A DNA stretch of 61,457 nucleotides, from positions 81,913-143,369 of the forward strand of contig CAVGUB010000111.1 of the NCBI GenBank assembly GCA_963632375.1, written 5' to 3'. Positions within the stretch are counted from its first letter, which is position 1; every line of letters starts with the position of its first letter. The notes under the pieces are model-generated. The model was given only the letters and a program-made list of their open reading frames with translations. It had not been told where the DNA came from and did not search any database. Origin of the DNA: Phocaeicola dorei. GTDB lineage: Bacteria; Bacillota_I; Bacilli_A; RFN20; CAG-826. This document shows, piece after piece, positions 1 through 61,457 of the stretch. The position numbers and the translations under genes are program-made.

Positions 1-64
1 CTATTTCTAGTACTTAAGACTCTAAGGAACTTCCAGCAATTAAGAAAATTATTTTTTTTAATCA

Positions 65-583
65 TTACTGATTAATGGCGCAAGTGGTATTTTTTACGCC
101 TGTTACAACATTGTGAATAAACTCACCACCTTTAAAGGTGTACTCTGCCATTGCTGGCTTGCCAGTTGCTGAGCTAGCGGTCAAATCAATCATGATCGCA
201 AATTTACGAGTAGGATACTCAACGCCCAAGCAACGATCTTGTTTAACGATCAAGGTGTTACCACCCCAAGAATAAGATTCATAAGTAGCACCAAGATTTA
301 CCATCTTGTTTGCACCCATAGAATAAAGGAATGCGCCATCAGTCTTATGTCCTACAATCCAAGCAGAAGCAGCTCTCTGTCACTCAGCATAGAAAGAAGG
401 ATTGCAAAGCAATACCCACTGATTTCCCTGAGGTTTCTCACATTTAGCTGCAAGAGCCTGCATAGCTTTTTCGAAATAACCCATATTGAGTTTGCTAAAC
501 ACATATTTGTTAGCAAAACGCTCAATCTGAGCAATTACTCCGTCAGACGTAATTATCGGCCTTCCGTCTTCATCAAAAGTTTT
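65..583 (-). CDS. Major capsid-like protein, C-terminal part (proposed 3' exon)
   Basis: Frame is open from 583 to TAA 65-67 if TGA 380-382 is read as Trp. It is closed upstream by TAA 587-589 with no start codon at its 5' end. Track ORF 65..319 is its tail. The capsid call rests on position after a scaffold-like gene, combined size and my recognition, not a search. Confidence 0.5.
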
Positions 584-1747
584 CCTTTAGTTAACTTTAT
601 GTCTCCATAAAGAGCAGACTATATCTTAATCTTTTAACGACTTTATATTTGACGTATTTCCATAAAAATAACGTCATCTGTATTTTGCACAATGTTTTCT
701 ATATCCAGCAATAGCTCTACTTAAACAAGATATAGTAACATTTAATTCTTTAGAAGCTTGTGTTAATGAATAAAATGATTTTACAAAAATACCATCATCC
801 GTATAACATGCGATAGCGGTTCCCTGCAAATCCTTTGGTTTATAATTGAAATGTTTTTCATAACTTCAATAATAACCATGAGAAGATCTAATTTTACCAT
901 TACAAGCATTATTTATTGACGTGGAGCAAATACCTGTTTTTTCTGAAGCTTCTGCACAATTTTTATAATATGTAATGTAATTACCTTGTAAATCAAATTG
1001 GTAAACTACTTTTTGTTTTAAAGGTAAAGCTGGGATATTTTTTTTATTTCCTGTAAAGTATTTTCATTGATAATCTTTACAAAACTTAATATCACCTGAA
1101 CATGCAGATTGAATTCCACTACGTGAAATTCCAGTTAATTGAGATGCCTGTGTTATAGAATGATATGTTCTTAAAAAATTGCCATCCATATCATATTGAG
1201 CAACTTCTCGTTCGCTCATAGAGGAAGGTACTTTTCCACCCAAACACATATTATAAACATCTTTTCGCTTTAAAAATTCTCGATTAACTAATTCAGCTTC
1301 TTTTTTATATGCGGCTCTTTTTCCAACTTCGGTATCATCATATTCAAATAATGTTTCTCGAATAAAATTCTCAACACCATATTTTTTAACAGCTTTATGA
1401 AACTTATAAGATTTAAATTGTTTGATACTATTGGGAGAATTATATATGCCACATCCAATATAACCATCATCAATATCTATATTTGTTCTATGAACACCTA
1501 TATAGATTTTATTATTTATTTTATTTGTCGTTTTATAAACTATGTATTTAAACATATAAAAGATTTCAAACATTTAGTCGTTGAACATTCTGCTTAAAGC
1601 AGCCTTTGCTGCTGATCACCTAATCAAATAAATTTTTCAAACCATCATAAATATATTGTGGTATTATTTGCTTAAAGGCTTTCCAGCAATTTGATTGAAT
1701 TCAATATAGTGTCACCACTATATAGCCCTGTAACTTATTAAATGTCA
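584..1747 (-). mobile_element. Putative group I intron interrupting the capsid gene
   Basis: Separates the two halves of one capsid-like reading frame and carries a GIY-YIG ORF. The minus-strand 3' end has a 7-bp hairpin with a GAGA (GNRA) tetraloop (595-612), then 11 nt ending in G next to the proposed 3' exon. Boundaries are +/-15 nt. Confidence 0.45.
893..1573 (-). CDS. GIY-YIG homing endonuclease (intron-encoded), C-terminus disrupted
   Basis: N-terminal YIVYKTTNKINNKIYIGVH...DDGYIGCG matches GIY-YIG. It is followed by repeated V.QYD..G.f...Y.SI.qAS..TGI DNA-binding-type repeats. In-frame TGA at 1064-1066, TAA at 893-895. A third repeat continues to 626 in another frame. Confidence 0.75.
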
Positions 1748-2536
1748 AGGTTTTCCATTAGCGTCCATATTAGACTTACCTCAAAGAAGAGCGTTGTTTC
1801 TAGCCTCCATGAAGCTATCCAAACAATCCTTCTCAGCAGTATTCATCTTATAGACAGGATCTGTACCATCTTTCTCACCTGCACCTATCTGGATAAATAC
1901 ATCCTCCATAGGTTTGTACATAGCAGACATATCTACATCACATCTGTGAGTCGCAATATAAGTGCGGAAATTCTCACAGTTAGATTGGTATTTAGTGTAC
2001 CCTTCGGCATGAAGCTCAGGATGATAATTTGTTACAAAGTGAGTCATATCACCAACTGCAGGTTCTATGATCTGTGAATCATAATCATCATCGAGGATTT
2101 GAGCCACTACCAATCAACAATTATCAGCAATACGTTGAGGACGATTAACAACAATAAACTGCTGTCTTGTTTTCTCGATTACAAACGTATCATACTTCTG
2201 ATAATAATTTTCTCCGAAATAAAATTTAATGTCACCTGCGCATTCACCGCTACCTTCTGTTGCTCTAACGATCGGAAGTCTCTTGATTTTAGAAACTTTC
2301 AAAGACCACTCTACAACGAAAGAAGGAAGAGATTGGAAACCCTTAGGTTTCTTATCACCTGCGAAGCAGTTCATAAGAGCTTCAGTAAGGTGAGTTGCGG
2401 TGTATTGATCATACAACGTAGAAACAATACCCAAGCGAGACGGTTTGCTGCCAAGGAACTTCATGAAATCCTCATAAGTTCTCGTAGCAGGCATATTCGG
2501 ACGAACGGTTGAAAAACCCGAAATTCTAATTGCCAT
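1748..2536 (-). CDS. Major capsid-like protein, N-terminal part (proposed 5' exon)
   Basis: Track ORFs 2114..2536 and 1781..2113 share one frame and are joined by TGA 2114-2116. A further TGA lies at 1781-1783. The frame then dies at TAG 1718-1720. ATG at 2534-2536 sits directly after the scaffold-like gene. Confidence 0.5.
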
Positions 2537-2557
2537 AATTTAAAAATTTTATAATTG

Positions 2558-3628
2558 TTACAATAAATCCGAGTTATCCCAAGCTGAAATGAAGTCGTGA
2601 TTTTTTTCCATTTTGTCGACTTTTGGAATAACCACGGTATCACTATTTTTATTTATCTTATTTAATTGAGCTCTCAATTTTTTATTTTCAGCTCTTTCAG
2701 TGGCCAACAATTCTTTAAAATACTTTGATGTATCAGAAAGAGCGTTAGCGCCTTGTGTTCTAAGCCAAGCAAGTTCAATTAATGCATCTGGATTTTCTAA
2801 ATCTTTCATCAATTGAGACTTACCATTTGCGTCTTGTTCAAGAAGATAATGTAACATTTCCTGCTTGTCCTTATCCTCGACCACAAGGGAGTCACTATTT
2901 TGATCAGTATAATCTAATGCAATTTCATTAAAATTACTTACAGCATTTTCAATAGTCCTTCTTAAATCAGAGGCTTCTTGTTCACGCTGTGCCTGTAATG
3001 CTGCATTTTCGTCATCTTCATATTTTTTATATGTATTTCTAAGAGTAGAAGCTTCTTTTTTATAAAGTTCTTCATTCTCTTTCGCCGCTTCTAGTTTTGA
3101 AAGAAGTTCCTCATCTGAAAAATCAGGATACTGCCTTTTAAGGTTTACTAGATAGAGATCATCATCTGTATAATCATCAATTGTATAAGTTTTCTGTGGT
3201 ACAGCATCTTTATGCGTTTCCAAATAAGTTTGGATTGCATCTGCTGCATACTTATTCAAAACTTGATTAAATGTAACACCATTAGCTCGCAAGGAGTTAA
3301 TAAGTGATGCTTCCTCATTTGTTAAACCAGAATCTGTAATCTCATTAAGAATCTCAAGTTTTTCTTCATTCGACAGTGAATTAAAATCTTGAAATTCTTC
3401 AGTGCCATCTTCATTTGTAAATGAAATTTTAGACGGATCTTTAATTCCTTTACTTTGCAAAAAGGCATAAATAGGATCTTCTACTGGTGAAGATTGCTCT
3501 TCCCCAACCTCTGAAGTTTCCTCTGATTGAGAAAGATCCACTTCATTTGGTTGTGTTATTGGTTCTTCTGAAGGTGCTGGATCTAGCATATCTTCAAAAT
3601 TCTGAACCAGAATTTCATCATTTTCCAT
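2558..3628 (-). CDS. Acidic coiled-coil protein, scaffolding-like
   Basis: Intact 356-aa ORF ending in TAA. It is very D/E/K-rich with heptad-like stretches and lies immediately upstream of the capsid-like gene. Confidence 0.45.
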   Translation of the reverse strand: MENDEILVQNFEDMLDPAPSEEPITQPNEVDLSQSEETSEVGEEQSSPVEDPIYAFLQSKGIKDPSKISFTNEDGTEEFQDFNSLSNEEKLEILNEITDSGLTNEEASLINSLRANGVTFNQVLNKYAADAIQTYLETHKDAVPQKTYTIDDYTDDDLYLVNLKRQYPDFSDEELLSKLEAAKENEELYKKEASTLRNTYKKYEDDENAALQAQREQEASDLRRTIENAVSNFNEIALDYTDQNSDSLVVEDKDKQEMLHYLLEQDANGKSQLMKDLENPDALIELAWLRTQGANALSDTSKYFKELLATERAENKKLRAQLNKINKNSDTVVIPKVDKMEKNHDFISAWDNSDLL

Positions 3629-3705
3629 AATTACATATTTGTTCTATTTAGATCTTTTCGACAAAAATAATAAAATTATTTTACAAAACAAAATTTTTAT
3701 TAATT

Positions 3706-6324
3706 TTAAGTATCAGATAGTGCATATTTGTACAAAAACCATTGTTTTATTGAAGTTTTTACAACTTCCCCACTTCCGTTTGGAATATATAAATAATCAA
3801 GATATTGAAATTCAAGACTAATTCTAGAACTTGTATTTACATATTCTATTGTTTTTTCATCCTTTACTGAATATATAGTTTGATTATCATTTGGTCAAAT
3901 AGTCAAAGTCTTGTTTTTATTCATATGAATTAGTTTGATATATTGACCATGTTTTGGATTACTTGGAAGTTTTAAACTCATATCTGATGTATTATTTACT
4001 CAATAATAACTATACTCATTTAACAATATATCATTATTCTCAGCTTCGTCTGTATGGATCATTTGATTAGAACCCGTTATATAATACGGTGCAGGTTTAA
4101 AACCTGCTATTGTACCATTACCACAATTTAATGCGAAATTATAATTACTTGTATACGCCTCTGTGTTTAAATACAAACCATTGCAAGCAGGCATTTCGTA
4201 ATTTAAAACATTTGCATAAGAATTTGGTAATGTTTTTGTATATACAGAAGAAAGATATGCCCCATATAAAATTCTTCTAATTTCGCCTGAAGGGACTTCA
4301 GTAATCTCTGCATTGTTAGAATTTATTTTGAATTCGTTTTTAGTTGTTTTTGTTTCTGTTTCAACTTCATCTCAAGTAAGCGGCGCATCGAATTTAATTC
4401 AAAATGAATTTGGATATACGTTTGCAAAATTAGTACTTTTATCCCCAGCAGTTGAATCAGCGTACGCGATTCCATTACTATCTATTTTTCATTTACCAAT
4501 AATTCCGCTATTAGCTCCAATTGTACCGTTTTTGGTAACATAGAAACCACCATCGCCCAATTCAGGTTCACCTTTGTCTGATATTGTAACATCTCCCGCA
4601 ATAATGGTTCCATCACCACGTAATTCAAGATTTCCACTTGAATGTTTGATAACACCACCATCAATATATCAGCCTTGATTAGTACCTATTAACATTGTAC
4701 CTGTAGACAAAGTTTCAAAACTTGAAATCTGTACTCATATCTTTGCATCAGATCCTGGTTTTATATTTATATTTTGTGTTGTTTCATCAAAACCAATACA
4801 CTTCCAATAGGTTCAAGAAGATGAACTAGCGTCTGCATAAGATACGTAATCCAAATAATAAACCTCTTTATCTACATCTTCTGTTTCTAAAGATACCGTT
4901 TTTCCATCATAATATCTATCGGTTTCATTTCATTTTCTAAAACGACTAATAGCACCTGACTTACCTGCTTCACCCGGATCACCTTTCGTACCTGTAGCAT
5001 ACACACCTCAATGTTCTGTATCTTGATCTGGTGTAACATCACTTGTAACTTTTGATTTACAAATATACGATACAACGTTACCATCAACAGTATATGTTAC
5101 AATATCGTTTTGTGTGTAAGTGTTTACGGAACTTCACTCACCTCTAAAGATTGTTATTGGTTGTTCACCAGTTCCATCTCTTTGAACCATTACACCATCA
5201 AGAAGTAAATTGCCATCACCGTACATCAAACGTTCACCTAATTTTAGTTTGTCGTTTTGCAAATCGAGGAAACTTGTACCATCTGGCGATGCAAATAAAT
5301 AAGCTCTCACTTGACCAGGTGTAATTTCTGTGAAACCGTTCATTGTGCTGATACTAGGACAACTACTTCCATTTGTTACAATGGCATAAAGCATATAATA
5401 TCATTCATCACCCTCATTGTATTCTACTGCATTCTGTGTATAGTAGAAATAACCTGTACCTGTTTTAGCATATAAACCTGGTCCATTTTTAGTGTCATCG
5501 GGGGATTCTTTTTCAGCATAAAATACGGTAGGCTCACCTGAATAATATTTACCACTTTCTGTGTCATATTCAAGACTAATATTAGCACCATTTAAGCCTG
5601 TGCCCTGTTTTTCAGGATTACTTTCTTGAATGCCAAGTACACTCTTATATGGAACTACCAAATAACAATAATATGCCTCATCATTATTTAGGGTTAATAT
5701 CATTGATTCTTCTTCACAATCCTCGTTAAGGATTTGTCAACGCCAATAATCATTTCCACTTCTACTTTGATTATCTGGAGTAACCGATGATGGGCCATCT
5801 AAAGTGTAATGTTTTATATATCCTGGTGTAAATTCTACAAACCCGTCATCATTAAGTTTCAATGGGCTTTCGGCCACAGACATATCTGTAAAACTCTTAA
5901 CTCATTCAAATTGTAGTTGTTCTGATCCTACAGAAATTTGCATTGTACTAACTGTTATTGGAGAAATAGTTTGTGTGTATCCATTTAACAATGCGTTTTC
6001 TAGAGCTTTTTGTGTTTTTGTTACATCTTCCCAAGAACGAGTCGTAACATAATTTTTTAATTTTCTACGTAAATCCTCGGATGTAATATAATCATCTAGA
6101 TTGATTTGTTCTTGTTGTTGATTATTGGAATCAGAAGAATCTTCAGATGTACTGTCTGTAGCTTGTTCTACAGCCTTACCAATTAAACTGTCAATATCAT
6201 TTAATTTTCCATAATCAATTTCATATAGTTTATCTCGAACCTTTATATATAAATGTCCAGATGTTTCAAGAATCAAATCTTTATTTGGTTTTCCTAAAAT
6301 TTCACCATTATTTATTAATGCCAT
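3706..6324 (-). CDS. Large virion structural protein (about 872 aa, function unassigned)
   Basis: Track fragments 5902..6324, 5401..5703, 5134..5394 and 4000..4194 are all in one frame. My hand translation of 3706-4390 found only TGA interruptions and a TAA at 3706-3708. The off-frame track ORFs 4482..4664 and 4887..5087 look spurious. Confidence 0.65.
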
Positions 6325-6901
6325 AATATTCTATATTAGCAATTGTTGTATGTGGATTTTTTGAAATAACATATACATTTTGATCTTTAATCTTTTTTGT
6401 TTTTCAAAGGAATCCTAAGAATCGTTTATATTGTGTAGTAGCACTTATAACAAGGGAGTCTCTACTAGCAACATCTACTTTAGCAGTATCCTTATAAACA
6501 ATTCCATCCACAGATACTCATTTATCTTTCCATGAAAAAACTTTTGCAGTATCTCTGTATATGATACTATCCCTTACTTGGGTTATTATTTTTATTTCTG
6601 TTTTTGTGTTGTTTTTTATAAGATTGTTTAAATCCTCATTCTTCTTTTTTAAAGCATTGATTGTTCTTAAATCCTCAGCTTTATAACGTTCTAGTTCACT
6701 TATACGTAATGTCAAAATTCCATTTTGTGCTGCAGATAAACTATCTTTTGTTTTTCAAGTAGTACATTCAGTTAATGCAGCATCCATGTTACGTTGATAT
6801 CTATTTTTAGCATCTTGTATATGATTAATTCTAACCTGTTGAATGGAAATAGTCCCAATTAAACAAGCTATTATTCCAATTAATATTAACTTTATTTTCA
6901 T
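6308..6901 (-). CDS. Membrane-anchored or lipoprotein-like coiled-coil protein
   Basis: ATG 6899-6901. N-terminus is MKIKLILIGIIACLIGTISI (hydrophobic, Cys-containing), followed by a coiled-coil-like region. Several in-frame TGA; TAA at 6308-6310. Overlaps the next gene's start by 17 nt. Confidence 0.55.
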
Positions 6902-6956
6902 ATTACATAAATTTTATACAAAAATACAAAAAACAAAACAAAATAAAAAGACCCCA

Positions 6957-7361
6957 CTAAATAGTGGAGTCTTTACAATCTTCACATAAAAACAATTTAG
7001 CAGTTTTATACATTTTTTCTCCTATTTCACCAAATAGATAATTAAACTCTTCGGAGTTTATATCTATATTTAACGATTTAGCAATATGTACAGCTAAATG
7101 TGATTTTTCATGATCCAAAGTATTTTGAAATTCAGACGTCGAGGATGCTGGTGTCAACGCAATAATAGAGCATCTATGTTTGATATCGGAATAGATTAAT
7201 CCATTGTCTTCAATACAAAGATTTTTAATTGCTTCTTTTTGAAATTTATTTGATGCTCCCATTGCTTCCAATTCATCTAAAACAAACCAAATTAAATCAA
7301 CATTATAAAATATCTTGATGAATCAATCATACATATCTAAATAGATGCTCTGTATTACCAT
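6957..7361 (-). CDS. Small protein with HExxH motif
   Basis: ATG 7359-7361 overlaps the upstream TAA as TAATG. One TGA at 7323-7325. Contains DHEKSHLAVH. Confidence 0.5.
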
Positions 7362-7651
7362 TATATCATATCTCCTCAGTTTATAGGAATACCTTTCCCT
7401 ATACAATCAGCATAAAATCTAGTAAACGGTAATTCAGAATAACCATCTGTATCATCTACATAATCTTTTATAAACATTGCCAAATGTTTTTCATCAGGAA
7501 TAGAAGAATTTAAATAATCAAAAGATGCCATATTTGCAACATATACATAGTCATAACTTGTTTTATTTTCAATTGTTATATTATTTTTAAGTAATATATT
7601 ATCAACTTCTTCTTTAGTTAATTTATGTACGTTATTGTTTTTAGATTTCAT
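7361..7651 (-). CDS. Hypothetical protein
   Basis: Track ORF 7376..7651 extended through TGA 7376-7378 to TAA 7361-7363. Confidence 0.55.
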
Positions 7652-7740
7652 ATTTGAAATAGCTCATTCAAACATTCGTTTACTAAAATGTCACCCATAA
7701 TATGATAAGTATTTTTCCATTCCTGAAGGAAAGGTATCAT
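7618..7740 (-). CDS. Small hypothetical protein (30 aa if TGA stops, 40 aa if TGA=Trp)
   Basis: ATG 7738-7740. TGA 7648-7650 overlaps the next ATG as ATGA. The frame continues to TAA 7618-7620 under TGA=Trp. Confidence 0.3.
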
Positions 7741-7746
7741 ATTTAT

Positions 7747-7917
7747 CTAATCTCATTTTCTCATTTCTTTCATTGCTTCTTTGTATCCATCTTCATATCC
7801 ACATTTATAGATTTCTTTTGAAGATTTCATTCCATATCTATAGTCTTCATCCTTTTCACGTATATCGTCTCAGTAATCTTTACCATAGCGACCTTCACGT
7901 ATTTCCCACATTCTCAT
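7747..7917 (-). CDS. Small hypothetical protein (56 aa)
   Basis: ATG 7915-7917 follows the upstream TAA. Two in-frame TGA; ends at TAG 7747-7749. Confidence 0.4.
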
Positions 7918-7919
7918 TT

Positions 7920-8438
7920 TTATTTAGTATTTAGTTGTTCAATCAAACGTTTGTTAGATTCCATTAAGTCAATAATACTTTTAGAAATATCCGTTACTTG
8001 CTGACGTAATTCACTAATCTCAATTTTTTGTGCTTGTTTCTCAGCAAATTCTGGATTTAAATCAGTTAATGCTTTATCACAATCAACGATAAAAGCTTTA
8101 TGAAAATCAATACTTTTAATTATATCTTCACTTTTACGTTTTAAACTTAATATCTCGGCATTCATAGTTTCTTTACTATCTGTAACAACAATGGAATCGC
8201 CGTTTAAGATAGTATCCGCAACATTTGATTGTGCCGATAATCCGTTATAATTAACGGTTTGATCATTTAATTTAACAACCAAATCAACCAACATCTCTTG
8301 AGGCTGGTTAAAATTAGCAGGTACAGGATATTTAGGTCTTGGTGTTGAAACAGATACTACATAACCTATTTCTAAAAATGGTTTATTTCCTTTGTGAAAA
8401 ATATAAACCGGATTATTATTTCTTAATGATTGGAACAT
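7920..8438 (-). CDS. Hypothetical protein with C-terminal coiled coil
   Basis: Intact 172-aa ORF with a TAA stop. Confidence 0.6.
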   Translation of the reverse strand: MFQSLRNNNPVYIFHKGNKPFLEIGYVVSVSTPRPKYPVPANFNQPQEMLVDLVVKLNDQTVNYNGLSAQSNVADTILNGDSIVVTDSKETMNAEILSLKRKSEDIIKSIDFHKAFIVDCDKALTDLNPEFAEKQAQKIEISELRQQVTDISKSIIDLMESNKRLIEQLNTK

Positions 8439-8447
8439 ACGTATTGA

Positions 8448-8789
8448 TTAACTAGTTAATAATCTTAACATATCTGTACTTTTATCGTAGAAAAACAAAT
8501 AAACACCATCTCCAGGTCATGTAGCAGTTGTTAAAGCTGTACCAGCTGCATTATAAACTGCGGTTTTAGTGTTATTTGTTCCCACACTATCAAAATAAAT
8601 AGGAACTGCTGTGTCTGGTGCGGTTTCAGTTCCTGATACTTTAACTAGAAATATACCTTGAAAGTATATATCAAATGCTGGATGTCTATTGAAATAGAAA
8701 GTTTCCCCGGTGGTTGTTAAAGTAGCACTGACTGTTTCTAAAGCAGGAATTCCTAATTTATTTACAAAATTTAATCTCGTAATAGCCAT
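8448..8789 (-). CDS. Hypothetical virion protein
   Basis: Track ORF 8517..8789 extended through TGA 8517-8519 to TAA 8448-8450. Confidence 0.55.
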
Positions 8790-9665
8790 TTAAGATCATA
8801 TATTTGTAGCCGTTCCATATCCAGTTAAATAGCTAGGAATAACTGTTAAATTTGGATATTGTACAGAAACTGTGCTTGGTTGAGCAGCTTTTATTGCTGC
8901 TATATCTGTTGATAACGGATTTACAACACTTGCAATATAAGCTTGAATTTGAGATGTTTGATTTGCGTTCGAAATCGTATTTTGCAATGACGTATTAATT
9001 GCAGTTAAACTATCAATTTTATTTTGTAACTCACGCTCTTTAAGTGCACAGAATTGTTCTTGCATTTGAGTAGTTTGATCCGCAATTGCTTTTACTATGG
9101 AAGATGTGTTTCCGTCTATTTTACTTCCAAGTTGGTTTGTTTGTTCTAAAGTTCTAATTTGAGCCTCATAACCTTGGGTAATAGTAAGTTGTTTATTGTC
9201 ACAGCAACATTGCGCCAATTGACTTGCCAATGTTTGATTACCAGATTGAATAGCATTTATTACTTGCATTCCAGATAAACCAACTTGATTTCCTACAGAT
9301 TGAACACTTGATTGAACTGAATTAATCGCTGTCTGTACAGAATTAATATCACAATTAAGAGTGGTTGCTAATTGGGAAATAGCAGTACCATTTCCATTAA
9401 TTGCCTGTAGTAGAAGACTTCTTCCATAGTCATTGTTTAGTTCATTTCCTAAATTAGAAGAACCATTACGTCCAAAACCACCATAACCACCTCAACCCAT
9501 TAAGAAGAACAAGAAAATTACTCAAAGATAATTATCTCCAAATCCTCCATCTCGATCTTTCATTAATGCTAATATACCAGGATCAACACCTCTTTGCTGT
9601 AAAAGTGGAATTAAACTAGAATAATTATCTTGACCAAATACATAAGTTTTTGAATCTTCAGCCAT
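8790..9665 (-). CDS. Membrane-associated Q/N/S/T-rich coiled-coil protein
   Basis: ATG 9663-9665. Hand translation gives a hydrophobic segment, WVIFLFFLMGWGGYGG, in which both W are TGA. It joins track ORF 8796..9269. TAA at 8790-8792. Confidence 0.6.
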
Positions 9666-9760
9666 AAATAAAATGTATTAAAAATTAAGAATCTTTTTAT
9701 TGTGATCACAGTACAAATATAATATGGCAAATATATAAAAACAGAACAATACTAAACAAA

Positions 9761-9800
9761 AAATAACTCTTTGTAAGTTATTCACATACAAAGAGTTATT
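9761..9800 (-). terminator. Hairpin terminator after the fibre gene
   Basis: Arms AATAACTCTTTGTA and TACAAAGAGTTATT flank a 12-nt loop, just downstream of TAA 9822-9824. Confidence 0.5.
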
Positions 9801-9821
9801 AAAATATATTTTATAAAAACA

Positions 9822-11984
9822 TTACTGAGCTTCAACAACGAAAGGAACGTTTGAAGAATTGCCAAATACTCAAACTTCTTCACCGGCATTTTCAATAGAA
9901 CCTTGATCAATTTGTATCTGTTCTGAACCATCAGTAGATAGATAGTACTCAGCATACAAACTATCATTTTCATAATCTTCCTCAGACAAGAACCTACTGA
10001 CTAGTGCATCGTTATCAACACCAGATGCGTTTAATACATCGTAGCTTGCTTCATTTGTATAATCATCTGATTCATAACAACGTCCAATAATAAAGGTGGT
10101 AATTGTCTCACCACCGACATCTACAGTTAAATTAGAATTAGTAAATAAATCGTATGTACCAGAACCATCATTTTCATATTGACTATAAGCAAGTAGATAT
10201 CTGTTCCCAGAACCAGCTTCGGCAAGTAACCCTACTCACTGATTATCTTCCAAACTAGAATTACTATCGTGTATGTAAAGAGTACCTGTTGATCTAATCG
10301 TTTTTTTCACTTCAGCAGCACTAATATTTATTGTAAATATTTTATTAAGCGAAGAAGAAGAATTAACAGACACATATGTATTTCCTGTTGATGTAGTTTG
10401 ATTGGCAACAATTTTAAATGTTATACACTTGTTACCTGATGTAGCTCCAATTGTTTTCGATCCTGAAATTTGAACATATTCCGATCCATTATAACTATAA
10501 TAAATTGTAAAATGTGTATCAGAACCAATATTCAAGTATTTAGTACCGGAACCATCTTTTGAGAATAAGTAGGTAAAATACACAGTATCTGATTTTGTAA
10601 GAGAGCATGATGTATTTGTACTTCATGTTGAGCTTGTATTATAACGTTTTAGATTTGTAGCATAGCTAGTTCTTGTTGTATCGCAAGAATATTTAACACT
10701 AGTTACATTAAGATAAAATGCATATGATGGATATGATGTTACTGTCGCAGACATTGTTGGAAAAGATACATACATTGTTCAGGGAACCGCATTATATATT
10801 CCATCCTCTATACTAGAAGTTTGTATTTTAGTAAAACTTGAGCTATTTGTGGTTGTTTTCGTTCTCGAAGAAACAGTCGTTAAATATGTTATATAAGTTG
10901 AGTTTACAGCTTTCACACTTAATCCAATTCCACAAACTTTTGTAACTGGTCCAGAATAATCCCAAGGTACTCATTGTCGTGTATCAGTATATATACATGT
11001 ATAATGTTCAACTTGCTTAATTTGAGGAATTAATCTATAAGCAGTATAAGTTTTTGCAACTCCTGTATCAGATACTTCGGCAGGAATTGTTCAAACTCAT
11101 GATGTTGCAGACCATGTATCAGAATATCCAGGAATTGTAATTTTGGTAAGTCCTGTAGATTGTACAACGGCTGCTGTACTAGCTAGCAAACGCATACCAC
11201 CTGTAGAAACGCGTTCCCAAGAAGCAGCTGTTGTATCTGTTGAAGATTTAAATACAACATTATTGAGAACAACAAAATGCTCACAATCAGTATCAGATAA
11301 AAGAGATTCTGCTGATTCTCCAGAACTATAAACTTCTTTAACTCGTGCATATGTATCCATAGTACAACTATATGGATTTATATAAATACTAGGTTCAGGG
11401 TCAACAAGTGATAAATCAATTGGTAAAAATTCAAAATCAATAAATGTTTGTTTAGTTACTGAATTTGCTTCTTGAACAATTGGATAATCAATTGTTAAAA
11501 TTTTTGTTGAATCATCAGGGTTTTTGAAAGTAAATGTAACAGTAGCCGTTCTAGCAGAACCTATAGTAGTTCCTCTAGAATCTACATAATAATTTACTTT
11601 ACCAGATCCATATCCCGTTACACGTAACCAATCACTATCAGATACAGCTGACACTAATAATCCAACTTCAAATGGATTTATGTTTGCCATCCATGTATCT
11701 CCTAAATATTGAGCAATTAATATTTCTTGATTATCACCAAAACGGTTACTTCCACCTGCTGCTGAAATAGTGGTACTTTTATTAATTTTAGCTACATATG
11801 TTGCTGCACCTACTTCTTGTGTTATCGTAAATGTTTTTGAAACACCACTAGACGTTTGAAAAACTAAAGTGCTTGTTCGTGCAACCCCTGTATTCTGAGA
11901 AGCCGTTATCTTTAATATTGTAGATGTGGTTCCTGTTTTTGAACCACCACTTGTTGGAGTTATTGTTAATCAACTATCTGCCAT
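9822..11984 (-). CDS. BACON/Ig-like repeat fibre protein (about 720 aa)
   Basis: ATG 11982-11984. Track fragments 11097..11690 and 10236..10583 share its frame. I hand-translated 9822-10236 down to TAA 9822-9824. Repeats of the type W-L-T-I-T-P-T-S-G...R-T-S-T-L-V-F resemble BACON-type domains. Confidence 0.6.
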
Positions 11985-12030
11985 ATTTTTCTATTTTAAA
12001 ATCATACTACAAATATACAATTTTAAAATG

Positions 12031-12059
12031 AAAAAAGGAAGACCGGAGTCTTCCTTTTA
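12031..12059 (-). terminator. Hairpin terminator
   Basis: GGAAGAC cgga GTCTTCC flanked by A/T runs, just downstream of TAA 12066-12068. Confidence 0.55.
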
Positions 12060-12065
12060 ACAATA

Positions 12066-14534
12066 TTAAGATAAAGTTCAAGAGTCATTAGACTTAACTG
12101 TAACTGTTTTAGTTTCACCTGCCGCAATAAATGTCAATGAATTTGGATCAAATGATATATAAGAAGAAGCAGCTTGCTGTGTAAAGACGATGTCTTTAGT
12201 TGTATATTTATTACCTTCACCTGTTACAGAGTATGTTACAACATATTCACCTCTTTGTGTTACACCTGGATTGGCTGTAATTGTAACAGTATTAGTATCC
12301 TTGTCAAGACTAAATCCTTCACAAATTGTTTTAACAGATCAAGATTTAGATACAGCTGCAGATATATGACGCTGTGCATTCGAAGTATACGTCATCGTTT
12401 GAGCAATTGCAGTATCCATAGTATAATCTTGACCCTCTGGTTTAATTGAGATCGGGGATGTTTGCATAATTGTAACATCACCATATGTAACAATTGCGTT
12501 TGCTGCTTGATAAACAGTATATGTTTTGTTATTTGTTTTAGAGCCTTCACCAGTTGCGGTAACAGTTAATGTGCCTACAGAAGACCTTTCTTTAACAGTT
12601 GTTCCAAGTGAATTAGCGCCTACAGCTGTACCCCACGTTTTTGAAACGATTCCAGCACGAGAAGCACCTGATGTATAAGTAACGGTCTGTGATGCGGAAC
12701 AAGCATTAATCGATGCACGAGAACCACCAGAAGCAGGAAGATCATCATCAGCTTGTGAATAATCACCTGTAATAACAACATCACCATATGTTGCAATATT
12801 TGCAACTTGTGTTGCATGGTCTGATGAAGTTGCGGTTACTTTTAATTCAGCTTGCCCTGCTGATTTTGCAGTTGACATTGGCGTTAATGTAGCTGTAAAA
12901 GTTGCTTGTATTTCGCTAGAATTTCGTGCAGCAGTTACAGTTGTTCCACATGATTCTGAGGTCATTACACCTGTTGTAGTGTTAGCAGTACTAAACCCAT
13001 TTTGAGCAGTTCCAGCAGTATACACAGTTGAACCGACAAGAGTTGCTGGTATGTTTCCTGACTCATCTGTTGGAGGCACCAATGTAGATTTTCCTGAAGT
13101 ATATGTATAAGTTGTTTTAGGTGTAGTCTCAGTTGGAGCTACCGACGTAGAACCGGAAGCAGGAACAGATTTTGAATAACTGATAGAGTAACCACTTAAT
13201 GAAATTCCTGTTATCAAGTTGGCTGATTGATTACAAGTTGCTGTTGTTGACACACTCGCTTTTGGGTGGTTAGTTGAAGTGACAATATTTGTACCAGTTA
13301 AAGATACTTGTAATTTTACAACACAAGATCTACCAGCAGATCACGTTGTTCCCATATCACTTGTAACAACACCTGTGCTTGAATTAACGGACATATTTTC
13401 ATTACCAGATTGCTTTGTAAAGGTGCTATCAAATTCAATCTCAAATCAGCTATACAATACTGGATTAATCTCTGCTGAGCCATTATAATAGTCAACAACA
13501 GAACCTGAATTAAAAGTACACTTAATAACAAACATATCACAATCTGTGTAACTAACATTAGGGGTATTTGTTGTTTCCTTAGCTGTTATATCGGAATAAT
13601 TAAAAACATTTTCTGACTTCTTAATAGAAACATCTAATTTTTGTATTTCGTTTCCAACACGAGTTGGAGTAAAGTCTTTTGTTGCTGTTTTTCCGTTTAA
13701 AGAGACGGTTACGGTATACGTGTCTGCTTTAGAACCAGTCTGTATAAAAGTTGTGCCATCGTTCTTATAAAGAGACATTCCGTCAATATCCAACGCAGTT
13801 GAAGAAGAAGATATTGAAGTAGTAGCCCCACTATCAATTGTGCCTCCACCTGTAGTTGAACCATTTCATCCTCAAGTTTGAGAATAAGCAACTTTCACTG
13901 TTTTCTTTGTACCATCTGAAGGAACAGGATCACAACTAACACTTGAAATCGTAATATCCGAATAAGTTTTTACACCTGTTGCTTGAGTAATGGTAATTTG
14001 TGAAGATGATACAGATGCTGCATTTGAAAGACTCAAAATATGCTTTCTTTCTGAATCAGTCTCGTTTGCAGGAATAGTAAATGTAATTAAAAATCTATAT
14101 TCATGTGTTTCACCTGGTTCACCAGTTACAGCTGTAGAATCTTTACCATCTCAACCCGATACATCAGTTCATGAAATAGTTGAACCACTTTCTTTATCTA
14201 TTTTTAATGTTGCAGTGACACCAGAAATTATAGTTGTAGTTGATGCTAATTTTAAAACACCACAGTTCGTTACACCCTGAACTGTTACTTTACCACCTGT
14301 ATTAACTACACTTTTTGTAGCTTCTCCGGAATTAAGAGTGATGTGCTCTGCTTTACCTACTTGTGTTACAGGAAGATCAGCACTAGCAGATGCGATAGTT
14401 GATGTACCTACAGTTGCACCATGTACACTACCTGTTCTTTTAGTACGACCTGTTAATTCAGATGCGGTAAGTGTAATTTGTTCATTGTTTGATCCCGATT
14501 TTGGGGTCACTGTTAATCATGAAGGAATTGCCAT
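12066..14534 (-). CDS. BACON/Ig-like repeat fibre protein (about 822 aa)
   Basis: ATG 14532-14534. Fragments 14169..14510, 13446..13793 and 12339..13253 share one frame. Hand translation of 13254-13445 and 12066-12338 found only TGA interruptions. TAA at 12066-12068. N-terminus is MAIPSWLTVTPKSGSNNEQITLTASEL. Confidence 0.6.
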
Positions 14535-14535
14535 A

Positions 14536-14688
14536 TTAACTTAATTTTCAATTTGTATTTGATTGAACTTCAACAGTATCTCTCTGTTCAGTTCCATCTG
14601 TATTTATAAAATCAATCTTATCTTTACTAAAATTTATATAATATGATGTTTTATCATAATGCATTAATAAATCTCTAAATACGCTCAT
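14536..14688 (-). CDS. Small hypothetical protein (50 aa)
   Basis: ATG 14686-14688; one TGA; TAA 14536-14538, tightly packed against the next ATG. Confidence 0.4.
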
Positions 14689-14689
14689 A

Positions 14690-15145
14690 TTAAAACTCTC
14701 CTCAAACAACCATATTATTTAATACTGAGACTACATATGTTTTATTTGTGGAAATTGAAGATATTTCTATACCATTACATCATTTCATATTTTCAGAAGC
14801 CAATGTTATACTCAATCCCGAGATATCGTTACCTGTTGTAATATAATAAACAGTTTCTTCCACTTGGGATTTATTTTCTGGAATTTCATATGTCCCCACT
14901 TGAGAAAGATTAATATTGTAAACATTTAATCCATTAAATAATCTTCATTTTCCAGTTTCAGAGTCCTCAGTATTATCTGATTTATATTTATATGTACCAC
15001 CCGTTTCTTTACAATAAGCGATATGTCCGTCATCCAAACTTGTCTCTAGAAATGACTTCATATCAGCCAATGTATCGAAAGAGTCTCTTTCAAAATTTGG
15101 TAATTTTCCTTGATAAGAAAAATTAGAACTTAATAAAATAGCCAT
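14690..15145 (-). CDS. Hypothetical virion protein
   Basis: Track ORF 14945..15145 extended through three TGA to TAA 14690-14692. Its ATG overlaps the upstream TAA as TAATG. Confidence 0.5.
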
Positions 15146-16632
15146 TATCCATAAATTTGTTTAACCGTACCTTTATCTATAGTTGTTGCATCCTGAAGAA
15201 TGTATACATAATATTCTATATCATTTATTGTAATAGTTGTGGAAACATAACTTTGAATACACTCAAAACCATTTGCATCCTTGATATAAGTAAGCGCTCC
15301 ATAACTTTTAGGATACGCATATAGGTATTTTTTATCAACAAAAAGATCAATTTCTTTTGTAAAAGATCTTGAAGTTTGAACATTATTTGGAGATGCAACA
15401 CCTAACGCTACAATTTGATCAGCTGTTATATTTTCTACGGTAATATTTGAATCAACCAAACCAAAATAACAATAATCGTAAAAACACACGGAAGCGGTGC
15501 CGTTAAAATCTTTCCCATCTTTAGTGGCTTTAACTTCGTATTTAGTATTCGCAGCCACACTGCTAAAACTTGTACTTGAAGAAGTACGGTCTACCTCTTT
15601 TCCATTAACAGTAATTGTATCTGGATAATCAGAAGCATCACCCTTTTTAAATTTCCAATCAACATTCACTATCTGAATTGGAGCATCTGCTTTATAACGG
15701 ATTGCTCCGCCAGTTACTTCAAATGAATAAGGAAATACTTTATCCATTAATTGATTTAACAATGGAGTTAAAACCTTGTTTTGAACAGGGTTTTCAGAAT
15801 TTTCATCTAATTCAGAATCAACACTTCCACTAACCTGAATTTCAATATTACCTTCTCCAAGAATAGTTTCGCCATTAACGGTTTTTATGTTAGTACCACT
15901 AACAAGTGTATTTTGTTTTTGGTTTACAGCTTCATCTAATTGAGTTTTGGTTTGATATTCGCTATCATTTTCTAACTTAGAAACTTTTGTAGGTATTTCA
16001 GTTTTATCAGCTTTATTAGAAAGCTTATTTGTTAAATCACTATTTGTAACGTAATCACCTTTCTCTTGAATACCTAGATCAGAGAGCGATTTGTTACCTG
16101 TTAATTCAACATTATTTATACTAGGTTTGTTAGTTAATTCAGAATAATCTTTTGTTCCCGAATCAATAACAATATCAGTTCCATTTAAAAGACTCTGACC
16201 GTTTATAGTGGAAATATTTTTTCCACTTTTAAGGGTGTCTTGTTTTGTTTCTAATTGTGAACCAACTTCGTCTTTAGTATAATAATTTTCTAAAGATTTT
16301 TCAATTGATTCATTTATTTTATTTATTACGTCTCCAAGTGTAGTATATTCCCCTTTTTCTTGAATATTTAAATCATCTAAACTAAGATTTCCTTGAAGAG
16401 TTTTATTGTTAATAGAGGGTTTGTTTTCTAATTCTAAATAATCACTAGTTCCAGATTGTGTAAATCACGGTAATTCTGAAAATTTAGAAGATCCGTTACC
16501 AATTTTTAATTTGGTATATTTTTTTGGATCATTTGAATCAGTAACTAACCCTATTTCACCATCTGCAAGTATTGGGTCATACTTTTCCCAATTTGCAAGT
16601 AAATCACGTTTTAGTTGGATTTTATATGCCAT
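15145..16632 (-). CDS. Tail fibre protein
   Basis: ATG 16630-16632. N-terminus MAYKIQLKRDLLANWEKYDPILADGEIGLVTDS...KIGNG...FSELPW resembles the common phage fibre N-terminal module. Repeated NKPSINN and NPVQNKV motifs. One TGA. Joins track ORF 15145..15762. Confidence 0.65.
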
Positions 16633-16642
16633 AATAATAAAG

Positions 16643-17527
16643 TTAGTCTCCTGCTCCTCCTCCGTCTATGAGAAGATTTGAAATAAGATCAAATGTTTCA
16701 TTAATTGCCCCAATAATTTCTTTTGATTCAGTTTTTAAATCACCTGAAGCAGATGCCTGTTTTTCTTGTAAGGCTTGTGTTATTATTTTGTTTTGTACTG
16801 GGTTAGTAGAAGTTAAAGATAATTCCGAATCAATTGTAATAGGAGTCCCACCTGATACAATAATATCAACTGTTTTATCAATTACAGATAATGTTTCTCC
16901 ATTTACTTTGATTATTTCAATAACATTTTCTTGTGCGTTATTTTCAATTTTACTAAGTTTTTCTTTATCCTCTGTAGTATAATCCTCTGTAGATAAGCCT
17001 TTTCCATCAATTTTATCTACTTTAGATTTTTCCAATTTCAAAATGTCTAAACCTGTAGCAAGCTTTTCAAGTTGATTTTTACCAAGAACAACATATTCTT
17101 CTTTTGAATTTTCTACAAAGATTAATTCACCTTTGTTTGAATTAGTGGCAAGTGCCAATGCTTTTGCATAATTCTCAACAACATTAGTACCTTGCCCTTT
17201 ATCACCTTTAATTGTACCACATATAAAAATTCAATAATCATTTGGCTCAATGTCTACAACACTTCCAGAATCATTGTATTTTAAATGTGGTTGATTATAA
17301 GCAGCATCTAATTCAGAACTAAAAGAAGAAACATGGCTTTGTTTACATGCAAGTAATGCTGATCCTTTCATCTCCCCAAATGAATCTAAATCATAATAAA
17401 CTACAAAAGAATTTATAAAAGCATCGTTAAAATAACGAACTCCGGTTTTTCATTCACCAGCAAAGTCAAACGACTTTCCTTTATAAAATTCTTCAGATTT
17501 AATTGCATTTGAACAGGAATTGATCAT
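16643..17527 (-). CDS. Tail fibre-like protein
   Basis: ATG 17525-17527. Two TGA upstream of track ORF 16643..17158. Shares the TNPVQNKIIT motif with the neighbouring fibre gene. Confidence 0.6.
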
Positions 17528-17545
17528 ATAATTATATATTTTTAA

Positions 17546-17571
17546 TAGGTAGGCTCAAAAGAACCTACCTA
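17546..17571 (-). terminator. Hairpin terminator
   Basis: TAGGTAGG ctcaaaagaa CCTACCTA, immediately downstream of the 17582 stop. Confidence 0.5.
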
Positions 17572-17581
17572 ATTATTTATT

Positions 17582-19528
17582 TTAAAATTCAAGTCAAGCT
17601 AAATCAGTTTGTCTTACAACTGTACTATCAACACTAAAAGTTCCATCGTCAGCAAGAGCAAGACCATCACCAGCTTTGTAAGTATCAACTAAATCAGATA
17701 GATCAACTTTAATTGGTTCTGCACCAGCATCAGTGTTAAATGTCAAAGTTAAGATATGACTACTTGCAGAATATTCTGCTGACTTAAGCATACCGTCTTT
17801 GATAAAGTTTGTTGCATCAATTGAACTGATTGCCTTGTCTGAACTTGAAGAATCCTTACCATAGAGATAAATCTTCTTATCAGTAGAGTTGTAAGAAAGG
17901 CTCAATGTAGAAAGAAGCCCGCTTTCACTTTGTGAAAGAATTTTGTCATTCGTATCAATATTGAGACCAATAGCATGGTTGTTAACATTGATAGCGTTAG
18001 AACCTGTATATGCAACTTCTTTGGCAGAAAGGCCGTCAGATTCAAGTGTAAGAAGCCCGGGGGTTGAAGAAATGTTAACTTTAGCTGTGGTGCCCGTAGA
18101 TGTTTCAGAAACTGTAAGAGATTTATCAGCTGCAGTTACTTTATTTGCGACAACATCGCTATTTTTTGCTAATTGATATGATGACTCAGATTCTACTATA
18201 GCGGATCCATCTGATGACTGTATGTATACTGTAACGAAAAATGGTAATGATTGCCTGGTATTATAACTGTCTTCACTATAACATATGAGTGCAACATAAT
18301 TACTGATCGTATATATCGAAGATACATATGCTATATTCCTTAAGTTAGTTGAGATTGCATCCGCGTTTTTAATTACAATTGAAGGTATTTTATTGGAATT
18401 AATAAATTCAACTAATTTTGAATATGTACCAGTAGGGACACCTGTATCAGTATACTCAATTACATACGTACCGTTTATAGCATCAACCGCATCATCTACG
18501 TAAGCTTTATCAGCTAATTGGTTTGTAGAACTAGCTTCTGTAGGGATTTTTCCTTCTACTTTGGTAAGTCTAGTATCTAAACCACTTTCTACACCTTTGG
18601 CTCTATCAACCTCAGTAGAGATTGCTGTAGCGTTAGTTTCCTCAGCTTTCTTAGCTCTGGTAATTTCTGCTGTAAGATCATCAGCAGAAGCAATATCACT
18701 TTCTGCAACGGTTACTTCAGAATATGCAACACCTTCTGCCGTAGTTTTTTCTTCAACAGAAACTGTTACATGTCCATCTGCTTTTGCATTAACTTTAGTA
18801 TGTGCTGCAGAAGCTTTAGCGTCAACCTCTTGAATCTTATCCTCGAGTTTGCCCAATGTATTATATTCAGTTGCTGCATCACCAAGCAAATCAGATTTTG
18901 CATCAGCAACTGCTTTAGCAACTGAACCCGCTGTAGATGAATCGCCATTTAATACAGAAATTGCATCTGCGTTAACTTTCTCAGCAGCTTTTGCCCTTGT
19001 TGCTTCTGCATCAACTGCATTTGAGATAGCAGTTTTAACACCTGTTAGTTTTATACCATCTGCATCAGAAGTAAGGAAACCATCTGCGTCTGTTACAGGT
19101 ACAGATATTGTCCATTCACCATCGTTGTTATCGAGCTTAATTCCATTACCTGCAACAAGATTTTTAACTTTAAGAGCATCAATAAGCCCCTTAAGAGCTT
19201 TACCTTGTGCAGCAGAAAGAGCCGCTTCTGTTGAATCCGATGTAAGATTGTCTACAATCTCTGTCTGTTTGATATCAGATGAATTTTCAGAACCATCTGC
19301 GTAAGTAACTTTAAGTTTTGTACCATTATCAGTTAACTCAACTGATGCAACAACTCCTTTACCACCAACTGCGGCAAAGAGTTGTGTAAGAGCATCTTCT
19401 ACAGATGCTTTATCTTCACTTTTTGCGCCTAAATATTTAACCGCATTTGCTTCAAGCAAAAATTTATCAGCTGTACTTGCACCAAGATGTAGTGGAAGTA
19501 ACTGTTTTCCTTCTAATTCACTAGCCAT
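17582..19528 (-). CDS. Ala/Thr/Ser/Asp-rich fibrous protein (about 648 aa)
   Basis: Track ORF 17594..19528. Its TGA (17594-17596) is followed by three codons and TAA 17582-17584. GGAGGT lies 8 nt upstream of the ATG. Confidence 0.7.
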
Positions 19529-19546
19529 ATATTATTACCTCCATTT

Positions 19547-20497
19547 TTACTTTATTGTGAAACTTTGTTCTCCTGCACCAAGTTTTGCAGCTGAACGATA
19601 TACCTTATAAGAACCGTAATTTGTACGTGTTATATTTGTTGGTGTTTTTGATTGAAGAATTGAAACATTCATAGCTTGTACATCCGAAATAGAAGACGTA
19701 TTTGAAATTACGAAATACAAATATCCATCTGCAGACATAGTATATTTCTTGTCACCTGCCAATGAATTACTCGTGCTAATTTTGGCAGAAGTAGAATCAA
19801 CCAATGCATCAAGATCTGTACTTGAAAGTGATTCTGCAGTAGACTCAATATAGAATGAATATTTTGTATTGTTTGAATAAGCTGCACTAGCTGTTTTTGA
19901 ATTACCATTGTATTTACAACTTACACTGCCTGAGTTAATAGAGCTACCACTTGTTGAGGTGATTTCCCCACTCTTTGTATAAGTACCAACTGCTGTTTTA
20001 GTCCAACCAGAAGGAACCTCATCAAGATCTACAAGAGAACCATCATATTTTGCAGTTAATGTAAAAGTAACAGCAATGCTACTACCACTGAAAACACTTG
20101 ATGATGGATTAGCGCTAATTGCTACTACAAACAATTTTTCAAATAATTGATCCTCAATCCATTTTTTCTCTGCATCAGAAAGAGAATTCTTTACAGATAA
20201 TTTTTTATCTGAATCAATTTCCAATGTATCATCGTAAGATACTGCAATATTTGTATTAGAAACAGATATACCATCACCACCAACATAAGGATTAATTGCA
20301 ACCTCCTTGCCATCAGCTTTGATGATTTTTACCGTTCCATCTGTAGAAACACTTGCATCGACAACTCCACCGTATATTTCAACACCAGAGTCAGTTTTTA
20401 CTTTAACGCAATGTTCTGTTGTGTCAAACCAGATACCACCAACCGCAAAATTTGTAGGCTCGGTGGCACCGTGATAAAATTTATAAGAAACTGCCAT
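19547..20497 (-). CDS. Tail fibre / receptor-binding protein with a shared N-terminal module
   Basis: Intact 316-aa ORF with a TAA stop. N-terminus MAVSYKFYHG...VKVKTDSGVEIYGG parallels the N-terminus of 38654..40666. Confidence 0.6.
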   Translation of the reverse strand: MAVSYKFYHGATEPTNFAVGGIWFDTTEHCVKVKTDSGVEIYGGVVDASVSTDGTVKIIKADGKEVAINPYVGGDGISVSNTNIAVSYDDTLEIDSDKKLSVKNSLSDAEKKWIEDQLFEKLFVVAISANPSSSVFSGSSIAVTFTLTAKYDGSLVDLDEVPSGWTKTAVGTYTKSGEITSTSGSSINSGSVSCKYNGNSKTASAAYSNNTKYSFYIESTAESLSSTDLDALVDSTSAKISTSNSLAGDKKYTMSADGYLYFVISNTSSISDVQAMNVSILQSKTPTNITRTNYGSYKVYRSAAKLGAGEQSFTIK

Positions 20498-20500
20498 TTT

Positions 20501-21292
20501 TTATTTTTTATTTATTGTTGTAAAAACAGAAATCCTAGATTTAGTTATAGGTTTTTCTGTATTAAAATCTGTTCAATTATTTTTTACTTCATCACTTTTT
20601 CAAACAATCAAAGATGAATCTGGATCACTACCAGCCTCAACCCACTCATTATATGTATCTCTGCTGGTAAAGCAATAATAATCATTGGCGAGTGGATTTG
20701 AGTAAATAAACCCAATTCAAGGTTTACTTATTTCATCAATTTTTTTAGATAGACTATCAACAGTTTTAGCAATATATTGTGTTTGCTTTTTTACAACATC
20801 AATATTTTGTGTATTACTAACAACTGTTTTAGAAATTTCCTCCGTTACACCTTCTAAAGAAGTTATGTTGGTTTGTATTGTTTTGATTTGTTCTTGAATT
20901 TCTGTTACAGCTTTTTCAAGTTGGTCAACTTCAGGTGTACTATTAATACCATATAATACAATATCCCAATACGTATTTTTTACAGATATCGGTTTTCCAG
21001 TACTATCTGTTTCAATAATTGGTTTTAAATCAGAGGAAGAAGTATGTGATTTATTACATACTAAAAAAGTATTTTCAAAACTTATGAATGATAGTCTATA
21101 TTCGTCTGCATAATATTTTTTACCCTCAGCCCATGGCCCAAGATATTCAAATATTTGACCTTGATAAGAAGTTTTACAGCAAGATTTTGCATTTGTGCAA
21201 GAAGCCTTTACGAATTCACTGATTACAGCTTTACTTGCACTACAACTCTCTGATGGCGCAGTATTAGTTTTAAAATTATCTATTGTTGCCAT
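20501..21292 (-). CDS. Hypothetical virion protein
   Basis: ATG 21290-21292 follows the upstream TAA. Track ORF 20717..21346 extended through three TGA to TAA 20501-20503. Confidence 0.55.
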
Positions 21293-21293
21293 A

Positions 21294-21449
21294 TTATAAA
21301 TAATTTTCTTGCAATTCAAGAATATCTTCTTGATTGCAAATATCATGTGCTATCAAATCTAATATAAACTGTATTCTATCATCATTTAAAGCGTGGCCAA
21401 TCATTAAATCAGCTAATTCTGCATTAAAAGTATTGTAAATTTTATCCAT
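21294..21449 (-). CDS. Small hypothetical protein (51 aa)
   Basis: ATG 21447-21449 overlaps the end of the upstream gene. TAA at 21294-21296. Confidence 0.4.
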   Translation of the reverse strand: MDKIYNTFNAELADLMIGHALNDDRIQFILDLIAHDICNQEDILELQENYL

Positions 21450-22155
21450 GTTTTCCACAATTACACCCTCCTGAAATAGCTTTAGTAATGACATCTTTAG
21501 GACATAAAAATTGATCGCAAGAATTCAAAATACTTAATAGTCTGTCAACTTCGTCATAATCATTTAAACAACGTAAATATTCTAAGATATATTTTGATAT
21601 TAAAGTTAAATAACTTTTAACATCTACTTCTCAATTCTCTTTACAAGAACCTAAACACCCGTTGTCTAAAAAATTATTTAAAAATTCCAATTGTCTAGCT
21701 ATATAGCATTTGCTAAATAAACATAAACAATAATGTTCGATAGAACCATAATCACAATATTCTGTTTCTTGTGCTTTTTCCCATATAACAGTAGTGTCGT
21801 TCAATGCTTCAGAATTTTCTAAAACTGTTTCTAAAGTTGAATCGATACAATCTTCTGTCACAAGATAAAACTCATTATCATAAAAAAATACCGCATTTAT
21901 TGGAATTGTATATAAAGCTGTTGTAGAATTCAAAAATCAATCAAGAATATGACACACTACTATATAGTATTTATGTAACCCATCTTCTTGTATCTCATAT
22001 TTGAATTTCTCAGAGTTTATTTCTCCTTTTAAAACTTCGTCATTTTTAGTAATCCACTCTATATATGCGATATTCTCTTGTCCTAATATCTGACTTTCAA
22101 ATGAAAGAACACATTCTTTATTTTCTATAATTTGGATATCTTTTATTTCACTCAT
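21442..22155 (-). CDS. Cys-rich hypothetical protein (237 aa)
   Basis: Track ORFs 21937..22155 and 21631..21933 are joined by TGA 21937-21939, then extended through TGA 21631-21633 to TAA 21442-21444. Confidence 0.55.
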
Positions 22156-22167
22156 TATATTACAATA

Positions 22168-22215
22168 AAAAATTTGTTGTATATCTACTTTTTAGCAAAT
22201 ATACAACAAATTTTT
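22168..22215 (-). terminator. Long AT-rich hairpin
   Basis: AAATTTGTTGTATAT ... ATATACAACAAATTT (15-bp arms), between the 22231 stop and the next start. Confidence 0.5.
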
Positions 22216-22230
22216 CAATATACCTAATTA

Positions 22231-22524
22231 AGATTCTTTTTCTTCGAGTTTTTTTATACGCTCTATTGCATCAGCTAATTCTGTTTCTAATGCAAGAATT
22301 TTCTCATTAGCGGAAGCTAAATTAACTTGCAAATCCTTAATTCCTGTAACAGAAGCAATTCCTTCTTCATCAACAATAGATTCTCCGTCTTGAAGAACAT
22401 CTTTAATAACAATTTCTGGGAACTTATTTATCTCAGCCTCAATTGCTTTAAATAAAGCATTTCATTCTTCAGCAGAAAGCGTATCTTTTGGGGCTTTTGA
22501 AGTTCATTCACTTAGATCAATCAT
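22231..22524 (-). CDS. Small coiled-coil protein (97 aa)
   Basis: ATG 22522-22524; two TGA near the N-terminus; TAA 22231-22233. Confidence 0.5.
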
Positions 22525-22527
22525 TTC

Positions 22528-23352
22528 TTAAAACAATTTAATAGGGAACATATCCCCAAATACTCAATAATCTCTTATTAAATCATCTCCTTTTATAGGA
22601 TTTAAATATTTAATCCCTTCAAATTTAATCTTTGAAGTACATTCGCATTTACTGTTGTCAGAATCCCTAAGAAACAAACCAAGACACTCGGAACTTTCAA
22701 GAGCATCTAAAAGCTCAGATGCTTCTCTGTGCTGGTAACTAGAGGTATATTCACGTATCAACAATAAAGCAGAAAGTAATACATTACGTTTATATTGAAG
22801 TTCTTTGTCAACTTTATGATTTTGCTTTTTAGAATCCTCATATGTTTGTTCAGCCTCAACAAATGCTTTCTTCAAAAGCTCATAAGAAAAAACGTAATAT
22901 TTTACATATACTGCATCATTGTTTCCTTCAACTCAAGCTCCAGAGTCCAATAAATTAAACAAGTCTTTTATTGCTACTTCATTACACTTAGATAAATCAA
23001 TTATGTCTAGATTTTCAGTATTATAATACACTTTCTGTTTATAATAGAAGAAAGAATATTTTTCTAACTTACCATCTAATACATATTTCTTTATCCTAGG
23101 AATTAAGATTCTATAAAAAGCATGCATTCCGTCTTCAGGAAGAGCAAATGATGCTTCTTTCAAATCATTTTCTGAAGTAATGTTTTCAATAATAGAAACA
23201 TTGCTTAATTGATCATCTTTTAAAATACAGTCAATGCAAACATAATTTGTTAAATCTAAATCTCTATATTCTTCTAAAACGTCCTCAACAATAAGATTGC
23301 CACCTTTAAATGAGAACTCCAGTGCAGGTTTATTATTAACAGAAGCTATCAT
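22528..23352 (-). CDS. Hypothetical protein (274 aa)
   Basis: Track ORFs 22933..23352 and 22564..22875 share one frame and are joined across TGA codons. TAA at 22528-22530. Its ATG overlaps the portal TAA. Confidence 0.55.
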
Positions 23353-25553
23353 TATAAGTTTTTAATTGCATCGTTATAAGGATTACTATCAAAAAGTTGA
23401 GATGCTTCTAATTGAAGTTGCTTTTCTTTAACCTCGATAAGCTTCTCATTATGCTCCTTATCATCTTTGGCTTTCTTAGTATCTAAATCAATCCTTTGTT
23501 TTTCAAGATTTAACTTAGTCTCACTATTCTTATCAATAGTTTTATTAAGATTCTTGTTTTCCTCTTGAAGTTGTTGATTTTGTTTTTGAAGTTCTTTTGC
23601 TTGCTGAGTTAATTGATCTAATTGTTGTTTTAATTGACCAAGCATATTATTTTCTTGTTTCTTAGAAGCAACAGCATCGTTGATATAACCTTTCAGCTCT
23701 GTTATATTTTTAGATGTCATAATGTTAAATACCATTGTAGGATCAATTAATCCTGCTTTGATCATTTCTGTACTTGTTGCTTGTAATACTTGTTTATCCT
23801 GGAATGATTCTGTACTATCCAAAATATGAATATCAAAATCAGTCATAGTATAATACTCAGGTAAAGCAGTAAAGATTTGATTTAATCTAGTTCCATTTAT
23901 AATAGTTCCTGTAAATCCTTTTTTAAATACGAATTTAGCAAGATTTAAAATATCATAATTTACTTCTTTGTAAATAGCATCCATTGTGGAGAAATACTGC
24001 TTTGTTAGTAAAGAAGATTGTCTAATTCCAACCTTTACATTACTTACAGCATCTCTTTGTTGAATTCCGCCCAATTTCTCAGCAAATACACCTGTAATTG
24101 AACTAGCTTGTTGTTCAATACTTTGTAAAACCAATTCAAATGCTTGAACCGCTTGTGCACGAACAGAATCATCATATCCATTAAATGCAGTGTTTATAAG
24201 ATTAGCGCCATCTTGTGAAGAATCATATAAAGCAAGTCCCTGCTTTTTATACGCTAACCATTTTTGAAGCCTGTCTGGTAGCTCAACACCTAATGCGCTC
24301 GGCATGGATGCGATATCAACTCAATCTCCAGTTGTTCCAGATGAAGCTAATAGACTATCTCTAAAGAAGATTACGAGATCATATCGATCCTGCAGATCCA
24401 TTGTATTTAACACAATACTAAACGGATCTCCGTTTCGATCCGCAAGAAAAGCACCATTAATACTTAAAGTGCAATCCTTTGGATTTGATATAGATCGAGA
24501 GATGTATTTTGATTCACCTCTAACAATGTAAATCTCATCTCCAATCTTAACACCTTCGTGACGAGTTAGTCTGTTTTCTTTTTCATCATATACTAATCAT
24601 TCACACTCATAAACACAAATCAAATTGGTATTCGTGTTATACATATTAGTAGAAGTAGTTCTAAAAGGGGATACTTCCAAACCACCTAAAATACCTGGTG
24701 TGACAGTGTTCTGTGGAAGTGGTTCCATACTAGTGGTAACATATGTATAAACCTCATTTGTATTAGAAGATGAATGATAAAGTTTTTTAGATATTTTCTC
24801 TTTAGCTTCAGAAGATAATTCATCACCAAATTCTACCAAGATTTGTTCTCTAGTCATTCATCTTCTAACAACAGCTCTAGGCGATTTATTTAAATAAAAC
24901 TCACTATAGTTTCTTTCTATAAATGTGTCATTAGGATTTAATGCCTCAAATTTAATTGAAGTACCACTGTTAGAAGGTTTTACTCTATAATACGCAGTTC
25001 CTGTAACTAACAAATCAGTCAAAAGCTCTCGCATTTTATTTTTCATATCAATGTCACGAGAGTGTTTTGCATAATTTAAGATGTTTTGTGCTGCTAATTC
25101 ATATTCAGACACATAGCTTTTAGCAACATCATTTTTGACTCTGTTTAACTCTTGTTCGAAATACGGGTCGTTTACTGGTTCTTTACCTTCTTGAAAAACT
25201 TGTAAAATAGCATTTTGTAATTTCTCTTTATAGAAATTATATGCAGCTGTATCAATTTTCAATTGCTCATCACGCATAATATTTGATACAGTCTTTTCAT
25301 CTTTACAAGAAATTTGTAAATCAGGATCAAGTTCCAGGTATTCTCCAATTAACACATCAATATGCTTTTTAATCAAAGGTGTAAAACCTACAGATGTTGG
25401 AGTTCCTAAACCGTAATTCTCTTCAAGATGTCTAAATTGTTCCTCATCACGTATACAATGATAATAGTTATATGCTTTCTTTATTTGAGTTTTCTCATAA
25501 ACTAAATCAGCGATACATGAATTAATTTTCTCAATTTCAATATCTTTATTCAT
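23352..25553 (-). CDS. Portal protein (about 733 aa)
   Basis: Track ORFs 24858..25553, 24597..24857 and 23352..24305 share one frame. Hand translation of 24306-24596 shows only TGA interruptions (24597-24599, 24321-24323). The call rests on size and position just downstream of the terminase. Confidence 0.7.
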
Positions 25554-25815
25554 CTCGATATTCTTTTATAGCATTTCAAAACTTTATTTTATTCATTTTA
25601 CGAGTTTTCATTTCTTTTCGAATAAATTCTTTAAACTCTTCTTCTGTGCCTTGATATGCTAATTCAATTGGAGTAAACTCCAAATCTAAATAAAGGAATA
25701 ACCCTCATAAAGGAGGGTCTTCATTTTCATCTTTTTCTACTTTTAATTTCCCAATATATTTACAACCAATTGAATCCTCAATTAGTTGAAGAATGTCTTG
25801 TTCTATGCTTTCCAT
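25546..25815 (-). CDS. Small hypothetical protein (89 aa)
   Basis: ATG 25813-25815; two TGA. TAA 25546-25548 overlaps the portal start. Confidence 0.45.
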
Positions 25816-28022
25816 GAATTTGTCGGAATCACACCGTAACGTTTATAACCTCTTGCATCTGTATATCATCCAAAGTCTTTTCAGGTATTTTTAACTTGGG
25901 TTGTACTAGCTGGAATGATACCAGTCATATCTTCATCACCTAATTCTGCCATTTGCATTGATGCGATAATATCGAATTTTCTCTTATTTGCATAAGAATA
26001 ATTCAATAATTGGTCTAACATTTCTTCAAAATCAATAGTAGACCAAAAGTCATTTAAGAAATTGGCGATGAGCTCAAGACCATGTCTAATCATAGATTCA
26101 GTACCAGGTACACCTATTAAACGTTTATTGGATTTTGATTTTCGTAATGCGCCGGATATTGCTATAGCGGGTCTTGCCATTAAGAGGTTTTCTTTTCCAT
26201 GATCTCTAAAATATGTTTGAATCGATATTTTAGTATACTCTAACATTGCTTGACAATTATATCACGTAAGTAATTTCATTGTCAAATCATATGCTTGTCT
26301 TATATCATTAGGTCTATATTTATACATTGCAACATACTTTGCAGGACTAGACCCATATACTCTACGTTTTATAACAACACAAAAATCAGATACGTCACTA
26401 TCAGATGCAGAATCTTTACGTCCCATATCAATAGCATCTATACCTGCAACATATAAACCTTTCATTGGTCTACCGCTATCATCTGTAAGCGGTGGTTCAA
26501 CAACTAACAATGGAGATGATTGACTTTCTTTAGCAATTACTTTACTTCTTCCATTTTCGTAATTTAGATCTCATAACAATGATACATGTTTAGGTTTAGT
26601 ATAAGCATTTTGTGTTTTTATTTGTACTATTCGTTCTGCTATAATCGCAGCATCGAATACGTTGTCACCATGTTTAGAAAGTGCTTCTCTTGGTGTAAAA
26701 CAGTGTTCGGCACATTCATTTAAATAATCATTATCGGATAATTTTGCACGTTGCTCTTCATAGAATTTTTTAAATTCTGGTCAATTTGTTACTCCACGTG
26801 AATCAAGATATTTTGATGTCAACGCAAATTTATGAGCTGGCACAAAGAAGGCTGTAAGTTCTGGCCTACCATCATCAGAATCATAATTTTTATATGGTAA
26901 TATGTTATATCCTCTAGGATTAAGAAACATTGTTCGTAATCCTTCGAGCTTCATGTCGTCTCCTCCAGTACCGACTACAAACCTGGTTCCAAATCGTTCA
27001 CCACCTAATGATACAAGTGCATCACCTTTAATTCAGGATTCAGTTAAACATGGATTGGATCCACCCTCATCGAGAATTAATCTATCTACCCTCGATCCTC
27101 TGACTTTATCTGAAGTATCAGCTACAATACTTTGTATCTGAGAACCTCAACCAAATTCAACATTGTCTACAGTTTTCTTTGAAGCGCGTTTTGTATCATT
27201 ATTGTTAACAACTTGTCTAACATGCCGCATACCGCCACCGGTATTCATATTAAGTCAGTCTAACTGTCTTCAACATTTTTCGCGCAAAGGTGCTAATTTA
27301 GCATCTGCTGCGCAGGATATAATCACATCGTAATTAGGAATAACGGTATAAGGTCTTACAGCTAAATCAGCTAAGATTTCAGAAAAACCAATACCTCTAG
27401 CTTTTAATGCACCAACATCTTTCTTCAGTTTTTCTGCCATTTCAATATAATGAAAAAATTCATATTGTTTGGAAAGAAAACCTGGAAAAGATTCCATACG
27501 ACCCTTACCTGCTGTAGAACTTTCCTTTACAACTTCCATTCTATAATAATTTAGGAAGAAGTAATGATCTCCAGTTATTCTATATTTTCCTACAGTATAT
27601 CCATTTTTACATCGATCAACTTCTTTATTCCAAAACTCTCGTCACTTTTTTGTGCCCTTTGGAAATTCGGTATATTTACCTGTTCTATCATAAACTTCGC
27701 CAGTAACTTTAAATGGGGTAGGATCAAAATCTAATCCACTTTCCATAGTAATGGGTCTATAACCTGTAATCTCGTAAGAAAGTTCTGGATCAAAGTATTC
27801 AATTTCCTCTGTAATTGGTACATCCCATTTTTCACCGGGTCTTGCTTTATGAACACTTGTTTCTGATTGTAAAATTGATTCTTTATCTAACTCATTGTTA
27901 TTTTGAGTCTCCTCAAACAATTGTCTTTTTAACTCCTCCTCATAATTTTCACTAAATGTCATTGCTTTTTCCTCAAGACGTTTAGCTTTTTGTATAGGAG
28001 TTTCCATTTTCACAACGCTCAT
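25803..28022 (-). CDS. Terminase large subunit (about 739 aa)
   Basis: Track ORFs 27642..28022, 27270..27539, 26262..26510 and 25881..26246 are in one frame. I hand-translated 26880-27270 and 25803-25881. Motifs include ITGDHYFFLNYYRM, RVDRLILDEGG and GLYVAGIDAIDMG. Ends at TAG 25803-25805. Confidence 0.85.
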
Positions 28023-28033
28023 ATTTTCAGATA

Positions 28034-28612
28034 TTAATCCAAGAAACCTAATTCAGCATCACCTCGTACTTTATCTCCACTAGCAGCAAGATCACTTTTA
28101 TGCATCGTTTCAAGCTCTTTTAACTGCTTACGAATTTCTGAAATTGATTTTATGTCTGCAATAACATCTTTAGGTTTGTATAAAGGTCTACCATCAGCAT
28201 CTACATCCATATTAAAATCAATATTATCCAAAAATACTTGCATTTTGTGCAATGTTTTATATGCTGTTTGTATTAATGAAAGTATAGGATCAGCATCACG
28301 TATCTCTTGATATTTATGATAAGCTTTTAAAAACGTTTCGTCTTTCAAATCTTTTTCAGATAAACCTGAATCATCTAAAGCAGCTTCATGTTTATCTTTC
28401 TCCAAATATTGAAAATAAGGAGATTTGAAATCCAAAACCAAGTAGATATAAGTTAATTCCTTATATGCTCTCAGTCTTCGCTTTCCTGTCTTATCCTCTT
28501 TACATTTGTTTCGATCAATATCTCAAAGAGCGTTAAATTCCTTAACTAATAGAATACTATATTCTTCTATTGTTAACTTGTTTTCTGAGTTGTCATATAC
28601 AAAAAAATTCAT
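28034..28612 (-). CDS. Possible terminase small subunit (192 aa)
   Basis: ATG 28610-28612; one TGA at 28523-28525. Joins track ORF 28034..28441. The call is positional only. Confidence 0.4.
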
Positions 28613-28707
28613 ATTTAAAAATTTAACATTAATCCATATTTTTGTTTTGCAACAAAAATACAATTAATATTTGATATATGCAAATATTTTAATTTGTATA
28701 TACAATA

Positions 28708-28738
28708 AAAGCACCCAAAGTAATACTTTGAGTGCTTT
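28708..28738 (-). terminator. Intrinsic terminator
   Basis: GCACCCAAAGT aat ACTTTGAGTGC, followed on the minus strand by a T run. It lies after TAG 28767-28769. Confidence 0.55.
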
Positions 28739-28766
28739 AAATATTATTTTCACCAATTATATAAAC

Positions 28767-30178
28767 CTAACGTCGGCGCATAAGTGCAGATAGTCCCGCA
28801 TTCATACCGCCTACAATTCCCATTTTAGCTTCAACAGGTGCGGTAAGTAATCCATTAAATCCTGCTGCTATTGCTGTAGGTGCAACAATAGAACCTAAAA
28901 TAGGTAAAGCGGATTTCTCTCGTTCTTCATGTGCAGCATCTGCTACATCGTTAGCAATCATTTCTTTAGTCTTAGTTCTCGTTGTTACTTTTTTACGTTG
29001 TTCTGGAGTCATCATACCATAGATACGATTAATATAGAAGGCACCAGTATCACCAGAATTATGTAAAATTTCTCTAAACATTGAAGCATTTTTATTATTC
29101 TCATCAAAGAATTCTTCTGGATGATCGTAGTAATAAAGCTCTAAATTTAGAAATGATTCTGGAGTAATGTCACGTACAGTTTTTGGACGACCATAAGCAA
29201 CCATATCACCAACTTCAGTTCTATATGTTGGTTTATAAGAACCTTTATTTACTATATCAGATGATAATACACGTTGGATACTATTTGTATTGTAACCCCA
29301 CATACCATCTGCGGTTAGGTTATGTTTACGTTGATATTGCATAATAGCATTTCTGGTTTGTGGCCCTATTTTACCATCAATATCAACATCGTAACCTTGC
29401 CCTGCTAAGAATGTTTGAATTTTTGCAATATCTCCGCTAGTGAAGTTTCTGTAAAAGCCCCCCCATTCTGGAATTTCTTAGTTTTAGGAAATTCTGAATG
29501 TATAGCATTTAATATTCCTGAATTAACCAATCTCTTCAGCAATGCATTATATCTTGGTGTTCCAGGAATCATATATTCTTCAACATTACCATCTGGTTGT
29601 GTGCCTGGTTCAGGATATGATTGAATAATAACGGTATCTCTCTTTTCAGGATCGATGGTATATTGTGTTTCTGCTGAATTACCACGAACAGCTTCACTTA
29701 AAAAAATTCGTTGTCTCCCAGTTTTAGGATCAACTTTAGCATAAATATGACGGTGGGTAATGCCTTCGTTAGGAAGATCATATAAATCAGTAGTGTTAAA
29801 TAAATTTTTTAATCCACCCATAAATGTATCAGGGTATACAGCCATTACAGCTCCCCCTTCTTGTTTTTTTGCTATAGGTTTTTTAGAAACCAGGGCTTCT
29901 AGTTTAGAACCTTTTTCGAACATTTTTGTTTGTTTTTGTGATGCTGCTTTATAAGCAGCGTTTATATCATCTGTGTATTTAGAATAAATTGTACAAATAC
30001 TATTTAACAATTGCTCATCTTTCTGAACCATTTTAACAGCATCTTCTGGTTTTTCTTTTATTGAAGCAACTAACTCGTCTGGAAAGTCAGAACCTAGTTC
30101 TTTGAATATTTGCTGATAAATCTCAGGTACTCCACAGAAAGTTGTTATTGCATTATTTACAAGTTCTTCGTTATTCAT
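28767..30178 (-). CDS. Peptidoglycan-binding-domain protein with a C-terminal hydrophobic Gly-rich tail, in two frames
   Basis: ORF 29405..30178 and the frame open from 29477 to 28767 overlap at a G7 run (29458-29464). The downstream frame has no start codon before its PG_binding_1-like motif (DIAKIQTFLAGQGYDVDIDGKIGPQT...LTADGMWG). A -1 shift or a 1-nt indel fuses them. Confidence 0.5.
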
Positions 30179-30404
30179 TATTTACATGTATTAAATCCTT
30201 TGTAGAAAAAATAGCTTCTTGTAATTCTTGATTTAAGTTAAATCATCTACATTTAATTCCTACAAATGAAGTTTCTATTTTACCATCTTGAAGTTTTATA
30301 GATCTTTCTACTTTTTCACTCACTAACATTTTATTTGGTTTGTTCTGTAAAGGATGTTTAATTGTAACAATATCCCCAGGAACAAAATAAATTTTCTCTT
30401 CCAT
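30171..30404 (-). CDS. DUF2158-like small protein (77 aa)
   Basis: MEEKIYFVPGDIVTIKHP...GIKCRWFN, where the W is TGA 30243-30245. The pattern G-D-x-V-x-x-K...C-x-W-F matches that family as I recall it. Confidence 0.55.
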
Positions 30405-30410
30405 ATTTTT

Positions 30411-30794
30411 TTATTTTTTTACGAATCGGCACATAATATTGGCCTCATCCAACATATATCAATTTTTCTTTCTAAATGGAACTGGAACTGCAATATGCTT
30501 TACAGCACATACATCTTCACCTGGATTGCAGTTTTTACAAGCAGGACCGACTGCAATAATCTTTCCCACAGCTACATATTCCTCTGAATCTTCTATCTCT
30601 CCAGTTTCATTTGATTTATATTTTTTAGTACTTTCAACACCAAGAATCAAACCTTCTGATGTAGTTTCAATTGTTCTATAAGGATTCTCTCTATAAAACT
30701 CAACTATAACGTTTCTGTTGCAAGGAACAACATCTACTTCGTCTGTGTTTATATTTTGTATACTTCTTTTTAAGATATTATCAGCTATATTCAT
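30411..30794 (-). CDS. GroES/Cpn10-like co-chaperonin
   Basis: NRNVIVEF...TTSEGLILG...VAVGKIIAVGP...PGEDV follows the GroES pattern. Track ORF 30459..30794 extended through TGA 30459-30461 to TAA 30411-30413. Confidence 0.45.
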
Positions 30795-30798
30795 ATTA

Positions 30799-31005
30799 TC
30801 ATTTATTTAAGGGACATTTTTCATCTATTACTCTTGTCTTTGCTCCAAGTTCACACCAACATTCTGAACAAAAATATACGTTCTTAGTTAATTGTACTCG
30901 TTTTTCACATTTATTACAATGTTCGATTCTAGCTTTATAAAGCTTATTGTTTCTATGGGTTATTCTATAAAACCAACCCATTATAATATTCAAAGGTTTT
31001 ATCAT
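30799..31005 (-). CDS. Zinc-ribbon protein (68 aa)
   Basis: Intact ORF with CNKC...CSEC Cys pairs. Confidence 0.5.
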   Translation of the reverse strand: MIKPLNIIMGWFYRITHRNNKLYKARIEHCNKCEKRVQLTKNVYFCSECWCELGAKTRVIDEKCPLNK

Positions 31006-31214
31006 TTTTTAAATTGACAATGACTATTAGGATTTAATGCTTTCTGTCTTAATAAACATCCGCATCCTCTTTTATATCCTGGCTTAGGTAAATAAGAAAT
31101 TTCATCTTGCATGTTCATATATTTATCACTATCGCAAGTTGGTCCAAATGTTCCTTTCTTATAAAGTGGACATTTTTTACAAATTTCCAACCTGCTTAAC
31201 ATTAACTCACTCAT
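31002..31214 (-). CDS. Cys-rich small protein (70 aa)
   Basis: Intact ORF with CKKCP...C...CGC...C. Confidence 0.5.
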   Translation of the reverse strand: MSELMLSRLEICKKCPLYKKGTFGPTCDSDKYMNMQDEISYLPKPGYKRGCGCLLRQKALNPNSHCQFKK

Positions 31215-32149
31215 TATTTTACAAATGGTTTATCCTTATCTAATTCTTCTTTTATTTTTAATTGTTTCTTATAATGAGACAGAAGTCTTTCAACTTCTGT
31301 TTTCAAATATTTACATTCAATAAACTTCTCATTATTATCATGGTCAATCCAATGTAAAGCCAAACGCTTTATTTTATAATCCGGATGGATTTGCTGCACC
31401 ATTCACGCATATATTGACAATTGCATGGTGTAATGCATATAATTACAATCATCTAGATTATTAAGTGGATATTTCATTTTAACAGATTGTTTTGTATTCT
31501 GATTATAGTAAGATTTCATGTCAATCTTACTATTTGTTTTGTGGTCTTGTATAACAACTTCCTTATTATCAATAATTAACAAATCAACCTGTCCAATTAA
31601 AAATATGTCATCGTCAGAATAAGAAATCATGTATTCGGGATAAACTCCATTTTTTAGTTCTCGTGAGTAATTACCTTCATAAACATCTAGATAACCTCCG
31701 ATTCCAAATTTCTTAATAGAAGGGTCTTTTTTATATAAAGATTCCTCTATAGCAGCATGTATTTTCGTACCTCGTTCACAAGCAATTCTCTTTTTCTCTT
31801 CATAAGAATCTAGAATTTCTTGTTTTTTCTTTAAAAATTCTTCCTCAGGTATATTAAATTTAGTAATATATCTATGATCGAATTTCTTTGTAGTCAATAA
31901 AACCTTTTTAATTTGAATTCATGTTTGCATATCCATTAACTGTTCTAGTGCCTTATAAGAAGCCCAGAAATCTCCATCAAATGGTTGTTCATATTCCCCA
32001 ATTAATGTTGTAACAGATATTCCTTTTCTACCAGTCTTCTTTTCATAATACTCGTGTGTATCATCAAAGAATACTGCTTCTTCATTTTCTTTGTCCACAA
32101 TTTTACCTTTATAGGTACTGTGTTCTTTTCCGTCTTGTAACCTTGGCAT
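31214..32149 (-). CDS. PD-(D/E)XK (RecB/Cas4-like) exonuclease (about 311 aa)
   Basis: Track ORFs 31919..32149, 31403..31897 and 31214..31402 are one frame, joined by TGA 31919-31921 and TGA 31403-31405. Motifs: GTKIHAAIE, GQVDLLII, IQDHKT, YTMQLSIYA-W. Confidence 0.7.
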
Positions 32150-32178
32150 ATTTTCATTAACATTAACATTAAAAATCT

Positions 32179-32619
32179 TTATTCAGATTTATCTTTTTTC
32201 ATGCAAATAATCTCACATCTTATGGGGTCATAATTTGGAGTAACTTCACCTTTCTTTAATTGTTGGATCCAAAGTTCTCCACTTCCTCTGGAGGGGGGCA
32301 TGCGATGAGAGCATCCACAATTACCGCAGATATAAGTTGTTGCCAATGATAAATCCTTTTGTAAGTCTGTTATTTTTTCTCTTAATTTTTCAATTTCCGC
32401 TTCTCTTTGAGAATTAACTTCTTGAAAGTGATCGTTTGATTTTCTTATTTCTTCTATAGCGTCACGCATTGTAGCTACAGCAGTACTTTCTGTATTAGCT
32501 TCTGTTGCCTGATTTTCTAGTTCAGGTTTTTTCTTAGTAGCTTTTCAATTTATTCAAAACATTGAACCACCTCCAAATATAACTCCCAAAAAAGCAGTTA
32601 TAATTGATACTCAATCCAT
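32179..32619 (-). CDS. N-terminal TM plus coiled-coil protein (holin/spanin-like candidate)
   Basis: ATG 32617-32619. MDWVSIITAFLGVIFGGGSMFWINW has three TGA-encoded W. Joins track ORF 32179..32469. Divergent from the lysozyme-like gene. Confidence 0.5.
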
Positions 32620-32738
32620 TATGTATTTATAATTAAGTTTTACTATATACTATTTATTTGTCCAGATACAAAATTACAAAAATTATTTTTTAATATCAAA
32701 TATTATATATAGATTTGTATAATATAAAATTATATAAT

Positions 32739-33671
32739 ATGCCAAATTTTTACATACAACACATTTTAGGAGTTCCATATACAACCGATGAAAACGGTTA
32801 TAATTGATTTGAAGCTGAGGTAGATCCAGATGGGCATGGTTATTCTCGAAACCCTACAACAGGAAGGCTTTTAAAATCTACAGATCATCCAACCTTTTAT
32901 AAAACTATAGCCGGGGAAAGAGGACAAGGGACTACTTGATATAAAGATAAAAATGGAGATATATACACATTTGAAGAAGAACCACCACAATATCCTTGAC
33001 CTTCTTTTGAAAAAATAGAAACACCATCTGCAGGAACAATAAAAGGTACAGGGAATAGGAATTATGTTTTAGATAATTTAGCTTATATATACAAGAGATT
33101 TAAAGAAGCAGGAATTCCATATAAACAGAATATTGCTTTACTTGCCAATATAGCTGAAGAAAGTGGTGGAGTTCATTCTACATATAATGATTCTAAAAAC
33201 TATTATGGTTTAATACAATGAGAACCAAAACGTTATAATCGTCACGCTAAGGATGATTCTTTGGACAAACAAATCAACCATATAATAAATACAATTAATA
33301 ATACAACTGACCAACAAAGCTGAACAGATGGTGGGGAAGGTTCAGGTTACAAATCTTATAAAAATGCTCGCGAAGATTTTTCTAGTGATGATCCTAAAAG
33401 AATTGTTAGAGGTGTGACATTAGGGTATGTTAGACCTGAAGGAAAATTAGATTCTGTAAAAAATAGACAAGTGGCGTACGATAAACTTGCTGATATGTTT
33501 GCAGAATATAAAGACGGTGGTTCTATTCACATAAAACCAGAAAATGAAGGAAAATTAACTAGATTGAAGCAACGTACAGGTAAGACAGAATCTGAACTTT
33601 GATCTGAAGGAAATCCTTCTGTTAGAAAGATGATTACATTTGCTAGAAATGCAAGAAAATGATCTAAATAA
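32739..33671 (+). CDS. Lysozyme-like cell-wall hydrolase (310 aa)
   Basis: ATG 32739. Seven in-frame TGA and no TGG codon. NIAEESGG...YYGLIQ-W resembles the phage tail lysozyme (lysozyme2-type) motif. TAA at 33669-33671. Confidence 0.6.
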
Positions 33672-34051
33672 TGAAAGAATTAAAATTAAAATATAGCTCT
33701 TGACTTCCATTTGATGGTTATTATGCAATAACCTTATTTGGTTGTTTAGTTAGAAGGAATAAATATAAAAATACACCAGTTTCAAAAGTTACTTATAATC
33801 ATGAATCAATACATGTAGCACAAGCTTATGATTTTGGAATTGGATTTTGTGGTTATTTTATATTCTATATATTATATATATTAGAATGATTAATCAAAGT
33901 ACTCGTTTCTGTTTTTACTCTATTTAAAGTACAAGCATATAGAAGTATTTCCTTTGAACAAGAAGCGTATGATAATCAAATATATTTAGATTATCTTCAA
34001 AATAGAAAAAGATTTAGTTGATTAAAATACATATTCACCGTTGTGAAATAA
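33671..34051 (+). CDS. Membrane protein with HExxH motif (126 aa)
   Basis: ATG overlaps the previous TAA as TAATG. Three TGA. NHESIHVAQ motif plus hydrophobic segments. Confidence 0.5.
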
Positions 34052-34057
34052 AACAAT

Positions 34058-34089
34058 AAAAGCTAGGCACTTATTTGTGTCTAGCTTTT
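34058..34089. terminator. Bidirectional hairpin between convergent genes
   Basis: AAAAGCTAGGCAC ttattt GTGTCTAGCTTTT. Confidence 0.6.
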
Positions 34090-34421
34090 ATTTTATATAA
34101 TTCTAAGATTAAAACAATAAACACCAATACATATATAACATTTACAATAATACAAAGTTCTTTAATGATTATAATCTTTACATCTATCCAAATTGTTCCT
34201 ATAAAATTATGAACAATAAAACTTCTATGTAAATTACAGAATCCTAATTCACTTGATGCGCTATAAAATACAACTGTAGTGATTACAGATGTACCGCTTA
34301 TATCATTTATATATGATTTACTTCAAGAATATTTATGAACAGCAATATAACTAGTTAATATAAAACTAATTACAATAGGTCCAAATTTAAGGAACCTTAT
34401 AAAGAAAGAATTCCGTTTCAT
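34071..34421 (-). CDS. Multi-TM small membrane protein (holin candidate, 116 aa)
   Basis: ATG 34419-34421; one TGA. Several hydrophobic stretches. TAA 34071-34073 lies inside the terminator hairpin. Confidence 0.5.
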
Positions 34422-34423
34422 AT

Positions 34424-34711
34424 CTATTTACCATAGATATCCTTATTTAATCAGTATTTTTCTTTAAACCCTTTTTGGTCTCTACCTTTTGGAATCTTTC
34501 CTTCTTTAACCCAATTATCAAATGTAGCTCTACTTATCTTCAGATTATCACAAGCTTGTGCTTTGCTAATCTTTTGTTCTGGATTTGCATATATTCTTAG
34601 CATATCTAAACTTGATAAAATCTGAGCCTCTGACATATTACAAGAACCATTATCTATTTGATTGATAATGCTTTGTAATATAGATTTAATAACTTGGAGC
34701 GGAGGTTCCAT
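34424..34711 (-). CDS. Helix-turn-helix DNA-binding protein
   Basis: ISKAQACDNLKISRATFDNWVKEGKIP is excisionase/MerR-type HTH-like. Track ORF extended through TGA 34451-34453 to TAG 34424-34426. Confidence 0.55.
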
Positions 34712-34735
34712 AATAAAAATAATTTAATTAAATAT

Positions 34736-35158
34736 CTATTTTACTTTTAGATTGAAAACTTGATTTCTTTGAAAGCCCATGTTATTATACAATCCTAAGT
34801 GGACTCATTGAACAAATCCACTTTTTTCAATAATACATTGGTCTACCTTTTTATCTTTTAAATAATTGACAACAAATGATTTGAATGTTTCAAAACTTCC
34901 AGATGTAGGTTGTAAATCTACAGCGTTACCTGTTAAATGGGCAGATGTTGATTTTCCTCCTACAGCTTCATTAAGTTCCGGGCATCTAAAACCAGACGTT
35001 ACTTTAATTGGTTTACCTCACGCTTCTCTTAATGGATTTAAAAAAGAAATCAATCTTTCTAAATTTTTAGTTTGTTCTGCATTAGGTGTATTGTCAATTT
35101 TTAATTTAGCGGCTGTTGTAGATGCACATAATTCCTTTACCGTAAAATATTGTTTCAT
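34736..35158 (-). CDS. Peptidase M15 (VanY-like) endolysin (140 aa)
   Basis: Hand translation gives ...[40 protein letters not shown]..., the zinc D,D/L-Ala-D-Glu peptidase signature. Two TGA; TAG 34736-34738. The plus-strand track ORF 34866..35183 is its mirror. Confidence 0.8.
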
Positions 35159-35159
35159 A

Positions 35160-35789
35160 TTAAATAGAATTATAAACAGCTAAAAGTTTCTTAACATAAT
35201 CTGGGTCTGTGGCATATCCAGCATTTTTAACTCTTGTATAAAAGTCTTGTGCTGTTTTGTTTCCTGTAAATGCTCTATATCTAGATCCATTTAACAATGC
35301 AATTTTAGCGTTTGCATAATCTTCCATGGAATCATAATTCCTGAACCTTTGCGTAATTGGATTCCCATTTGCATCGTGGTCAGCACCTTCTGTGTAAGAA
35401 GCTGTTGTATCTGAGCCCACTGTAATATTCCCATAATTATATCTTCCAGCATAAGATTTGCCATAGTTTGATTCCAAAGCATCTTGTGCAACTAAATATT
35501 TTGCATAATCAGTTGAAATACCGGCTTTTGTTAATGCTGAAGCATAGGCATTTGTTAAATCTCTAACAAAATCAGATCTATTAGAATATTTAACTTCATC
35601 AGCAGACATTGATATAGGTTCTTCTACTTCGTCTACAGGTAAACGATATTGAGGCTGATATCCAAACATTCCTTCAGGAACATCTACAGATACTGGATTA
35701 AATCTAGTATCTAGATCATAGTTATGATAAGGAACTTCGTCCTCAGTTTCTTGCTTATTTACTGTATTTAAATATACTATACTATTCAT
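35160..35789 (-). CDS. Glucosaminidase/muramidase-like peptidoglycan hydrolase
   Basis: Intact 209-aa ORF. AQDALESNYGKS...YNYGNI...RFRNYDSMEDYANAKIALL resembles the FlgJ/LytD-type glucosaminidase domain. Confidence 0.6.
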   Translation of the reverse strand: MNSIVYLNTVNKQETEDEVPYHNYDLDTRFNPVSVDVPEGMFGYQPQYRLPVDEVEEPISMSADEVKYSNRSDFVRDLTNAYASALTKAGISTDYAKYLVAQDALESNYGKSYAGRYNYGNITVGSDTTASYTEGADHDANGNPITQRFRNYDSMEDYANAKIALLNGSRYRAFTGNKTAQDFYTRVKNAGYATDPDYVKKLLAVYNSI

Positions 35790-35843
35790 TATATTAAATT
35801 TTATATTTTATAATCTTTTTACAAATATATAAAATAAAAACAA

Positions 35844-35870
35844 AACACCCAAGTAAAAAACTTGGGTGTT
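35844..35870 (-). terminator. Hairpin terminator
   Basis: AACACCCAAG taaaaaa CTTGGGTGTT, directly after TAA 35877-35879. Confidence 0.6.
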
Positions 35871-35876
35871 AAAAAA

Positions 35877-38018
35877 TTAAGAAGAACTACCAGGAGTAAT
35901 GCTCCATAGATCAGACAGATCTTCTTTGGTTCCTTGATATATATAGCAGCATAATTTAGCTTTTCACGGTCTACCTAATGTACCGTCAGAAGCTCTATAT
36001 CCACCTATCAATAAACTCAAATCAACATCTGGAATTGCATATGCATAAGTTGTTCAAGTTGTACCATCGGTAGTATAATACAATGTATCACCGGAACGAC
36101 GTATACCAGCACATACATCGTTATTTGAGCGCACGATATTCGCTAATTGACTCGATGCAGTAATAATCTGGCAATCACATAGTGTACTTCAGGTGCCTGA
36201 TTGAACGGTAAATCCTGGATATGGACTAACTTCATTCATACAGTGTAAAGCTGTTTCTTGTGTTCCAGTAGGCGCTGTTTCAATGAGTGAGTGTATAAAT
36301 ATTGTCCATTCAGTCATTTCATCAGTAAATATCTTGTAACCAGTATCCACAATTTCAGATGTATCACTACCAGTAAATGTTTTATTGACAGAATAAAGCA
36401 ATACAAGATTCATAACAGTTAATTTCACTGTAGATGACAATGTTTCATCACCATTTGGTACAGCTGTTATTGTAATTACATCAGATACTGATGCGTCAGA
36501 ATTTACAGTTAATGTCATGGTAGATTCATCAAATGTAGCGTTACCTGTTACTGTATAAACAATAGTTGGAGATTCAAGATTTGTCTTATAACTAACTGTA
36601 ACAGAAGCTCCGACACCAGGTGTAGCATTTGAAACTGACAATGTAAAGTAATCTGCTGTATTTAATCATTCTTCAGTTTGAGATCAGCGTTGTACAATAA
36701 ATTTTCTAATCTGCTGTACATTATTTGTACTTGTGGATGGAATATTTACAAATGCACCATCGGCTGTAGAAGTACTATAATCTTCTGCTATTAAATCATT
36801 AGAATTATAGTTTGTTCAATCCTCAAACATCTTAATAAGATTCTCCCTCGAAAGAACTGTTTCTTTCAACTCAAGTCACCTTGCATAAATTTCCTCTTTA
36901 AACAAAGAAGCCAATCTAATATAAAGCAAGTTACCAGATCTAGAACTTTGAAAATCTTCATAAGAACTTCTTGGATAAGTATAACTCAGTATCTGTGAAC
37001 CATCTCAATACAAACCCCATGTAGAATCCAAATCATATGCTTGAGCTATAAAATGCTGTCCGTCATAACATTGTAGCATTTGGTTTTTTCCAAAACCATC
37101 TAGATGGCACGACATTATTCCAAATACATAGTAATCAATTAAACTAGGTACGTCAAAATAATCCGACAAAGAACTTTTAAAAGTATCATCGTCACTATCC
37201 ATACAAAAAGCAATTGCATCAGTAAGTCTAGTTTTAATTGTATCTGGAACCGTATCATGCAGCTCATCAGTCCAATCAGTCCCATCTATTACTGGGGCTG
37301 CTCTAAAGCAAGCGGATACATAATTTTCGCCACAAAGAATTACTTGAGATTCATTATTTGAATCCATATTAGCCATTCAAGCATCCTTCGGTATATTAAA
37401 ATCATACCTTCCTTGATATTCTCCATTTACATAGAACTTGACCAAGAATCCATCAATAACGCCTTGATTAGGGGAAGTTCTCAATTCTTCAGGGTAACTT
37501 GAATATGTACTTCTAGATTGTACTATTTGAGATCAAATTCTTGCTGATACAACATTTCTTGCATGAGAAATATCAATTCAGTTTGCTTTGATTACATACT
37601 TGCTTTGTTTTCCTCAACCAAAATCGTATTTGAATTTAGATGAGCAATCAGCATCTTTATATAATTTTATTGTAAAATTTTTCTTTGGATAAGAAGCAGA
37701 TGATGTTCCTTGTACTTTTAACGTTCCATAACAACGCATAACAACATCCCCATACATATAAGTAATCTTTCCTTTAAAATTACCATCATCTTTAGACGTA
37801 GGAGTGTCTCCAGTTCAAAACAATTGTGGTAATGTGTTGAAAGTATCTTTACTTACATTATGTGTTGTTTCGGGAACGGTTGATTCTGTAGAAGGAGTAT
37901 ATTCTGTTCATCCATCTGCTAATATCATTGCTGAAGTAGGATTTCCGATAACCTTACCGTCAACAATAACAGTAATATATTTACTGTCTTTAATTATTCC
38001 ATTCTTTATATATAACAT
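35877..38018 (-). CDS. CotH-domain fibre/receptor-binding protein with C-terminal Ig-like region (about 713 aa)
   Basis: ATG 38016-38018. Hand translation of 37377-38018 gives ...GTSSASYPKKNFTIKLYKD...KYDFG-W-GKQSKYVIKAN-W-IDISHARN...GFLVKFYVNGEYQGRYDFNIPKD, which is CotH-like. Joins track ORFs 37005..37376 and 36189..36641. TAA at 35877-35879. Confidence 0.6.
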
Positions 38019-38021
38019 ACT

Positions 38022-38651
38022 TTATAATATTATTCCTGTTAAAGTTCCATCTCCGTAAGATTTACCAAAAAACTCACCTGTATCTTGTCGCATTAAACCA
38101 TACTCACCATTTAAATATCAAGGCAAGAATTCTACACCATCTACAATCAATCTATATATTCTAGTTCCATTTTTTGCCCATCCTGCTTCATTCCCAATCT
38201 TGCCAAAAATTGATATATTTCCAACTGATGGACTATTAAAAGTAGGTTCGTAAACAGTGCTACTTAAACTAGATGTAATTTTAAGATTATTATAAGATGA
38301 TGCAAATCCATACGTTACTGGTGTTGCTGTCCCTCTATACAAATTATAAATAAAATATTGCCCAGATGCAGAACCTGTACGATAATCTTTACGTTTTTTC
38401 TCAGATACAAAAAGATTTCAACGAGCTCTACGTGATGAATCAAGTAACAATTCTTCATCTCCTCTTGATCACAATTTAAAGTCTCCGGATGAAGGGAATG
38501 AATTCATATAGAAAACACCTTCCATTGTAGAGCTATACGTCATTCCAATTCCTATATCAATTAAACAGGATCCATCTGTAGCTATATATTCACACTGATT
38601 TCCAGCTTTATTTGAATATAATGCTTGTTGTATATGTCTTATCATTCCCAT
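38022..38651 (-). CDS. Hypothetical virion protein (209 aa)
   Basis: ATG 38649-38651. Track ORFs 38469..38690 and 38118..38342 are joined through TGA. A genuine TAA lies at 38022-38024. Confidence 0.55.
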
Positions 38652-38653
38652 AT

Positions 38654-40666
38654 TTACGATACTGCATAATACTGTGCTCACGTAGCACAACCATTAACAA
38701 TACAAACCTGAACTACACTCCCGGTCTTCATAGTAGAAGGGCTAGGTATGAATGATCCGTTAGCCCATTTAATAGAAGAATCAAATGAAATTGTAGCAGA
38801 TTCATCTAAATTATCTTTAGAATACTGAAAAATATATTCTTGTCCATCCGTTGTAGCTTCTGTTGGAAGAGAAACAGTTAAAGAAGTTAAAGAAGTTCCA
38901 GTTAATAGTGTAATTGTATTAGCTGCTAATGTTATATCTGATTCTCCAGTTTCAACAGTTTTTCGTTTTCAATCTTCTGATGCAGTTAATTCTTTCCATT
39001 CAGTAGCTGTAGCAGATTCTAGATAGTAACCCTTAATAGTAGCACCATCCATATAACTACCTACGATTCTTCCTGATGCATCAATTCCAAATGTTTTTGG
39101 AATACTTAAACTAGTTAAATTCGGATAAGTACTTATGTTAATATAATTACTTGCTGATCCAACTATTCTAGTCGCATACATATTTTGGATTGTAACTGAA
39201 GCATCGTCTCCAACAAAATTTATATATCCACAATGATTAAGTGTACACGAAACTAATTTGGGAAATTTACAATTTAAAATATAGCCAGAAAAAGAAGATG
39301 TTTGTACTGCGCCAATTTCACAATTTTGAATAGCACCTGAATATAGAGCACCCGTTTGCGCACCTGTTACAGTATTAGAAGCAAATAATCCTGAAATTGT
39401 TGTATAATTTAAATTTCCAGCAAGAGAAAATGTACATCCTTGAAGTATTCCTTCTTGTGTAAGAAATCCTATATATCTATTATCTGCAGTAACTTCAAAT
39501 GTATTACTGCGCATGTCATTTATTTTAGATGAAAAAAACGAGCATCTAATTTTAGTATTACCTATTAGATTAAATATATTGTGTCTGATTCCTGTTCGAG
39601 AATTATCAGTAGCTGTACTTCTATTTATCAAATTTTGTTTACTATATATTAAATTGTCTGAACCTTTATAAAATACAACATTATTAATACTTGCAAATTG
39701 TGATTTAGAAACCTCACCAAATTGATTATCGTTGCAATATGATTGGTCAAAGAACGTTAAATTATAACAAAATGCTCCAAATTTATTATCATTAAAGTTA
39801 CGAGCCCACTCAATTATATCTGGTAATGTGACATTATCTATAAGTGGAATGTGATTTCCAGCAACACTTCCCTCTCCTACAACTGTAGCATCTTCAATAT
39901 CATCAGGTGTTATTGAAGTTGTAATATCAGAACGAATGTAACCAAATGTATAATACCAACCAGTATTAAATTGAAATTTGGCACCAGAAAAATCAGTTCC
40001 ATCATAATGTTGTTGTATTTCACCTAAATTATATATTTCTGAATATGTATTAGGTACATCAGCACGATAAAATTGAATATTCTTGAAATCGTAACCGAGA
40101 TTATTATCGTATTCGTCTATCATTTGATAGATAACACCTTTTCCATTTGTTGTATCTGCTCATTTATATAACGTATCGTTATTATCAAGACAATATTTTA
40201 ATTTTCAAGCAGATACATGAATTGTTTGTCCAGCTCACGAACCATACTTTCTAACAAAATAGGTATCACCTTCATGAATTGCAGCTTTAGCATTTTCGTT
40301 TAATACTGATGCACTATCAGCTCTAACAATAATATCAAACTGATGCCCGGCACTTCTAGATTGACCTTCTACAGGCGTTTCTGAATTTGGTGAAGAACAA
40401 GTTTTTGATTTTCCATTGGTTGTTGTTACATAATCAGTTATCCTATAATATTGTCCAGGAACAAGAGTGCTAGCATCACGTAATGCTTTAAGTTCAGACC
40501 ATGTAATATTGACAATTTCCTTTATATCAGGTTCTCCATATATCTCTACTTCTGAATCTGTTTTTAATTTAATTAATTTATCAGACGAATCAAATATAAC
40601 AGTACCTGTATCTAAGGAATCTGTCGATATATTTGACCCGTGTATTCATTTCGTTTTTACTGCCAT
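38654..40666 (-). CDS. Tail fibre / beta-helix-like receptor-binding protein (about 670 aa)
   Basis: ATG 40664-40666. Several TGA on either side of track ORF 38969..40123. TAA at 38654-38656. N-terminus MAVKTKWIHG...IKLKTDSEVEIYGE parallels 19547..20497. Confidence 0.6.
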
Positions 40667-40710
40667 ATAAAAAATATTTAATGTACAAATTTACTAAAAA
40701 TTTTGGAATT

Positions 40711-41436
40711 TTAAAAAGTATATCCTGTTTCATTTCTTTTTAAAGATTCTTCAAGTTCTTTTTTAGCTTTTCAAGCTTTTAATTCTTCAAGTTCCTTTTT
40801 GATAGATTCAATATCATCTGTATTTTTCGTTAATTGTTCTGTTACAGCTTTTACCCAAAGTGAAGCTTGTTGTAAACCAGTGAGATTAAAATTCTTTTGG
40901 ATAACTGTAAACCCAGCAGAATCAGTTTTATCTGTAGTTTCTTCAATTAAAAGACCTTTTTCAATTAACATAGTATTATATTTTTTTATTGAAGGAATTG
41001 TTCACCCAGTACGTCTTGATAATTCTGCGTTTGAAAAAGAACATTTACCTATACCAGTTTCTTTGCCATATAAGAAGGGTTGAATATCCATATAATATTC
41101 CTTAATGTTAAGTGGTAGATCTAAATCAAGAAACTCATCTGTGAACATTTCGAAACGTTTATCAAATTCTGTAATTGGGAATATATAATGATTTTTATAT
41201 CCATCATTTACTTTTTGAATTAAATTAGATTTAACTAAACGGTTTAAAGCAGAAACAACTTTATTTGTACTACATTTTAATTTTGTGGCAATTGTATTTA
41301 ACGCGGGATAACATTCTCGGGTATCCTTATTCATATAACGTCTTATAGCAGTGTATACAATTTTGTCTCCATGTTCCAACGTATGTTGGTTTTTTAGATT
41401 ATCTAATTCATGCGGAACTTCTGTATGTTTAATCAT
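40711..41436 (-). CDS. Two-winged-helix DNA-binding protein (Rep/initiator-like or regulator)
   Basis: Track ORFs 41002..41436 and 40771..40971 are one frame, joined by TGA 41002-41004, then extended through TGA 40771-40773 to TAA 40711-40713. Two HTH-like segments. An iteron array lies directly upstream. Confidence 0.5.
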
Positions 41437-41531
41437 ATCATTTTATTTTTAATTTTTTATCTTTTTATTTATGATTACAAATATATAAAAATAAAAATGA
41501 AAAAGAAAATGTAAAATAATAAAAAAGTGGT

Positions 41532-41631
41532 GAAATAAATTGATACGAGTTTGAAATAAATTAATATAAGTTCAAAATAAATTGATACGAGTTCAAAATA
41601 AATTGATATAAGTTTGAAATAAATTGATCAC
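41532..41631. repeat. Five tandem 21-bp direct repeats (iteron-like)
   Basis: GAAATAAATTGATACGAGTTT / GAAATAAATTAATATAAGTTC / AAAATAAATTGATACGAGTTC / AAAATAAATTGATATAAGTTT / GAAATAAATTGATCAC. They are contiguous with no spacers. Confidence 0.8.
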
Positions 41632-41686
41632 TAACTATACTTAATAGATTTATAGATTTAATATATTTATGAACTATATTTAAACG

Positions 41687-41718
41687 AAAAAATTCCCGAG
41701 CTTATGTCGGGAATTTTT
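41687..41718. terminator. Hairpin terminator
   Basis: AAATTCCCGA gcttatg TCGGGAATTT with flanking A and T runs, downstream of TAA 41741-41743. Confidence 0.6.
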
Positions 41719-41740
41719 ATTTAAGATATTAGAATTGTAA

Positions 41741-43549
41741 TTACTTTATAACGTTAAGTATAGGATAAGACTTAACCGATTCAATTTTATTTCTCAATCT
41801 AGGATTTGATAAAAGCATTTGTTTGGTCGGATGCGCAAACTCTTCTCCTAAAATTTCAATTTCAGCATGGGTTGTTGGATCATAACCTAACTTTCTAGAC
41901 ATTATTTTTTCAGGAGAAACCTCATTCTTTAATTGAAACGGGTTTATAGATCTTCCATTCGGATAACTAAATTTAATATCTTTTAATTCCGACATTGGAG
42001 TTGTATTTACTTTCTTAGCAAATTGATCAAAATCATAAATTACATCAAAATTATCAGGGTGTACTCCTGATTTTAACCCGGTTACATTTTCTAAAGCTTT
42101 AACAGACGAATAATCAACTTCTCCAAATTTTTGTTTTATTATTTCATTGGCCAATTTATCATATTCTTCAACTCCGTCCAAATATCCAAATCCCTTTTTA
42201 TTTAAATTAATTCTATCAACATTTGTATTTTCAGTGCTTTTAATTTTTAAAAACTTCTGAATTAGTTTGGGGTCTGATATAACTTCATATCCCATATTTT
42301 TTGCTTGATTGAGTTTTTCAGGATTCCCACTTAAAATTTTAATATATTTTTTATCAATAGGTTCATTTTTTATAAAAGAGTCCATTGGCTCTATACTTTT
42401 AAATTTTTTATTTTCAAAAGCAATTGGATCGATAATAAGATAATCTTCACCAGGTCTAATTCTATAATTCTTATGAGTAATAAAACTTTGATCATATGTC
42501 ATATTTGTAAAGATATTGTCTTTTGGGGAGAGTAGAACTTTACCATCTACTATTTCAGGTATTTCTCCAACATTTCTTATAAACATTAAATTTCCATAAT
42601 TTGTACGCCCAATATTTCCTTTGCTTTTTACATTTTTAAGTCAAAAACCAAGTGGAGTTTTCTTATAGATATTTACCTGACTTGCATCTAAATTAATTGG
42701 AATGTTTTGTTTAGTTATAACCGGGGTTACCTTGTCTCCAACTTTTATATCATTAGCTGTAAAATATTCAGATTTTACACCATGTGTATCAAAACGTCCT
42801 AAATGAAAATTTGGATTTGTTTTTGTCTCTATTAAAAATTCATCATTGTGTATTGATCCATATGATTTACCTTTTGTAAAGTGGGGATAATTAGATGAAG
42901 GTCCACTTGTCACTTCTCCGGAGTGTTTTACAGATTCAAAACCTTTTTTATCAACAATTCTATATGCACTACTTTCATCATAATCCATAAAAGGTCTTCA
43001 ATGAACATCTAATACTCTCCCAGATAAGCTTCCTGCAGCACCTCCTAATATCGCCCCTGGATTTAAAAATTCTGCTAATGTACTTTTTGTTTCACCCCAG
43101 TTTTTATTTTGGCGCACAAACTCTCCAAATGTATCATAGTTAGATTTTTTTTGTATGATTTTGTCAATACCTAAACCGCCTAGTGCTCCTCCTACAAATC
43201 CTCCAATTGTTGCGAATGGCGAAGCAACTAATGCAGGCGCTGCAGCAACAATAGGTGCAGTTTGTAGAAATACAGATCCGGATGTATCTATAAAATCTTT
43301 TTGTCCTTTATAAATCTTATCTTTTAGTTTTTGTGTTCGTATTGAATCTGGTAGTTTTCTAAAATCTTTCGGTTTAAGATTATCTGGAGTTTCCTCATAA
43401 ATAGTATCTATAATAGAACTAGCACCGTTGTCATATAACCATTGACGATGTGCTTTGGCATCATTACTTCAAAATCATTCAGGATGTTGTATAGCATATT
43501 CCTGAATTCTGTTGATGTGCCCGTAGTAATCATTGTGTTTGTATTTCAT
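41741..43549 (-). CDS. Large hypothetical protein with Gly-rich hydrophobic segment (about 602 aa)
   Basis: ATG 43547-43549. Track ORFs 42641..42988 and 41741..42586 share one frame, joined by TGA 42641-42643. Further TGA lie upstream of 42988. This is the first gene of the minus-strand arm. Confidence 0.55.
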
Positions 43550-43592
43550 AGTACAAAGATAATAAAAAATATAATGCAAACAAAAGGATACA

Positions 43593-43641
43593 TAGGCAAT
43601 CAATCCCCCCGGCTTCGCCGTTGGGAAATTGATTGCCTTTT
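43593..43641. terminator. G+C-rich hairpin with T run at the arm junction
   Basis: AGGCAATCAAT ... ATTGATTGCCT encloses CCCCCCGGCTTCGCCGTTGGG and is followed by TTTTT. Confidence 0.45.
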
Positions 43642-43718
43642 TAGACATTTTCCAAAATTTAGAGAAGAAGAAAAAGAAACTACTTCTCCGTGACGGTTGC
43701 TACGTTAACGTAACTATA

Positions 43719-43778
43719 ACAATCTTTGTAACAAGATTGTACAGTGACACCACAATGCTTGTACAATCTTGCTACAAA
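43719..43778. promoter_or_regulatory. Nested inverted repeats upstream of the first plus-strand gene
   Basis: 19-nt arms TTTGTAACAAGATTGTACA (43725-43743) and TGTACAATCTTGCTACAAA (43760-43778), with one mismatch. An inner palindrome ACAATCTT/AAGATTGT is also present. Confidence 0.45.
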
Positions 43779-43826
43779 ATCTGACGCAGACACAGATTTT
43801 GGTTGTCTGCAATAAATACATTGAAG

Positions 43827-44105
43827 ATGTATATTCTCAATGCATTTAGCCTCCAAATGCTGGAAGATTATCCATGTGAAGTTCGCTTCACAGAAGTGGA
43901 TAGTCTTCCTGCCGGCTTGGAGAGTGCTGTTGGTCATGCTGACACGGCGGCGGTTCTTGGAGTTCCAATGAACCGCATCTCTGTCAAATTGGCGAAAGGC
44001 GACACTGCTTATGTTGCGCAACTCATAGGCGGTCGTCTCCCAGAGGGCAGCACAACTCTCCCGGAAGGCTTCTCTTTCAGATATCTGAAAGTAGAAGTTC
44101 TTTAA
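43827..44105 (+). CDS. DUF1874 (STIV B116-like) protein
   Basis: MYILNAFSLQML...ESAVGHADTAAVLG...GDTAYVAQLIGGRLPEGSTTLPEG matches my recollection of the B116/DUF1874 family. True ATG at 43827. Confidence 0.6.
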   Translation: MYILNAFSLQMLEDYPCEVRFTEVDSLPAGLESAVGHADTAAVLGVPMNRISVKLAKGDTAYVAQLIGGRLPEGSTTLPEGFSFRYLKVEVL

Positions 44106-44254
44106 GTCAACGGAGCCTGGGCGGAATGACCCAGAGGCAACCATTCCCATTCTTTGGCACGTGATGAGCGTTGTGGTTAAGTAGCCAAAGTAACTGTTTT
44201 GCAAGGTGCTCGTGTATATAGGATGAACCTTGTGTAATTATTAATCAGATTGTT
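44106..44254 (+). promoter_or_regulatory. Three-hairpin intergenic module, copy A
   Basis: Stems 44116-21/44130-35, 44152-58/44184-90 and 44202-07/44227-32. Loop sequences are conserved with copy B. Confidence 0.6.
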
Positions 44255-44473
44255 ATGGAAACAATTATGATTAACGGCCGCGCTTATGCGTGCACCTACG
44301 ACTGCGACTTCCAAGCAGACGGAGGTCGCATCTTCGGCGATGACGAGGCTGACCAGGAAATTGTCGGGTCGGTCTACATCGTCCGTAGAGACGATGGCGC
44401 AGAAGTTAGCGTCGAGAAATTCTATGGAGCCTCACATGAGGCCTTCATAAGAGAAATTCTCCGCAAATTTTAG
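44255..44473 (+). CDS. Hypothetical protein (72 aa)
   Basis: Intact ORF, G+C-rich, TAG stop. Confidence 0.55.
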   Translation: METIMINGRAYACTYDCDFQADGGRIFGDDEADQEIVGSVYIVRRDDGAEVSVEKFYGASHEAFIREILRKF

Positions 44474-44476
44474 GCC

Positions 44477-44621
44477 TAGGCATGGGTAGAAGATCCCATT
44501 GACAAACATTCCGCTCCCCAAAGATGTGATGAGCATTGGCGTTAAGTTACTTTGGGTAATTGTTTAATGGAGTTCTTGTGTATATAGAATGAACTCCTAT
44601 AATCCATAATTGTGTTAAGAT
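44477..44621 (+). promoter_or_regulatory. Three-hairpin intergenic module, copy B
   Basis: Stems 44482-86/44495-99, 44517-23/44550-56 and 44569-74/44592-97. Loops GTGATGAGCATTGGCGTTAAGT and CTTGTGTATATAGAATGA. Confidence 0.6.
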
Positions 44622-44861
44622 ATGATTATACACAAGATATGGGATCTCTGTGAAATCAAGAGACGAAATATGCGTGCATATCGCGCATTAACAAATCTCT
44701 TGAAATCCAACAATTTCGATGCATACTGCAAAGAAATCGAAGGTTTCGCAGAGATCGAGTGGCGTCCGTCACTCGTAAACGTCTATTACAACAACATGAT
44801 TGTTGTAATAGAAGTGAATGAGATTAACGGATCCATCGAAGATATTCGATGCGTGGATTAA
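44622..44861 (+). CDS. Hypothetical protein (79 aa)
   Basis: Intact ORF, TAA stop. Confidence 0.55.
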   Translation: MIIHKIWDLCEIKRRNMRAYRALTNLLKSNNFDAYCKEIEGFAEIEWRPSLVNVYYNNMIVVIEVNEINGSIEDIRCVD

Positions 44862-44916
44862 TCCACCACTCAAGGTAGCCAATGGGCTTCGAATGACAGG
44901 TAGGGCTGTCAGCCAA

Positions 44917-44966
44917 TACTCAGACATTTTCGGGTGTTTAAGATGGTTCGATTCCATCCTGAGTAC
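44917..44966 (+). ncRNA. tRNA-like minihelix (acceptor stem plus T arm only)
   Basis: TACTCAG (44917-23) pairs with CTGAGTA (44959-65). The T arm is GATGG TTCGATT CCATC (44942-58). Only 18 nt lie between them, so there is no D arm or anticodon arm. Confidence 0.45.
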
Positions 44967-45243
44967 TATTCCCGCACTGTGCGGGTGCAGCTGTGCAGTA
45001 AACAGCAAAGACGCTTGTAGACGAGCTGGTGATAGACAACACTATCCAGACATTTGTCTGTAATCAATCTATATGGATTGAGGTTGGAGTACGCCGAAGT
45101 ACAGTAAGCAGCACAGGTTAGGCACTGTGCGGTAATCCACATTTACGCGATGGGGGATGAAGAGCCAACAATGTTTGTATAGATTGATCCGAGAACACGT
45201 TGTTCTCAGGCATTGGGGAAGCCTTAAGACCCGTTTGACTACC

Positions 45244-45723
45244 ATGGCTATTACTATTATGCCTGTAAGTAGCGCATCTGAGGCCCACAAGAATGTGGGC
45301 CTATTCTGTGGTGAACTTTTCAAGTTCACCCAAGGTGAACTTGTGGTCTTCGGACCACAGGACACAAGGGCGTATGGATCTACGCCATTTAAGAAAAGCG
45401 TAATGCTTTCGGCCGTCTGTAAGGACGGCAAGGGGCATAAATTAATATTCCCAATCCAGGCATTGAGGCACAGGCCTCTAAAGCCTGTGAATCCTCAACA
45501 GTGGGACTCCCTGAAAAGGGAGTTCCCTATGTTGAGGGAGGCTATTATAGCCCCTCTGGGACATTTGGAGTATTACTCCAACATCCCAGAAGGGACATAT
45601 AGGATCGAGGTCCGAAAGGTCCTCGATCAGGCAAAAGCCGATGATGGGACTCTCGAGCAGTTCGAGAGGACCATCAACATCTTAGTACCTGCCCCTTCTA
45701 AGAGGGCAGGTTCTAAGAAGTAG
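45244..45723 (+). CDS. Hypothetical protein (159 aa)
   Basis: First ATG of track ORF 45157..45723. G+C-rich; TAG stop. Confidence 0.55.
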   Translation: MAITIMPVSSASEAHKNVGLFCGELFKFTQGELVVFGPQDTRAYGSTPFKKSVMLSAVCKDGKGHKLIFPIQALRHRPLKPVNPQQWDSLKREFPMLREAIIAPLGHLEYYSNIPEGTYRIEVRKVLDQAKADDGTLEQFERTINILVPAPSKRAGSKK

Positions 45724-45789
45724 CCGAAACTAGGGGGAGAGGGGAGTCTCTCCCCCTAGTCACAGGGGAGGTTGTTCTACCCCTGTCTG

Positions 45790-45960
45790 ATGATGGCAGA
45801 ACTATCAAAACAAAACAAACCAGAACAAGAAATGACATTCTGGGATCTCATGCGTGAGGCTGGGAAATATAATCTTCAGGAGGTTGCTCGTCAATACCTG
45901 AAGAGGGATTATGATCCAGCTACTGTGTGGGAAATTCTGGTAGAGGAATACAACCTCTAA
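45790..45960 (+). CDS. Small hypothetical protein (56 aa)
   Basis: First ATG of track ORF 45772..45960. Preceded by G+C-rich hairpins (CTAGGGGGAGAG...CTCTCCCCCTAG). Confidence 0.45.
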   Translation: MMAELSKQNKPEQEMTFWDLMREAGKYNLQEVARQYLKRDYDPATVWEILVEEYNL

Positions 45961-46195
45961 CAGTGTGAGCTGATATCTCACTGTCAACTATCCGGAGAAT
46001 GCATCAACCAATAAAAGGGTCTCCGTTAACAACTTGGCATAATTTTATTTAAAGGGGTGTGGCTTGCGCTACGCTCCTTATTTTTTTAAGGTGGAGGGGG
46101 AGCGTGCTTCGCTGCAGCTCGCACCGCTCGCCCTGCGGGGCACAAAGACATTTGCCAATATGTAGTGTATAACAATATTATTGCAAAATTTAATT

Positions 46196-46747
46196 ATGGC
46201 ATTGAGTAAATCTGACTCGCCAGTTGTATACACACAGACTGGCGTGACTGCCGTAACAGGCAGTCTTGAGAGCCTAAAGGGCTCTCACGTATCCTTCAAC
46301 GGATACGGTATCGATGTGAACGAGACCGTCACATTCGGTACTATTGAAGAGTACGGTCTCGATGGGAACATTAAGAGAGTTCCAACCTATAACGGTTCAA
46401 GCCGTTATAGCATCTTGGTACGTGTAAATCGTACCAAAAACGGAGTCACTAAAGACTCCTGGTTCAACATGGGCGTTTTATCACGTCAGTTGAACGCTGC
46501 TGATGGCAAATCTCTCCCTGTAGATAAATTCAGGGAAGATATGATTGCAATCGATGACGATTATAATCGATTGATTGCAATCGCGGGGAAAACCATCAAG
46601 GGTGTCGAAACGAAAAAAGCGTTTCGCCCTGTCTTTGAGCGTTCAAAGGACGCTCAAGGCAAACCGGTCTTCACTGTCGTGAAGAACGAGGACGGCTCCC
46701 GTAAAATGGAGCCTGCAGAGTACGTAGTTGTTGATTATGTTAAATAA
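46196..46747 (+). CDS. Hypothetical protein (183 aa)
   Basis: First ATG of track ORF 46181..46747. TAA stop. Confidence 0.6.
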   Translation: MALSKSDSPVVYTQTGVTAVTGSLESLKGSHVSFNGYGIDVNETVTFGTIEEYGLDGNIKRVPTYNGSSRYSILVRVNRTKNGVTKDSWFNMGVLSRQLNAADGKSLPVDKFREDMIAIDDDYNRLIAIAGKTIKGVETKKAFRPVFERSKDAQGKPVFTVVKNEDGSRKMEPAEYVVVDYVK

Positions 46748-46787
46748 TCAACAATTTACTGTACTCGGTGACCACTGAGAGAATTAT

Positions 46788-46837
46788 ATCATATCCAATG
46801 TAGGCAAATTGTTTGTCTGCAATGGATATGATTTTTT
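46788..46837 (+). terminator. Intrinsic terminator (21-bp imperfect hairpin plus T6)
   Basis: ATCATATCCAATGTAGGCAAA ttg TTTGTCTGCAATGGATATGAT TTTTT. Confidence 0.7.
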
Positions 46838-47309
46838 AAATCTCAGAGGTTACTGAACTTTAGAACCTTGTGGTGAATGTTATATCATCATTAGGTTCCA
46901 ATATCTTTAATCCAGAGTGGAGTGATATCCTATCTGGGTTCTAATGCATTCTTGCATTATTTTTATGTTTTTTTTATTTTTTTTGGACATCAAATCATTG
47001 ATCCCAATTCTAGTTACCGTGTTTTGCGCACTTGAGCGGTCGTTAGTTTGGATAAATCAATGGTTTGATATTATGTGTAAACGAAAAGTTAAAGTGCGCC
47101 ATTTACCCTGAGTGAGATATCAGGTAGCATAGAGATACATCTGTGCGAACTTAGGTTCCATGTAACAGTGGAGTTTCGAGCCTAAGAGTACAAGTTCGAA
47201 ACCTTGTACTAAATCCGAAGATGCTGAAGAAGTATCTGAATGTATCAACCCTATAATAGGTGTGTAACTTGCATGCATCTAGACTATTATGGGGTAACTT
47301 CCTTTATAA

Positions 47310-47474
47310 GCAATACCTTTACGTGGTTTGGAAGATAAGTAGACTTATGTCGAAACTAAAATTGCTGAACACAATCAATTTCTTTAGTCATAATTCTGTA
47401 GTTTTTGTGGTTTAAGTAGTTTTTCTTTTTTCCAATTGATTGTGTTTAACTGCACAGCAGTGAATGCTCTGCAG
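47310..47474 (+). ncRNA. Structured RNA candidate, unit 1 of a tandem pair
   Basis: Closing stem GCAAT/ATTGC around ACCTTTACGTGGT...ATAAGTAG...CGAAACTAAA. Then a 13-bp hairpin (47368-80/47434-46), then hairpin CTGCACAGCA gtgaa TGCTCTGCAG. Confidence 0.5.
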
Positions 47475-47487
47475 AATGGCATCGATG

Positions 47488-47599
47488 ATACATACCTTTA
47501 CGTGGTGATGCTATAAGTAGGTTTATCCGAAACTAAATGTATTAGAGTCATGGTAGTCTTAACACCTACAGCAGTGAATGCTCTAGGTGTTTTCTTTTG
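47488..47599 (+). ncRNA. Structured RNA candidate, unit 2, ending in an intrinsic terminator
   Basis: Closing stem ATACA/TGTAT around the same conserved strands. Terminal hairpin CACCTACAGCA gtgaa TGCTCTAGGTG, followed by TTTTCTTTT, 28 nt before ATG 47628. Confidence 0.5.
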
Positions 47600-47627
47600 A
47601 AGTTTAACAAATTAAAACAATATAACA

Positions 47628-48074
47628 ATGAAAGTAAGTGAAGTTACAAAACTAGCGTTTGATTTTGGATCGAAGAAATATCTCATCGAGGAGAACGGAG
47701 ATCTCAAACTCTTAACCCTTCTAAAGAAGGTTGAACCTTCTGCAATTTGTTCAGAGATGCATAAATCTCTGATTGCTCGAATGACTCACTGTCGTGAACA
47801 GATTGAGCAGAAAGAGGTAGTATTTTGTGAACCCGATTTTATTGGGTTCTCAGATGGTACACATTTTTCTGCACATGCATATAATGCAATGGAGTCTTTG
47901 AGTAACATATTATCTTCAGTAAAAGTATCTAATCCCATGAAATTTATTCAACGATTGAATGCTTTTGAACTCATTCAGTTACTAAAGGCTGAATCTGAGT
48001 TTGGTGGCCGTTTAAAAAACGAAGTCATCAATATAATCTCAAATTGTATTGCTTGTAACTACAAAAATGATTAG
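47628..48074 (+). CDS. Hypothetical protein (148 aa)
   Basis: Intact ORF, TAG stop. Confidence 0.6.
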   Translation: MKVSEVTKLAFDFGSKKYLIEENGDLKLLTLLKKVEPSAICSEMHKSLIARMTHCREQIEQKEVVFCEPDFIGFSDGTHFSAHAYNAMESLSNILSSVKVSNPMKFIQRLNAFELIQLLKAESEFGGRLKNEVINIISNCIACNYKND

Positions 48075-48075
48075 T

Positions 48076-48228
48076 ATGATGGTTCGTTTTTTTAGATGGC
48101 TGCTCAAAGTTGAGCATGCCATCTACTGTTTTACAAATTGCAGAATTGAATTGCCGTTTCATAAACAGTACTATAAATACTGTCGTACTAAATATGAAGC
48201 GTATATAACGAATAAAACCACTCGTTAA
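48076..48228 (+). CDS. Small Cys-containing ORF (50 aa)
   Basis: ATGATG start 2 nt after the previous stop. TAA lies inside the terminator hairpin. Confidence 0.3.
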   Translation: MMVRFFRWLLKVEHAIYCFTNCRIELPFHKQYYKYCRTKYEAYITNKTTR

Positions 48229-48238
48229 GAGTGGTTTT
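48214..48238. terminator. Bidirectional hairpin terminator
   Basis: AAAACCACTC gttaa GAGTGGTTTT, between convergent genes. Confidence 0.65.
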
Positions 48239-48401
48239 ATTTTGTTTTATATTAAATGTAATTCTGCATCAACAACTTCACGTTGTACAATTTGTTGTAA
48301 TTTCATATTATTTCATTTTAATAATACAAATATACAATAATTTTTGTACGGCGATGAGTAACAATGAGTTAACAGTTTATCTCTATCTATTATTATTGAC
48401 A

Positions 48402-48926
48402 CTAGTTTTGGATTGGTTCTGATTGAAATGTAACGATTAAATCTTTACGTTTTTTCAAGTCACCTTTTCAAAACATTTCTGGGTTGATAGTATATTCTCC
48501 TCTTAACGTTTTGATTTCACCTGTAGTTTTATCTACAGTTGATTCTGGATATAGTGCATGTACTTCAACCAATTGATTAATTGATTGCGTTAATGTACTT
48601 TTCTTGATATCAAGTTCAGCCATTATATCAACACGTCTTCCAGGTGATAGAGATACTTTACCTGTTTCCCATTCAGCGTATTCTAACAACTTATAAAGTA
48701 TTTTTAATGTTGTTAGGCTTTTAATACCATACATCCAACTAACACAGTTAAGAAATACCATATAAAATTTATCGTCATCATCGACTTTAAAGTTAATTTT
48801 CTTTTCTGTAGTTTGGACACGAGTTCTACCTTGTTCATCAATAACTTTTTGTTCTGATGAATATACTGTGAATTTTTTAGACATTTTTAAACTTTGTTTA
48901 TTTATAGTGATCTTTTGTTTATTCAA
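48402..48926 (-). CDS. Winged-helix DNA-binding protein (Rep/regulator-like)
   Basis: Track ORF 48468..48926. Its TGA (48468-48470) may be Trp, which extends the frame 22 codons to TAG 48402-48404. An iteron array lies upstream of its start. Confidence 0.5.
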
Positions 48927-48977
48927 AAATAAACAAAGTTTACGACTTTAACAAATAAAGTTTAAAAAAAAATAAAC

Positions 48978-49037
48978 AAAGTTAGCTCACAGTAGCCAAA
49001 AGTTAGCTCACAATGGTCGAAAGTTAGCTCACAATGG
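48978..49037. repeat. Three direct repeats at 21-bp period (iteron-like)
   Basis: AAAGTTAGCTCACA(G/A)T(A/G)G at 48978, 48999 and 49020. The AAATAAACAAAGTT motif also recurs, once inverted, around the gene start. Confidence 0.75.
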
Positions 49038-49129
49038 ACATTTTTCTTCGTTAATTATCTAGTATGTAAATACTTAGATAGTTTTCTCTTCTATATATAA
49101 TTAGTTTAATCAAAAAATACAAAACAACA

Positions 49130-49522
49130 ATGAAAACATTTGAACAATTCAAAGCATGGCTGAAAGACATTCACAGGTATGAATTCTTTACAAGCTTCAT
49201 GGAACCAAACGTCGATCCTTGTGATTTTTATCGCCAGTATGGCGAAAAATCAATTCTGGTAGCATCTAAACATGTACCCTGTGAAAAAGATTACTATGAG
49301 TTGAGAAGACTCGACATAATGTTTAGAGGGTTCCTAAACGGATATCCTGTATATGTACTTGATACAAAGAAGACTATAATAGCTAGCCTTTATAAGTCTG
49401 ACGATGTTACAAGTTCGGTTATCCGTGAGTTCAGGAGTTTATACCCAGGTGCGGAATTTGACGAAGATTGTTATGCTGTTTATGCATATAAACAGGAGAA
49501 AATTCTTCGAAAAATTGAGTAA
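49130..49522 (+). CDS. Hypothetical protein (130 aa)
   Basis: Intact ORF, TAA stop. Confidence 0.6.
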   Translation: MKTFEQFKAWLKDIHRYEFFTSFMEPNVDPCDFYRQYGEKSILVASKHVPCEKDYYELRRLDIMFRGFLNGYPVYVLDTKKTIIASLYKSDDVTSSVIREFRSLYPGAEFDEDCYAVYAYKQEKILRKIE

Positions 49523-49525
49523 AAA

Positions 49526-49578
49526 ATGGGGCAAAAACAGGCGTAGACATCACTCTATGCCTGTTTTCCCATTTTTTT
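49526..49578 (+). terminator. Intrinsic terminator
   Basis: ATGGGGCAAAAACAGGC ... GCCTGTTTTCCCAT followed by T7. Confidence 0.65.
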
Positions 49579-49827
49579 AATCTTCCTTTTTTCAAAAAAA
49601 ATATGGAATATTATTCATACCTCATTTTGAAAAACTCCAAACCCTATGGGGTTCGTCGTTTTTCAAATCCAAATGCTGTAAACTTCTACATTAAATACAC
49701 ATTACCGCGTATTTGTGCAGCTAAATATTCATACATATGTTTTTCTTATTCGAAATCTTAATCGGTTTTATTTTGTTTTGTTTGTCTATATTTTTTATAG
49801 TCGCAATATTTATACAATCATTATTTC

Positions 49828-49974
49828 ATGACAAGAAAAATTAAAGTGACTCGTAAAATCAAAGTGATTAACGAGCAAGGAAAAGAAACTTTTATACTTT
49901 CTACTTTTCCATGTAAAGTAAATGCTGCTGTTCCATTTGATCATAATATGGTGAAATATGAAAGGGCATTGTAG
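49828..49974 (+). CDS. Small basic ORF (48 aa)
   Basis: ATG 49828, TAG 49972-49974. Overlaps the next ORF by 17 nt. Confidence 0.3.
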   Translation: MTRKIKVTRKIKVINEQGKETFILSTFPCKVNAAVPFDHNMVKYERAL

Positions 49975-50299
49975 TCTTTATTCTTTTGACTCAGGAAAAC
50001 AATTTCTTGGTTATACTACTTCTTCTGAAGTTATAACCTTTCCTGAGGCTTATCCTATTACTATGGATATTTCAGATGTAAAACCTTCACACTATCCAGA
50101 TCTTGAATTAATCAATCTGGATGAACTTTTTACAACTAAAAGAACTACTGATAAAAGATTGGCTGAAGAACATATCACAACATTCACTGATTTGTACTAT
50201 TCCAATTACCTTATCAAACTTAATCTTCTTAAAAAGCCTGCAAATATCCGCCAACTTGTGTTAAACAAATATGCAGATGTGATGGAATATGAAGATTAA
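49958..50299 (+). CDS. Hypothetical protein (113 aa)
   Basis: Intact ORF. Overlaps the clpP start. Confidence 0.55.
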   Translation: MKGHCSLYSFDSGKQFLGYTTSSEVITFPEAYPITMDISDVKPSHYPDLELINLDELFTTKRTTDKRLAEEHITTFTDLYYSNYLIKLNLLKKPANIRQLVLNKYADVMEYED

Positions 50300-50867
50300 A
50301 GACTATTTAATATCTCCAACAATAATTGAAGAACGCAAACTTAACGTTACTTCAATTAGCGTGTTTGATCGTTTGTTAATGGATCGTATCATCTTTCTTG
50401 GTACAGAAATCGATGACGATGTTGCGAACATCATTCAGGCACAATTACTTTACTTATCCTCTTTGTCTTCTGAGGATATTACTCTTTACATTAACTCTCC
50501 AGGAGGTAGTGTTACTGCTGGTTTAGGTATCTATGATACTATTCAACACATTAAACCAAAAGTAAATACAATTTGTACTGGTTTAGCAGCTTCTATGGCT
50601 GCTGTTCTTCTTTGTTCTGGTAATACTCGTTCTGCATTACCACATTCAAAAATGATGATTCATCAGCCAATGTCTGCAGTTGCAGGTCAAGCATCTGATA
50701 TCATTATTGAAGCTGAAGAAATTAAAAAATGTAAAGATGAACTTGCAAAACTAATAGCACATCATTGTAAACAAGACTTAATCAAAGTTCTTAAAGACAT
50801 AGATCGTGACTTTTGGTTAACTGCAAGTGAAGCTGTTCAATATGGACTCATAGATAAAGTCCTTTAA
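50289..50867 (+). CDS. clpP: ATP-dependent Clp protease proteolytic subunit ClpP
   Basis: RIIFLGTEIDDDVANIIQAQLLYL...LYINSPGGSVTAGLGIYDTIQ...GLAASMAA...MIHQP...WLTASEAVQYGLIDKV aligns along its whole length with cellular ClpP, including the Ser and His catalytic motifs. Confidence 0.9.
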   Translation: MKIKDYLISPTIIEERKLNVTSISVFDRLLMDRIIFLGTEIDDDVANIIQAQLLYLSSLSSEDITLYINSPGGSVTAGLGIYDTIQHIKPKVNTICTGLAASMAAVLLCSGNTRSALPHSKMMIHQPMSAVAGQASDIIIEAEEIKKCKDELAKLIAHHCKQDLIKVLKDIDRDFWLTASEAVQYGLIDKVL

Positions 50868-51162
50868 AACTACAAATCATCCTGTAATGACGGGACAAAA
50901 TAGTGCTTCGTAGCATTGACACAAACCTAGGTGAAAGTTGATGTACTGCATGAATCCAAATATGTTTATTGGCCAAATGATAATAGGATTCGTTCTTTAC
51001 AGTTAAAACATGATAATACTGTACAGATTATATTGTAGTTTGGTGTGGAGAAGGTGATACTTCTCCACATTTCTAATAGAAGGTTTTGTCAGAACCTCCG
51101 TTCTCTATAATACCGATTTTCATTTATTAACGCCTACTTTTTCACGAATAAATCGGTATTTA

Positions 51163-51226
51163 AATATGTTAGTTTAGTGGTAAAACAAACTTTTAGTTTA
51201 CATAGGTTCGATTCCTATACATATTT
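51163..51226 (+). ncRNA. tRNA-like gene with truncated anticodon arm (tRNA pseudogene or mimic)
   Basis: Acceptor AATATGT/ACATATT, D arm GTTT-AGTGGTA-AAAC and T arm ATAGG-TTCGATT-CCTAT are canonical. Only 15 nt lie between the D and T arms, folding as AAACT-TTT-AGTTT (5-bp stem, 3-nt loop). Total length 64 nt. Confidence 0.5.
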
Positions 51227-51244
51227 CTAAAAACAACACAAATT

Positions 51245-51490
51245 ATGGAAATAGTGTTAACAGAAGGTTGTGTAGTTTGGGGTACAACCATCAATGGAAA
51301 AGATATTAAAGATTACTCCAAAGAAGAATTAAAAGATATAATTCTTAACATCTTTAATAAAAAAGATTTCTCTGAATCAGATTACAATGAAATCTTGTCT
51401 GAAATCTTACATATAGCAGGAACATATAATTATTGTTACACCTGTGAAGAATGTGGTGATTCTGTTTGCGAATATAAATTATCAATATAA
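51245..51490 (+). CDS. Hypothetical protein (81 aa) with C-terminal CxxC pairs
   Basis: Intact ORF with CYTCEECGDSVC. Confidence 0.55.
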   Translation: MEIVLTEGCVVWGTTINGKDIKDYSKEELKDIILNIFNKKDFSESDYNEILSEILHIAGTYNYCYTCEECGDSVCEYKLSI

Positions 51491-51966
51491 TGAATATAGC
51501 TTTAGTTGCACATGATGTAAGAAAAAAAGAACTTCTTGAATGGGTCAAATATAATTGGGCTACATTATCAGAACATAATCTATATGCTACCGGTACTACT
51601 GGTAAACTTATATCTGATATTGAAGTTGATTTAGATGACTTAAAAGGAGTTTCTTATCCTTATTGTCCCTTCTTAGGTAAAGTTAATCGTGTATTATCTG
51701 GACCTTTAGGAGGAGATCAACAAATTGGAGCATTAATCGCTGAAGGTGATATTGATGTTCTAATTTTCTTTTGTGATAATCTTGCAGTACAAGGACATCA
51801 AAATGATGTTAGTGCACTATCAAGATTAGCTTCCCTTTATAATATCGCATTTGCTACCAATAGAACAACTGCTGATATGATACTCACATCTCCATTATTT
51901 GATAATCCAAATTATGAGAGAATTATTCCTAAATCTATTGACAACTATAAAAACCGGAAATTATAA
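51490..51966 (+). CDS. mgsA: Methylglyoxal synthase
   Basis: IALVAHD...LYATGTTG...LSGPLGGDQQIGALIAEGDIDVLIFFCD...GHQNDV.AL.RLA..YNIAFATNRTTAD matches E. coli MgsA motif for motif, including the catalytic His/Asp positions. One roughly 20-aa insertion. Confidence 0.85.
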   Translation: MNIALVAHDVRKKELLEWVKYNWATLSEHNLYATGTTGKLISDIEVDLDDLKGVSYPYCPFLGKVNRVLSGPLGGDQQIGALIAEGDIDVLIFFCDNLAVQGHQNDVSALSRLASLYNIAFATNRTTADMILTSPLFDNPNYERIIPKSIDNYKNRKL

Positions 51967-52115
51967 TGACATATAAAGTAACTTTTTCAGAAAAAGGTCA
52001 TAAAATGCAAACCACTTATACTAAAGACAATGCATCTGAACAAGAAATTGTTGATTGGTTTGGTTTAAATGAATCAGATATTGATTGGTATAAAATAGAA
52101 AAATTATGCGAATAA
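51966..52115 (+). CDS. Small ORF (49 aa)
   Basis: ATG overlaps the mgsA TAA as TAATG. TAA at 52113-52115. Confidence 0.35.
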   Translation: MTYKVTFSEKGHKMQTTYTKDNASEQEIVDWFGLNESDIDWYKIEKLCE

Positions 52116-52393
52116 CATTTGATACAATCAACCAAGTTCCTAAAAATGAACAAGGTTTACTTCTTGCACTTTATAAAGATTTAGATGAATTAAATTCTAA
52201 AATTCATAAAAAACTTTATTTTGTTTGGGAAGATACTCATACAGAATTTTCTCCAGAATGGTGTGATCCTTGTCCCGATTATTATCACATGTATATCATT
52301 TACTGTGATAATGAATCTATCGGTTCTTATATGACCATTGAAGAATTAGATTATGCAATGTTACTACTTCATGATTTTGTAGACATAATATAA
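52106..52393 (+). CDS. Hypothetical protein (95 aa)
   Basis: Intact ORF. Confidence 0.55.
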   Translation: MRITFDTINQVPKNEQGLLLALYKDLDELNSKIHKKLYFVWEDTHTEFSPEWCDPCPDYYHMYIIYCDNESIGSYMTIEELDYAMLLLHDFVDII

Positions 52394-52710
52394 TGAGAGA
52401 ATTACATTTTTATTCTAATTTATGTGATATTGATAATGTATCAGAATGGGATTTAGATACAATGTGTACTGATTATGTAACTACGAAAAAAGCCATTGAA
52501 GATTCTTCTGAACGTATTGTTAAAACTACTCAAATGAGTTTTCTTATCAATACTTGGGATTATATTGACTCTGGTTTTGTTGTGTTTTTGCATAATAATT
52601 CTAATTGTTATATAATAAAAGAACACATGCCTGAAATAAGTAAAGATATTACACGTAGTATGAATATCTTAAAGCTTTATTTAGGTAATACATTTGGAGA
52701 AATATGTTAA
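52393..52710 (+). CDS. Hypothetical protein (105 aa)
   Basis: Intact ORF. Start overlaps the previous stop. Confidence 0.55.
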   Translation: MRELHFYSNLCDIDNVSEWDLDTMCTDYVTTKKAIEDSSERIVKTTQMSFLINTWDYIDSGFVVFLHNNSNCYIIKEHMPEISKDITRSMNILKLYLGNTFGEIC

Positions 52711-53213
52711 ATATACCATATTATAATAATCCAATTCCTCTAGAATTATATAATAAATTAACTTTATATGGTTTTTCGTTACAAGAATCTTGTCCAACTT
52801 ATAAACTTGTTTTAGATTGGTTAAATACTAAACAAATTTATATGACATTTTTCTCTTGGTACGTTGACGAAGATTATCAATGGATTTATAAAATAGTATA
52901 TTTTGTTAAAAACAATCCAAATCTTCATGTAGAAACGGGAATTGGTACAACATTTGCAAATACATTTGAACAATGTATTGATTACTTAATAAACTTAAAT
53001 ATTATAACAATGTTAAAAGAATATTTAGTTAATGTTACATATATAACCGTAATTCCAGTTAAAGTTACGGCTAGTAATGATGAAGATGCTGAGGATATGG
53101 CTGTATCTAAAGCAGAAAACATCAATTCACTAGAAAATGTATCAATGTATTTTGATAGTACAGAAATAATGAAAATTACACCTTTGGATAAAATTGATTT
53201 TGAAGGTGAATAA
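52704..53213 (+). CDS. Hypothetical protein (169 aa)
   Basis: Intact ORF. Confidence 0.55.
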   Translation: MLNIPYYNNPIPLELYNKLTLYGFSLQESCPTYKLVLDWLNTKQIYMTFFSWYVDEDYQWIYKIVYFVKNNPNLHVETGIGTTFANTFEQCIDYLINLNIITMLKEYLVNVTYITVIPVKVTASNDEDAEDMAVSKAENINSLENVSMYFDSTEIMKITPLDKIDFEGE

Positions 53214-53282
53214 TATATCGCAGTGATGCGTTGTTCATAATTGTTTGATTTGTTTGCGAGAAGTGTTTAGCACTTCTCTGAT

Positions 53283-53366
53283 AGCTCTATGTCGAAATAG
53301 GTAGCCGAGTCAGATTTAGGATCTGATGTTTGTAAAAACGTAAGGGTTCGATTCCCTTTAGAGCTA
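53283..53366 (+). tRNA. tRNA-Leu (anticodon TAG), class II
   Basis: Acceptor AGCTCTA/TAGAGCT. Anticodon arm TCAGA-TTTAGGA-TCTGA with anticodon at 53317-53319. Long variable arm (GTTT-GTAA-AAAC). T arm AAGGG-TTCGATT-CCCTT. Discriminator A. Confidence 0.85.
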
Positions 53367-53393
53367 CAAGAGTTTTTATATACTCATTTTTTA

Positions 53394-53559
53394 GGGTTAC
53401 TTCAGCATAAAATTTTTATTAATGTATATTTTTATTAATTTTTAACGTTACGTAACCCGATTATTTTTGGAATAGTTTCAGCATGTTTATTTTTGTATTC
53501 TTACATAAACATAGAGGGGGCTGCCCTATTCCGTATCAAAGTCCCCTCTATGTTTTTTT
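53394..53559 (+). ncRNA. Structured RNA candidate between tRNA-Leu and the DUF2828 gene
   Basis: Stem GGGTTAC (53394-400)/GTAACCC (53452-58). GGAATAG (53469-75) is complementary to CTATTCC (53526-32), which sits inside the loop of the 11-bp terminator hairpin ACATAGAGGGG/CCCCTCTATGT (53509-53553) plus T7. TTCAGCAT is repeated. Confidence 0.35.
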
Positions 53560-53583
53560 GATAATTAAAAAAATTAAAAAAAT

Positions 53584-54978
53584 ATGGATAAATTTCTTGA
53601 AGCAATCAGTACAAAAAATACTTATACTGATAACGGAGCTTTAACTAACAGTACTTCTTTAAATAAGTGCTTAGACTTTTTTTCAATAGCAGGTAATCAT
53701 ATTGAGAATATAGAATCTTTTGAAGCAGCTTATGGAGAAGATCCACAACTTGCTTTAAGAATTTTATTTTGGAGTAGAGATTGTAGAGGTGGTGCTGGTG
53801 CTCGTAAAAACTTTATTGCTGTAATGAAGAAACTTCAAGTTGAAAAACCTGATGTTTTTTCTAAAGTCTTTAAGTTTATACCTGAATTTGGCTATTGGAA
53901 AGATATTTACAATCTAAAGCCCACACAAGAAGTTGTTAGTTTTGTTGCTAAAACATTAAAGAATGATACAGATCATTCTTTATGTGCTAAATACTGTCCT
54001 CGTAAAGGAGAATGGTTTTATCATCTTCGTGTTCGTTTTAAAATGTCTTTAGCTCAATTTAGACATTTTATTGTTAAGAAAACTCAAGTAGTTGAAAACC
54101 AAATATGCAAGAAAGAATGGAATGAAATAGAATATTCTTCTGTTCCTTCTGTGGCAAATCTTCGTTACAAAGAAATATTTACAAAATATGATTTTAAACG
54201 TTATAGGGAGTATATTAAATCTGTTCTTAAAGGAGAAAATAAGATTAATTCCTCTGTTTTGTTTCCAAATCAAATATTTCATAATTGGGACATTGGTTTA
54301 AGAAAGGATGGGGATACTGCTAAAGCCTTGTGGGATAATCTTCCTAATTATATGGAAGGTTGTACAGAAAGAATTCTTCCTGTATGTGATGTGTCAGGTT
54401 CTATGTGTGGTACTCCATTAGAAGTTTCTATTGCTTTGGGTTGTTATATTTCAGAACGTAATGAAGGACCTTTTAAAGATGCTTTTATAACGTTTAGTGG
54501 AAAACCTCAAATTAATATCTTAACTGGTGATATTATATCACGTTTCTCGCAGTTATCTAATGCAGATTGGGGATATAATACAAATCTTCAAGCTGTATTT
54601 GATTTGATTTTAAAACGAGCATTGGAAAACAATCTTTCTAATGACGATATGCCATCTAAGATATTGATCATAAGTGATATGCAATTTGACAAAGCCTTGA
54701 AAAATAGAGAAAGATTTGGAAATCCCGAAATCACTAATTATGAGGCAATTAAAGATGCATATGCTTCGTATGGTTATAACCTTCCTGGTATAATCTTTTG
54801 GAATGTTAATGGAGATGCTGGTAAAGTTCCTGTTACAATGAAAGACTTTAACACTGCCCTTGTGTCAGGATATTCTCCTAGTATTCTAACATCCATTCTT
54901 AAAGGTAAAGTATTAACTCCAATAGACGTTATGCTAAATACCGTAAATAGTGAACGATATAAAAACATAAAATTATAA
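53584..54978 (+). CDS. DUF2828-like protein with C-terminal vWA (MIDAS DxSxS) domain
   Basis: N-terminus ...YTDNGALTNSTSLNKCLDFF...LALRILFWSRDCRGGAGARKNF and VCDVSGSMCG fit the DUF2828/vWA architecture as I recall it. Confidence 0.6.
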   Translation: MDKFLEAISTKNTYTDNGALTNSTSLNKCLDFFSIAGNHIENIESFEAAYGEDPQLALRILFWSRDCRGGAGARKNFIAVMKKLQVEKPDVFSKVFKFIPEFGYWKDIYNLKPTQEVVSFVAKTLKNDTDHSLCAKYCPRKGEWFYHLRVRFKMSLAQFRHFIVKKTQVVENQICKKEWNEIEYSSVPSVANLRYKEIFTKYDFKRYREYIKSVLKGENKINSSVLFPNQIFHNWDIGLRKDGDTAKALWDNLPNYMEGCTERILPVCDVSGSMCGTPLEVSIALGCYISERNEGPFKDAFITFSGKPQINILTGDIISRFSQLSNADWGYNTNLQAVFDLILKRALENNLSNDDMPSKILIISDMQFDKALKNRERFGNPEITNYEAIKDAYASYGYNLPGIIFWNVNGDAGKVPVTMKDFNTALVSGYSPSILTSILKGKVLTPIDVMLNTVNSERYKNIKL

Positions 54979-55052
54979 AAATGGTATAAAAATTGAAGTA
55001 TATATAAAAATATAGAATGCCAGAATGATGAAATGGAAGCCATGAGGGACTT

Positions 55053-56035
55053 TTGCGGTAGACATAAAGATTTTTTGTCTTTGTGTTTGCCATATTCTAA
55101 ATTATTTTGTATATTTGTACGATCTTTTAACAATTAAATTTTATTAAAATGAAAAATAAGTACACAAAAGAAGATTTAGAAAATGTAGCAAAACAATGTT
55201 TGTCGTGACGACAAATGCTTTTACATTATGGATTAAGAGAGACTGGAGGAAATTATACAGCTATGCATAATAGATGTAAAAAATATGAGATAGATACTTC
55301 TCATTTTACTGGTCAGGGTTGAAATAAAGAAGGACATGAGAATTTTGCTGGTAATATAGATTTGCAAAAAAGATTCTCTATTCATAAGAAAAAACAACCT
55401 TCTTCTAAAACTAAAGAAGTTTTATTAATGCATAATTTAAAAGAAAATAAGTGTGAAATTTGTGGATGTACAGAATGACAAGGAAAACCAATTATTCTTC
55501 AATTACATCATAAAAATGGTAATCCATTTGATGATAGATTGGAGAATCTTCAAATTCTTTGTCCTAATTGTCACTCACAAACGGATACTTATTGTAAAAG
55601 ACATAAAATACGAAAATCTATAAATTTGAGTGCACTGAAGGAAACTTCGGATGTAGAACTACCCTAATTCGGTGAAAATCCTAAATCCTAATCAAGGTCG
55701 TAATGAAAACACGACGTTAAATAAACTAGGAAGTTGGATTGGACAACGCCGAGCTAAATTGAATATTAAAGAAGAGACACACGGAAGGCCCGTCAATTAG
55801 TATTCATAAATGTGTAGAGCACATAGAGGTAGAACCTAAGTTAGAAATTATGAGTATCCCCAGACTCGGTGACAGGATTATATCCTCAGGGACCAATAAG
55901 GGTGTAAGGAGAAAGTAACTTGCAAGATTTCTAATACGGTTAAGACATGTGCCGGACTACAACAACTTGAATGCGAAATTTTACAGCACCATTTAAGACT
56001 GGTTCAAGTTGGCTATGGTAACATAGAGTAGTAGG
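55053..56035 (+). mobile_element. Putative group I intron in tRNA-Leu(UAA) carrying an HNH ORF
   Basis: 983 nt sit between anticodon positions 34 and 35. It ends in G and has a CTATG-GTAA-CATAG hairpin (GNRA tetraloop, 56013-56026) 9 nt from its 3' end. About 370 nt of ORF-free sequence follow the ORF. Confidence 0.55.
55149..55667 (+). CDS. HNH homing endonuclease (172 aa)
   Basis: ...YEIDTSHFTGQG-W-NKEGH... and LQLHHKNGNPFDDRLENLQILCPNCHSQTD (HNH). Three in-frame TGA at 55206, 55320 and 55476. TAA at 55665-55667. Confidence 0.85.
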
Positions 56036-56091
56036 AAAATCCCTTGGGCAGCAATGCCCGTGTGGGTTCGAATCCCACTTCTGGTACTTAT

Positions 56092-56162
56092 TGAGATGTA
56101 GTATAATGGTAATACAAAAGATTTTGGTTCTTTTATTCAAGGTTCGAATCCTTGCATCTCAA
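56092..56162 (+). tRNA. tRNA-Gln (anticodon TTG)
   Basis: Acceptor TGAGATG/CATCTCA. D arm GTAT-AATGGTA-ATAC. Anticodon arm AAAGA-TTTTGGT-TCTTT. T arm CAAGG-TTCGAAT-CCTTG. Confidence 0.85.
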
Positions 56163-56196
56163 CGAGTTTTATACTCATGGTATTTTTATTTGACAA

Positions 56197-56231
56197 ATGG
56201 AGTATGCTGTGAAGTATACTCCATTTTTTTT
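56197..56231 (+). terminator. Intrinsic terminator after the tRNA cluster
   Basis: ATGGAGTAT gctgtgaagt ATACTCCAT followed by T8. Confidence 0.65.
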
Positions 56232-56446
56232 AATTTTATTAAAATTATATAAAATGGAATTTACTTTATCAAATATTAAATTTTGGTTATCATCTAATAT
56301 TAAAGATTATCTCATTTTAAGATATTCTCAAAATGATGTTTAACCTGATATCGAAATTAATGATATGTTCAATAATTTATTAAAAGCTTTGAACATTAAG
56401 AATACTGATATAAATCAAGAACTTATATTTAAAAATTTTAAATAAA

Positions 56447-56779
56447 ATGGATAATTCAGAACTTAAATCATTGATGTATGAATATGTAGTTGATTTGTTA
56501 AGCTATGAAGATTATCACAATTTCGGAAGTCCTGAGAAATTTCATAAATGGGTTGATGAAAATTATGAGCCAATAAAAAAGTCAAATCTTATCAAAGGAC
56601 AGATTTATGATGGAATTTGTAGAAATGCCTCAAGAGCAACTTGGGATGGTGAAAAGTTTCATTATGAAAGAACAAAATTTAGAAGAACTTATGATGAAGT
56701 AATAAATCATTATGAAGATGACGATGGTTATGGTTATGATGTTTTTGTCCCCATAAAAAGAATTAACGATTGTGATTAA
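56447..56779 (+). CDS. Hypothetical protein (110 aa)
   Basis: Intact ORF. Confidence 0.55.
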   Translation: MDNSELKSLMYEYVVDLLSYEDYHNFGSPEKFHKWVDENYEPIKKSNLIKGQIYDGICRNASRATWDGEKFHYERTKFRRTYDEVINHYEDDDGYGYDVFVPIKRINDCD

Positions 56780-56893
56780 GTTATATTTCATATCTTTACG
56801 GCAACAGAAATTGACGTATAGCCGAAATGAATTATAATAATTAAATTTTATAAAAAGTTTAAAGTAACATTTACGTTTAAAAAATAATGAGCA

Positions 56894-57268
56894 ATGAGAC
56901 AAGAACCATTTGAAAGAGACCATCCAATAGCAGCAAAGATATACGAGGAATACAAGAAGGATTTAACATTGGAACCCGATCATATCAGACATATGCTTGC
57001 TGACCTTGAAATAGAGTGTGATACCCAGTTTCACGGAGAATCATCTGTAAAGATTAAAGAACTTGAGAAAAAGGTTAAGGAACTTGAAGCACTAAATGAT
57101 TATCAGCAGAAACCGGAATCTGAATATACTGCGACATGGCTTGCTGCGAAATTAAATGCAATTGGATATAAGGGCAAACTAACAAGGGAAACACCCTTCT
57201 TTAATAGTGCAGTGTCAGACTCTAAACGAGTAGGATTATACATTGAAACACTTAATATTGGGGAATAA
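56894..57268 (+). CDS. Hypothetical protein (124 aa)
   Basis: Intact ORF. Confidence 0.55.
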   Translation: MRQEPFERDHPIAAKIYEEYKKDLTLEPDHIRHMLADLEIECDTQFHGESSVKIKELEKKVKELEALNDYQQKPESEYTATWLAAKLNAIGYKGKLTRETPFFNSAVSDSKRVGLYIETLNIGE

Positions 57269-57279
57269 CATTATAAGTT

Positions 57280-57690
57280 ATGAACACAAATGATTTAATG
57301 CTTAATGATTGGATTCTTCATATAGATGAAAAGGAGCCTGGCCAAGTTTATGAAATACGTGACGATTTTATTGAGATAGATATTGATTTATCTCAAGAAG
57401 GTCAAGAAGGTCAAGAATGTTGGATTGACGGAGACCCCGATGATTTTGAAGGAATACCATTGACAGAAGAGATGTTGAAATTAAATGGATGGGATAAGTA
57501 TCCATTTCAAAACTATTTGTCTAACAAGAAAGTAATAGAGTTTTGTTTGCATAATGCCGGCATTGGGTTTTATTGTTCTAATGAAAACGGAGAAAATGAT
57601 ATTGTAAATATTCACTATGTCCATGAACTTCAGCACTTGTTACGAATTTTTGGATATGGCGATTTAGCAAATGATTTTAAGATTAAATAA
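57280..57690 (+). CDS. Hypothetical protein (136 aa)
   Basis: Intact ORF. Confidence 0.55.
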   Translation: MNTNDLMLNDWILHIDEKEPGQVYEIRDDFIEIDIDLSQEGQEGQECWIDGDPDDFEGIPLTEEMLKLNGWDKYPFQNYLSNKKVIEFCLHNAGIGFYCSNENGENDIVNIHYVHELQHLLRIFGYGDLANDFKIK

Positions 57691-57840
57691 TTATGTTAAA
57701 CATTGCAGAAATTTTGAAAGATTGTCCTAAAGGGACAAAACTTTATTCACCAGCATTTGGAACAGTAGCGTTAGACAAGGTAGAGGATAATAATTGGATT
57801 TCTATATAATGGGAAATAGTAAAACAAACGAAGAGTAGTT

Positions 57841-58119
57841 ATGAGGACAGTAATACAGTGTACACTATGTCGCAGTGGCTCTATTAACATTCTCCGTAAA
57901 CTGGAGAAGGAAGTTATGGAAGATGGAAGCGAACGCGGTTATTCAACCATTTTAATTCCAAGTGCAGAGGCTCCAGTATATGTAGTAGCTCAGTACAATG
58001 ATTGCGATAAGATGGTAGATACATTTAGCAACAGAGATGAAGGTGAGATAGTCATTAGTAAGGAAGAGTGGGAGGAACGAGTGAATGAATTTATTGAATC
58101 AGTCAGAAAATTACTATAG
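57841..58119 (+). CDS. Hypothetical protein (92 aa)
   Basis: Intact ORF, TAG stop. Confidence 0.5.
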   Translation: MRTVIQCTLCRSGSINILRKLEKEVMEDGSERGYSTILIPSAEAPVYVVAQYNDCDKMVDTFSNRDEGEIVISKEEWEERVNEFIESVRKLL

Positions 58120-58185
58120 TAAGTAGTCCTGTCCATATCGCAATTCCTTACAACGATGACACAAAACATCTCGTAGGTACAACAG

Positions 58186-58380
58186 ATGATTGTCCGGAAT
58201 ATTATAAATGATGAGAAGATTATGGAGAATAAATATACTCTTGAGGAAGTACTCTCTATCCTTGATGCTATGTTTATGGATTATTCTGACATATCGGTTG
58301 ATGATTGGTTCAGAGATAACCCAAGATTGTTTCAAGGGCGAGAGGAATTTATTGAAAGAATGAAATCAAAATATGAATAA
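58186..58380 (+). CDS. Hypothetical protein (64 aa)
   Basis: Intact ORF. The minus-strand ORF 58114..58335 overlapping it looks spurious. Confidence 0.45.
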   Translation: MIVRNIINDEKIMENKYTLEEVLSILDAMFMDYSDISVDDWFRDNPRLFQGREEFIERMKSKYE

Positions 58381-58383
58381 AAT

Positions 58384-58989
58384 ATGAAATATGTATTTTT
58401 TATTTGTTTAGGATTACTTTGTATACTGATTGCAGGGTACATTTTAGTCTCATTCTATAGATTGGGACGTATCCTTTTCTTTAGACACAAGCATAAAAAT
58501 CTATCTTGGGCTGCTGCTGATATTGGCAATTTAGACCATGATATATTTGTACCAGGAGGCCTTAGTGTTATTGAAGAAGGCTCTATGAGTGGTTGGGACG
58601 CAACAGTAGGCCCAAGTCCTGCAGGATGGCCAATTGCTACAACTATGACTTGGAATTATAGATTGTACAAATCGGTAATGTACTACTATTTTCAGGTAGA
58701 TTACCATGAAAGAGTTCTATTTTGGACTTTTGATTATCCTTATGCGGTTTGTAAAATTCCCAAAAGATATGTTGGCAATATAGATACCGATAGAGAGGTG
58801 AGAATGGATACTCTTTGGGATATTACATATCAACTATTGCATGGACGATATGAATTGGAGAAATATTTTCCGAAACCTAAATGTGAGCATATCAACGGCC
58901 ATTCTGTAAAACTTGAAGGCGTATATGAATGTACATTTAAAGATTACCTTGTGATATGTAATACAGAAGATAGTGGTGATAATTGGTAA
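58384..58989 (+). CDS. Membrane-anchored hypothetical protein (201 aa)
   Basis: N-terminal hydrophobic helix. Seven Trp, all encoded TGG. Confidence 0.55.
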   Translation: MKYVFFICLGLLCILIAGYILVSFYRLGRILFFRHKHKNLSWAAADIGNLDHDIFVPGGLSVIEEGSMSGWDATVGPSPAGWPIATTMTWNYRLYKSVMYYYFQVDYHERVLFWTFDYPYAVCKIPKRYVGNIDTDREVRMDTLWDITYQLLHGRYELEKYFPKPKCEHINGHSVKLEGVYECTFKDYLVICNTEDSGDNW

Positions 58990-59115
58990 AATAATATTAA
59001 GTTTAGAACTTATATTACTCTTAGCTTCATGTTCTCCCGTTGAAAATACAAGAGTTATAATAGTTACACCTAATCAATTAGATTCACTTGTAAATAATTT
59101 AAAAATAGAATAATT

Positions 59116-59727
59116 ATGGGTTATTCAACAACTTTTAGATTAAAAGGTGAAATTGATGAACGATTTCAACCAAATAAATATAGGGTTCCAAATGTATCCA
59201 AATCTATGTCAATTTTAACTGCAATTTGTTTACATAAATTTGTTATTGAGACTAAAACATTTTGTTTTTATACAACATTTGAACAAATTTATGAAAATTT
59301 AAGATTTGCGTTACATGAACTTATTTGTGATGTTGAACAAGTTGTTAAACAAAATTTTGTTTTAGATAAAAATAAAGAAATTTATTTTTACGGTTGGCAA
59401 TATTCAGATGAATCTTCACGTTTAGGATTTGATACACTTGAAGAATTTGAAAAATGTATTCTTGATCAATTGTTTCAAATAGTTGCTTGTCCTACTTCTA
59501 CAAGATTTGATAAAAATCATGAAGATTTTAACGAAAAAGAAGACCAAATATCAGATATTCTCAATGATATCGAATATGAAGTTAAAGAAATTGTAACATT
59601 TAATTTTGTACAATATTATCGTGAGCATCCAGAACTTGCAGATGAAGATGACGGCATAAAACATTTCTTCCCTAAAAAAGAAACTGAAAAACAATCTGAA
59701 GAAAAAACAGATGGGACAAACAAATAA
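59116..59727 (+). CDS. Hypothetical protein (203 aa)
   Basis: Intact ORF. Confidence 0.55.
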   Translation: MGYSTTFRLKGEIDERFQPNKYRVPNVSKSMSILTAICLHKFVIETKTFCFYTTFEQIYENLRFALHELICDVEQVVKQNFVLDKNKEIYFYGWQYSDESSRLGFDTLEEFEKCILDQLFQIVACPTSTRFDKNHEDFNEKEDQISDILNDIEYEVKEIVTFNFVQYYREHPELADEDDGIKHFFPKKETEKQSEEKTDGTNK

Positions 59728-60193
59728 TATCATATTTCTTGATATTGATGGGGTTTTGAATTACACAAAGTGGTATCAAGGTCTTATTCATTATAAGTAT
59801 CTTGATGAGGAAGATCTTGATCCAATTTGTGTAGAACGTGTTAAAATCATTTGTGAAATTTGTGATGCTAAAATTGTTATATCATCTGATTGGAGATTGG
59901 ATTGGGATGTCACTTTGAAACGATTGTCTAAATTTGGTTTAGATAATAATTTTATTATTGATAAAACACCATTTTTAAATTTTTTAGAAGTTAAAAACAT
60001 TAATCGAGGTAAAGAAATAGACGAATGGTTAAAAAACAATAAATGTGATAATTATCTAATTTTAGATGATATGCGAGGTATTCAGAAAAACTTTACTAAA
60101 GAGCAAATAAAGCATTTAGTTTGGATAGATCCATTTTATGGATTGACAAATAAACACGTTAAACAATCATTAAATATCTTTAATATCTTGTAA
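59711..60193 (+). CDS. HAD-like hydrolase
   Basis: The N-terminal IIFLDIDGVLN motif and later ISSDWR / LILDD segments fit a HAD-fold phosphatase. Confidence 0.5.
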   Translation: MGQTNNIIFLDIDGVLNYTKWYQGLIHYKYLDEEDLDPICVERVKIICEICDAKIVISSDWRLDWDVTLKRLSKFGLDNNFIIDKTPFLNFLEVKNINRGKEIDEWLKNNKCDNYLILDDMRGIQKNFTKEQIKHLVWIDPFYGLTNKHVKQSLNIFNIL

Positions 60194-60194
60194 T

Positions 60195-60701
60195 ATGAAA
60201 AAAATCTTTTTAGCATTTTTTGTTGTTTTGTTTTGTTCTTGTACACCACATCATTTTGATTTTAAAGGTGTTGAACTTGATGGGACAATTCAACAATTCA
60301 CAAGAAATGCTATTAAATATGGATGGGAGCCTACAGGATATGTAGATTCACTTCCTGTGTTTAAGACAACATTATTTGGTGAAAAAGTAATTGTTACTCC
60401 ATTGTTATATGCAGATGAATTTGTCTATGGTGTTGCCATTACTAACGGCAAAATCTATAATGATTTTTTGCCAAGTCAGTTGCATAAAGAAATGGTTAAT
60501 AAGTTCAGTGGAACAGGTGTCATACCTCAATACGAGGAAGGCTATGATTTTCATAAAACAACTTTTACTTTTAAGAAAGGTAGAATAGTTATATATACTT
60601 GTTCTCCAACACCAACAACTTTTGGAGCATCTAATTTTGTTTATTATATTGATAATCAAAATTATGACAATATGGAATATTATCAGAAAAATGATATGTA
60701 A
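60195..60701 (+). CDS. Lipoprotein
   Basis: MKKIFLAFFVVLFCSCTPHH is a signal peptide followed by a lipobox-like Cys. Confidence 0.6.
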   Translation: MKKIFLAFFVVLFCSCTPHHFDFKGVELDGTIQQFTRNAIKYGWEPTGYVDSLPVFKTTLFGEKVIVTPLLYADEFVYGVAITNGKIYNDFLPSQLHKEMVNKFSGTGVIPQYEEGYDFHKTTFTFKKGRIVIYTCSPTPTTFGASNFVYYIDNQNYDNMEYYQKNDM

Positions 60702-60703
60702 TT

Positions 60704-61168
60704 ATGGGGACTAATGTTTATTGGATTAAGCCTATTACAGAGCTTGAGAAAGACGAATTGAAAAAAGTAGTTGATTCTGTTGACAATTATGAGGATCTTG
60801 TCGAAAAGATGGATGATGTACTTAAGTATCAGTATACCTATCTATTAGGTGACTCAACTCATAAGGTCCATATCGGCAAACGGAGTTCCGGGTGGAAGTT
60901 CTTGTTTTCCCTGGGACTGCGGAATCATCTCGACATCGACCATGATTTCAAGGAGAACCTGAGGAAATTCCTGGAAACGGGATTTATCGAGGACGAATAC
61001 GGTGAAAGATATGATTTTGACAAGTTCTGGCAGGAGTTCGTCGTAGATTTCCAAAATGGCATCGATTCAGAGGAATATAACAGAAAAAACCCTAATCAGA
61101 TGTATCCGGCAACTGATACATATCATTGTGGGTACAGGTTTACAAGTAGGGAAGTAGATTTTTCTTAA
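60704..61168 (+). CDS. Hypothetical protein (154 aa)
   Basis: Intact ORF, locally higher G+C. Confidence 0.55.
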   Translation: MGTNVYWIKPITELEKDELKKVVDSVDNYEDLVEKMDDVLKYQYTYLLGDSTHKVHIGKRSSGWKFLFSLGLRNHLDIDHDFKENLRKFLETGFIEDEYGERYDFDKFWQEFVVDFQNGIDSEEYNRKNPNQMYPATDTYHCGYRFTSREVDFS

Positions 61169-61182
61169 CTTAATAAGTATTT

Positions 61183-61401
61183 TTGAAAATGAATTGGATA
61201 ACTGAATTCTCAACAGCAGTTGATTGTTTAAAAAATCTTTCAATTACGAAAAAAGAAATTTTAGAAAGATTACAAAAAATTGACGAAGAAATTAGAATAA
61301 AACAAAATAATTTCGTAAATTTAAATAATGAAAAGGTTATCTCTTCTTTAGAAGAATTATATTTTTCTAAAGCTGTATTAGAAACAATACTTAACAAGTA
61401 G
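61183..61401 (+). CDS. Hypothetical coiled-coil protein (72 aa)
   Basis: Intact ORF, TAG stop. The minus-strand ORF 61170..61448 overlaps it and the following tRNA and looks spurious. Confidence 0.5.
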   Translation: MKMNWITEFSTAVDCLKNLSITKKEILERLQKIDEEIRIKQNNFVNLNNEKVISSLEELYFSKAVLETILNK

Positions 61402-61407
61402 ACGAAT

Positions 61408-61457
61408 TGAGGTATGGTGTAATGGCAGCACAAGTGATTTTGGTTCACTTAGTCTAC
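61408..61457 (+). tRNA. tRNA-Gln (anticodon TTG), 3' end cut by the window edge
   Basis: Acceptor TGAGGTA. D arm GTGT-AATGGCA-GCAC. Anticodon arm AGTGA-TTTTGGT-TCACT. The T arm lies beyond the window. Confidence 0.7.

What the first reader, a model, noticed from the sequence alone, without database searches (positions are those of the whole stretch)
46748..47627. 880-nt ORF-free region: hairpin-dense segment followed by a tandemly duplicated structured RNA
After two terminators (46788-46837 and about 46943-46990), the region contains many stems. Two of them interleave in pseudoknot order: ATCAAATCATTGAT/ATCAATGGTTTGAT (about 46994/47067) and GCGCACTT/AAGTGCGC (about 47031/47093). Further stems are CTTAGG...CCTAAG, AGTACAAG-ttcgaaac-CTTGTACT and CCCTATAATAG...CTATTATGGGG. 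Two homologous units then follow (47310-47474 and 47488-47599). In both, a 5-bp closing stem that differs between copies (GCAAT/ATTGC versus ATACA/TGTAT) encloses the identical strands ACCTTTACGTGGT and CGAAACTAAA plus an ATAAG-hairpin. Both end in a hairpin whose inner part CAGCA-gtgaa-TGCTC is conserved while the outer pairs covary (CTGCA/TGCAG versus CACCTA/TAGGTG). Only the second is followed by a T run, 28 nt before ATG 47628. Two conserved domains followed by one terminator resembles either tandem small RNA genes or a tandem-aptamer cis-regulatory leader. The size and ornateness of the whole region, and its location in a phage that also carries tRNA genes, make it worth comparing with large phage-associated ncRNA classes.
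Basis: partly seen in the sequence, partly recalled or inferred. Interest (0 to 1): 0.7.

Follow-up and report, generated by a model that had tools for sequence, protein, structure and literature searches.

The report
Two HDV-like self-cleaving ribozymes in phage
The two "homologous units" are self-cleaving RNAs of the hepatitis-delta-virus fold, from a widespread phage subfamily that the databases and papers I searched do not describe; they most likely cut a long hairpin-rich non-coding transcript into defined pieces just upstream of a small orphan gene.

Summary
The 880-nt gap is ORF-free and very hairpin-rich. The two repeated units are two HDV-like self-cleaving ribozymes, not aptamers or small-RNA genes: W1 at 47298-47366 and W2 at 47478-47544.

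A covariance model built only from seven sequences of other phages hits both units (53.7 and 49.8 bits) and nothing else in the window.

Across about 100 distinct relatives, every helix of the nested double pseudoknot is kept by compensatory changes. P1 is 96-99% paired, P3 99.5-100%, the single P1.1 pair is intact in every sequence with letters at both positions (40/40 and 63/63), and P4 is 91-95% paired. P2 has at least 5 contiguous bp in 89% of sequences, against 13% in a swapped-partner control. One cytosine in J4/2 is invariant in the 27-sequence alignment.

The true units start 10-12 nt further upstream, at the P1 5' strands.

Rfam's HDV families miss this subfamily, and its motifs are absent from the published theta-ribozyme data.

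Relatives sit at tRNA 3' ends (19%), or right after a stable hairpin (43%), often 22-37 nt before an ORF. W1 and W2 are of the hairpin type.

Self-cleavage is predicted, not shown. The upstream hairpin array remains unexplained.

The phage reads TGA as sense in its late genes.

The parts
46765..46856 (+). 92-nt imperfect hairpin.
   Evidence: Inverted repeat I1; MFE fold with z -8.9 for 46748-46990. The weak miRNA-precursor-like Rfam hits reflect only a long hairpin.
46942..46984 (+). Terminator-like hairpin UAAUGCA-UUCU-UGCAUUA plus a 25-nt U-rich tail ('terminator 2').
   Evidence: Sequence; fold.
46989..47099 (+). 81-nt hairpin (46989-47069). Its apical loop GCGCACUU (47026-47033) can pair with AAGUGCGC (47092-47099), a possible H-type pseudoknot. 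Function unknown.
   Evidence: Inverted repeat I2; folds. No homologues were found, so covariation could not be tested.
47107..47237 (+). Five consecutive hairpins: 47107-47124, 47127-47146, 47150-47186, 47187-47210 (T-loop-like UUCGAAAC loop) and 47219-47237. The stretch 47149-47216 is at best a decayed tRNA-like relic.
   Evidence: Fold with z -4.8 on + against -2.7 on -. ARAGORN calls a poor tRNA here only at a 70% threshold. No Rfam tRNA hit at E<=10.
47249..47294 (+). Stable hairpin ending 3 nt before the W1 cleavage site. It is the predicted 3'-terminal stem-loop of the upstream cleavage product.
   Evidence: Inverted repeat I9. A hairpin within 6 nt upstream of the site occurs in 42/98 family members against 8% of random windows.
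47298..47366 (+). W1, an HDV-like ribozyme. Predicted cleavage is between A47297 and C47298. P1 is 47298-47302 paired with 47330-47334 (5 bp, then two U.U). P2 is 47309-47314 with 47361-47366. P3 is 47315-47317 with 47325-47327. L3 is 47318-47324. P1.1 is U47320-A47335. J1/4 is 47335-47341. P4 is 47342-47351. The putative catalytic C is 47356.
   Evidence: Model R1, built without window sequences, scores 53.7 bits, E 1e-9. Family covariation.
47368..47446 (+). Long spacer hairpin with 13-bp perfect arms and a 53-nt U-rich interior.
   Evidence: Inverted repeat I3; fold.
47450..47474 (+). Hairpin A (CUGCA-C-AGCA-GUGAA-UGCU-C-UGCAG), ending 3 nt before the W2 cleavage site.
   Evidence: Direct repeat D1; fold.
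47478..47544 (+). W2, an HDV-like ribozyme. Predicted cleavage is between U47477 and G47478. P1 is 47478-47483 paired with 47507-47512, with a G1.U wobble. P2 is 47486-47493 with 47537-47544. P3 is 47494-47496 with 47504-47506. L3 is 47497-47503. P1.1 is U47499-A47513. P4 is 47520-47528. The putative catalytic C is 47533.
   Evidence: R1 scores 49.8 bits, E 9e-9. Rfam RF02682 (HDV-F-prausnitzii) aligns the same P1/P3 at 17.2 bits, below its gathering score of 44.
47561..47599 (+). Hairpin A' plus UUUUCUUUU. It shares the 17-nt core of hairpin A but has a different outer stem. It is terminator-like and lies 28 nt before the ATG at 47628.
   Evidence: Inverted repeat I6 and direct repeat D1; fold.
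47628..48074 (+). Downstream 148-aa orphan ORF with no Shine-Dalgarno. It is the presumed recipient of the processed 5' leader.
   Evidence: ORF list. Its only match among 5.8e9 proteins is itself. No Pfam or PHROG hit.

Best explanation
Positions 47298-47366 (W1) and 47478-47544 (W2) are two diverged members of a phage-borne subfamily of HDV-like self-cleaving ribozymes.

**Fold.** Each forms the nested double pseudoknot:
- P1 is 6-7 bp (5 bp in W1).
- P3 is RCC/GGY around the L3 loop UUUACGU.
- P1.1 is a single base pair.
- P4 is a variable hairpin flanked by the conserved strands AUAAGUA and GAAA.
- J4/2 is C-UAA. Its cytosine, conserved throughout the family, is inferred to be the general acid.

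**Reaction (inferred).** During or just after transcription of the + strand, each ribozyme should cut at the 5' edge of its own P1, at 47297|47298 and 47477|47478. The upstream RNA is left with a 2',3'-cyclic phosphate. The downstream RNA is left with a 5'-OH.

**Expected products (inferred).**
- Each site lies 3 nt after a stable hairpin, so each upstream product should end in a protective stem-loop. These products are the roughly 310-nt hairpin array and a 180-nt piece made of W1, the spacer hairpin and hairpin A.
- The RNA carrying the 148-aa ORF should start with a compact 5'-OH ribozyme, followed by hairpin A' and a U-run that must be read through.

**Function (inferred).** The ribozymes act as cis RNA-processing and insulating elements. 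They uncouple the downstream message from the long structured leader. This parallels relatives that sit 22-37 nt before ORFs, and others that trim tRNA 3' ends.

**Shown versus inferred.** Shown: family membership, the fold by covariation, and the context statistics. Inferred: catalysis, the in vivo products and the stabilising or insulating role. My confidence is about 0.85 for the identity as an HDV-like ribozyme and about 0.45 for the specific functional role.
For: **Independent model**
- R1 was built from seven viral sequences that exclude the window.
- It hits W1 at 53.7 bits and W2 at 49.8 bits. Nothing else in 61 kb scores above 15 bits.

**Covariation**
- Viral set, 40 distinct sequences: P1 is 95.9% paired with double changes at all 7 pairs, P3 is 100% paired, P1.1 is intact in 40/40 (UA 37, GC 2, CG 1), and P4 is 91% paired. 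The covariation score is 0.74, against 0.21 when shuffled and at most 0.17 when slid.
- Metagenome set, 64 distinct sequences: P1 98.8%, P3 99.5%, P1.1 63/63, P4 94.6%.
- P2 has at least 5 contiguous bp in 89% of sequences, against 13% with swapped partners.

**Sequence agreement with known HDV-like ribozymes**
- The C of GAAAC is invariant in the 27-sequence alignment. The other C, the one that closes P4, is often U.
- Rfam's HDV-F-prausnitzii model aligns W2 with the same P1, P3 and L3 (ACCUUUACGUGGU against consensus aCCUCUaCGUGGu) and the same C-UAA.

**Context across about 98 distinct members**
- A tRNA 3' end lies within 5 nt of the predicted site in 19 members, at exactly 0 nt in 12 of them.
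- A stable hairpin ends within 6 nt of the site in 42 members, against 8% of random windows.
- An ATG-ORF starts 10-45 nt downstream in 20/89 members, against 7.3% in controls. The downstream ORFs are unrelated to each other.
- Several copies per contig and tandem arrays are common.
- Other ribozyme classes (Pistol, Hatchet, hammerhead) lie nearby in related loci.

**Strand**
- The + strand folds far better than the - strand, and the flanking genes are on +.
Against: - No cleavage assay or transcript data are available.
- W1 has only 5 P1 pairs plus two U.U mismatches. Only 2 of 40 distinct sequences lack a standard pair at the sixth P1 position (column 9 with 52), so W1 may be slow or dead.
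- About 38-50% of the family, W1 included, has C1-G instead of the canonical G1.U at the cleavage site.
- J4/2 is longer than in canonical HDV-like ribozymes, so the assignment of the catalytic C rests on conservation and on one weak Rfam alignment.
- No Rfam HDV family reaches its gathering score on any family member.
- No promoter was identified.
- Hairpin A' plus its U-run lies between W2 and the ORF, so the link between ribozyme and ORF is less direct than in relatives.
- The upstream hairpin array has no homologues and no assigned function.
Confidence: 0.78

Rival explanations
1. The ribozymes are decayed or inactive relics. On this reading the whole gap is a degenerate tRNA-ribozyme array, like the intact arrays in related phages, that no longer does anything beyond providing hairpins and terminators.
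For: - W1 has a weak P1.
- A decayed copy exists elsewhere: L001 9725-9809 has only 5/7 P1 pairs, while its close relative in L026 has a perfect P1.
- A poor tRNA-like relic with a good T-arm lies at 47149-47216.
- An aberrant tRNA-like gene lies at 51163-51226.
- Relatives are often embedded in tRNA arrays.
Against: - W2 keeps every family feature: a 6-bp P1 with G.U, P1.1, an 8-bp P2, P3, P4 and the invariant C.
- W2 shares the hairpin-3 nt-site layout that is enriched in the family.
- Both units score 50 bits or more, in the middle of the family range.
Confidence: 0.1
2. The functional products are the released small RNAs themselves: a 180-nt piece (W1 + spacer hairpin + hairpin A) and a roughly 120-nt piece (W2 + hairpin A'). 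They would act in trans, or be bound through the conserved GUGAA hairpins. The ribozymes would only define their ends.
For: - The 17-nt core of hairpins A and A' is identical while the outer stems differ.
- The second unit ends in a hairpin plus U-run.
- The phage carries Ro/TROVE-like and RNA-repair-type genes.
Against: - There are only two copies of the hairpin, so conservation cannot be tested.
- No target or partner was identified.
- In relatives the ribozyme is followed directly by an ORF or a tRNA, not by such a hairpin.
Confidence: 0.08
3. Tandem ligand-binding aptamers (a riboswitch) control the A' terminator upstream of the 148-aa ORF.
For: - There are two homologous structured domains followed by one terminator-like hairpin.
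- From my own knowledge, one HDV-like ribozyme (F. prausnitzii) has been reported to respond to a metabolite.
Against: - No riboswitch family matches at E<=10.
- The fold is the HDV double pseudoknot.
- Family members sit at tRNA 3' ends and in arrays with no expression platform.
- The two units are not each other's closest relatives.
Confidence: 0.02
4. Part of the gap encodes a TGA-recoded protein on the minus strand (46907-47278, 123 aa). The hairpins there would then be incidental.
For: - The phage reads TGA as sense in its late genes. A CotH domain spans 7 in-frame TGA codons.
- Under code 4 this ORF is open and starts with ATG.
Against: - Its codon-usage score is -0.048 per codon, against 0.33+-0.12 for real genes. 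Only 1.3% of in-frame windows score as low, and 16% of out-of-frame windows score as high.
- It has no homologue among 5.8e9 proteins.
- It would run through the U-rich terminator tail as a run of lysines.
- The + strand folds much better than the - strand.
- It does not touch W1 or W2.
Confidence: 0.02

Closest known systems
HDV-like ribozyme of Faecalibacterium prausnitzii (drz-Fpra-1; Rfam RF02682)
   Same: It has the same fold and a nearly identical P3/L3 (aCC-UCUaCGU-GGu against ACC-UUUACGU-GGU). A C-UAA precedes the P2 3' strand, and it cleaves at the 5' edge of P1 (alignment).
   Different: W2 scores 17.2 bits against a gathering score of 44, and W1 is not detected. No family member in 13 loci passes the threshold. 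J1/4 is AUAAGUA rather than AGGCAAC. An extra conserved GAAA lies between P4 and the catalytic C. The first pair is often C-G.
Theta ribozymes (minimal HDV-like ribozymes of gut phages; Kienbeck et al. 2024, PMC10879173)
   Same: Both are phage-borne HDV-like ribozymes, often with several per genome. In 19% of this family the cleavage site is at a tRNA 3' end, which is the theta context. Theta ribozymes are enriched in stop-codon-recoded phages, and the window phage is TGA-recoded. That paper also reports many non-tRNA copies in non-coding regions with unknown function.
   Different: Theta ribozymes are minimal: about 56 nt, a shortened L4 loop and no extended P4, the catalytic C as the first J4/2 residue, and G1 at the site. 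This family has a real P4 with a conserved internal loop and is about 67-115 nt long. Its motifs TTTACGTGG and ATAAGTAG are absent from the 1.4 M characters of theta supplementary data held. W1 and W2 are not next to tRNAs.
Mammalian CPEB3 ribozyme
   Same: From my own knowledge, CPEB3 has an L3 of UUCACGU and a weak P1.1 made of one Watson-Crick pair next to a U.U. Here L3 is UUUACGU, with one covarying P1.1 pair next to a U.U.
   Different: CPEB3 is a single-copy intronic element in mammals with a different J1/4 and a short J4/2 (CGAAU). There is no evidence of direct relatedness.
HDV-like ribozymes at the 5' end of R2/non-LTR retrotransposon RNAs, and synthetic ribozyme insulators (RiboJ)
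   Same: From my own knowledge, a ribozyme at the 5' end of a message cuts it free from an upstream co-transcript and remains as its structured 5' end. This is the role inferred here and in the hairpin-ribozyme-ORF relatives.
   Different: The hosts and sequences differ, and the role in phages is untested. In the window a hairpin plus U-run separates the ribozyme from the ORF.

Membership tests
HDV-like self-cleaving ribozymes (structural class) | P1 helix of about 6-7 bp whose 5' edge is the cleavage site | tested here: met
   P1 is 95.9% and 98.8% paired, with compensatory changes at all 7 pairs. W2 has 6 bp with G1.U. W1 has 5 bp plus two U.U.
HDV-like self-cleaving ribozymes (structural class) | P2 pseudoknot crossing P1 (nested double pseudoknot) | tested here: met
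   P2 has at least 5 contiguous bp in 89% of 83 sequences, against 13% with swapped partners. W1 has AGCAAU/AUUGCU and W2 has UGAUACAU/AUGUAUUA.
HDV-like self-cleaving ribozymes (structural class) | 3-bp P3 with a 7-8-nt L3, and P1.1 between L3 and J1/4 | tested here: met
   P3 is 99.5-100% paired, with A-U/G-C covariation at the outer pair. The P1.1 pair is intact in 40/40 and 63/63 sequences, as UA, GC or CG.
HDV-like self-cleaving ribozymes (structural class) | P4 hairpin, variable in length | tested here: met
   The three closing pairs are 91-95% paired with many double changes. P4 length ranges from 6 to more than 60 nt.
HDV-like self-cleaving ribozymes (structural class) | Conserved catalytic cytosine in J4/2 | tested here: inconclusive
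   One C (47356 in W1, 47533 in W2) is invariant in the 27-sequence alignment and aligns with the C of C-UAA in RF02682. It is the fifth residue after P4, not the first, so the assignment is by conservation only.
HDV-like self-cleaving ribozymes (structural class) | Mg2+-dependent self-scission giving 2',3'-cyclic phosphate and 5'-OH ends | not testable with these tools
   This needs in vitro transcription and cleavage assays.
Rfam RF02682 HDV-F-prausnitzii, and the other Rfam HDV families | Score at or above the family gathering threshold | tested here: not met
   W2 scores 17.2 bits against 44. W1 has no hit at E<=10. No HDV-family hit appears in 13 related loci at the gathering score.
Theta ribozymes (Kienbeck et al. 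2024) | Minimal architecture: short L4 and no extended P4, with the catalytic C first in J4/2 | tested here: not met
   A P4 hairpin is present in all members, and GAAA precedes the conserved C.
Theta ribozymes (Kienbeck et al. 2024) | Cleavage site within +/-5 nt of a tRNA 3' end | tested here: not met
   No tRNA lies upstream of W1 or W2. The feature is met in 19 of 98 relatives.
Tandem-aptamer riboswitch / known riboswitch classes | Match to a riboswitch aptamer model, with an expression platform that competes with the aptamer | tested here: not met
   No riboswitch hit at E<=10. Relatives lack any platform.
Large phage-associated ncRNAs (ROOL, GOLLD) | Match to the Rfam covariance models | tested here: not met
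   No hit at the gathering score in the window, nor at E<=10 in 46600-47750.

The most novel reading that the evidence does not exclude
The gap is a ribozyme-processed non-coding RNA operon. Self-cleavage would release a roughly 310-nt multi-hairpin RNA and a 180-nt RNA whose 5'-OH and 2',3'-cyclic-phosphate ends are ready substrates for an RtcB-type ligase, allowing circularisation. The phage's own RNA-end-handling genes (the Ro/TROVE-like DUF2828 protein and the HAD 'Swiss Army Knife' repair domain) would heal or join these ends. The two identical GUGAA hairpins would be protein-binding sites that gate read-through into the orphan ORF. On this reading the hairpin-plus-ribozyme module would be a general phage device for making defined, stable RNAs without host RNases.
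Probability: 0.07. Interest if true: 0.8.

Novelty: new variant of a known kind. Interest (0 to 1): 0.52.

Why it matters
HDV-like ribozymes are known, and a minimal form (theta) was recently tied to tRNA 3' processing in gut phages.

**What is new here**
- This is a second, larger phage subfamily. Rfam models miss it, and its motifs are not in the theta dataset held here.
- It has a distinctive conserved internal loop at the base of P4. The conserved cytosine sits five residues into J4/2. The first pair is frequently C-G instead of the G.U wobble considered important for catalysis.
- Its commonest setting is not a tRNA. It is a stable hairpin 1-6 nt before the cleavage site, often with an ORF start 22-37 nt after the ribozyme.

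**Why that matters**
- If the ribozymes are active, phages would be using them as built-in mRNA end-makers and insulators. That is a concrete, testable function for the 'isolated' phage ribozymes whose role is currently unknown.
- It gives ribozyme chemists natural variants for probing the roles of G1.U and J4/2.

For genome annotation, such long 'empty' gaps in phage genomes can now be partly explained.

Tried and rejected
- **Rfam.** I scanned at the gathering score over the whole window (3 tRNA-model hits only) and at E<=10 over the region. This gave no riboswitch, ROOL, GOLLD, Y RNA, or other ribozyme class (pistol, hatchet, twister, hammerhead) match. It gave only long-hairpin miRNA-like noise and the weak HDV hit.
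- **BLAST and relatives of the flanking genes.**
  - BLAST of the region against 50,697 phage records found no match.
  - Neither flanking protein has relatives in viral contigs.
  - The 148-aa protein has no relative among 5.8e9 proteins.
  - The only contig carrying that protein (Logan SRR13434610) is identical to the window.
  - As a result, covariation could not be tested for the hairpin array upstream of W1.
- **Local BLAST** of the region against all fetched loci matched only the ribozyme cores.
- **Pattern ATAAGTAG...CGAAACYAAA** gave mostly chance hits in coding DNA. The L3-based pattern was specific.
- **A generic HDV-fold descriptor of my own** found W2 but gave 158 hits against about 127 in shuffles. 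I discarded it as non-specific.
- **The upstream interleaved stems (46989-47099) as a third HDV-like unit:** rejected. The P1-like stem is 14 bp, there is no P3/L3, and R1 finds nothing there even with filters off.
- **tRNA search in the gap:** hits appeared only at permissive thresholds and were poor.
- **A protein-coding reading under TGA recoding** was tested and rejected.
- **Bacteroidota-type promoter motif TAnnTTTG:** none in 44-48 kb. The sigma-70-like hits are at chance level.
- **Host assignment from bacterial genomes:** true hits occur only in a few MAG bins (Faecalibacillus, Sarcina, Erysipelotrichaceae, Melainabacteria, Cloacimonadota). These are probably phage contigs, so the host stays unknown.
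- **Literature.** Four full-text searches found no description of this subfamily.
Full report
**1. The observation**

The gap 46748-47627 has no ORF of 60 aa or more under the standard code. Each of the six frames carries several TAA, TAG and TGA codons, so no single stop reassignment opens a + strand gene.

The region folds far better than shuffled sequence:
- The z-score is -8.9 for 46748-46990.
- It is -5.0 for 46980-47300.
- For 46986-47297 it is -4.8 on the + strand and only -2.7 on the - strand. This points to RNA-level structure on the + strand.

The repeated blocks ATACCTTTACGTGGT, ATAAGTAG(A/G), CGAAACTAAA and ACAGCAGTGAATGCTCT each occur twice, and only here in the 61-kb window.

**2. 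What the two units are**

The first clue was a weak Rfam hit of the Faecalibacterium prausnitzii HDV-like ribozyme on unit 2 (17.2 bits against a gathering score of 44). It also matched ACC-UUUACGU-GGU to the model's P3/L3.

Exact-pattern scans of IMG/VR then recovered dozens of loci with the same core. Parsing them in register showed the same layout in every true instance:
- a 6-7-bp P1 whose 5' strand lies upstream of the 'closing stem';
- the 'closing stem' itself as a 5-9-bp P2 that crosses P1;
- a 3-bp P3;
- a variable P4 closed by the last G of AUAAGUAG and the C/U before GAAAC.

All helices differ in sequence between members.

I built covariance model R1 from seven non-window sequences. 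It hits W1 (47295-47368) at 53.7 bits and W2 (47475-47545) at 49.8 bits. Nothing else in the window scores above 15 bits, even with filters off around the region.

Pair counts on 40 distinct viral sequences and on 64 distinct metagenomic sequences:

| Helix | Viral set | Metagenome set |
|---|---|---|
| P1 paired | 95.9%, double changes at all seven pairs | 98.8% |
| P3 paired | 100% | 99.5% |
| P4 closing pairs | 91% | 94.6% |
| P1.1 (L3 position 3 with J1/4 position 1) | 40/40 (UA, GC, CG) | 63/63 |

- The covariation score is about 0.75, against 0.21 for shuffles and at most 0.18 for slid partners.
- P2 varies in register. A register-free count gives at least 5 contiguous bp in 89% of 83 sequences, against 13% when partners are swapped.
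- One cytosine, in RAAAC-YAA just before P2, is invariant in the 27-sequence alignment. The other C in CGAAAC is the P4 closing base and is often U.

This is the HDV nested double pseudoknot with a conserved J4/2 cytosine. Catalysis itself is inferred, not shown.

**3. Anatomy in the window**

W1:
- Predicted cleavage is at 47297|47298.
- P1 is CUUCC/GGAAG, only 5 bp, followed by two U.U mismatches.
- P2 is AGCAAU/AUUGCU.
- The putative catalytic C is 47356.

W2:
- Predicted cleavage is at 47477|47478.
- P1 is GGCAUC/GAUGCU, with a G1.U wobble.
- P2 is 8 bp.
- The putative catalytic C is 47533.

Other features:
- Each cleavage site lies 3 nt after a stable hairpin: 47249-47294 before W1, and hairpin A (47450-47474) before W2.
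- After W2 come 16 nt, then hairpin A' (47561-47591), which has the same 17-nt core as A. Then follow UUUUCUUUU and, 28 nt later, the ATG of a 148-aa orphan ORF.
- W1 and W2 are only 53% identical. Each is closer to copies in other phages. They are two family members side by side, not a fresh tandem duplication. Only the A/A' hairpins look locally duplicated.

**4. What relatives tell us about function**

Among about 98 distinct evaluable members:
- 19 have a tRNA 3' end within 5 nt of the predicted site, and 12 of those are at exactly 0 nt. This is the setting described for theta ribozymes (PMC10879173).
- 12 have a tRNA starting within 12 nt downstream, meaning the ribozyme sits inside a tRNA array.
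- 42 have no adjacent tRNA but have a stable hairpin ending within 6 nt of the site, against 8% of random windows.
- An ATG-ORF starts 10-45 nt after the ribozyme in 20/89 members, against 7.3% in controls, with a tight cluster at 22-37 nt.

The downstream ORFs are unrelated to each other. Several copies per contig and tandem arrays are common.

Related loci also carry Pistol, Hatchet and hammerhead ribozymes nearby. In L006 and L037 a Pistol ribozyme lies about 100-140 nt upstream of the HDV-like unit, inside a similar long ORF-free leader.

W1 and W2 belong to the hairpin class. The most economical reading is that the ribozymes cut the transcript so that:
- the upstream piece ends in a protective hairpin with a cyclic phosphate;
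- the downstream piece begins with a compact 5'-OH pseudoknot.

This would insulate the downstream message from the long structured leader. From my own knowledge, HDV-like ribozymes at the 5' ends of R2 retrotransposon RNAs and the synthetic RiboJ insulator work this way. An upstream hairpin is also reported to help the genomic HDV ribozyme fold. These parallels are leads, not tests.

**5. What remains open**
- The 46748-47297 hairpin array has no Rfam match and no relatives anywhere. It includes an 81-nt hairpin whose loop can pair downstream, and a hairpin with a T-loop-like loop.
- I found no promoter.
- Whether hairpin A' terminates, pauses or binds a protein is unknown.
- W1 may be impaired by its short P1.

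**6. The recoding question**

The phage reads TGA as sense in its minus-strand late genes:
- ORFs fuse into products of 650-874 aa.
- One Pfam CotH domain spans seven in-frame TGA codons.

Under that code a 123-aa minus-strand ORF (46907-47278) opens across the hairpin array. It does not look like a gene:
- Its codon usage is poor.
- It has no homologue.
- It runs through the U-rich terminator tail.
- It does not overlap the ribozymes.

I treat it as non-coding.

**7. Comparison with the known**

The fold is that of HDV-like ribozymes. The nearest described sequences are drz-Fpra-1 (Rfam RF02682) and the theta ribozymes.

It fails Rfam membership by score, both in the window and in 13 related loci. 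It fails the theta definition because it has a real P4 and four residues between P4 and the conserved C. Its motifs are absent from the theta supplementary data held here. Four literature searches found no description of this subfamily.

True hits in 185,579 bacterial and archaeal species genomes are confined to a handful of MAG contigs. The family is therefore common and essentially phage-borne.

**8. Verdict**

The units are HDV-like self-cleaving ribozymes of an apparently undescribed phage subfamily, which I rate as a new variant of a known kind. Interest is moderate at 0.52, for three reasons:
- It extends the theta-ribozyme story to a larger variant and to a hairpin/5'-UTR context with a testable function.
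- It offers natural C1-G and long-J4/2 variants.
- It leaves an unexplained 550-nt hairpin array.

Noticed in passing
window 600-43700, minus strand (e.g. 3706-6330, 23352-25565, 25803-28070, 35877-38021): The phage reads TGA as a sense codon in its late/structural block. ORFs fuse into proteins of 650-874 aa with 3-14 in-frame TGA codons, and one Pfam CotH domain (E 2e-26) spans seven of them. The plus-strand block (45-61 kb) shows little sign of in-frame TGA; for example, the 466-aa DUF2828 gene has none. No tRNA with a UCA anticodon lies in the window.
   Followed up: partly
window 53584-54978 and 59711-60193: RNA-end-handling genes lie downstream of the ribozymes. One is a DUF2828/DUF7788 protein (PHROG 'RNA-binding protein'; Ro/TROVE-like by my recollection). 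The other is a HAD domain of 'Swiss Army Knife' RNA-repair proteins. They could process the 2',3'-cyclic phosphate and 5'-OH ends that ribozymes make, but this was not tested.
   Followed up: no
window 51163-51226: The Rfam tRNA model scores 47.7 bits here, but ARAGORN calls it only at a lowered threshold and with an abnormal anticodon loop. It is an aberrant or decayed tRNA-like gene. The normal tRNAs are tRNA-Leu(UAG) at 53283-53367 and tRNA-Gln(UUG) at 56092-56163.
   Followed up: partly
window 47450-47474 and 47561-47591: Two hairpins share 17 identical nucleotides (ACAGCAGUGAAUGCUCU) with a GUGAA pentaloop, but have different outer stems. By my recollection the loop fits the GNRNA type of lambda boxB. 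This may be a protein-binding site, but two copies are too few to test.
   Followed up: no
window 46907-47278, minus strand: A 123-aa ORF opens only if TGA is read as sense. It has poor codon usage, no homologues, and runs through the U-rich terminator tail. I judged it non-coding.
   Followed up: yes
L006 7318-7389 and L037 7874-7947(-); L007 18-165(-) and 4201-4277(-): Other self-cleaving ribozyme classes lie near family members. Pistol lies about 100-140 nt upstream of the HDV-like unit in two related phages, inside a 454-nt ORF-free leader in L006. Hatchet and a RAGATH-1 hammerhead lie in a third phage (L007).
   Followed up: partly
L001 9725-9809 compared with L026 3890-4007: The L001 copy has lost P1 complementarity (5/7 pairs, two internal mismatches). 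A close relative with the same 5' strand context keeps a perfect 7-bp P1. L001 is probably a decayed copy.
   Followed up: partly
window, start regions of 43 ORFs: Only 6 of 43 ORFs have even a loose Shine-Dalgarno-like motif. The leaders are A/T-rich and the genome is 32% G+C. This is compatible with a host that initiates without Shine-Dalgarno pairing, but the host is not identified.
   Followed up: partly
window 46728-46754: A perfect 11-bp inverted repeat (TTGTTGATTAT/ATAATCAACAA) straddles the stop codon of the upstream 188-aa gene.
   Followed up: no

What the first reader, a model, noticed from the sequence alone, without database searches (positions are those of the whole stretch)
55019..56086. 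tRNA-Leu(UAA) split in its anticodon loop by a ~1 kb insertion carrying a recoded HNH endonuclease
The two tRNA halves are unambiguous. The acceptor strands GCCAGAA/TTCTGGT pair, as do the anticodon stem strands AGGGA/TCCCT. A long variable arm and a canonical T arm are present. The exon ends read GGGACTT | ... G | AAAATCCC. Plastid and cyanobacterial trnL(UAA) is split by its classic group I intron between nt 34 and 35 at GGACTT|AAAATCC, which is the same position. The insert ends in G and has a GNRA-capped hairpin 9 nt before the 3' junction, and it carries about 370 nt of ORF-free sequence after the HNH gene. An HNH-bearing intron at this ancient site in a phage tRNA is unusual. The endonuclease needs UGA=Trp to be made, whereas the tRNA it interrupts supplies UUA, a codon very common in this AT-rich genome.
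Basis: partly seen in the sequence, partly recalled or inferred. Interest (0 to 1): 0.7.

Follow-up and report, generated by a model that had tools for sequence, protein, structure and literature searches.

The report
Self-splicing intron in phage tRNA gene
A gut phage's leucine tRNA gene is interrupted in its anticodon loop by a 983-base group I intron carrying a homing-endonuclease gene readable only when UGA means tryptophan; it belongs to a large, apparently undescribed intron family in tRNA genes of gut phages and Bacteroidales bacteria.

Summary
tRNA-Leu(UAA) is split into 55019-55052 and 56036-56086 by a 983-nt insert (55053-56035). Joining CTT|AAAA gives a canonical 86-nt tRNA-Leu(UAA), the only junction that works. 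The insert is a group I intron. Rfam misses it in the full region and gives only a weak P4-P6 hit (21.6 bits, E 0.002). Homologues settle it. One passes Rfam's group I threshold (71.5 bits), and P2, P3, P7, P9.0 and P9a are supported by compensatory changes. The HNH gene therefore lies in the P1 loop, and its last 14 codons encode the guide sequence, P2 and P3. Its three UGA codons fall on Trp columns, two of them invariant. Neighbouring early genes use no UGA (0 TGA/40 TGG). Late genes use 70 TGA/29 TGG. The family has over 100 copies at position 34/35 of U34 tRNAs in crAss-like and Lak phages and in Bacteroidales chromosomes. The mechanism is classical and the UGA-gated endonuclease idea is published. 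I found no report of group I introns in phage tRNA genes. Splicing itself is untested.

The parts
55019..55052 (+). 5' exon of tRNA-Leu(UAA): acceptor 5' strand, D arm, anticodon stem 5' strand, C32 U33 U34
55053..56035 (+). Group I intron, 983 nt, inserted between tRNA positions 34 and 35
55057..55091 (+). 15-bp hairpin at the 5' end of the P1 loop. It is kept in the close relative L184. Its function is unknown.
   Evidence: (z -3.6)
55086..55117 (+). Candidate Bacteroidetes-type promoter (TTTG-N20-TATATTTG), ending 31 nt before the HNH ATG
   Evidence: 9 matches in the window against 4.0 expected, several of them just upstream of genes. Weak evidence, treated as inference.
55149..55667 (+). 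HNH homing-endonuclease ORF (172 aa) in the P1 loop. In-frame UGA at 55206-08, 55320-22 and 55476-78. The stop codon UAA (55665-67) lies in J3/4.
55628..55631 (+). Internal guide sequence GAGU. It forms P1 with exon ACUU (55049-55052), and U55052.G55628 is the wobble pair at the 5' splice site.
   Evidence: sequence; the same arrangement in Lak, IAS virus and more than 100 family members
55635..55650 (+). P2 hairpin CUGAAG-GAAA-CUUCGG (GNRA loop), inside the ORF
   Evidence: (6 of 6 pairs with compensatory changes)
55659..55663 (+). P3 5' strand CUACC, which pairs with GGUAG at 55828-55832
55668..55818 (+). P4-P6 domain. P4 is UUCGGU (55668-73) paired with GCCGAG (55748-53).
   Evidence: (RF00028 local hit at 55669-55819, 21.6 bits, E 0.0022)
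55819..55824 (+). P7 5' strand GCACAU, which pairs with AUGUGC at 55947-55952. It is preceded by bulged A55818 and the pair G55817-C55953.
   Evidence: Three pairs are changed on both sides relative to the family consensus GACUAU/AUAGUC.
55828..55832 (+). P3 3' strand GGUAG
55834..55940 (+). P8 with a long peripheral extension. ACC (55834-36) pairs with GGU (55938-40), and GUUAGAAAU (55840-48) pairs with AUUUCUAAU (55927-35).
55947..55952 (+). P7 3' strand AUGUGC
55956..56032 (+). P9 domain. The extended P9.0 helix ACUAC (55956-60) / GUAGU (56028-32) encloses P9 (55963-71 / 56003-11) and the GUAA-capped P9a (56013-56026).
   Evidence: (the ACCAC/GUGGU variants are compensatory)
56035..56035 (+). 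Terminal G of the intron (omega G)
   Evidence: constant GUAGY-NN-G spacing in the family
56036..56086 (+). 3' exon of tRNA-Leu(UAA): A35 A36, anticodon stem 3' strand, long variable arm, T arm, acceptor 3' strand, A73

Best explanation
The region is a functional tRNA-Leu(UAA) gene of a TGA-recoded phage of gut Bacteroidota that is distantly related to crAss-like phages. It is interrupted between U34 and A35 by a mobile group I intron. After transcription, probably together with the adjacent tRNA-Gln up to the terminator at 56195-56226, the intron folds. Exon nucleotides A31-C32-U33-U34 pair with the guide sequence GAGU (55628-31) to form P1, with the U34.G wobble marking the 5' splice site. 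The conserved core (P3-P8, with the P3/P7 pseudoknot) binds guanosine. The terminal G56035 then enters the same site, and the exons are ligated to give the anticodon loop CUUAAAA. The product decodes UUA, the commonest Leu codon of this phage. The P1 loop carries an HNH homing-endonuclease gene. All three of its Trp codons are UGA, so full-length protein can be made only once UGA is read as Trp, which happens late in infection. The enzyme would then cut intron-less tRNA-Leu alleles of co-infecting relatives and spread the intron. The last 14 codons of the ORF are also the guide sequence, P2 and P3. The UGA codons would therefore also keep early ribosomes out of the ribozyme core. Shown here: the split tRNA, the unique junction, homology to group I introns, covariation-supported helices, and UGA on Trp columns. 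Inferred: self-splicing activity, late timing of expression, homing, and shielding of the core from ribosomes.
For: Spliced product:
- Joining the exons gives tRNA-Leu(taa), and the junction is unique.
- Intron-less tRNA-Leu genes align across the junction without gaps.

Homologues at the same tRNA site:
- Lak-C1 and Lak-B1 carry an ORF-less homologue.
- L184 and L186 carry the same HNH gene.
- About 100 further copies are known.
- The homologous intron in the IAS virus primase gene restores the reading frame at AGA CTT|AAA ATT.

Group I identity:
- The family member L023 scores 71.5 bits on RF00028, above the gathering score of 50. It matches the window at E 8e-7.
- A profile built without the window hits 55623-55842 (E 1e-10) and 55934-56041 (E 3e-5).
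- The window's own P4-P6 domain gives RF00028 21.6 bits, E 0.0022.

Covariation on a 20-sequence alignment with the window's structure:
- 84.6% of cells are paired, against 44% or less for slid controls.
- 27 pairs have changes on both sides, against 11-16 in the controls.
- 0 of 500 shuffles reach the observed values.

Comparison with the close relative L184:
- The ORF is 92% identical.
- P2 and three P7 pairs are fully compensated.

HNH gene:
- It matches PHROG 10822 at E 2e-42.
- W58 and W110 are invariant and W20 is aromatic or hydrophobic in 30 homologues.
- Bacterial homologues use TGG, whereas the window uses 3 TGA and 0 TGG.

Codon use:
- Early plus-strand genes have 0 TGA and 40 TGG.
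- Late genes have 70 TGA and 29 TGG.
- TTA makes up 46% of Leu codons in late genes.
Against: - There are no RNA data, so splicing is inferred.
- The window does not reach Rfam's gathering score. The first scans over 1.25 kb and over the whole window found nothing for RF00028.
- P1 is only 4 bp and must close a 575-nt loop.
- The guide sequence was fixed by my search pattern, so P1 has no covariation support.
- The window's P7 sequence is unique in the family, although it is fully paired.
- No UGA suppressor tRNA is present in the 61-kb window, so the source of UGA decoding is not seen.
- The promoter call rests on a short motif.
Confidence: 0.82

Rival explanations
1. The intron is a decaying ribozyme and the tRNA is a pseudogene. 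The locus persists only as a carrier of the selfish HNH gene, or as a relic.
For: Rfam's group I model does not reach threshold on the window. The P7 sequence is atypical. P1 is short and spans a long loop.
Against: All core helices are intact, and differences from relatives are compensatory (P2, P3, P7 and P9.0). Both tRNA halves give a perfect cloverleaf. The ORF is intact, with its Trp columns preserved. Rfam misses almost all clearly intact family members, since only 1 of 17 loci tested passes. Its failure here is therefore uninformative.
Confidence: 0.08
2. It is a true group I intron, but it does not splice on its own in vivo. It needs a protein cofactor, either a host factor or the HNH protein acting as a maturase. 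In that case mature tRNA-Leu(UAA) would appear only late, coupled to the code switch.
For: P1 is only 4 bp and is separated by 575 nt. The peripheral P5, P6, P8 and P9 extensions diverge fast, with 61% identity to L184 against 92% for the ORF. Many organellar group I introns need such cofactors (general knowledge).
Against: ORF-less minimal relatives of 230-290 nt keep the same core and sit in essential chromosomal tRNA-Leu genes, which argues for autonomous splicing of the core. The GNRA loops L2 and L9a are conserved, as in self-sufficient compact bacterial tRNA introns. HNH maturases are not established.
Confidence: 0.12
3. Splicing uses another junction and yields a tRNA with a different anticodon. 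CT|GAAAA would give GAA (Phe), and CTTT|AAA would give UUA, an ochre suppressor, as ARAGORN's intron mode proposes.
For: ARAGORN -i labels the locus tRNA-Stop(tta) with an intron at position 37. Two consecutive G residues end the intron, and four T residues follow the anticodon stem.
Against: ARAGORN assumes the eukaryal and archaeal intron position. The U.G pair of P1 falls on U34. The terminal G is always the third base after GUAGY in the family. A junction ending in A (CTTT|AAA) lacks a terminal G. The body has a long variable arm and A73, which are Leu features. The 34|35 rule gives canonical tRNAs for 107 of 134 family members and an in-frame primase in IAS virus.
Confidence: 0.03

Closest known systems
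[quoted passage not shown]
   Same: The host gene is the same, and the insertion point between U34 and A35 is the same. P1 is likewise formed by anticodon-loop nucleotides with a ...GAG guide sequence. The core is compact, with a terminal G.
   Different: The host here is a phage. This copy carries an HNH gene in the P1 loop and long P5, P6, P8 and P9 extensions. Direct sequence or subgroup (IC3) relatedness to the cyanobacterial intron was not tested here. The family also occupies Lys(UUU), Arg(UCU), Ser(UGA), Leu(UAG) and Ile(UAU) tRNAs and protein-coding genes.
[quoted passage not shown]
   Same: It is a bacterial-type tRNA group I intron that carries its own homing endonuclease targeting the tRNA gene.
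   Different: The tRNA, the insertion position and the endonuclease family are all different. I recall that enzyme as not being an HNH protein, which I did not check here. It has no stop-codon recoding.
Recoded group I intron endonuclease in TGA-recoded 'Agate' phages (Borges et al. preprint 10.1101/2021.08.26.457843)
   Same: An intron endonuclease sits in an early, standard-code region and prefers TGA over TGG for Trp. It is proposed to be made only late in infection.
   Different: That report speaks of 'an early gene' and an mRNA, and no tRNA host is described. Whether this window is an Agate phage is unknown. The overlap of the ORF end with the guide sequence, P2 and P3 was not discussed there.
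Group I introns in crAss-like phage protein-coding genes (Yutin et al. 2021, PMC7886860), for example the IAS virus primase
   Same: The IAS virus primase intron is a direct homologue, with 84% identity over 166 nt of the core and the same P1, P2, P3, P7 and P9.0 helices. Intron ORFs containing TGA are noted in that paper.
   Different: Those introns interrupt protein-coding genes. tRNA hosts were not reported, because tRNAs were called with tRNAscan-SE bacterial models, which cannot see such introns.
'Enigmatic' tRNA introns of Lak megaphages (Devoto et al. 2019, PMC6784885)
   Same: They are introns in phage tRNA genes in the same ecosystem, and Lak phages also carry this intron family.
   Different: The reported Lak introns are short (for example 93 nt in tRNA-Tyr), were found with eukaryotic tRNAscan settings and are not classed as group I. 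The Lak tRNA-Leu(UAA) with two group I introns found here is not in that paper's text or supplements.

Membership tests
Group I self-splicing intron | P1 helix between the 5' exon end and an internal guide sequence, with a U.G wobble at the splice site | tested here: met
   Exon ACUU (55049-52) pairs with GAGU (55628-31), and U55052.G55628 is the wobble pair. The arrangement is identical in Lak, IAS virus and more than 100 relatives. There is no covariation test, because the guide sequence was fixed by the search pattern.
Group I self-splicing intron | Guanosine as the last intron nucleotide | tested here: met
   G56035. The GUAGY-NN-G spacing is constant across the family.
Group I self-splicing intron | Conserved core helices P3-P8 in the canonical order, with the P3/P7 pseudoknot | tested here: met
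   One search gives 84.6% paired against 44% or less in slid controls, 27 pairs with changes on both sides, and 0 of 500 shuffles reaching the observed values. The helix order was transferred from the RF00028 alignment of homologue L023.
Group I self-splicing intron | P7 guanosine-binding helix with a conserved G-C pair next to a bulged A | tested here: inconclusive
   The family-conserved G55817-C55953, bulged A55818 and G55819-C55952 are retained in the window, and only the three distal pairs changed, all with compensation. Assigning these as the G-binding pair rests on my recalled analogy to Tetrahymena G264-C311.
Group I self-splicing intron | Score on Rfam RF00028 at or above its gathering score (a detection criterion rather than a defining trait) | tested here: inconclusive
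   The window gives no hit. It gives 21.6 bits and E 0.0022 for P4-P6 when only 436 nt are searched. Homologue L023 scores 71.5 bits against a threshold of 50. The other 16 loci scanned gave no hit at the gathering score.
Group I self-splicing intron | GTP-dependent self-splicing | not testable with these tools
   This needs in vitro transcription and splicing, or RNA sequencing.
tRNA-Leu(UAA) intron of cyanobacteria and plastids (subgroup IC3) | Insertion between U34 and A35 of tRNA-Leu(UAA) | tested here: met
tRNA-Leu(UAA) intron of cyanobacteria and plastids (subgroup IC3) | Sequence or subgroup relatedness to the cyanobacterial intron | not tested
   No cyanobacterial or plastid intron sequence was available in the collections used. 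The compact core with GNRA loops L2 and L9a is only a resemblance.
HNH homing endonuclease | HNH catalytic motif with flanking Cys pairs | tested here: met
   PHROG 10822 at E 2e-42. Pfam HNH_3 gives only 17.2 bits, below its cut-off. Residues C102, C105, H120, H121, N133, C138, C141 and H142 are invariant.
HNH homing endonuclease | Encoded within an intron and cleaves the intron-less allele | not testable with these tools
   The location in the P1 loop is shown. Cleavage specificity is not. The same HNH-plus-leader cassette (92% nt identity over the ORF, 86% over the P1-loop leader) sits in different tRNA-Leu genes, which is consistent with mobility.
Stop-codon-recoded (TGA to Trp) late genes of gut phages | In-frame TGA at conserved Trp positions, confined to a subset of genes | tested here: met
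Stop-codon-recoded (TGA to Trp) late genes of gut phages | A phage-encoded UGA suppressor tRNA | tested here: inconclusive
   None was found in this 61-kb window. The window is only part of the genome.

The most novel reading that the evidence does not exclude
This intron is one copy of a large family that Rfam does not detect and that I could not find described. The family colonises the 34/35 site of tRNAs with U34 (Leu UAA and UAG, Lys UUU, Arg UCU, Ser UGA, Ile UAU) in crAss-like phages and Lak megaphages, and it also sits in chromosomal tRNA-Leu genes of their Bacteroidales hosts. These would be the first group I introns documented in phage tRNA genes. In recoded phages the UGA codons of the endonuclease gene would do two jobs. 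They would delay the nuclease until the code switch, and they would stop early ribosomes before they reach the guide sequence, P2 and P3, which the ORF end encodes.
Probability: 0.5. Interest if true: 0.7.

Novelty: new member of a known kind. Interest (0 to 1): 0.6.

Why it matters
- A 2014 review states that all phage group I introns then known lie in protein-coding genes, despite the many phage tRNA genes (PMC3984707). This locus and its relatives would overturn that picture.
- It would give a mechanism for at least some of the puzzling split or missing tRNAs in gut phage genomes.
- Standard tRNA finders and Rfam miss these genes, so the tRNA repertoires of crAss-like and Lak phages and of Bacteroidales are under-counted. 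That includes tRNA-Leu(UAA), which reads the commonest Leu codon of this phage.
- The same intron family occurs in host chromosomes and in phages, which points to intron traffic between host and phage tRNA genes.
- The locus is a compact, testable case of stop-codon recoding used to time a selfish nuclease and possibly to protect a ribozyme from ribosomes.

Tried and rejected
- Rfam at gathering score on the whole window, and at E<=10 on 54950-56200, found no group I hit. Only a 436-nt search gave a weak P4-P6 hit.
- ARAGORN's intron mode found the tRNA ends but placed the intron at position 37 and called it tRNA-Stop(tta). I rejected this because ARAGORN assumes non-group-I intron positions.
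- My first splice was off by one base and gave a 6-nt loop. This was corrected.
- The first collection pattern, ACCTAAGTTA-N90-120-GACTACAA, returned 29 stretches, of which 20 were chance matches by nhmmer.
- RNAalifold proposed a pairing of UGC (just 3' of the guide sequence) with GYA (just 5' of the terminal G) and a local UAGU/ACUA hairpin. The first cannot be tested, because those columns were fixed by the search pattern and it is absent in L023. The second conflicts with P7. Neither was adopted.
- A perfect 9-bp hairpin with the first UGA codon in its loop (55197-55217) is identical in L184 but absent in L186, so there is no evidence that it is functional.
- Low-threshold ARAGORN runs looking for a UGA suppressor gave only implausible calls.
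- A PDB sequence search with the HNH profile found nothing.
- A full covariance model of the family was not built, because a model of about 240 positions would exceed the calibration limit.
- Four literature searches for group I introns in phage or Bacteroidetes tRNA genes found no report. A fifth found only the short, unclassified Lak tRNA introns of Devoto et al.
Full report
**1. Observation**

- GCCAGAATGATGAAATGGAAGCCATGAGGGACTT occupies 55019-55052.
- AAAATCCCTTGGGCAGCAATGCCCGTGTGGGTTCGAATCCCACTTCTGGTA occupies 56036-56086.
- They are separated by 983 nt (55053-56035) that end in G.

ARAGORN and Rfam call only tRNA-Leu(UAG) at 53283, tRNA-Gln(UUG) at 56092 and a tRNA-like element at 51163 on the unspliced window.

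Joining CTT|AAAA gives an 86-nt tRNA-Leu(taa) with a perfect cloverleaf and a long variable arm. I tried every upstream 'TT' within 1.5 kb as the end of the 5' exon. Exactly one produced a tRNA with the junction between positions 34 and 35.

Intron-less tRNA-Leu(UAA) genes from other loci align across the junction without gaps. One is 100% identical over spliced positions 26-49, and the crAss-like phage cr273_1 tRNA-Leu gene (locus L005) is 88% identical over positions 25-75.

**2. What the insert is**

Rfam's group I model (RF00028) found nothing on the whole window or on 54950-56200, even at E<=10. Related sequences resolved the question.
- BLAST against phage records matched the 3' part of the insert to Lak megaphages. 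There an ORF-less 340-348-nt insert sits at the same place in a tRNA-Leu(UAA) gene.
- BLAST also matched IAS virus, a crAss-like phage, where the homologous element separates two CDSs that are both annotated 'DNA primase'. Removing the IAS element at ...AGA CTT|AAA ATT... joins the two CDSs in frame. This independently supports the splice-site definition.
- Two pattern scans then recovered a large family. There were 90 stretches in IMG/VR viral contigs and 67 in GTDB genomes, mostly Bacteroidales MAGs.
- One member, L023, scores 71.5 bits on RF00028 against a gathering score of 50. That alignment gives the helix order P1, P2, P3, P4, P5, P6, P7, P3', P8, P7', P9.
- L023 matches the window's insert at E 8e-7. 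A profile built only from 32 other family members hits 55623-55842 (E 1e-10) and 55934-56041 (E 3e-5).
- When only 55610-56045 is searched, RF00028 gives a local hit on the window's own P4-P6 domain (21.6 bits, E 0.0022).

**3. Structure in the window**

| Element | Coordinates and sequence |
|---|---|
| P1 | exon ACUU 55049-52 with GAGU 55628-31 (U55052.G55628 wobble) |
| P2 | 55635-40 / 55645-50, GAAA loop |
| P3 | CUACC 55659-63 / GGUAG 55828-32 |
| J3/4 | CUAA 55664-67 |
| P4 | UUCGGU 55668-73 / GCCGAG 55748-53 |
| P5-P6 | up to about 55818 |
| P7 | GCACAU 55819-24 / AUGUGC 55947-52, preceded by G55817-C55953 and bulged A55818 |
| P8 | 55834-48 / 55927-40, with a long extension |
| extended P9.0 | ACUAC 55956-60 / GUAGU 56028-32 |
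| P9 | 55963-71 / 56003-11 |
| P9a | 56013-26, GUAA loop |
| terminal G | 56035 |

I tested this structure on a 20-sequence alignment of the window's subtype.
- 84.6% of cells are paired, against 35-44% when the partners are slid.
- 27 pairs have changes on both sides, against 11-16 in the slid controls.
- None of 500 shuffles reaches the observed values.
- P2 (6 of 6 pairs), P3, P7, P9.0 (ACUAC/GUAGU against ACCAC/GUGGU) and P9a all covary.

A separate alignment of 32 minimal (220-255-nt) members gave 40 of 53 RNAalifold pairs with compensatory changes.

P1 could not be tested by covariation, because my search pattern fixed GAGUGC.

The window's P7 differs from the family consensus GACUAU/AUAGUC at three pairs, and all three are compensated. 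P2 differs from the close relative L184 at most positions and still pairs.

**4. The endonuclease gene**

The ORF 55149-55667 encodes 172 aa if the three in-frame TGA codons (55206, 55320, 55476) are read as Trp.
- It matches HNH endonuclease families: PHROG 10822 at E 2e-42 and Pfam HNH_3 weakly.
- It has over 2,000 homologues at E <= 1e-5.
- In an alignment of 30 homologues, W58 and W110 are invariant and position 20 is W, F, I or Y.
- The relatives L184 (90% aa identity) and L186 have TGA at the same three codons.
- Homologues in the same intron position in bacterial MAGs use TGG.

The ORF lies entirely in the P1 loop. Its last 14 codons (..NLSALKETSDVELP*) are the guide sequence, P2 and P3, and its stop codon is the UAA of the invariant CCCUAA (J3/4). 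This explains why the C-terminal 'LSAQ.E..DVE' is conserved in the protein family.

Upstream of the ATG lie a conserved 15-bp hairpin (55057-91) and a Bacteroidetes-type promoter motif (55086-55117). The promoter reading is an inference.

**5. Genomic setting**

The window is a phage.
- The product of 23352-25553 matches the P22-type portal family.
- The product of 25803-28022 matches annotated large terminases. It is 46% identical to an unclassified gut phage and about 30% to crAss-like phages.
- The other long minus-strand ORFs look like late structural genes but were not searched.

The long minus-strand ORFs (to about 44 kb) contain 70 TGA against 29 TGG. The plus-strand genes from 45 kb onward, among which the tRNA cluster lies, contain 0 TGA against 40 TGG. 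The HNH ORF has 3 TGA and 0 TGG. It is therefore a late-coded gene embedded in an early-coded module.

TTA is the commonest Leu codon, at 46% of Leu codons in late genes and 34% in early genes.

tRNA-Gln starts 6 nt after the tRNA-Leu discriminator base. A strong terminator follows at 56195-56226.

No UGA suppressor tRNA was found in the window.

**6. The family**

I spliced 134 members using the rule '5' exon ends ..UU34 | 35'. This gave canonical tRNAs for 107 of them.

| Host tRNA | Copies |
|---|---|
| Leu(UAA) | 89 |
| Lys(UUU) | 8 |
| Arg(UCU) | 4 |
| Ser(UGA) | 2 |
| Leu(UAG) | 2 |
| Ile(UAU) | 2 |

Intron lengths range from 231 to 1109 nt.

All hosts share C32-U33-U34, which is what the GAGU guide sequence needs.

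At least one copy is chromosomal in a bacterium. In a 3.3-Mb Bacteroidales chromosome (L167) the intron-containing tRNA-Leu lies between genes for S-adenosylhomocysteine hydrolase, a short-chain dehydrogenase and a GH20 hexosaminidase.

Rfam detected only one locus (L023) of the 17 I scanned at the gathering score. ARAGORN without intron mode reports none of these tRNAs.

**7. Comparison with what is known**

A 2014 review states that all phage group I introns then known lie in protein-coding genes, despite the many phage tRNA genes (PMC3984707).

Devoto et al. 2019 reported short 'enigmatic' tRNA introns in Lak phages. They did not class them as group I and did not mention tRNA-Leu(UAA).

Yutin et al. 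2021 described group I introns in crAss-like protein-coding genes, including the primase, and intron ORFs containing TGA.

Borges et al. described a group I intron endonuclease in an early gene of TGA-recoded 'Agate' phages. It prefers TGA, and they proposed that it is made only late.

So the recoding idea is published and the intron type is classical. The phage tRNA host, the family itself and the overlap of the ORF end with the ribozyme core were not found in the literature I could search.

**8. Verdict**

I rate it a new member of a known kind, with family-level implications that make it more interesting than a single extra intron.

What remains unproven:
- self-splicing activity
- the timing of HNH expression
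- homing
- the proposed shielding of the ribozyme core from ribosomes by the UGA codons

Noticed in passing
L002 (Lak-C1, MK250029.1) 1853-2586; L004 (Lak-B1) about 1320-2065: The Lak megaphage tRNA-Leu(UAA) gene carries two group I introns. One of 308-309 nt lies in the D loop (RF00028 41.8 bits, E 4.5e-9). The other, of 340-348 nt, lies at 34/35 and belongs to the window's family. Removing both gives a perfect 87-nt tRNA-Leu(taa). It is not mentioned in the Lak paper's text or supplements.
   Followed up: partly
L167 (OZ007033.1, 3.3-Mb Bacteroidales chromosome) 4400-5300; L144; many other GTDB loci L117-L183: The same intron family, with or without the HNH gene, interrupts chromosomal tRNA-Leu(UAA) genes of gut and rumen Bacteroidales, flanked by housekeeping genes. 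Standard tRNA finders report no tRNA there.
   Followed up: partly
L003 (IAS virus NC_049978.1) 2191-2789: The two CDSs annotated 'DNA primase' (gp027 and gp028) are exons of a single gene split by a 599-nt intron of this family. The exons join in frame at AGA CTT|AAA ATT.
   Followed up: yes
L066 4153-4585 compared with L053 4161-4637: L066 has a 5' exon identical to the tRNA-Arg(UCU) 5' half of L053 but a 3' exon of tRNA-Leu(UAA) type. This could be recombination between two intron copies or a chimeric assembly.
   Followed up: no
L013 2177-2433 (minus strand): An intron of this family lies in a tRNA whose exons read ACAGACUU|...GUAGCAG|ACUAAUCUGU. Either the position of the terminal G is occupied by A (which would give tRNA-Arg UCU), or splicing yields an 8-nt anticodon loop.
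   Followed up: no
window 51163-51226: A tRNA-like element scores 47.7 bits on Rfam tRNA. It has normal acceptor, D and T arms, but only about 8 nt where the 15-nt core of the anticodon arm should be. ARAGORN does not call it at default settings.
   Followed up: partly
window 1-44500 (minus strand) compared with 45000-61457 (plus strand): There is a sharp code boundary. The ten longest minus-strand ORFs, including the portal and large terminase, contain 70 in-frame TGA against 29 TGG. The plus-strand genes have 0 TGA against 40 TGG. No UGA suppressor tRNA lies in the window.
   Followed up: partly
window 55197-55217: A perfect 9-bp hairpin, UGUUUGUCG-UGA-CGACAAAUG, presents the first in-frame UGA of the HNH gene in its 3-nt loop and is followed by CUUUUAC. 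It is identical in L184 and absent in L186.
   Followed up: partly
window 53584-54978: The gene directly upstream of the tRNA-Leu gene encodes a DUF2828/DUF7788 protein (E 5e-52 and 2e-31). It ends 40 nt before the tRNA and has a Bacteroidetes-type promoter motif at 53466-53495.
   Followed up: no
alignment A2 columns 12-14 and 289-291 (window 55631-33 and 56031-33): RNAalifold pairs UGC, just after the guide sequence, with GYA, just before the terminal G. The C/U variation at the middle position always keeps a G-C or G.U pair. This competes with the last pairs of P9.0 and might reflect alternative conformations.
   Followed up: no
window 55019-56086 compared with L184 2867-3945: The relationship is mosaic. 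The HNH gene and its leader are 86-92% identical. The ribozyme periphery is only 61% identical, and the tRNA exons belong to different tRNA-Leu(UAA) genes. This suggests that the endonuclease cassette or the 5' part of the intron moves independently.
   Followed up: partly
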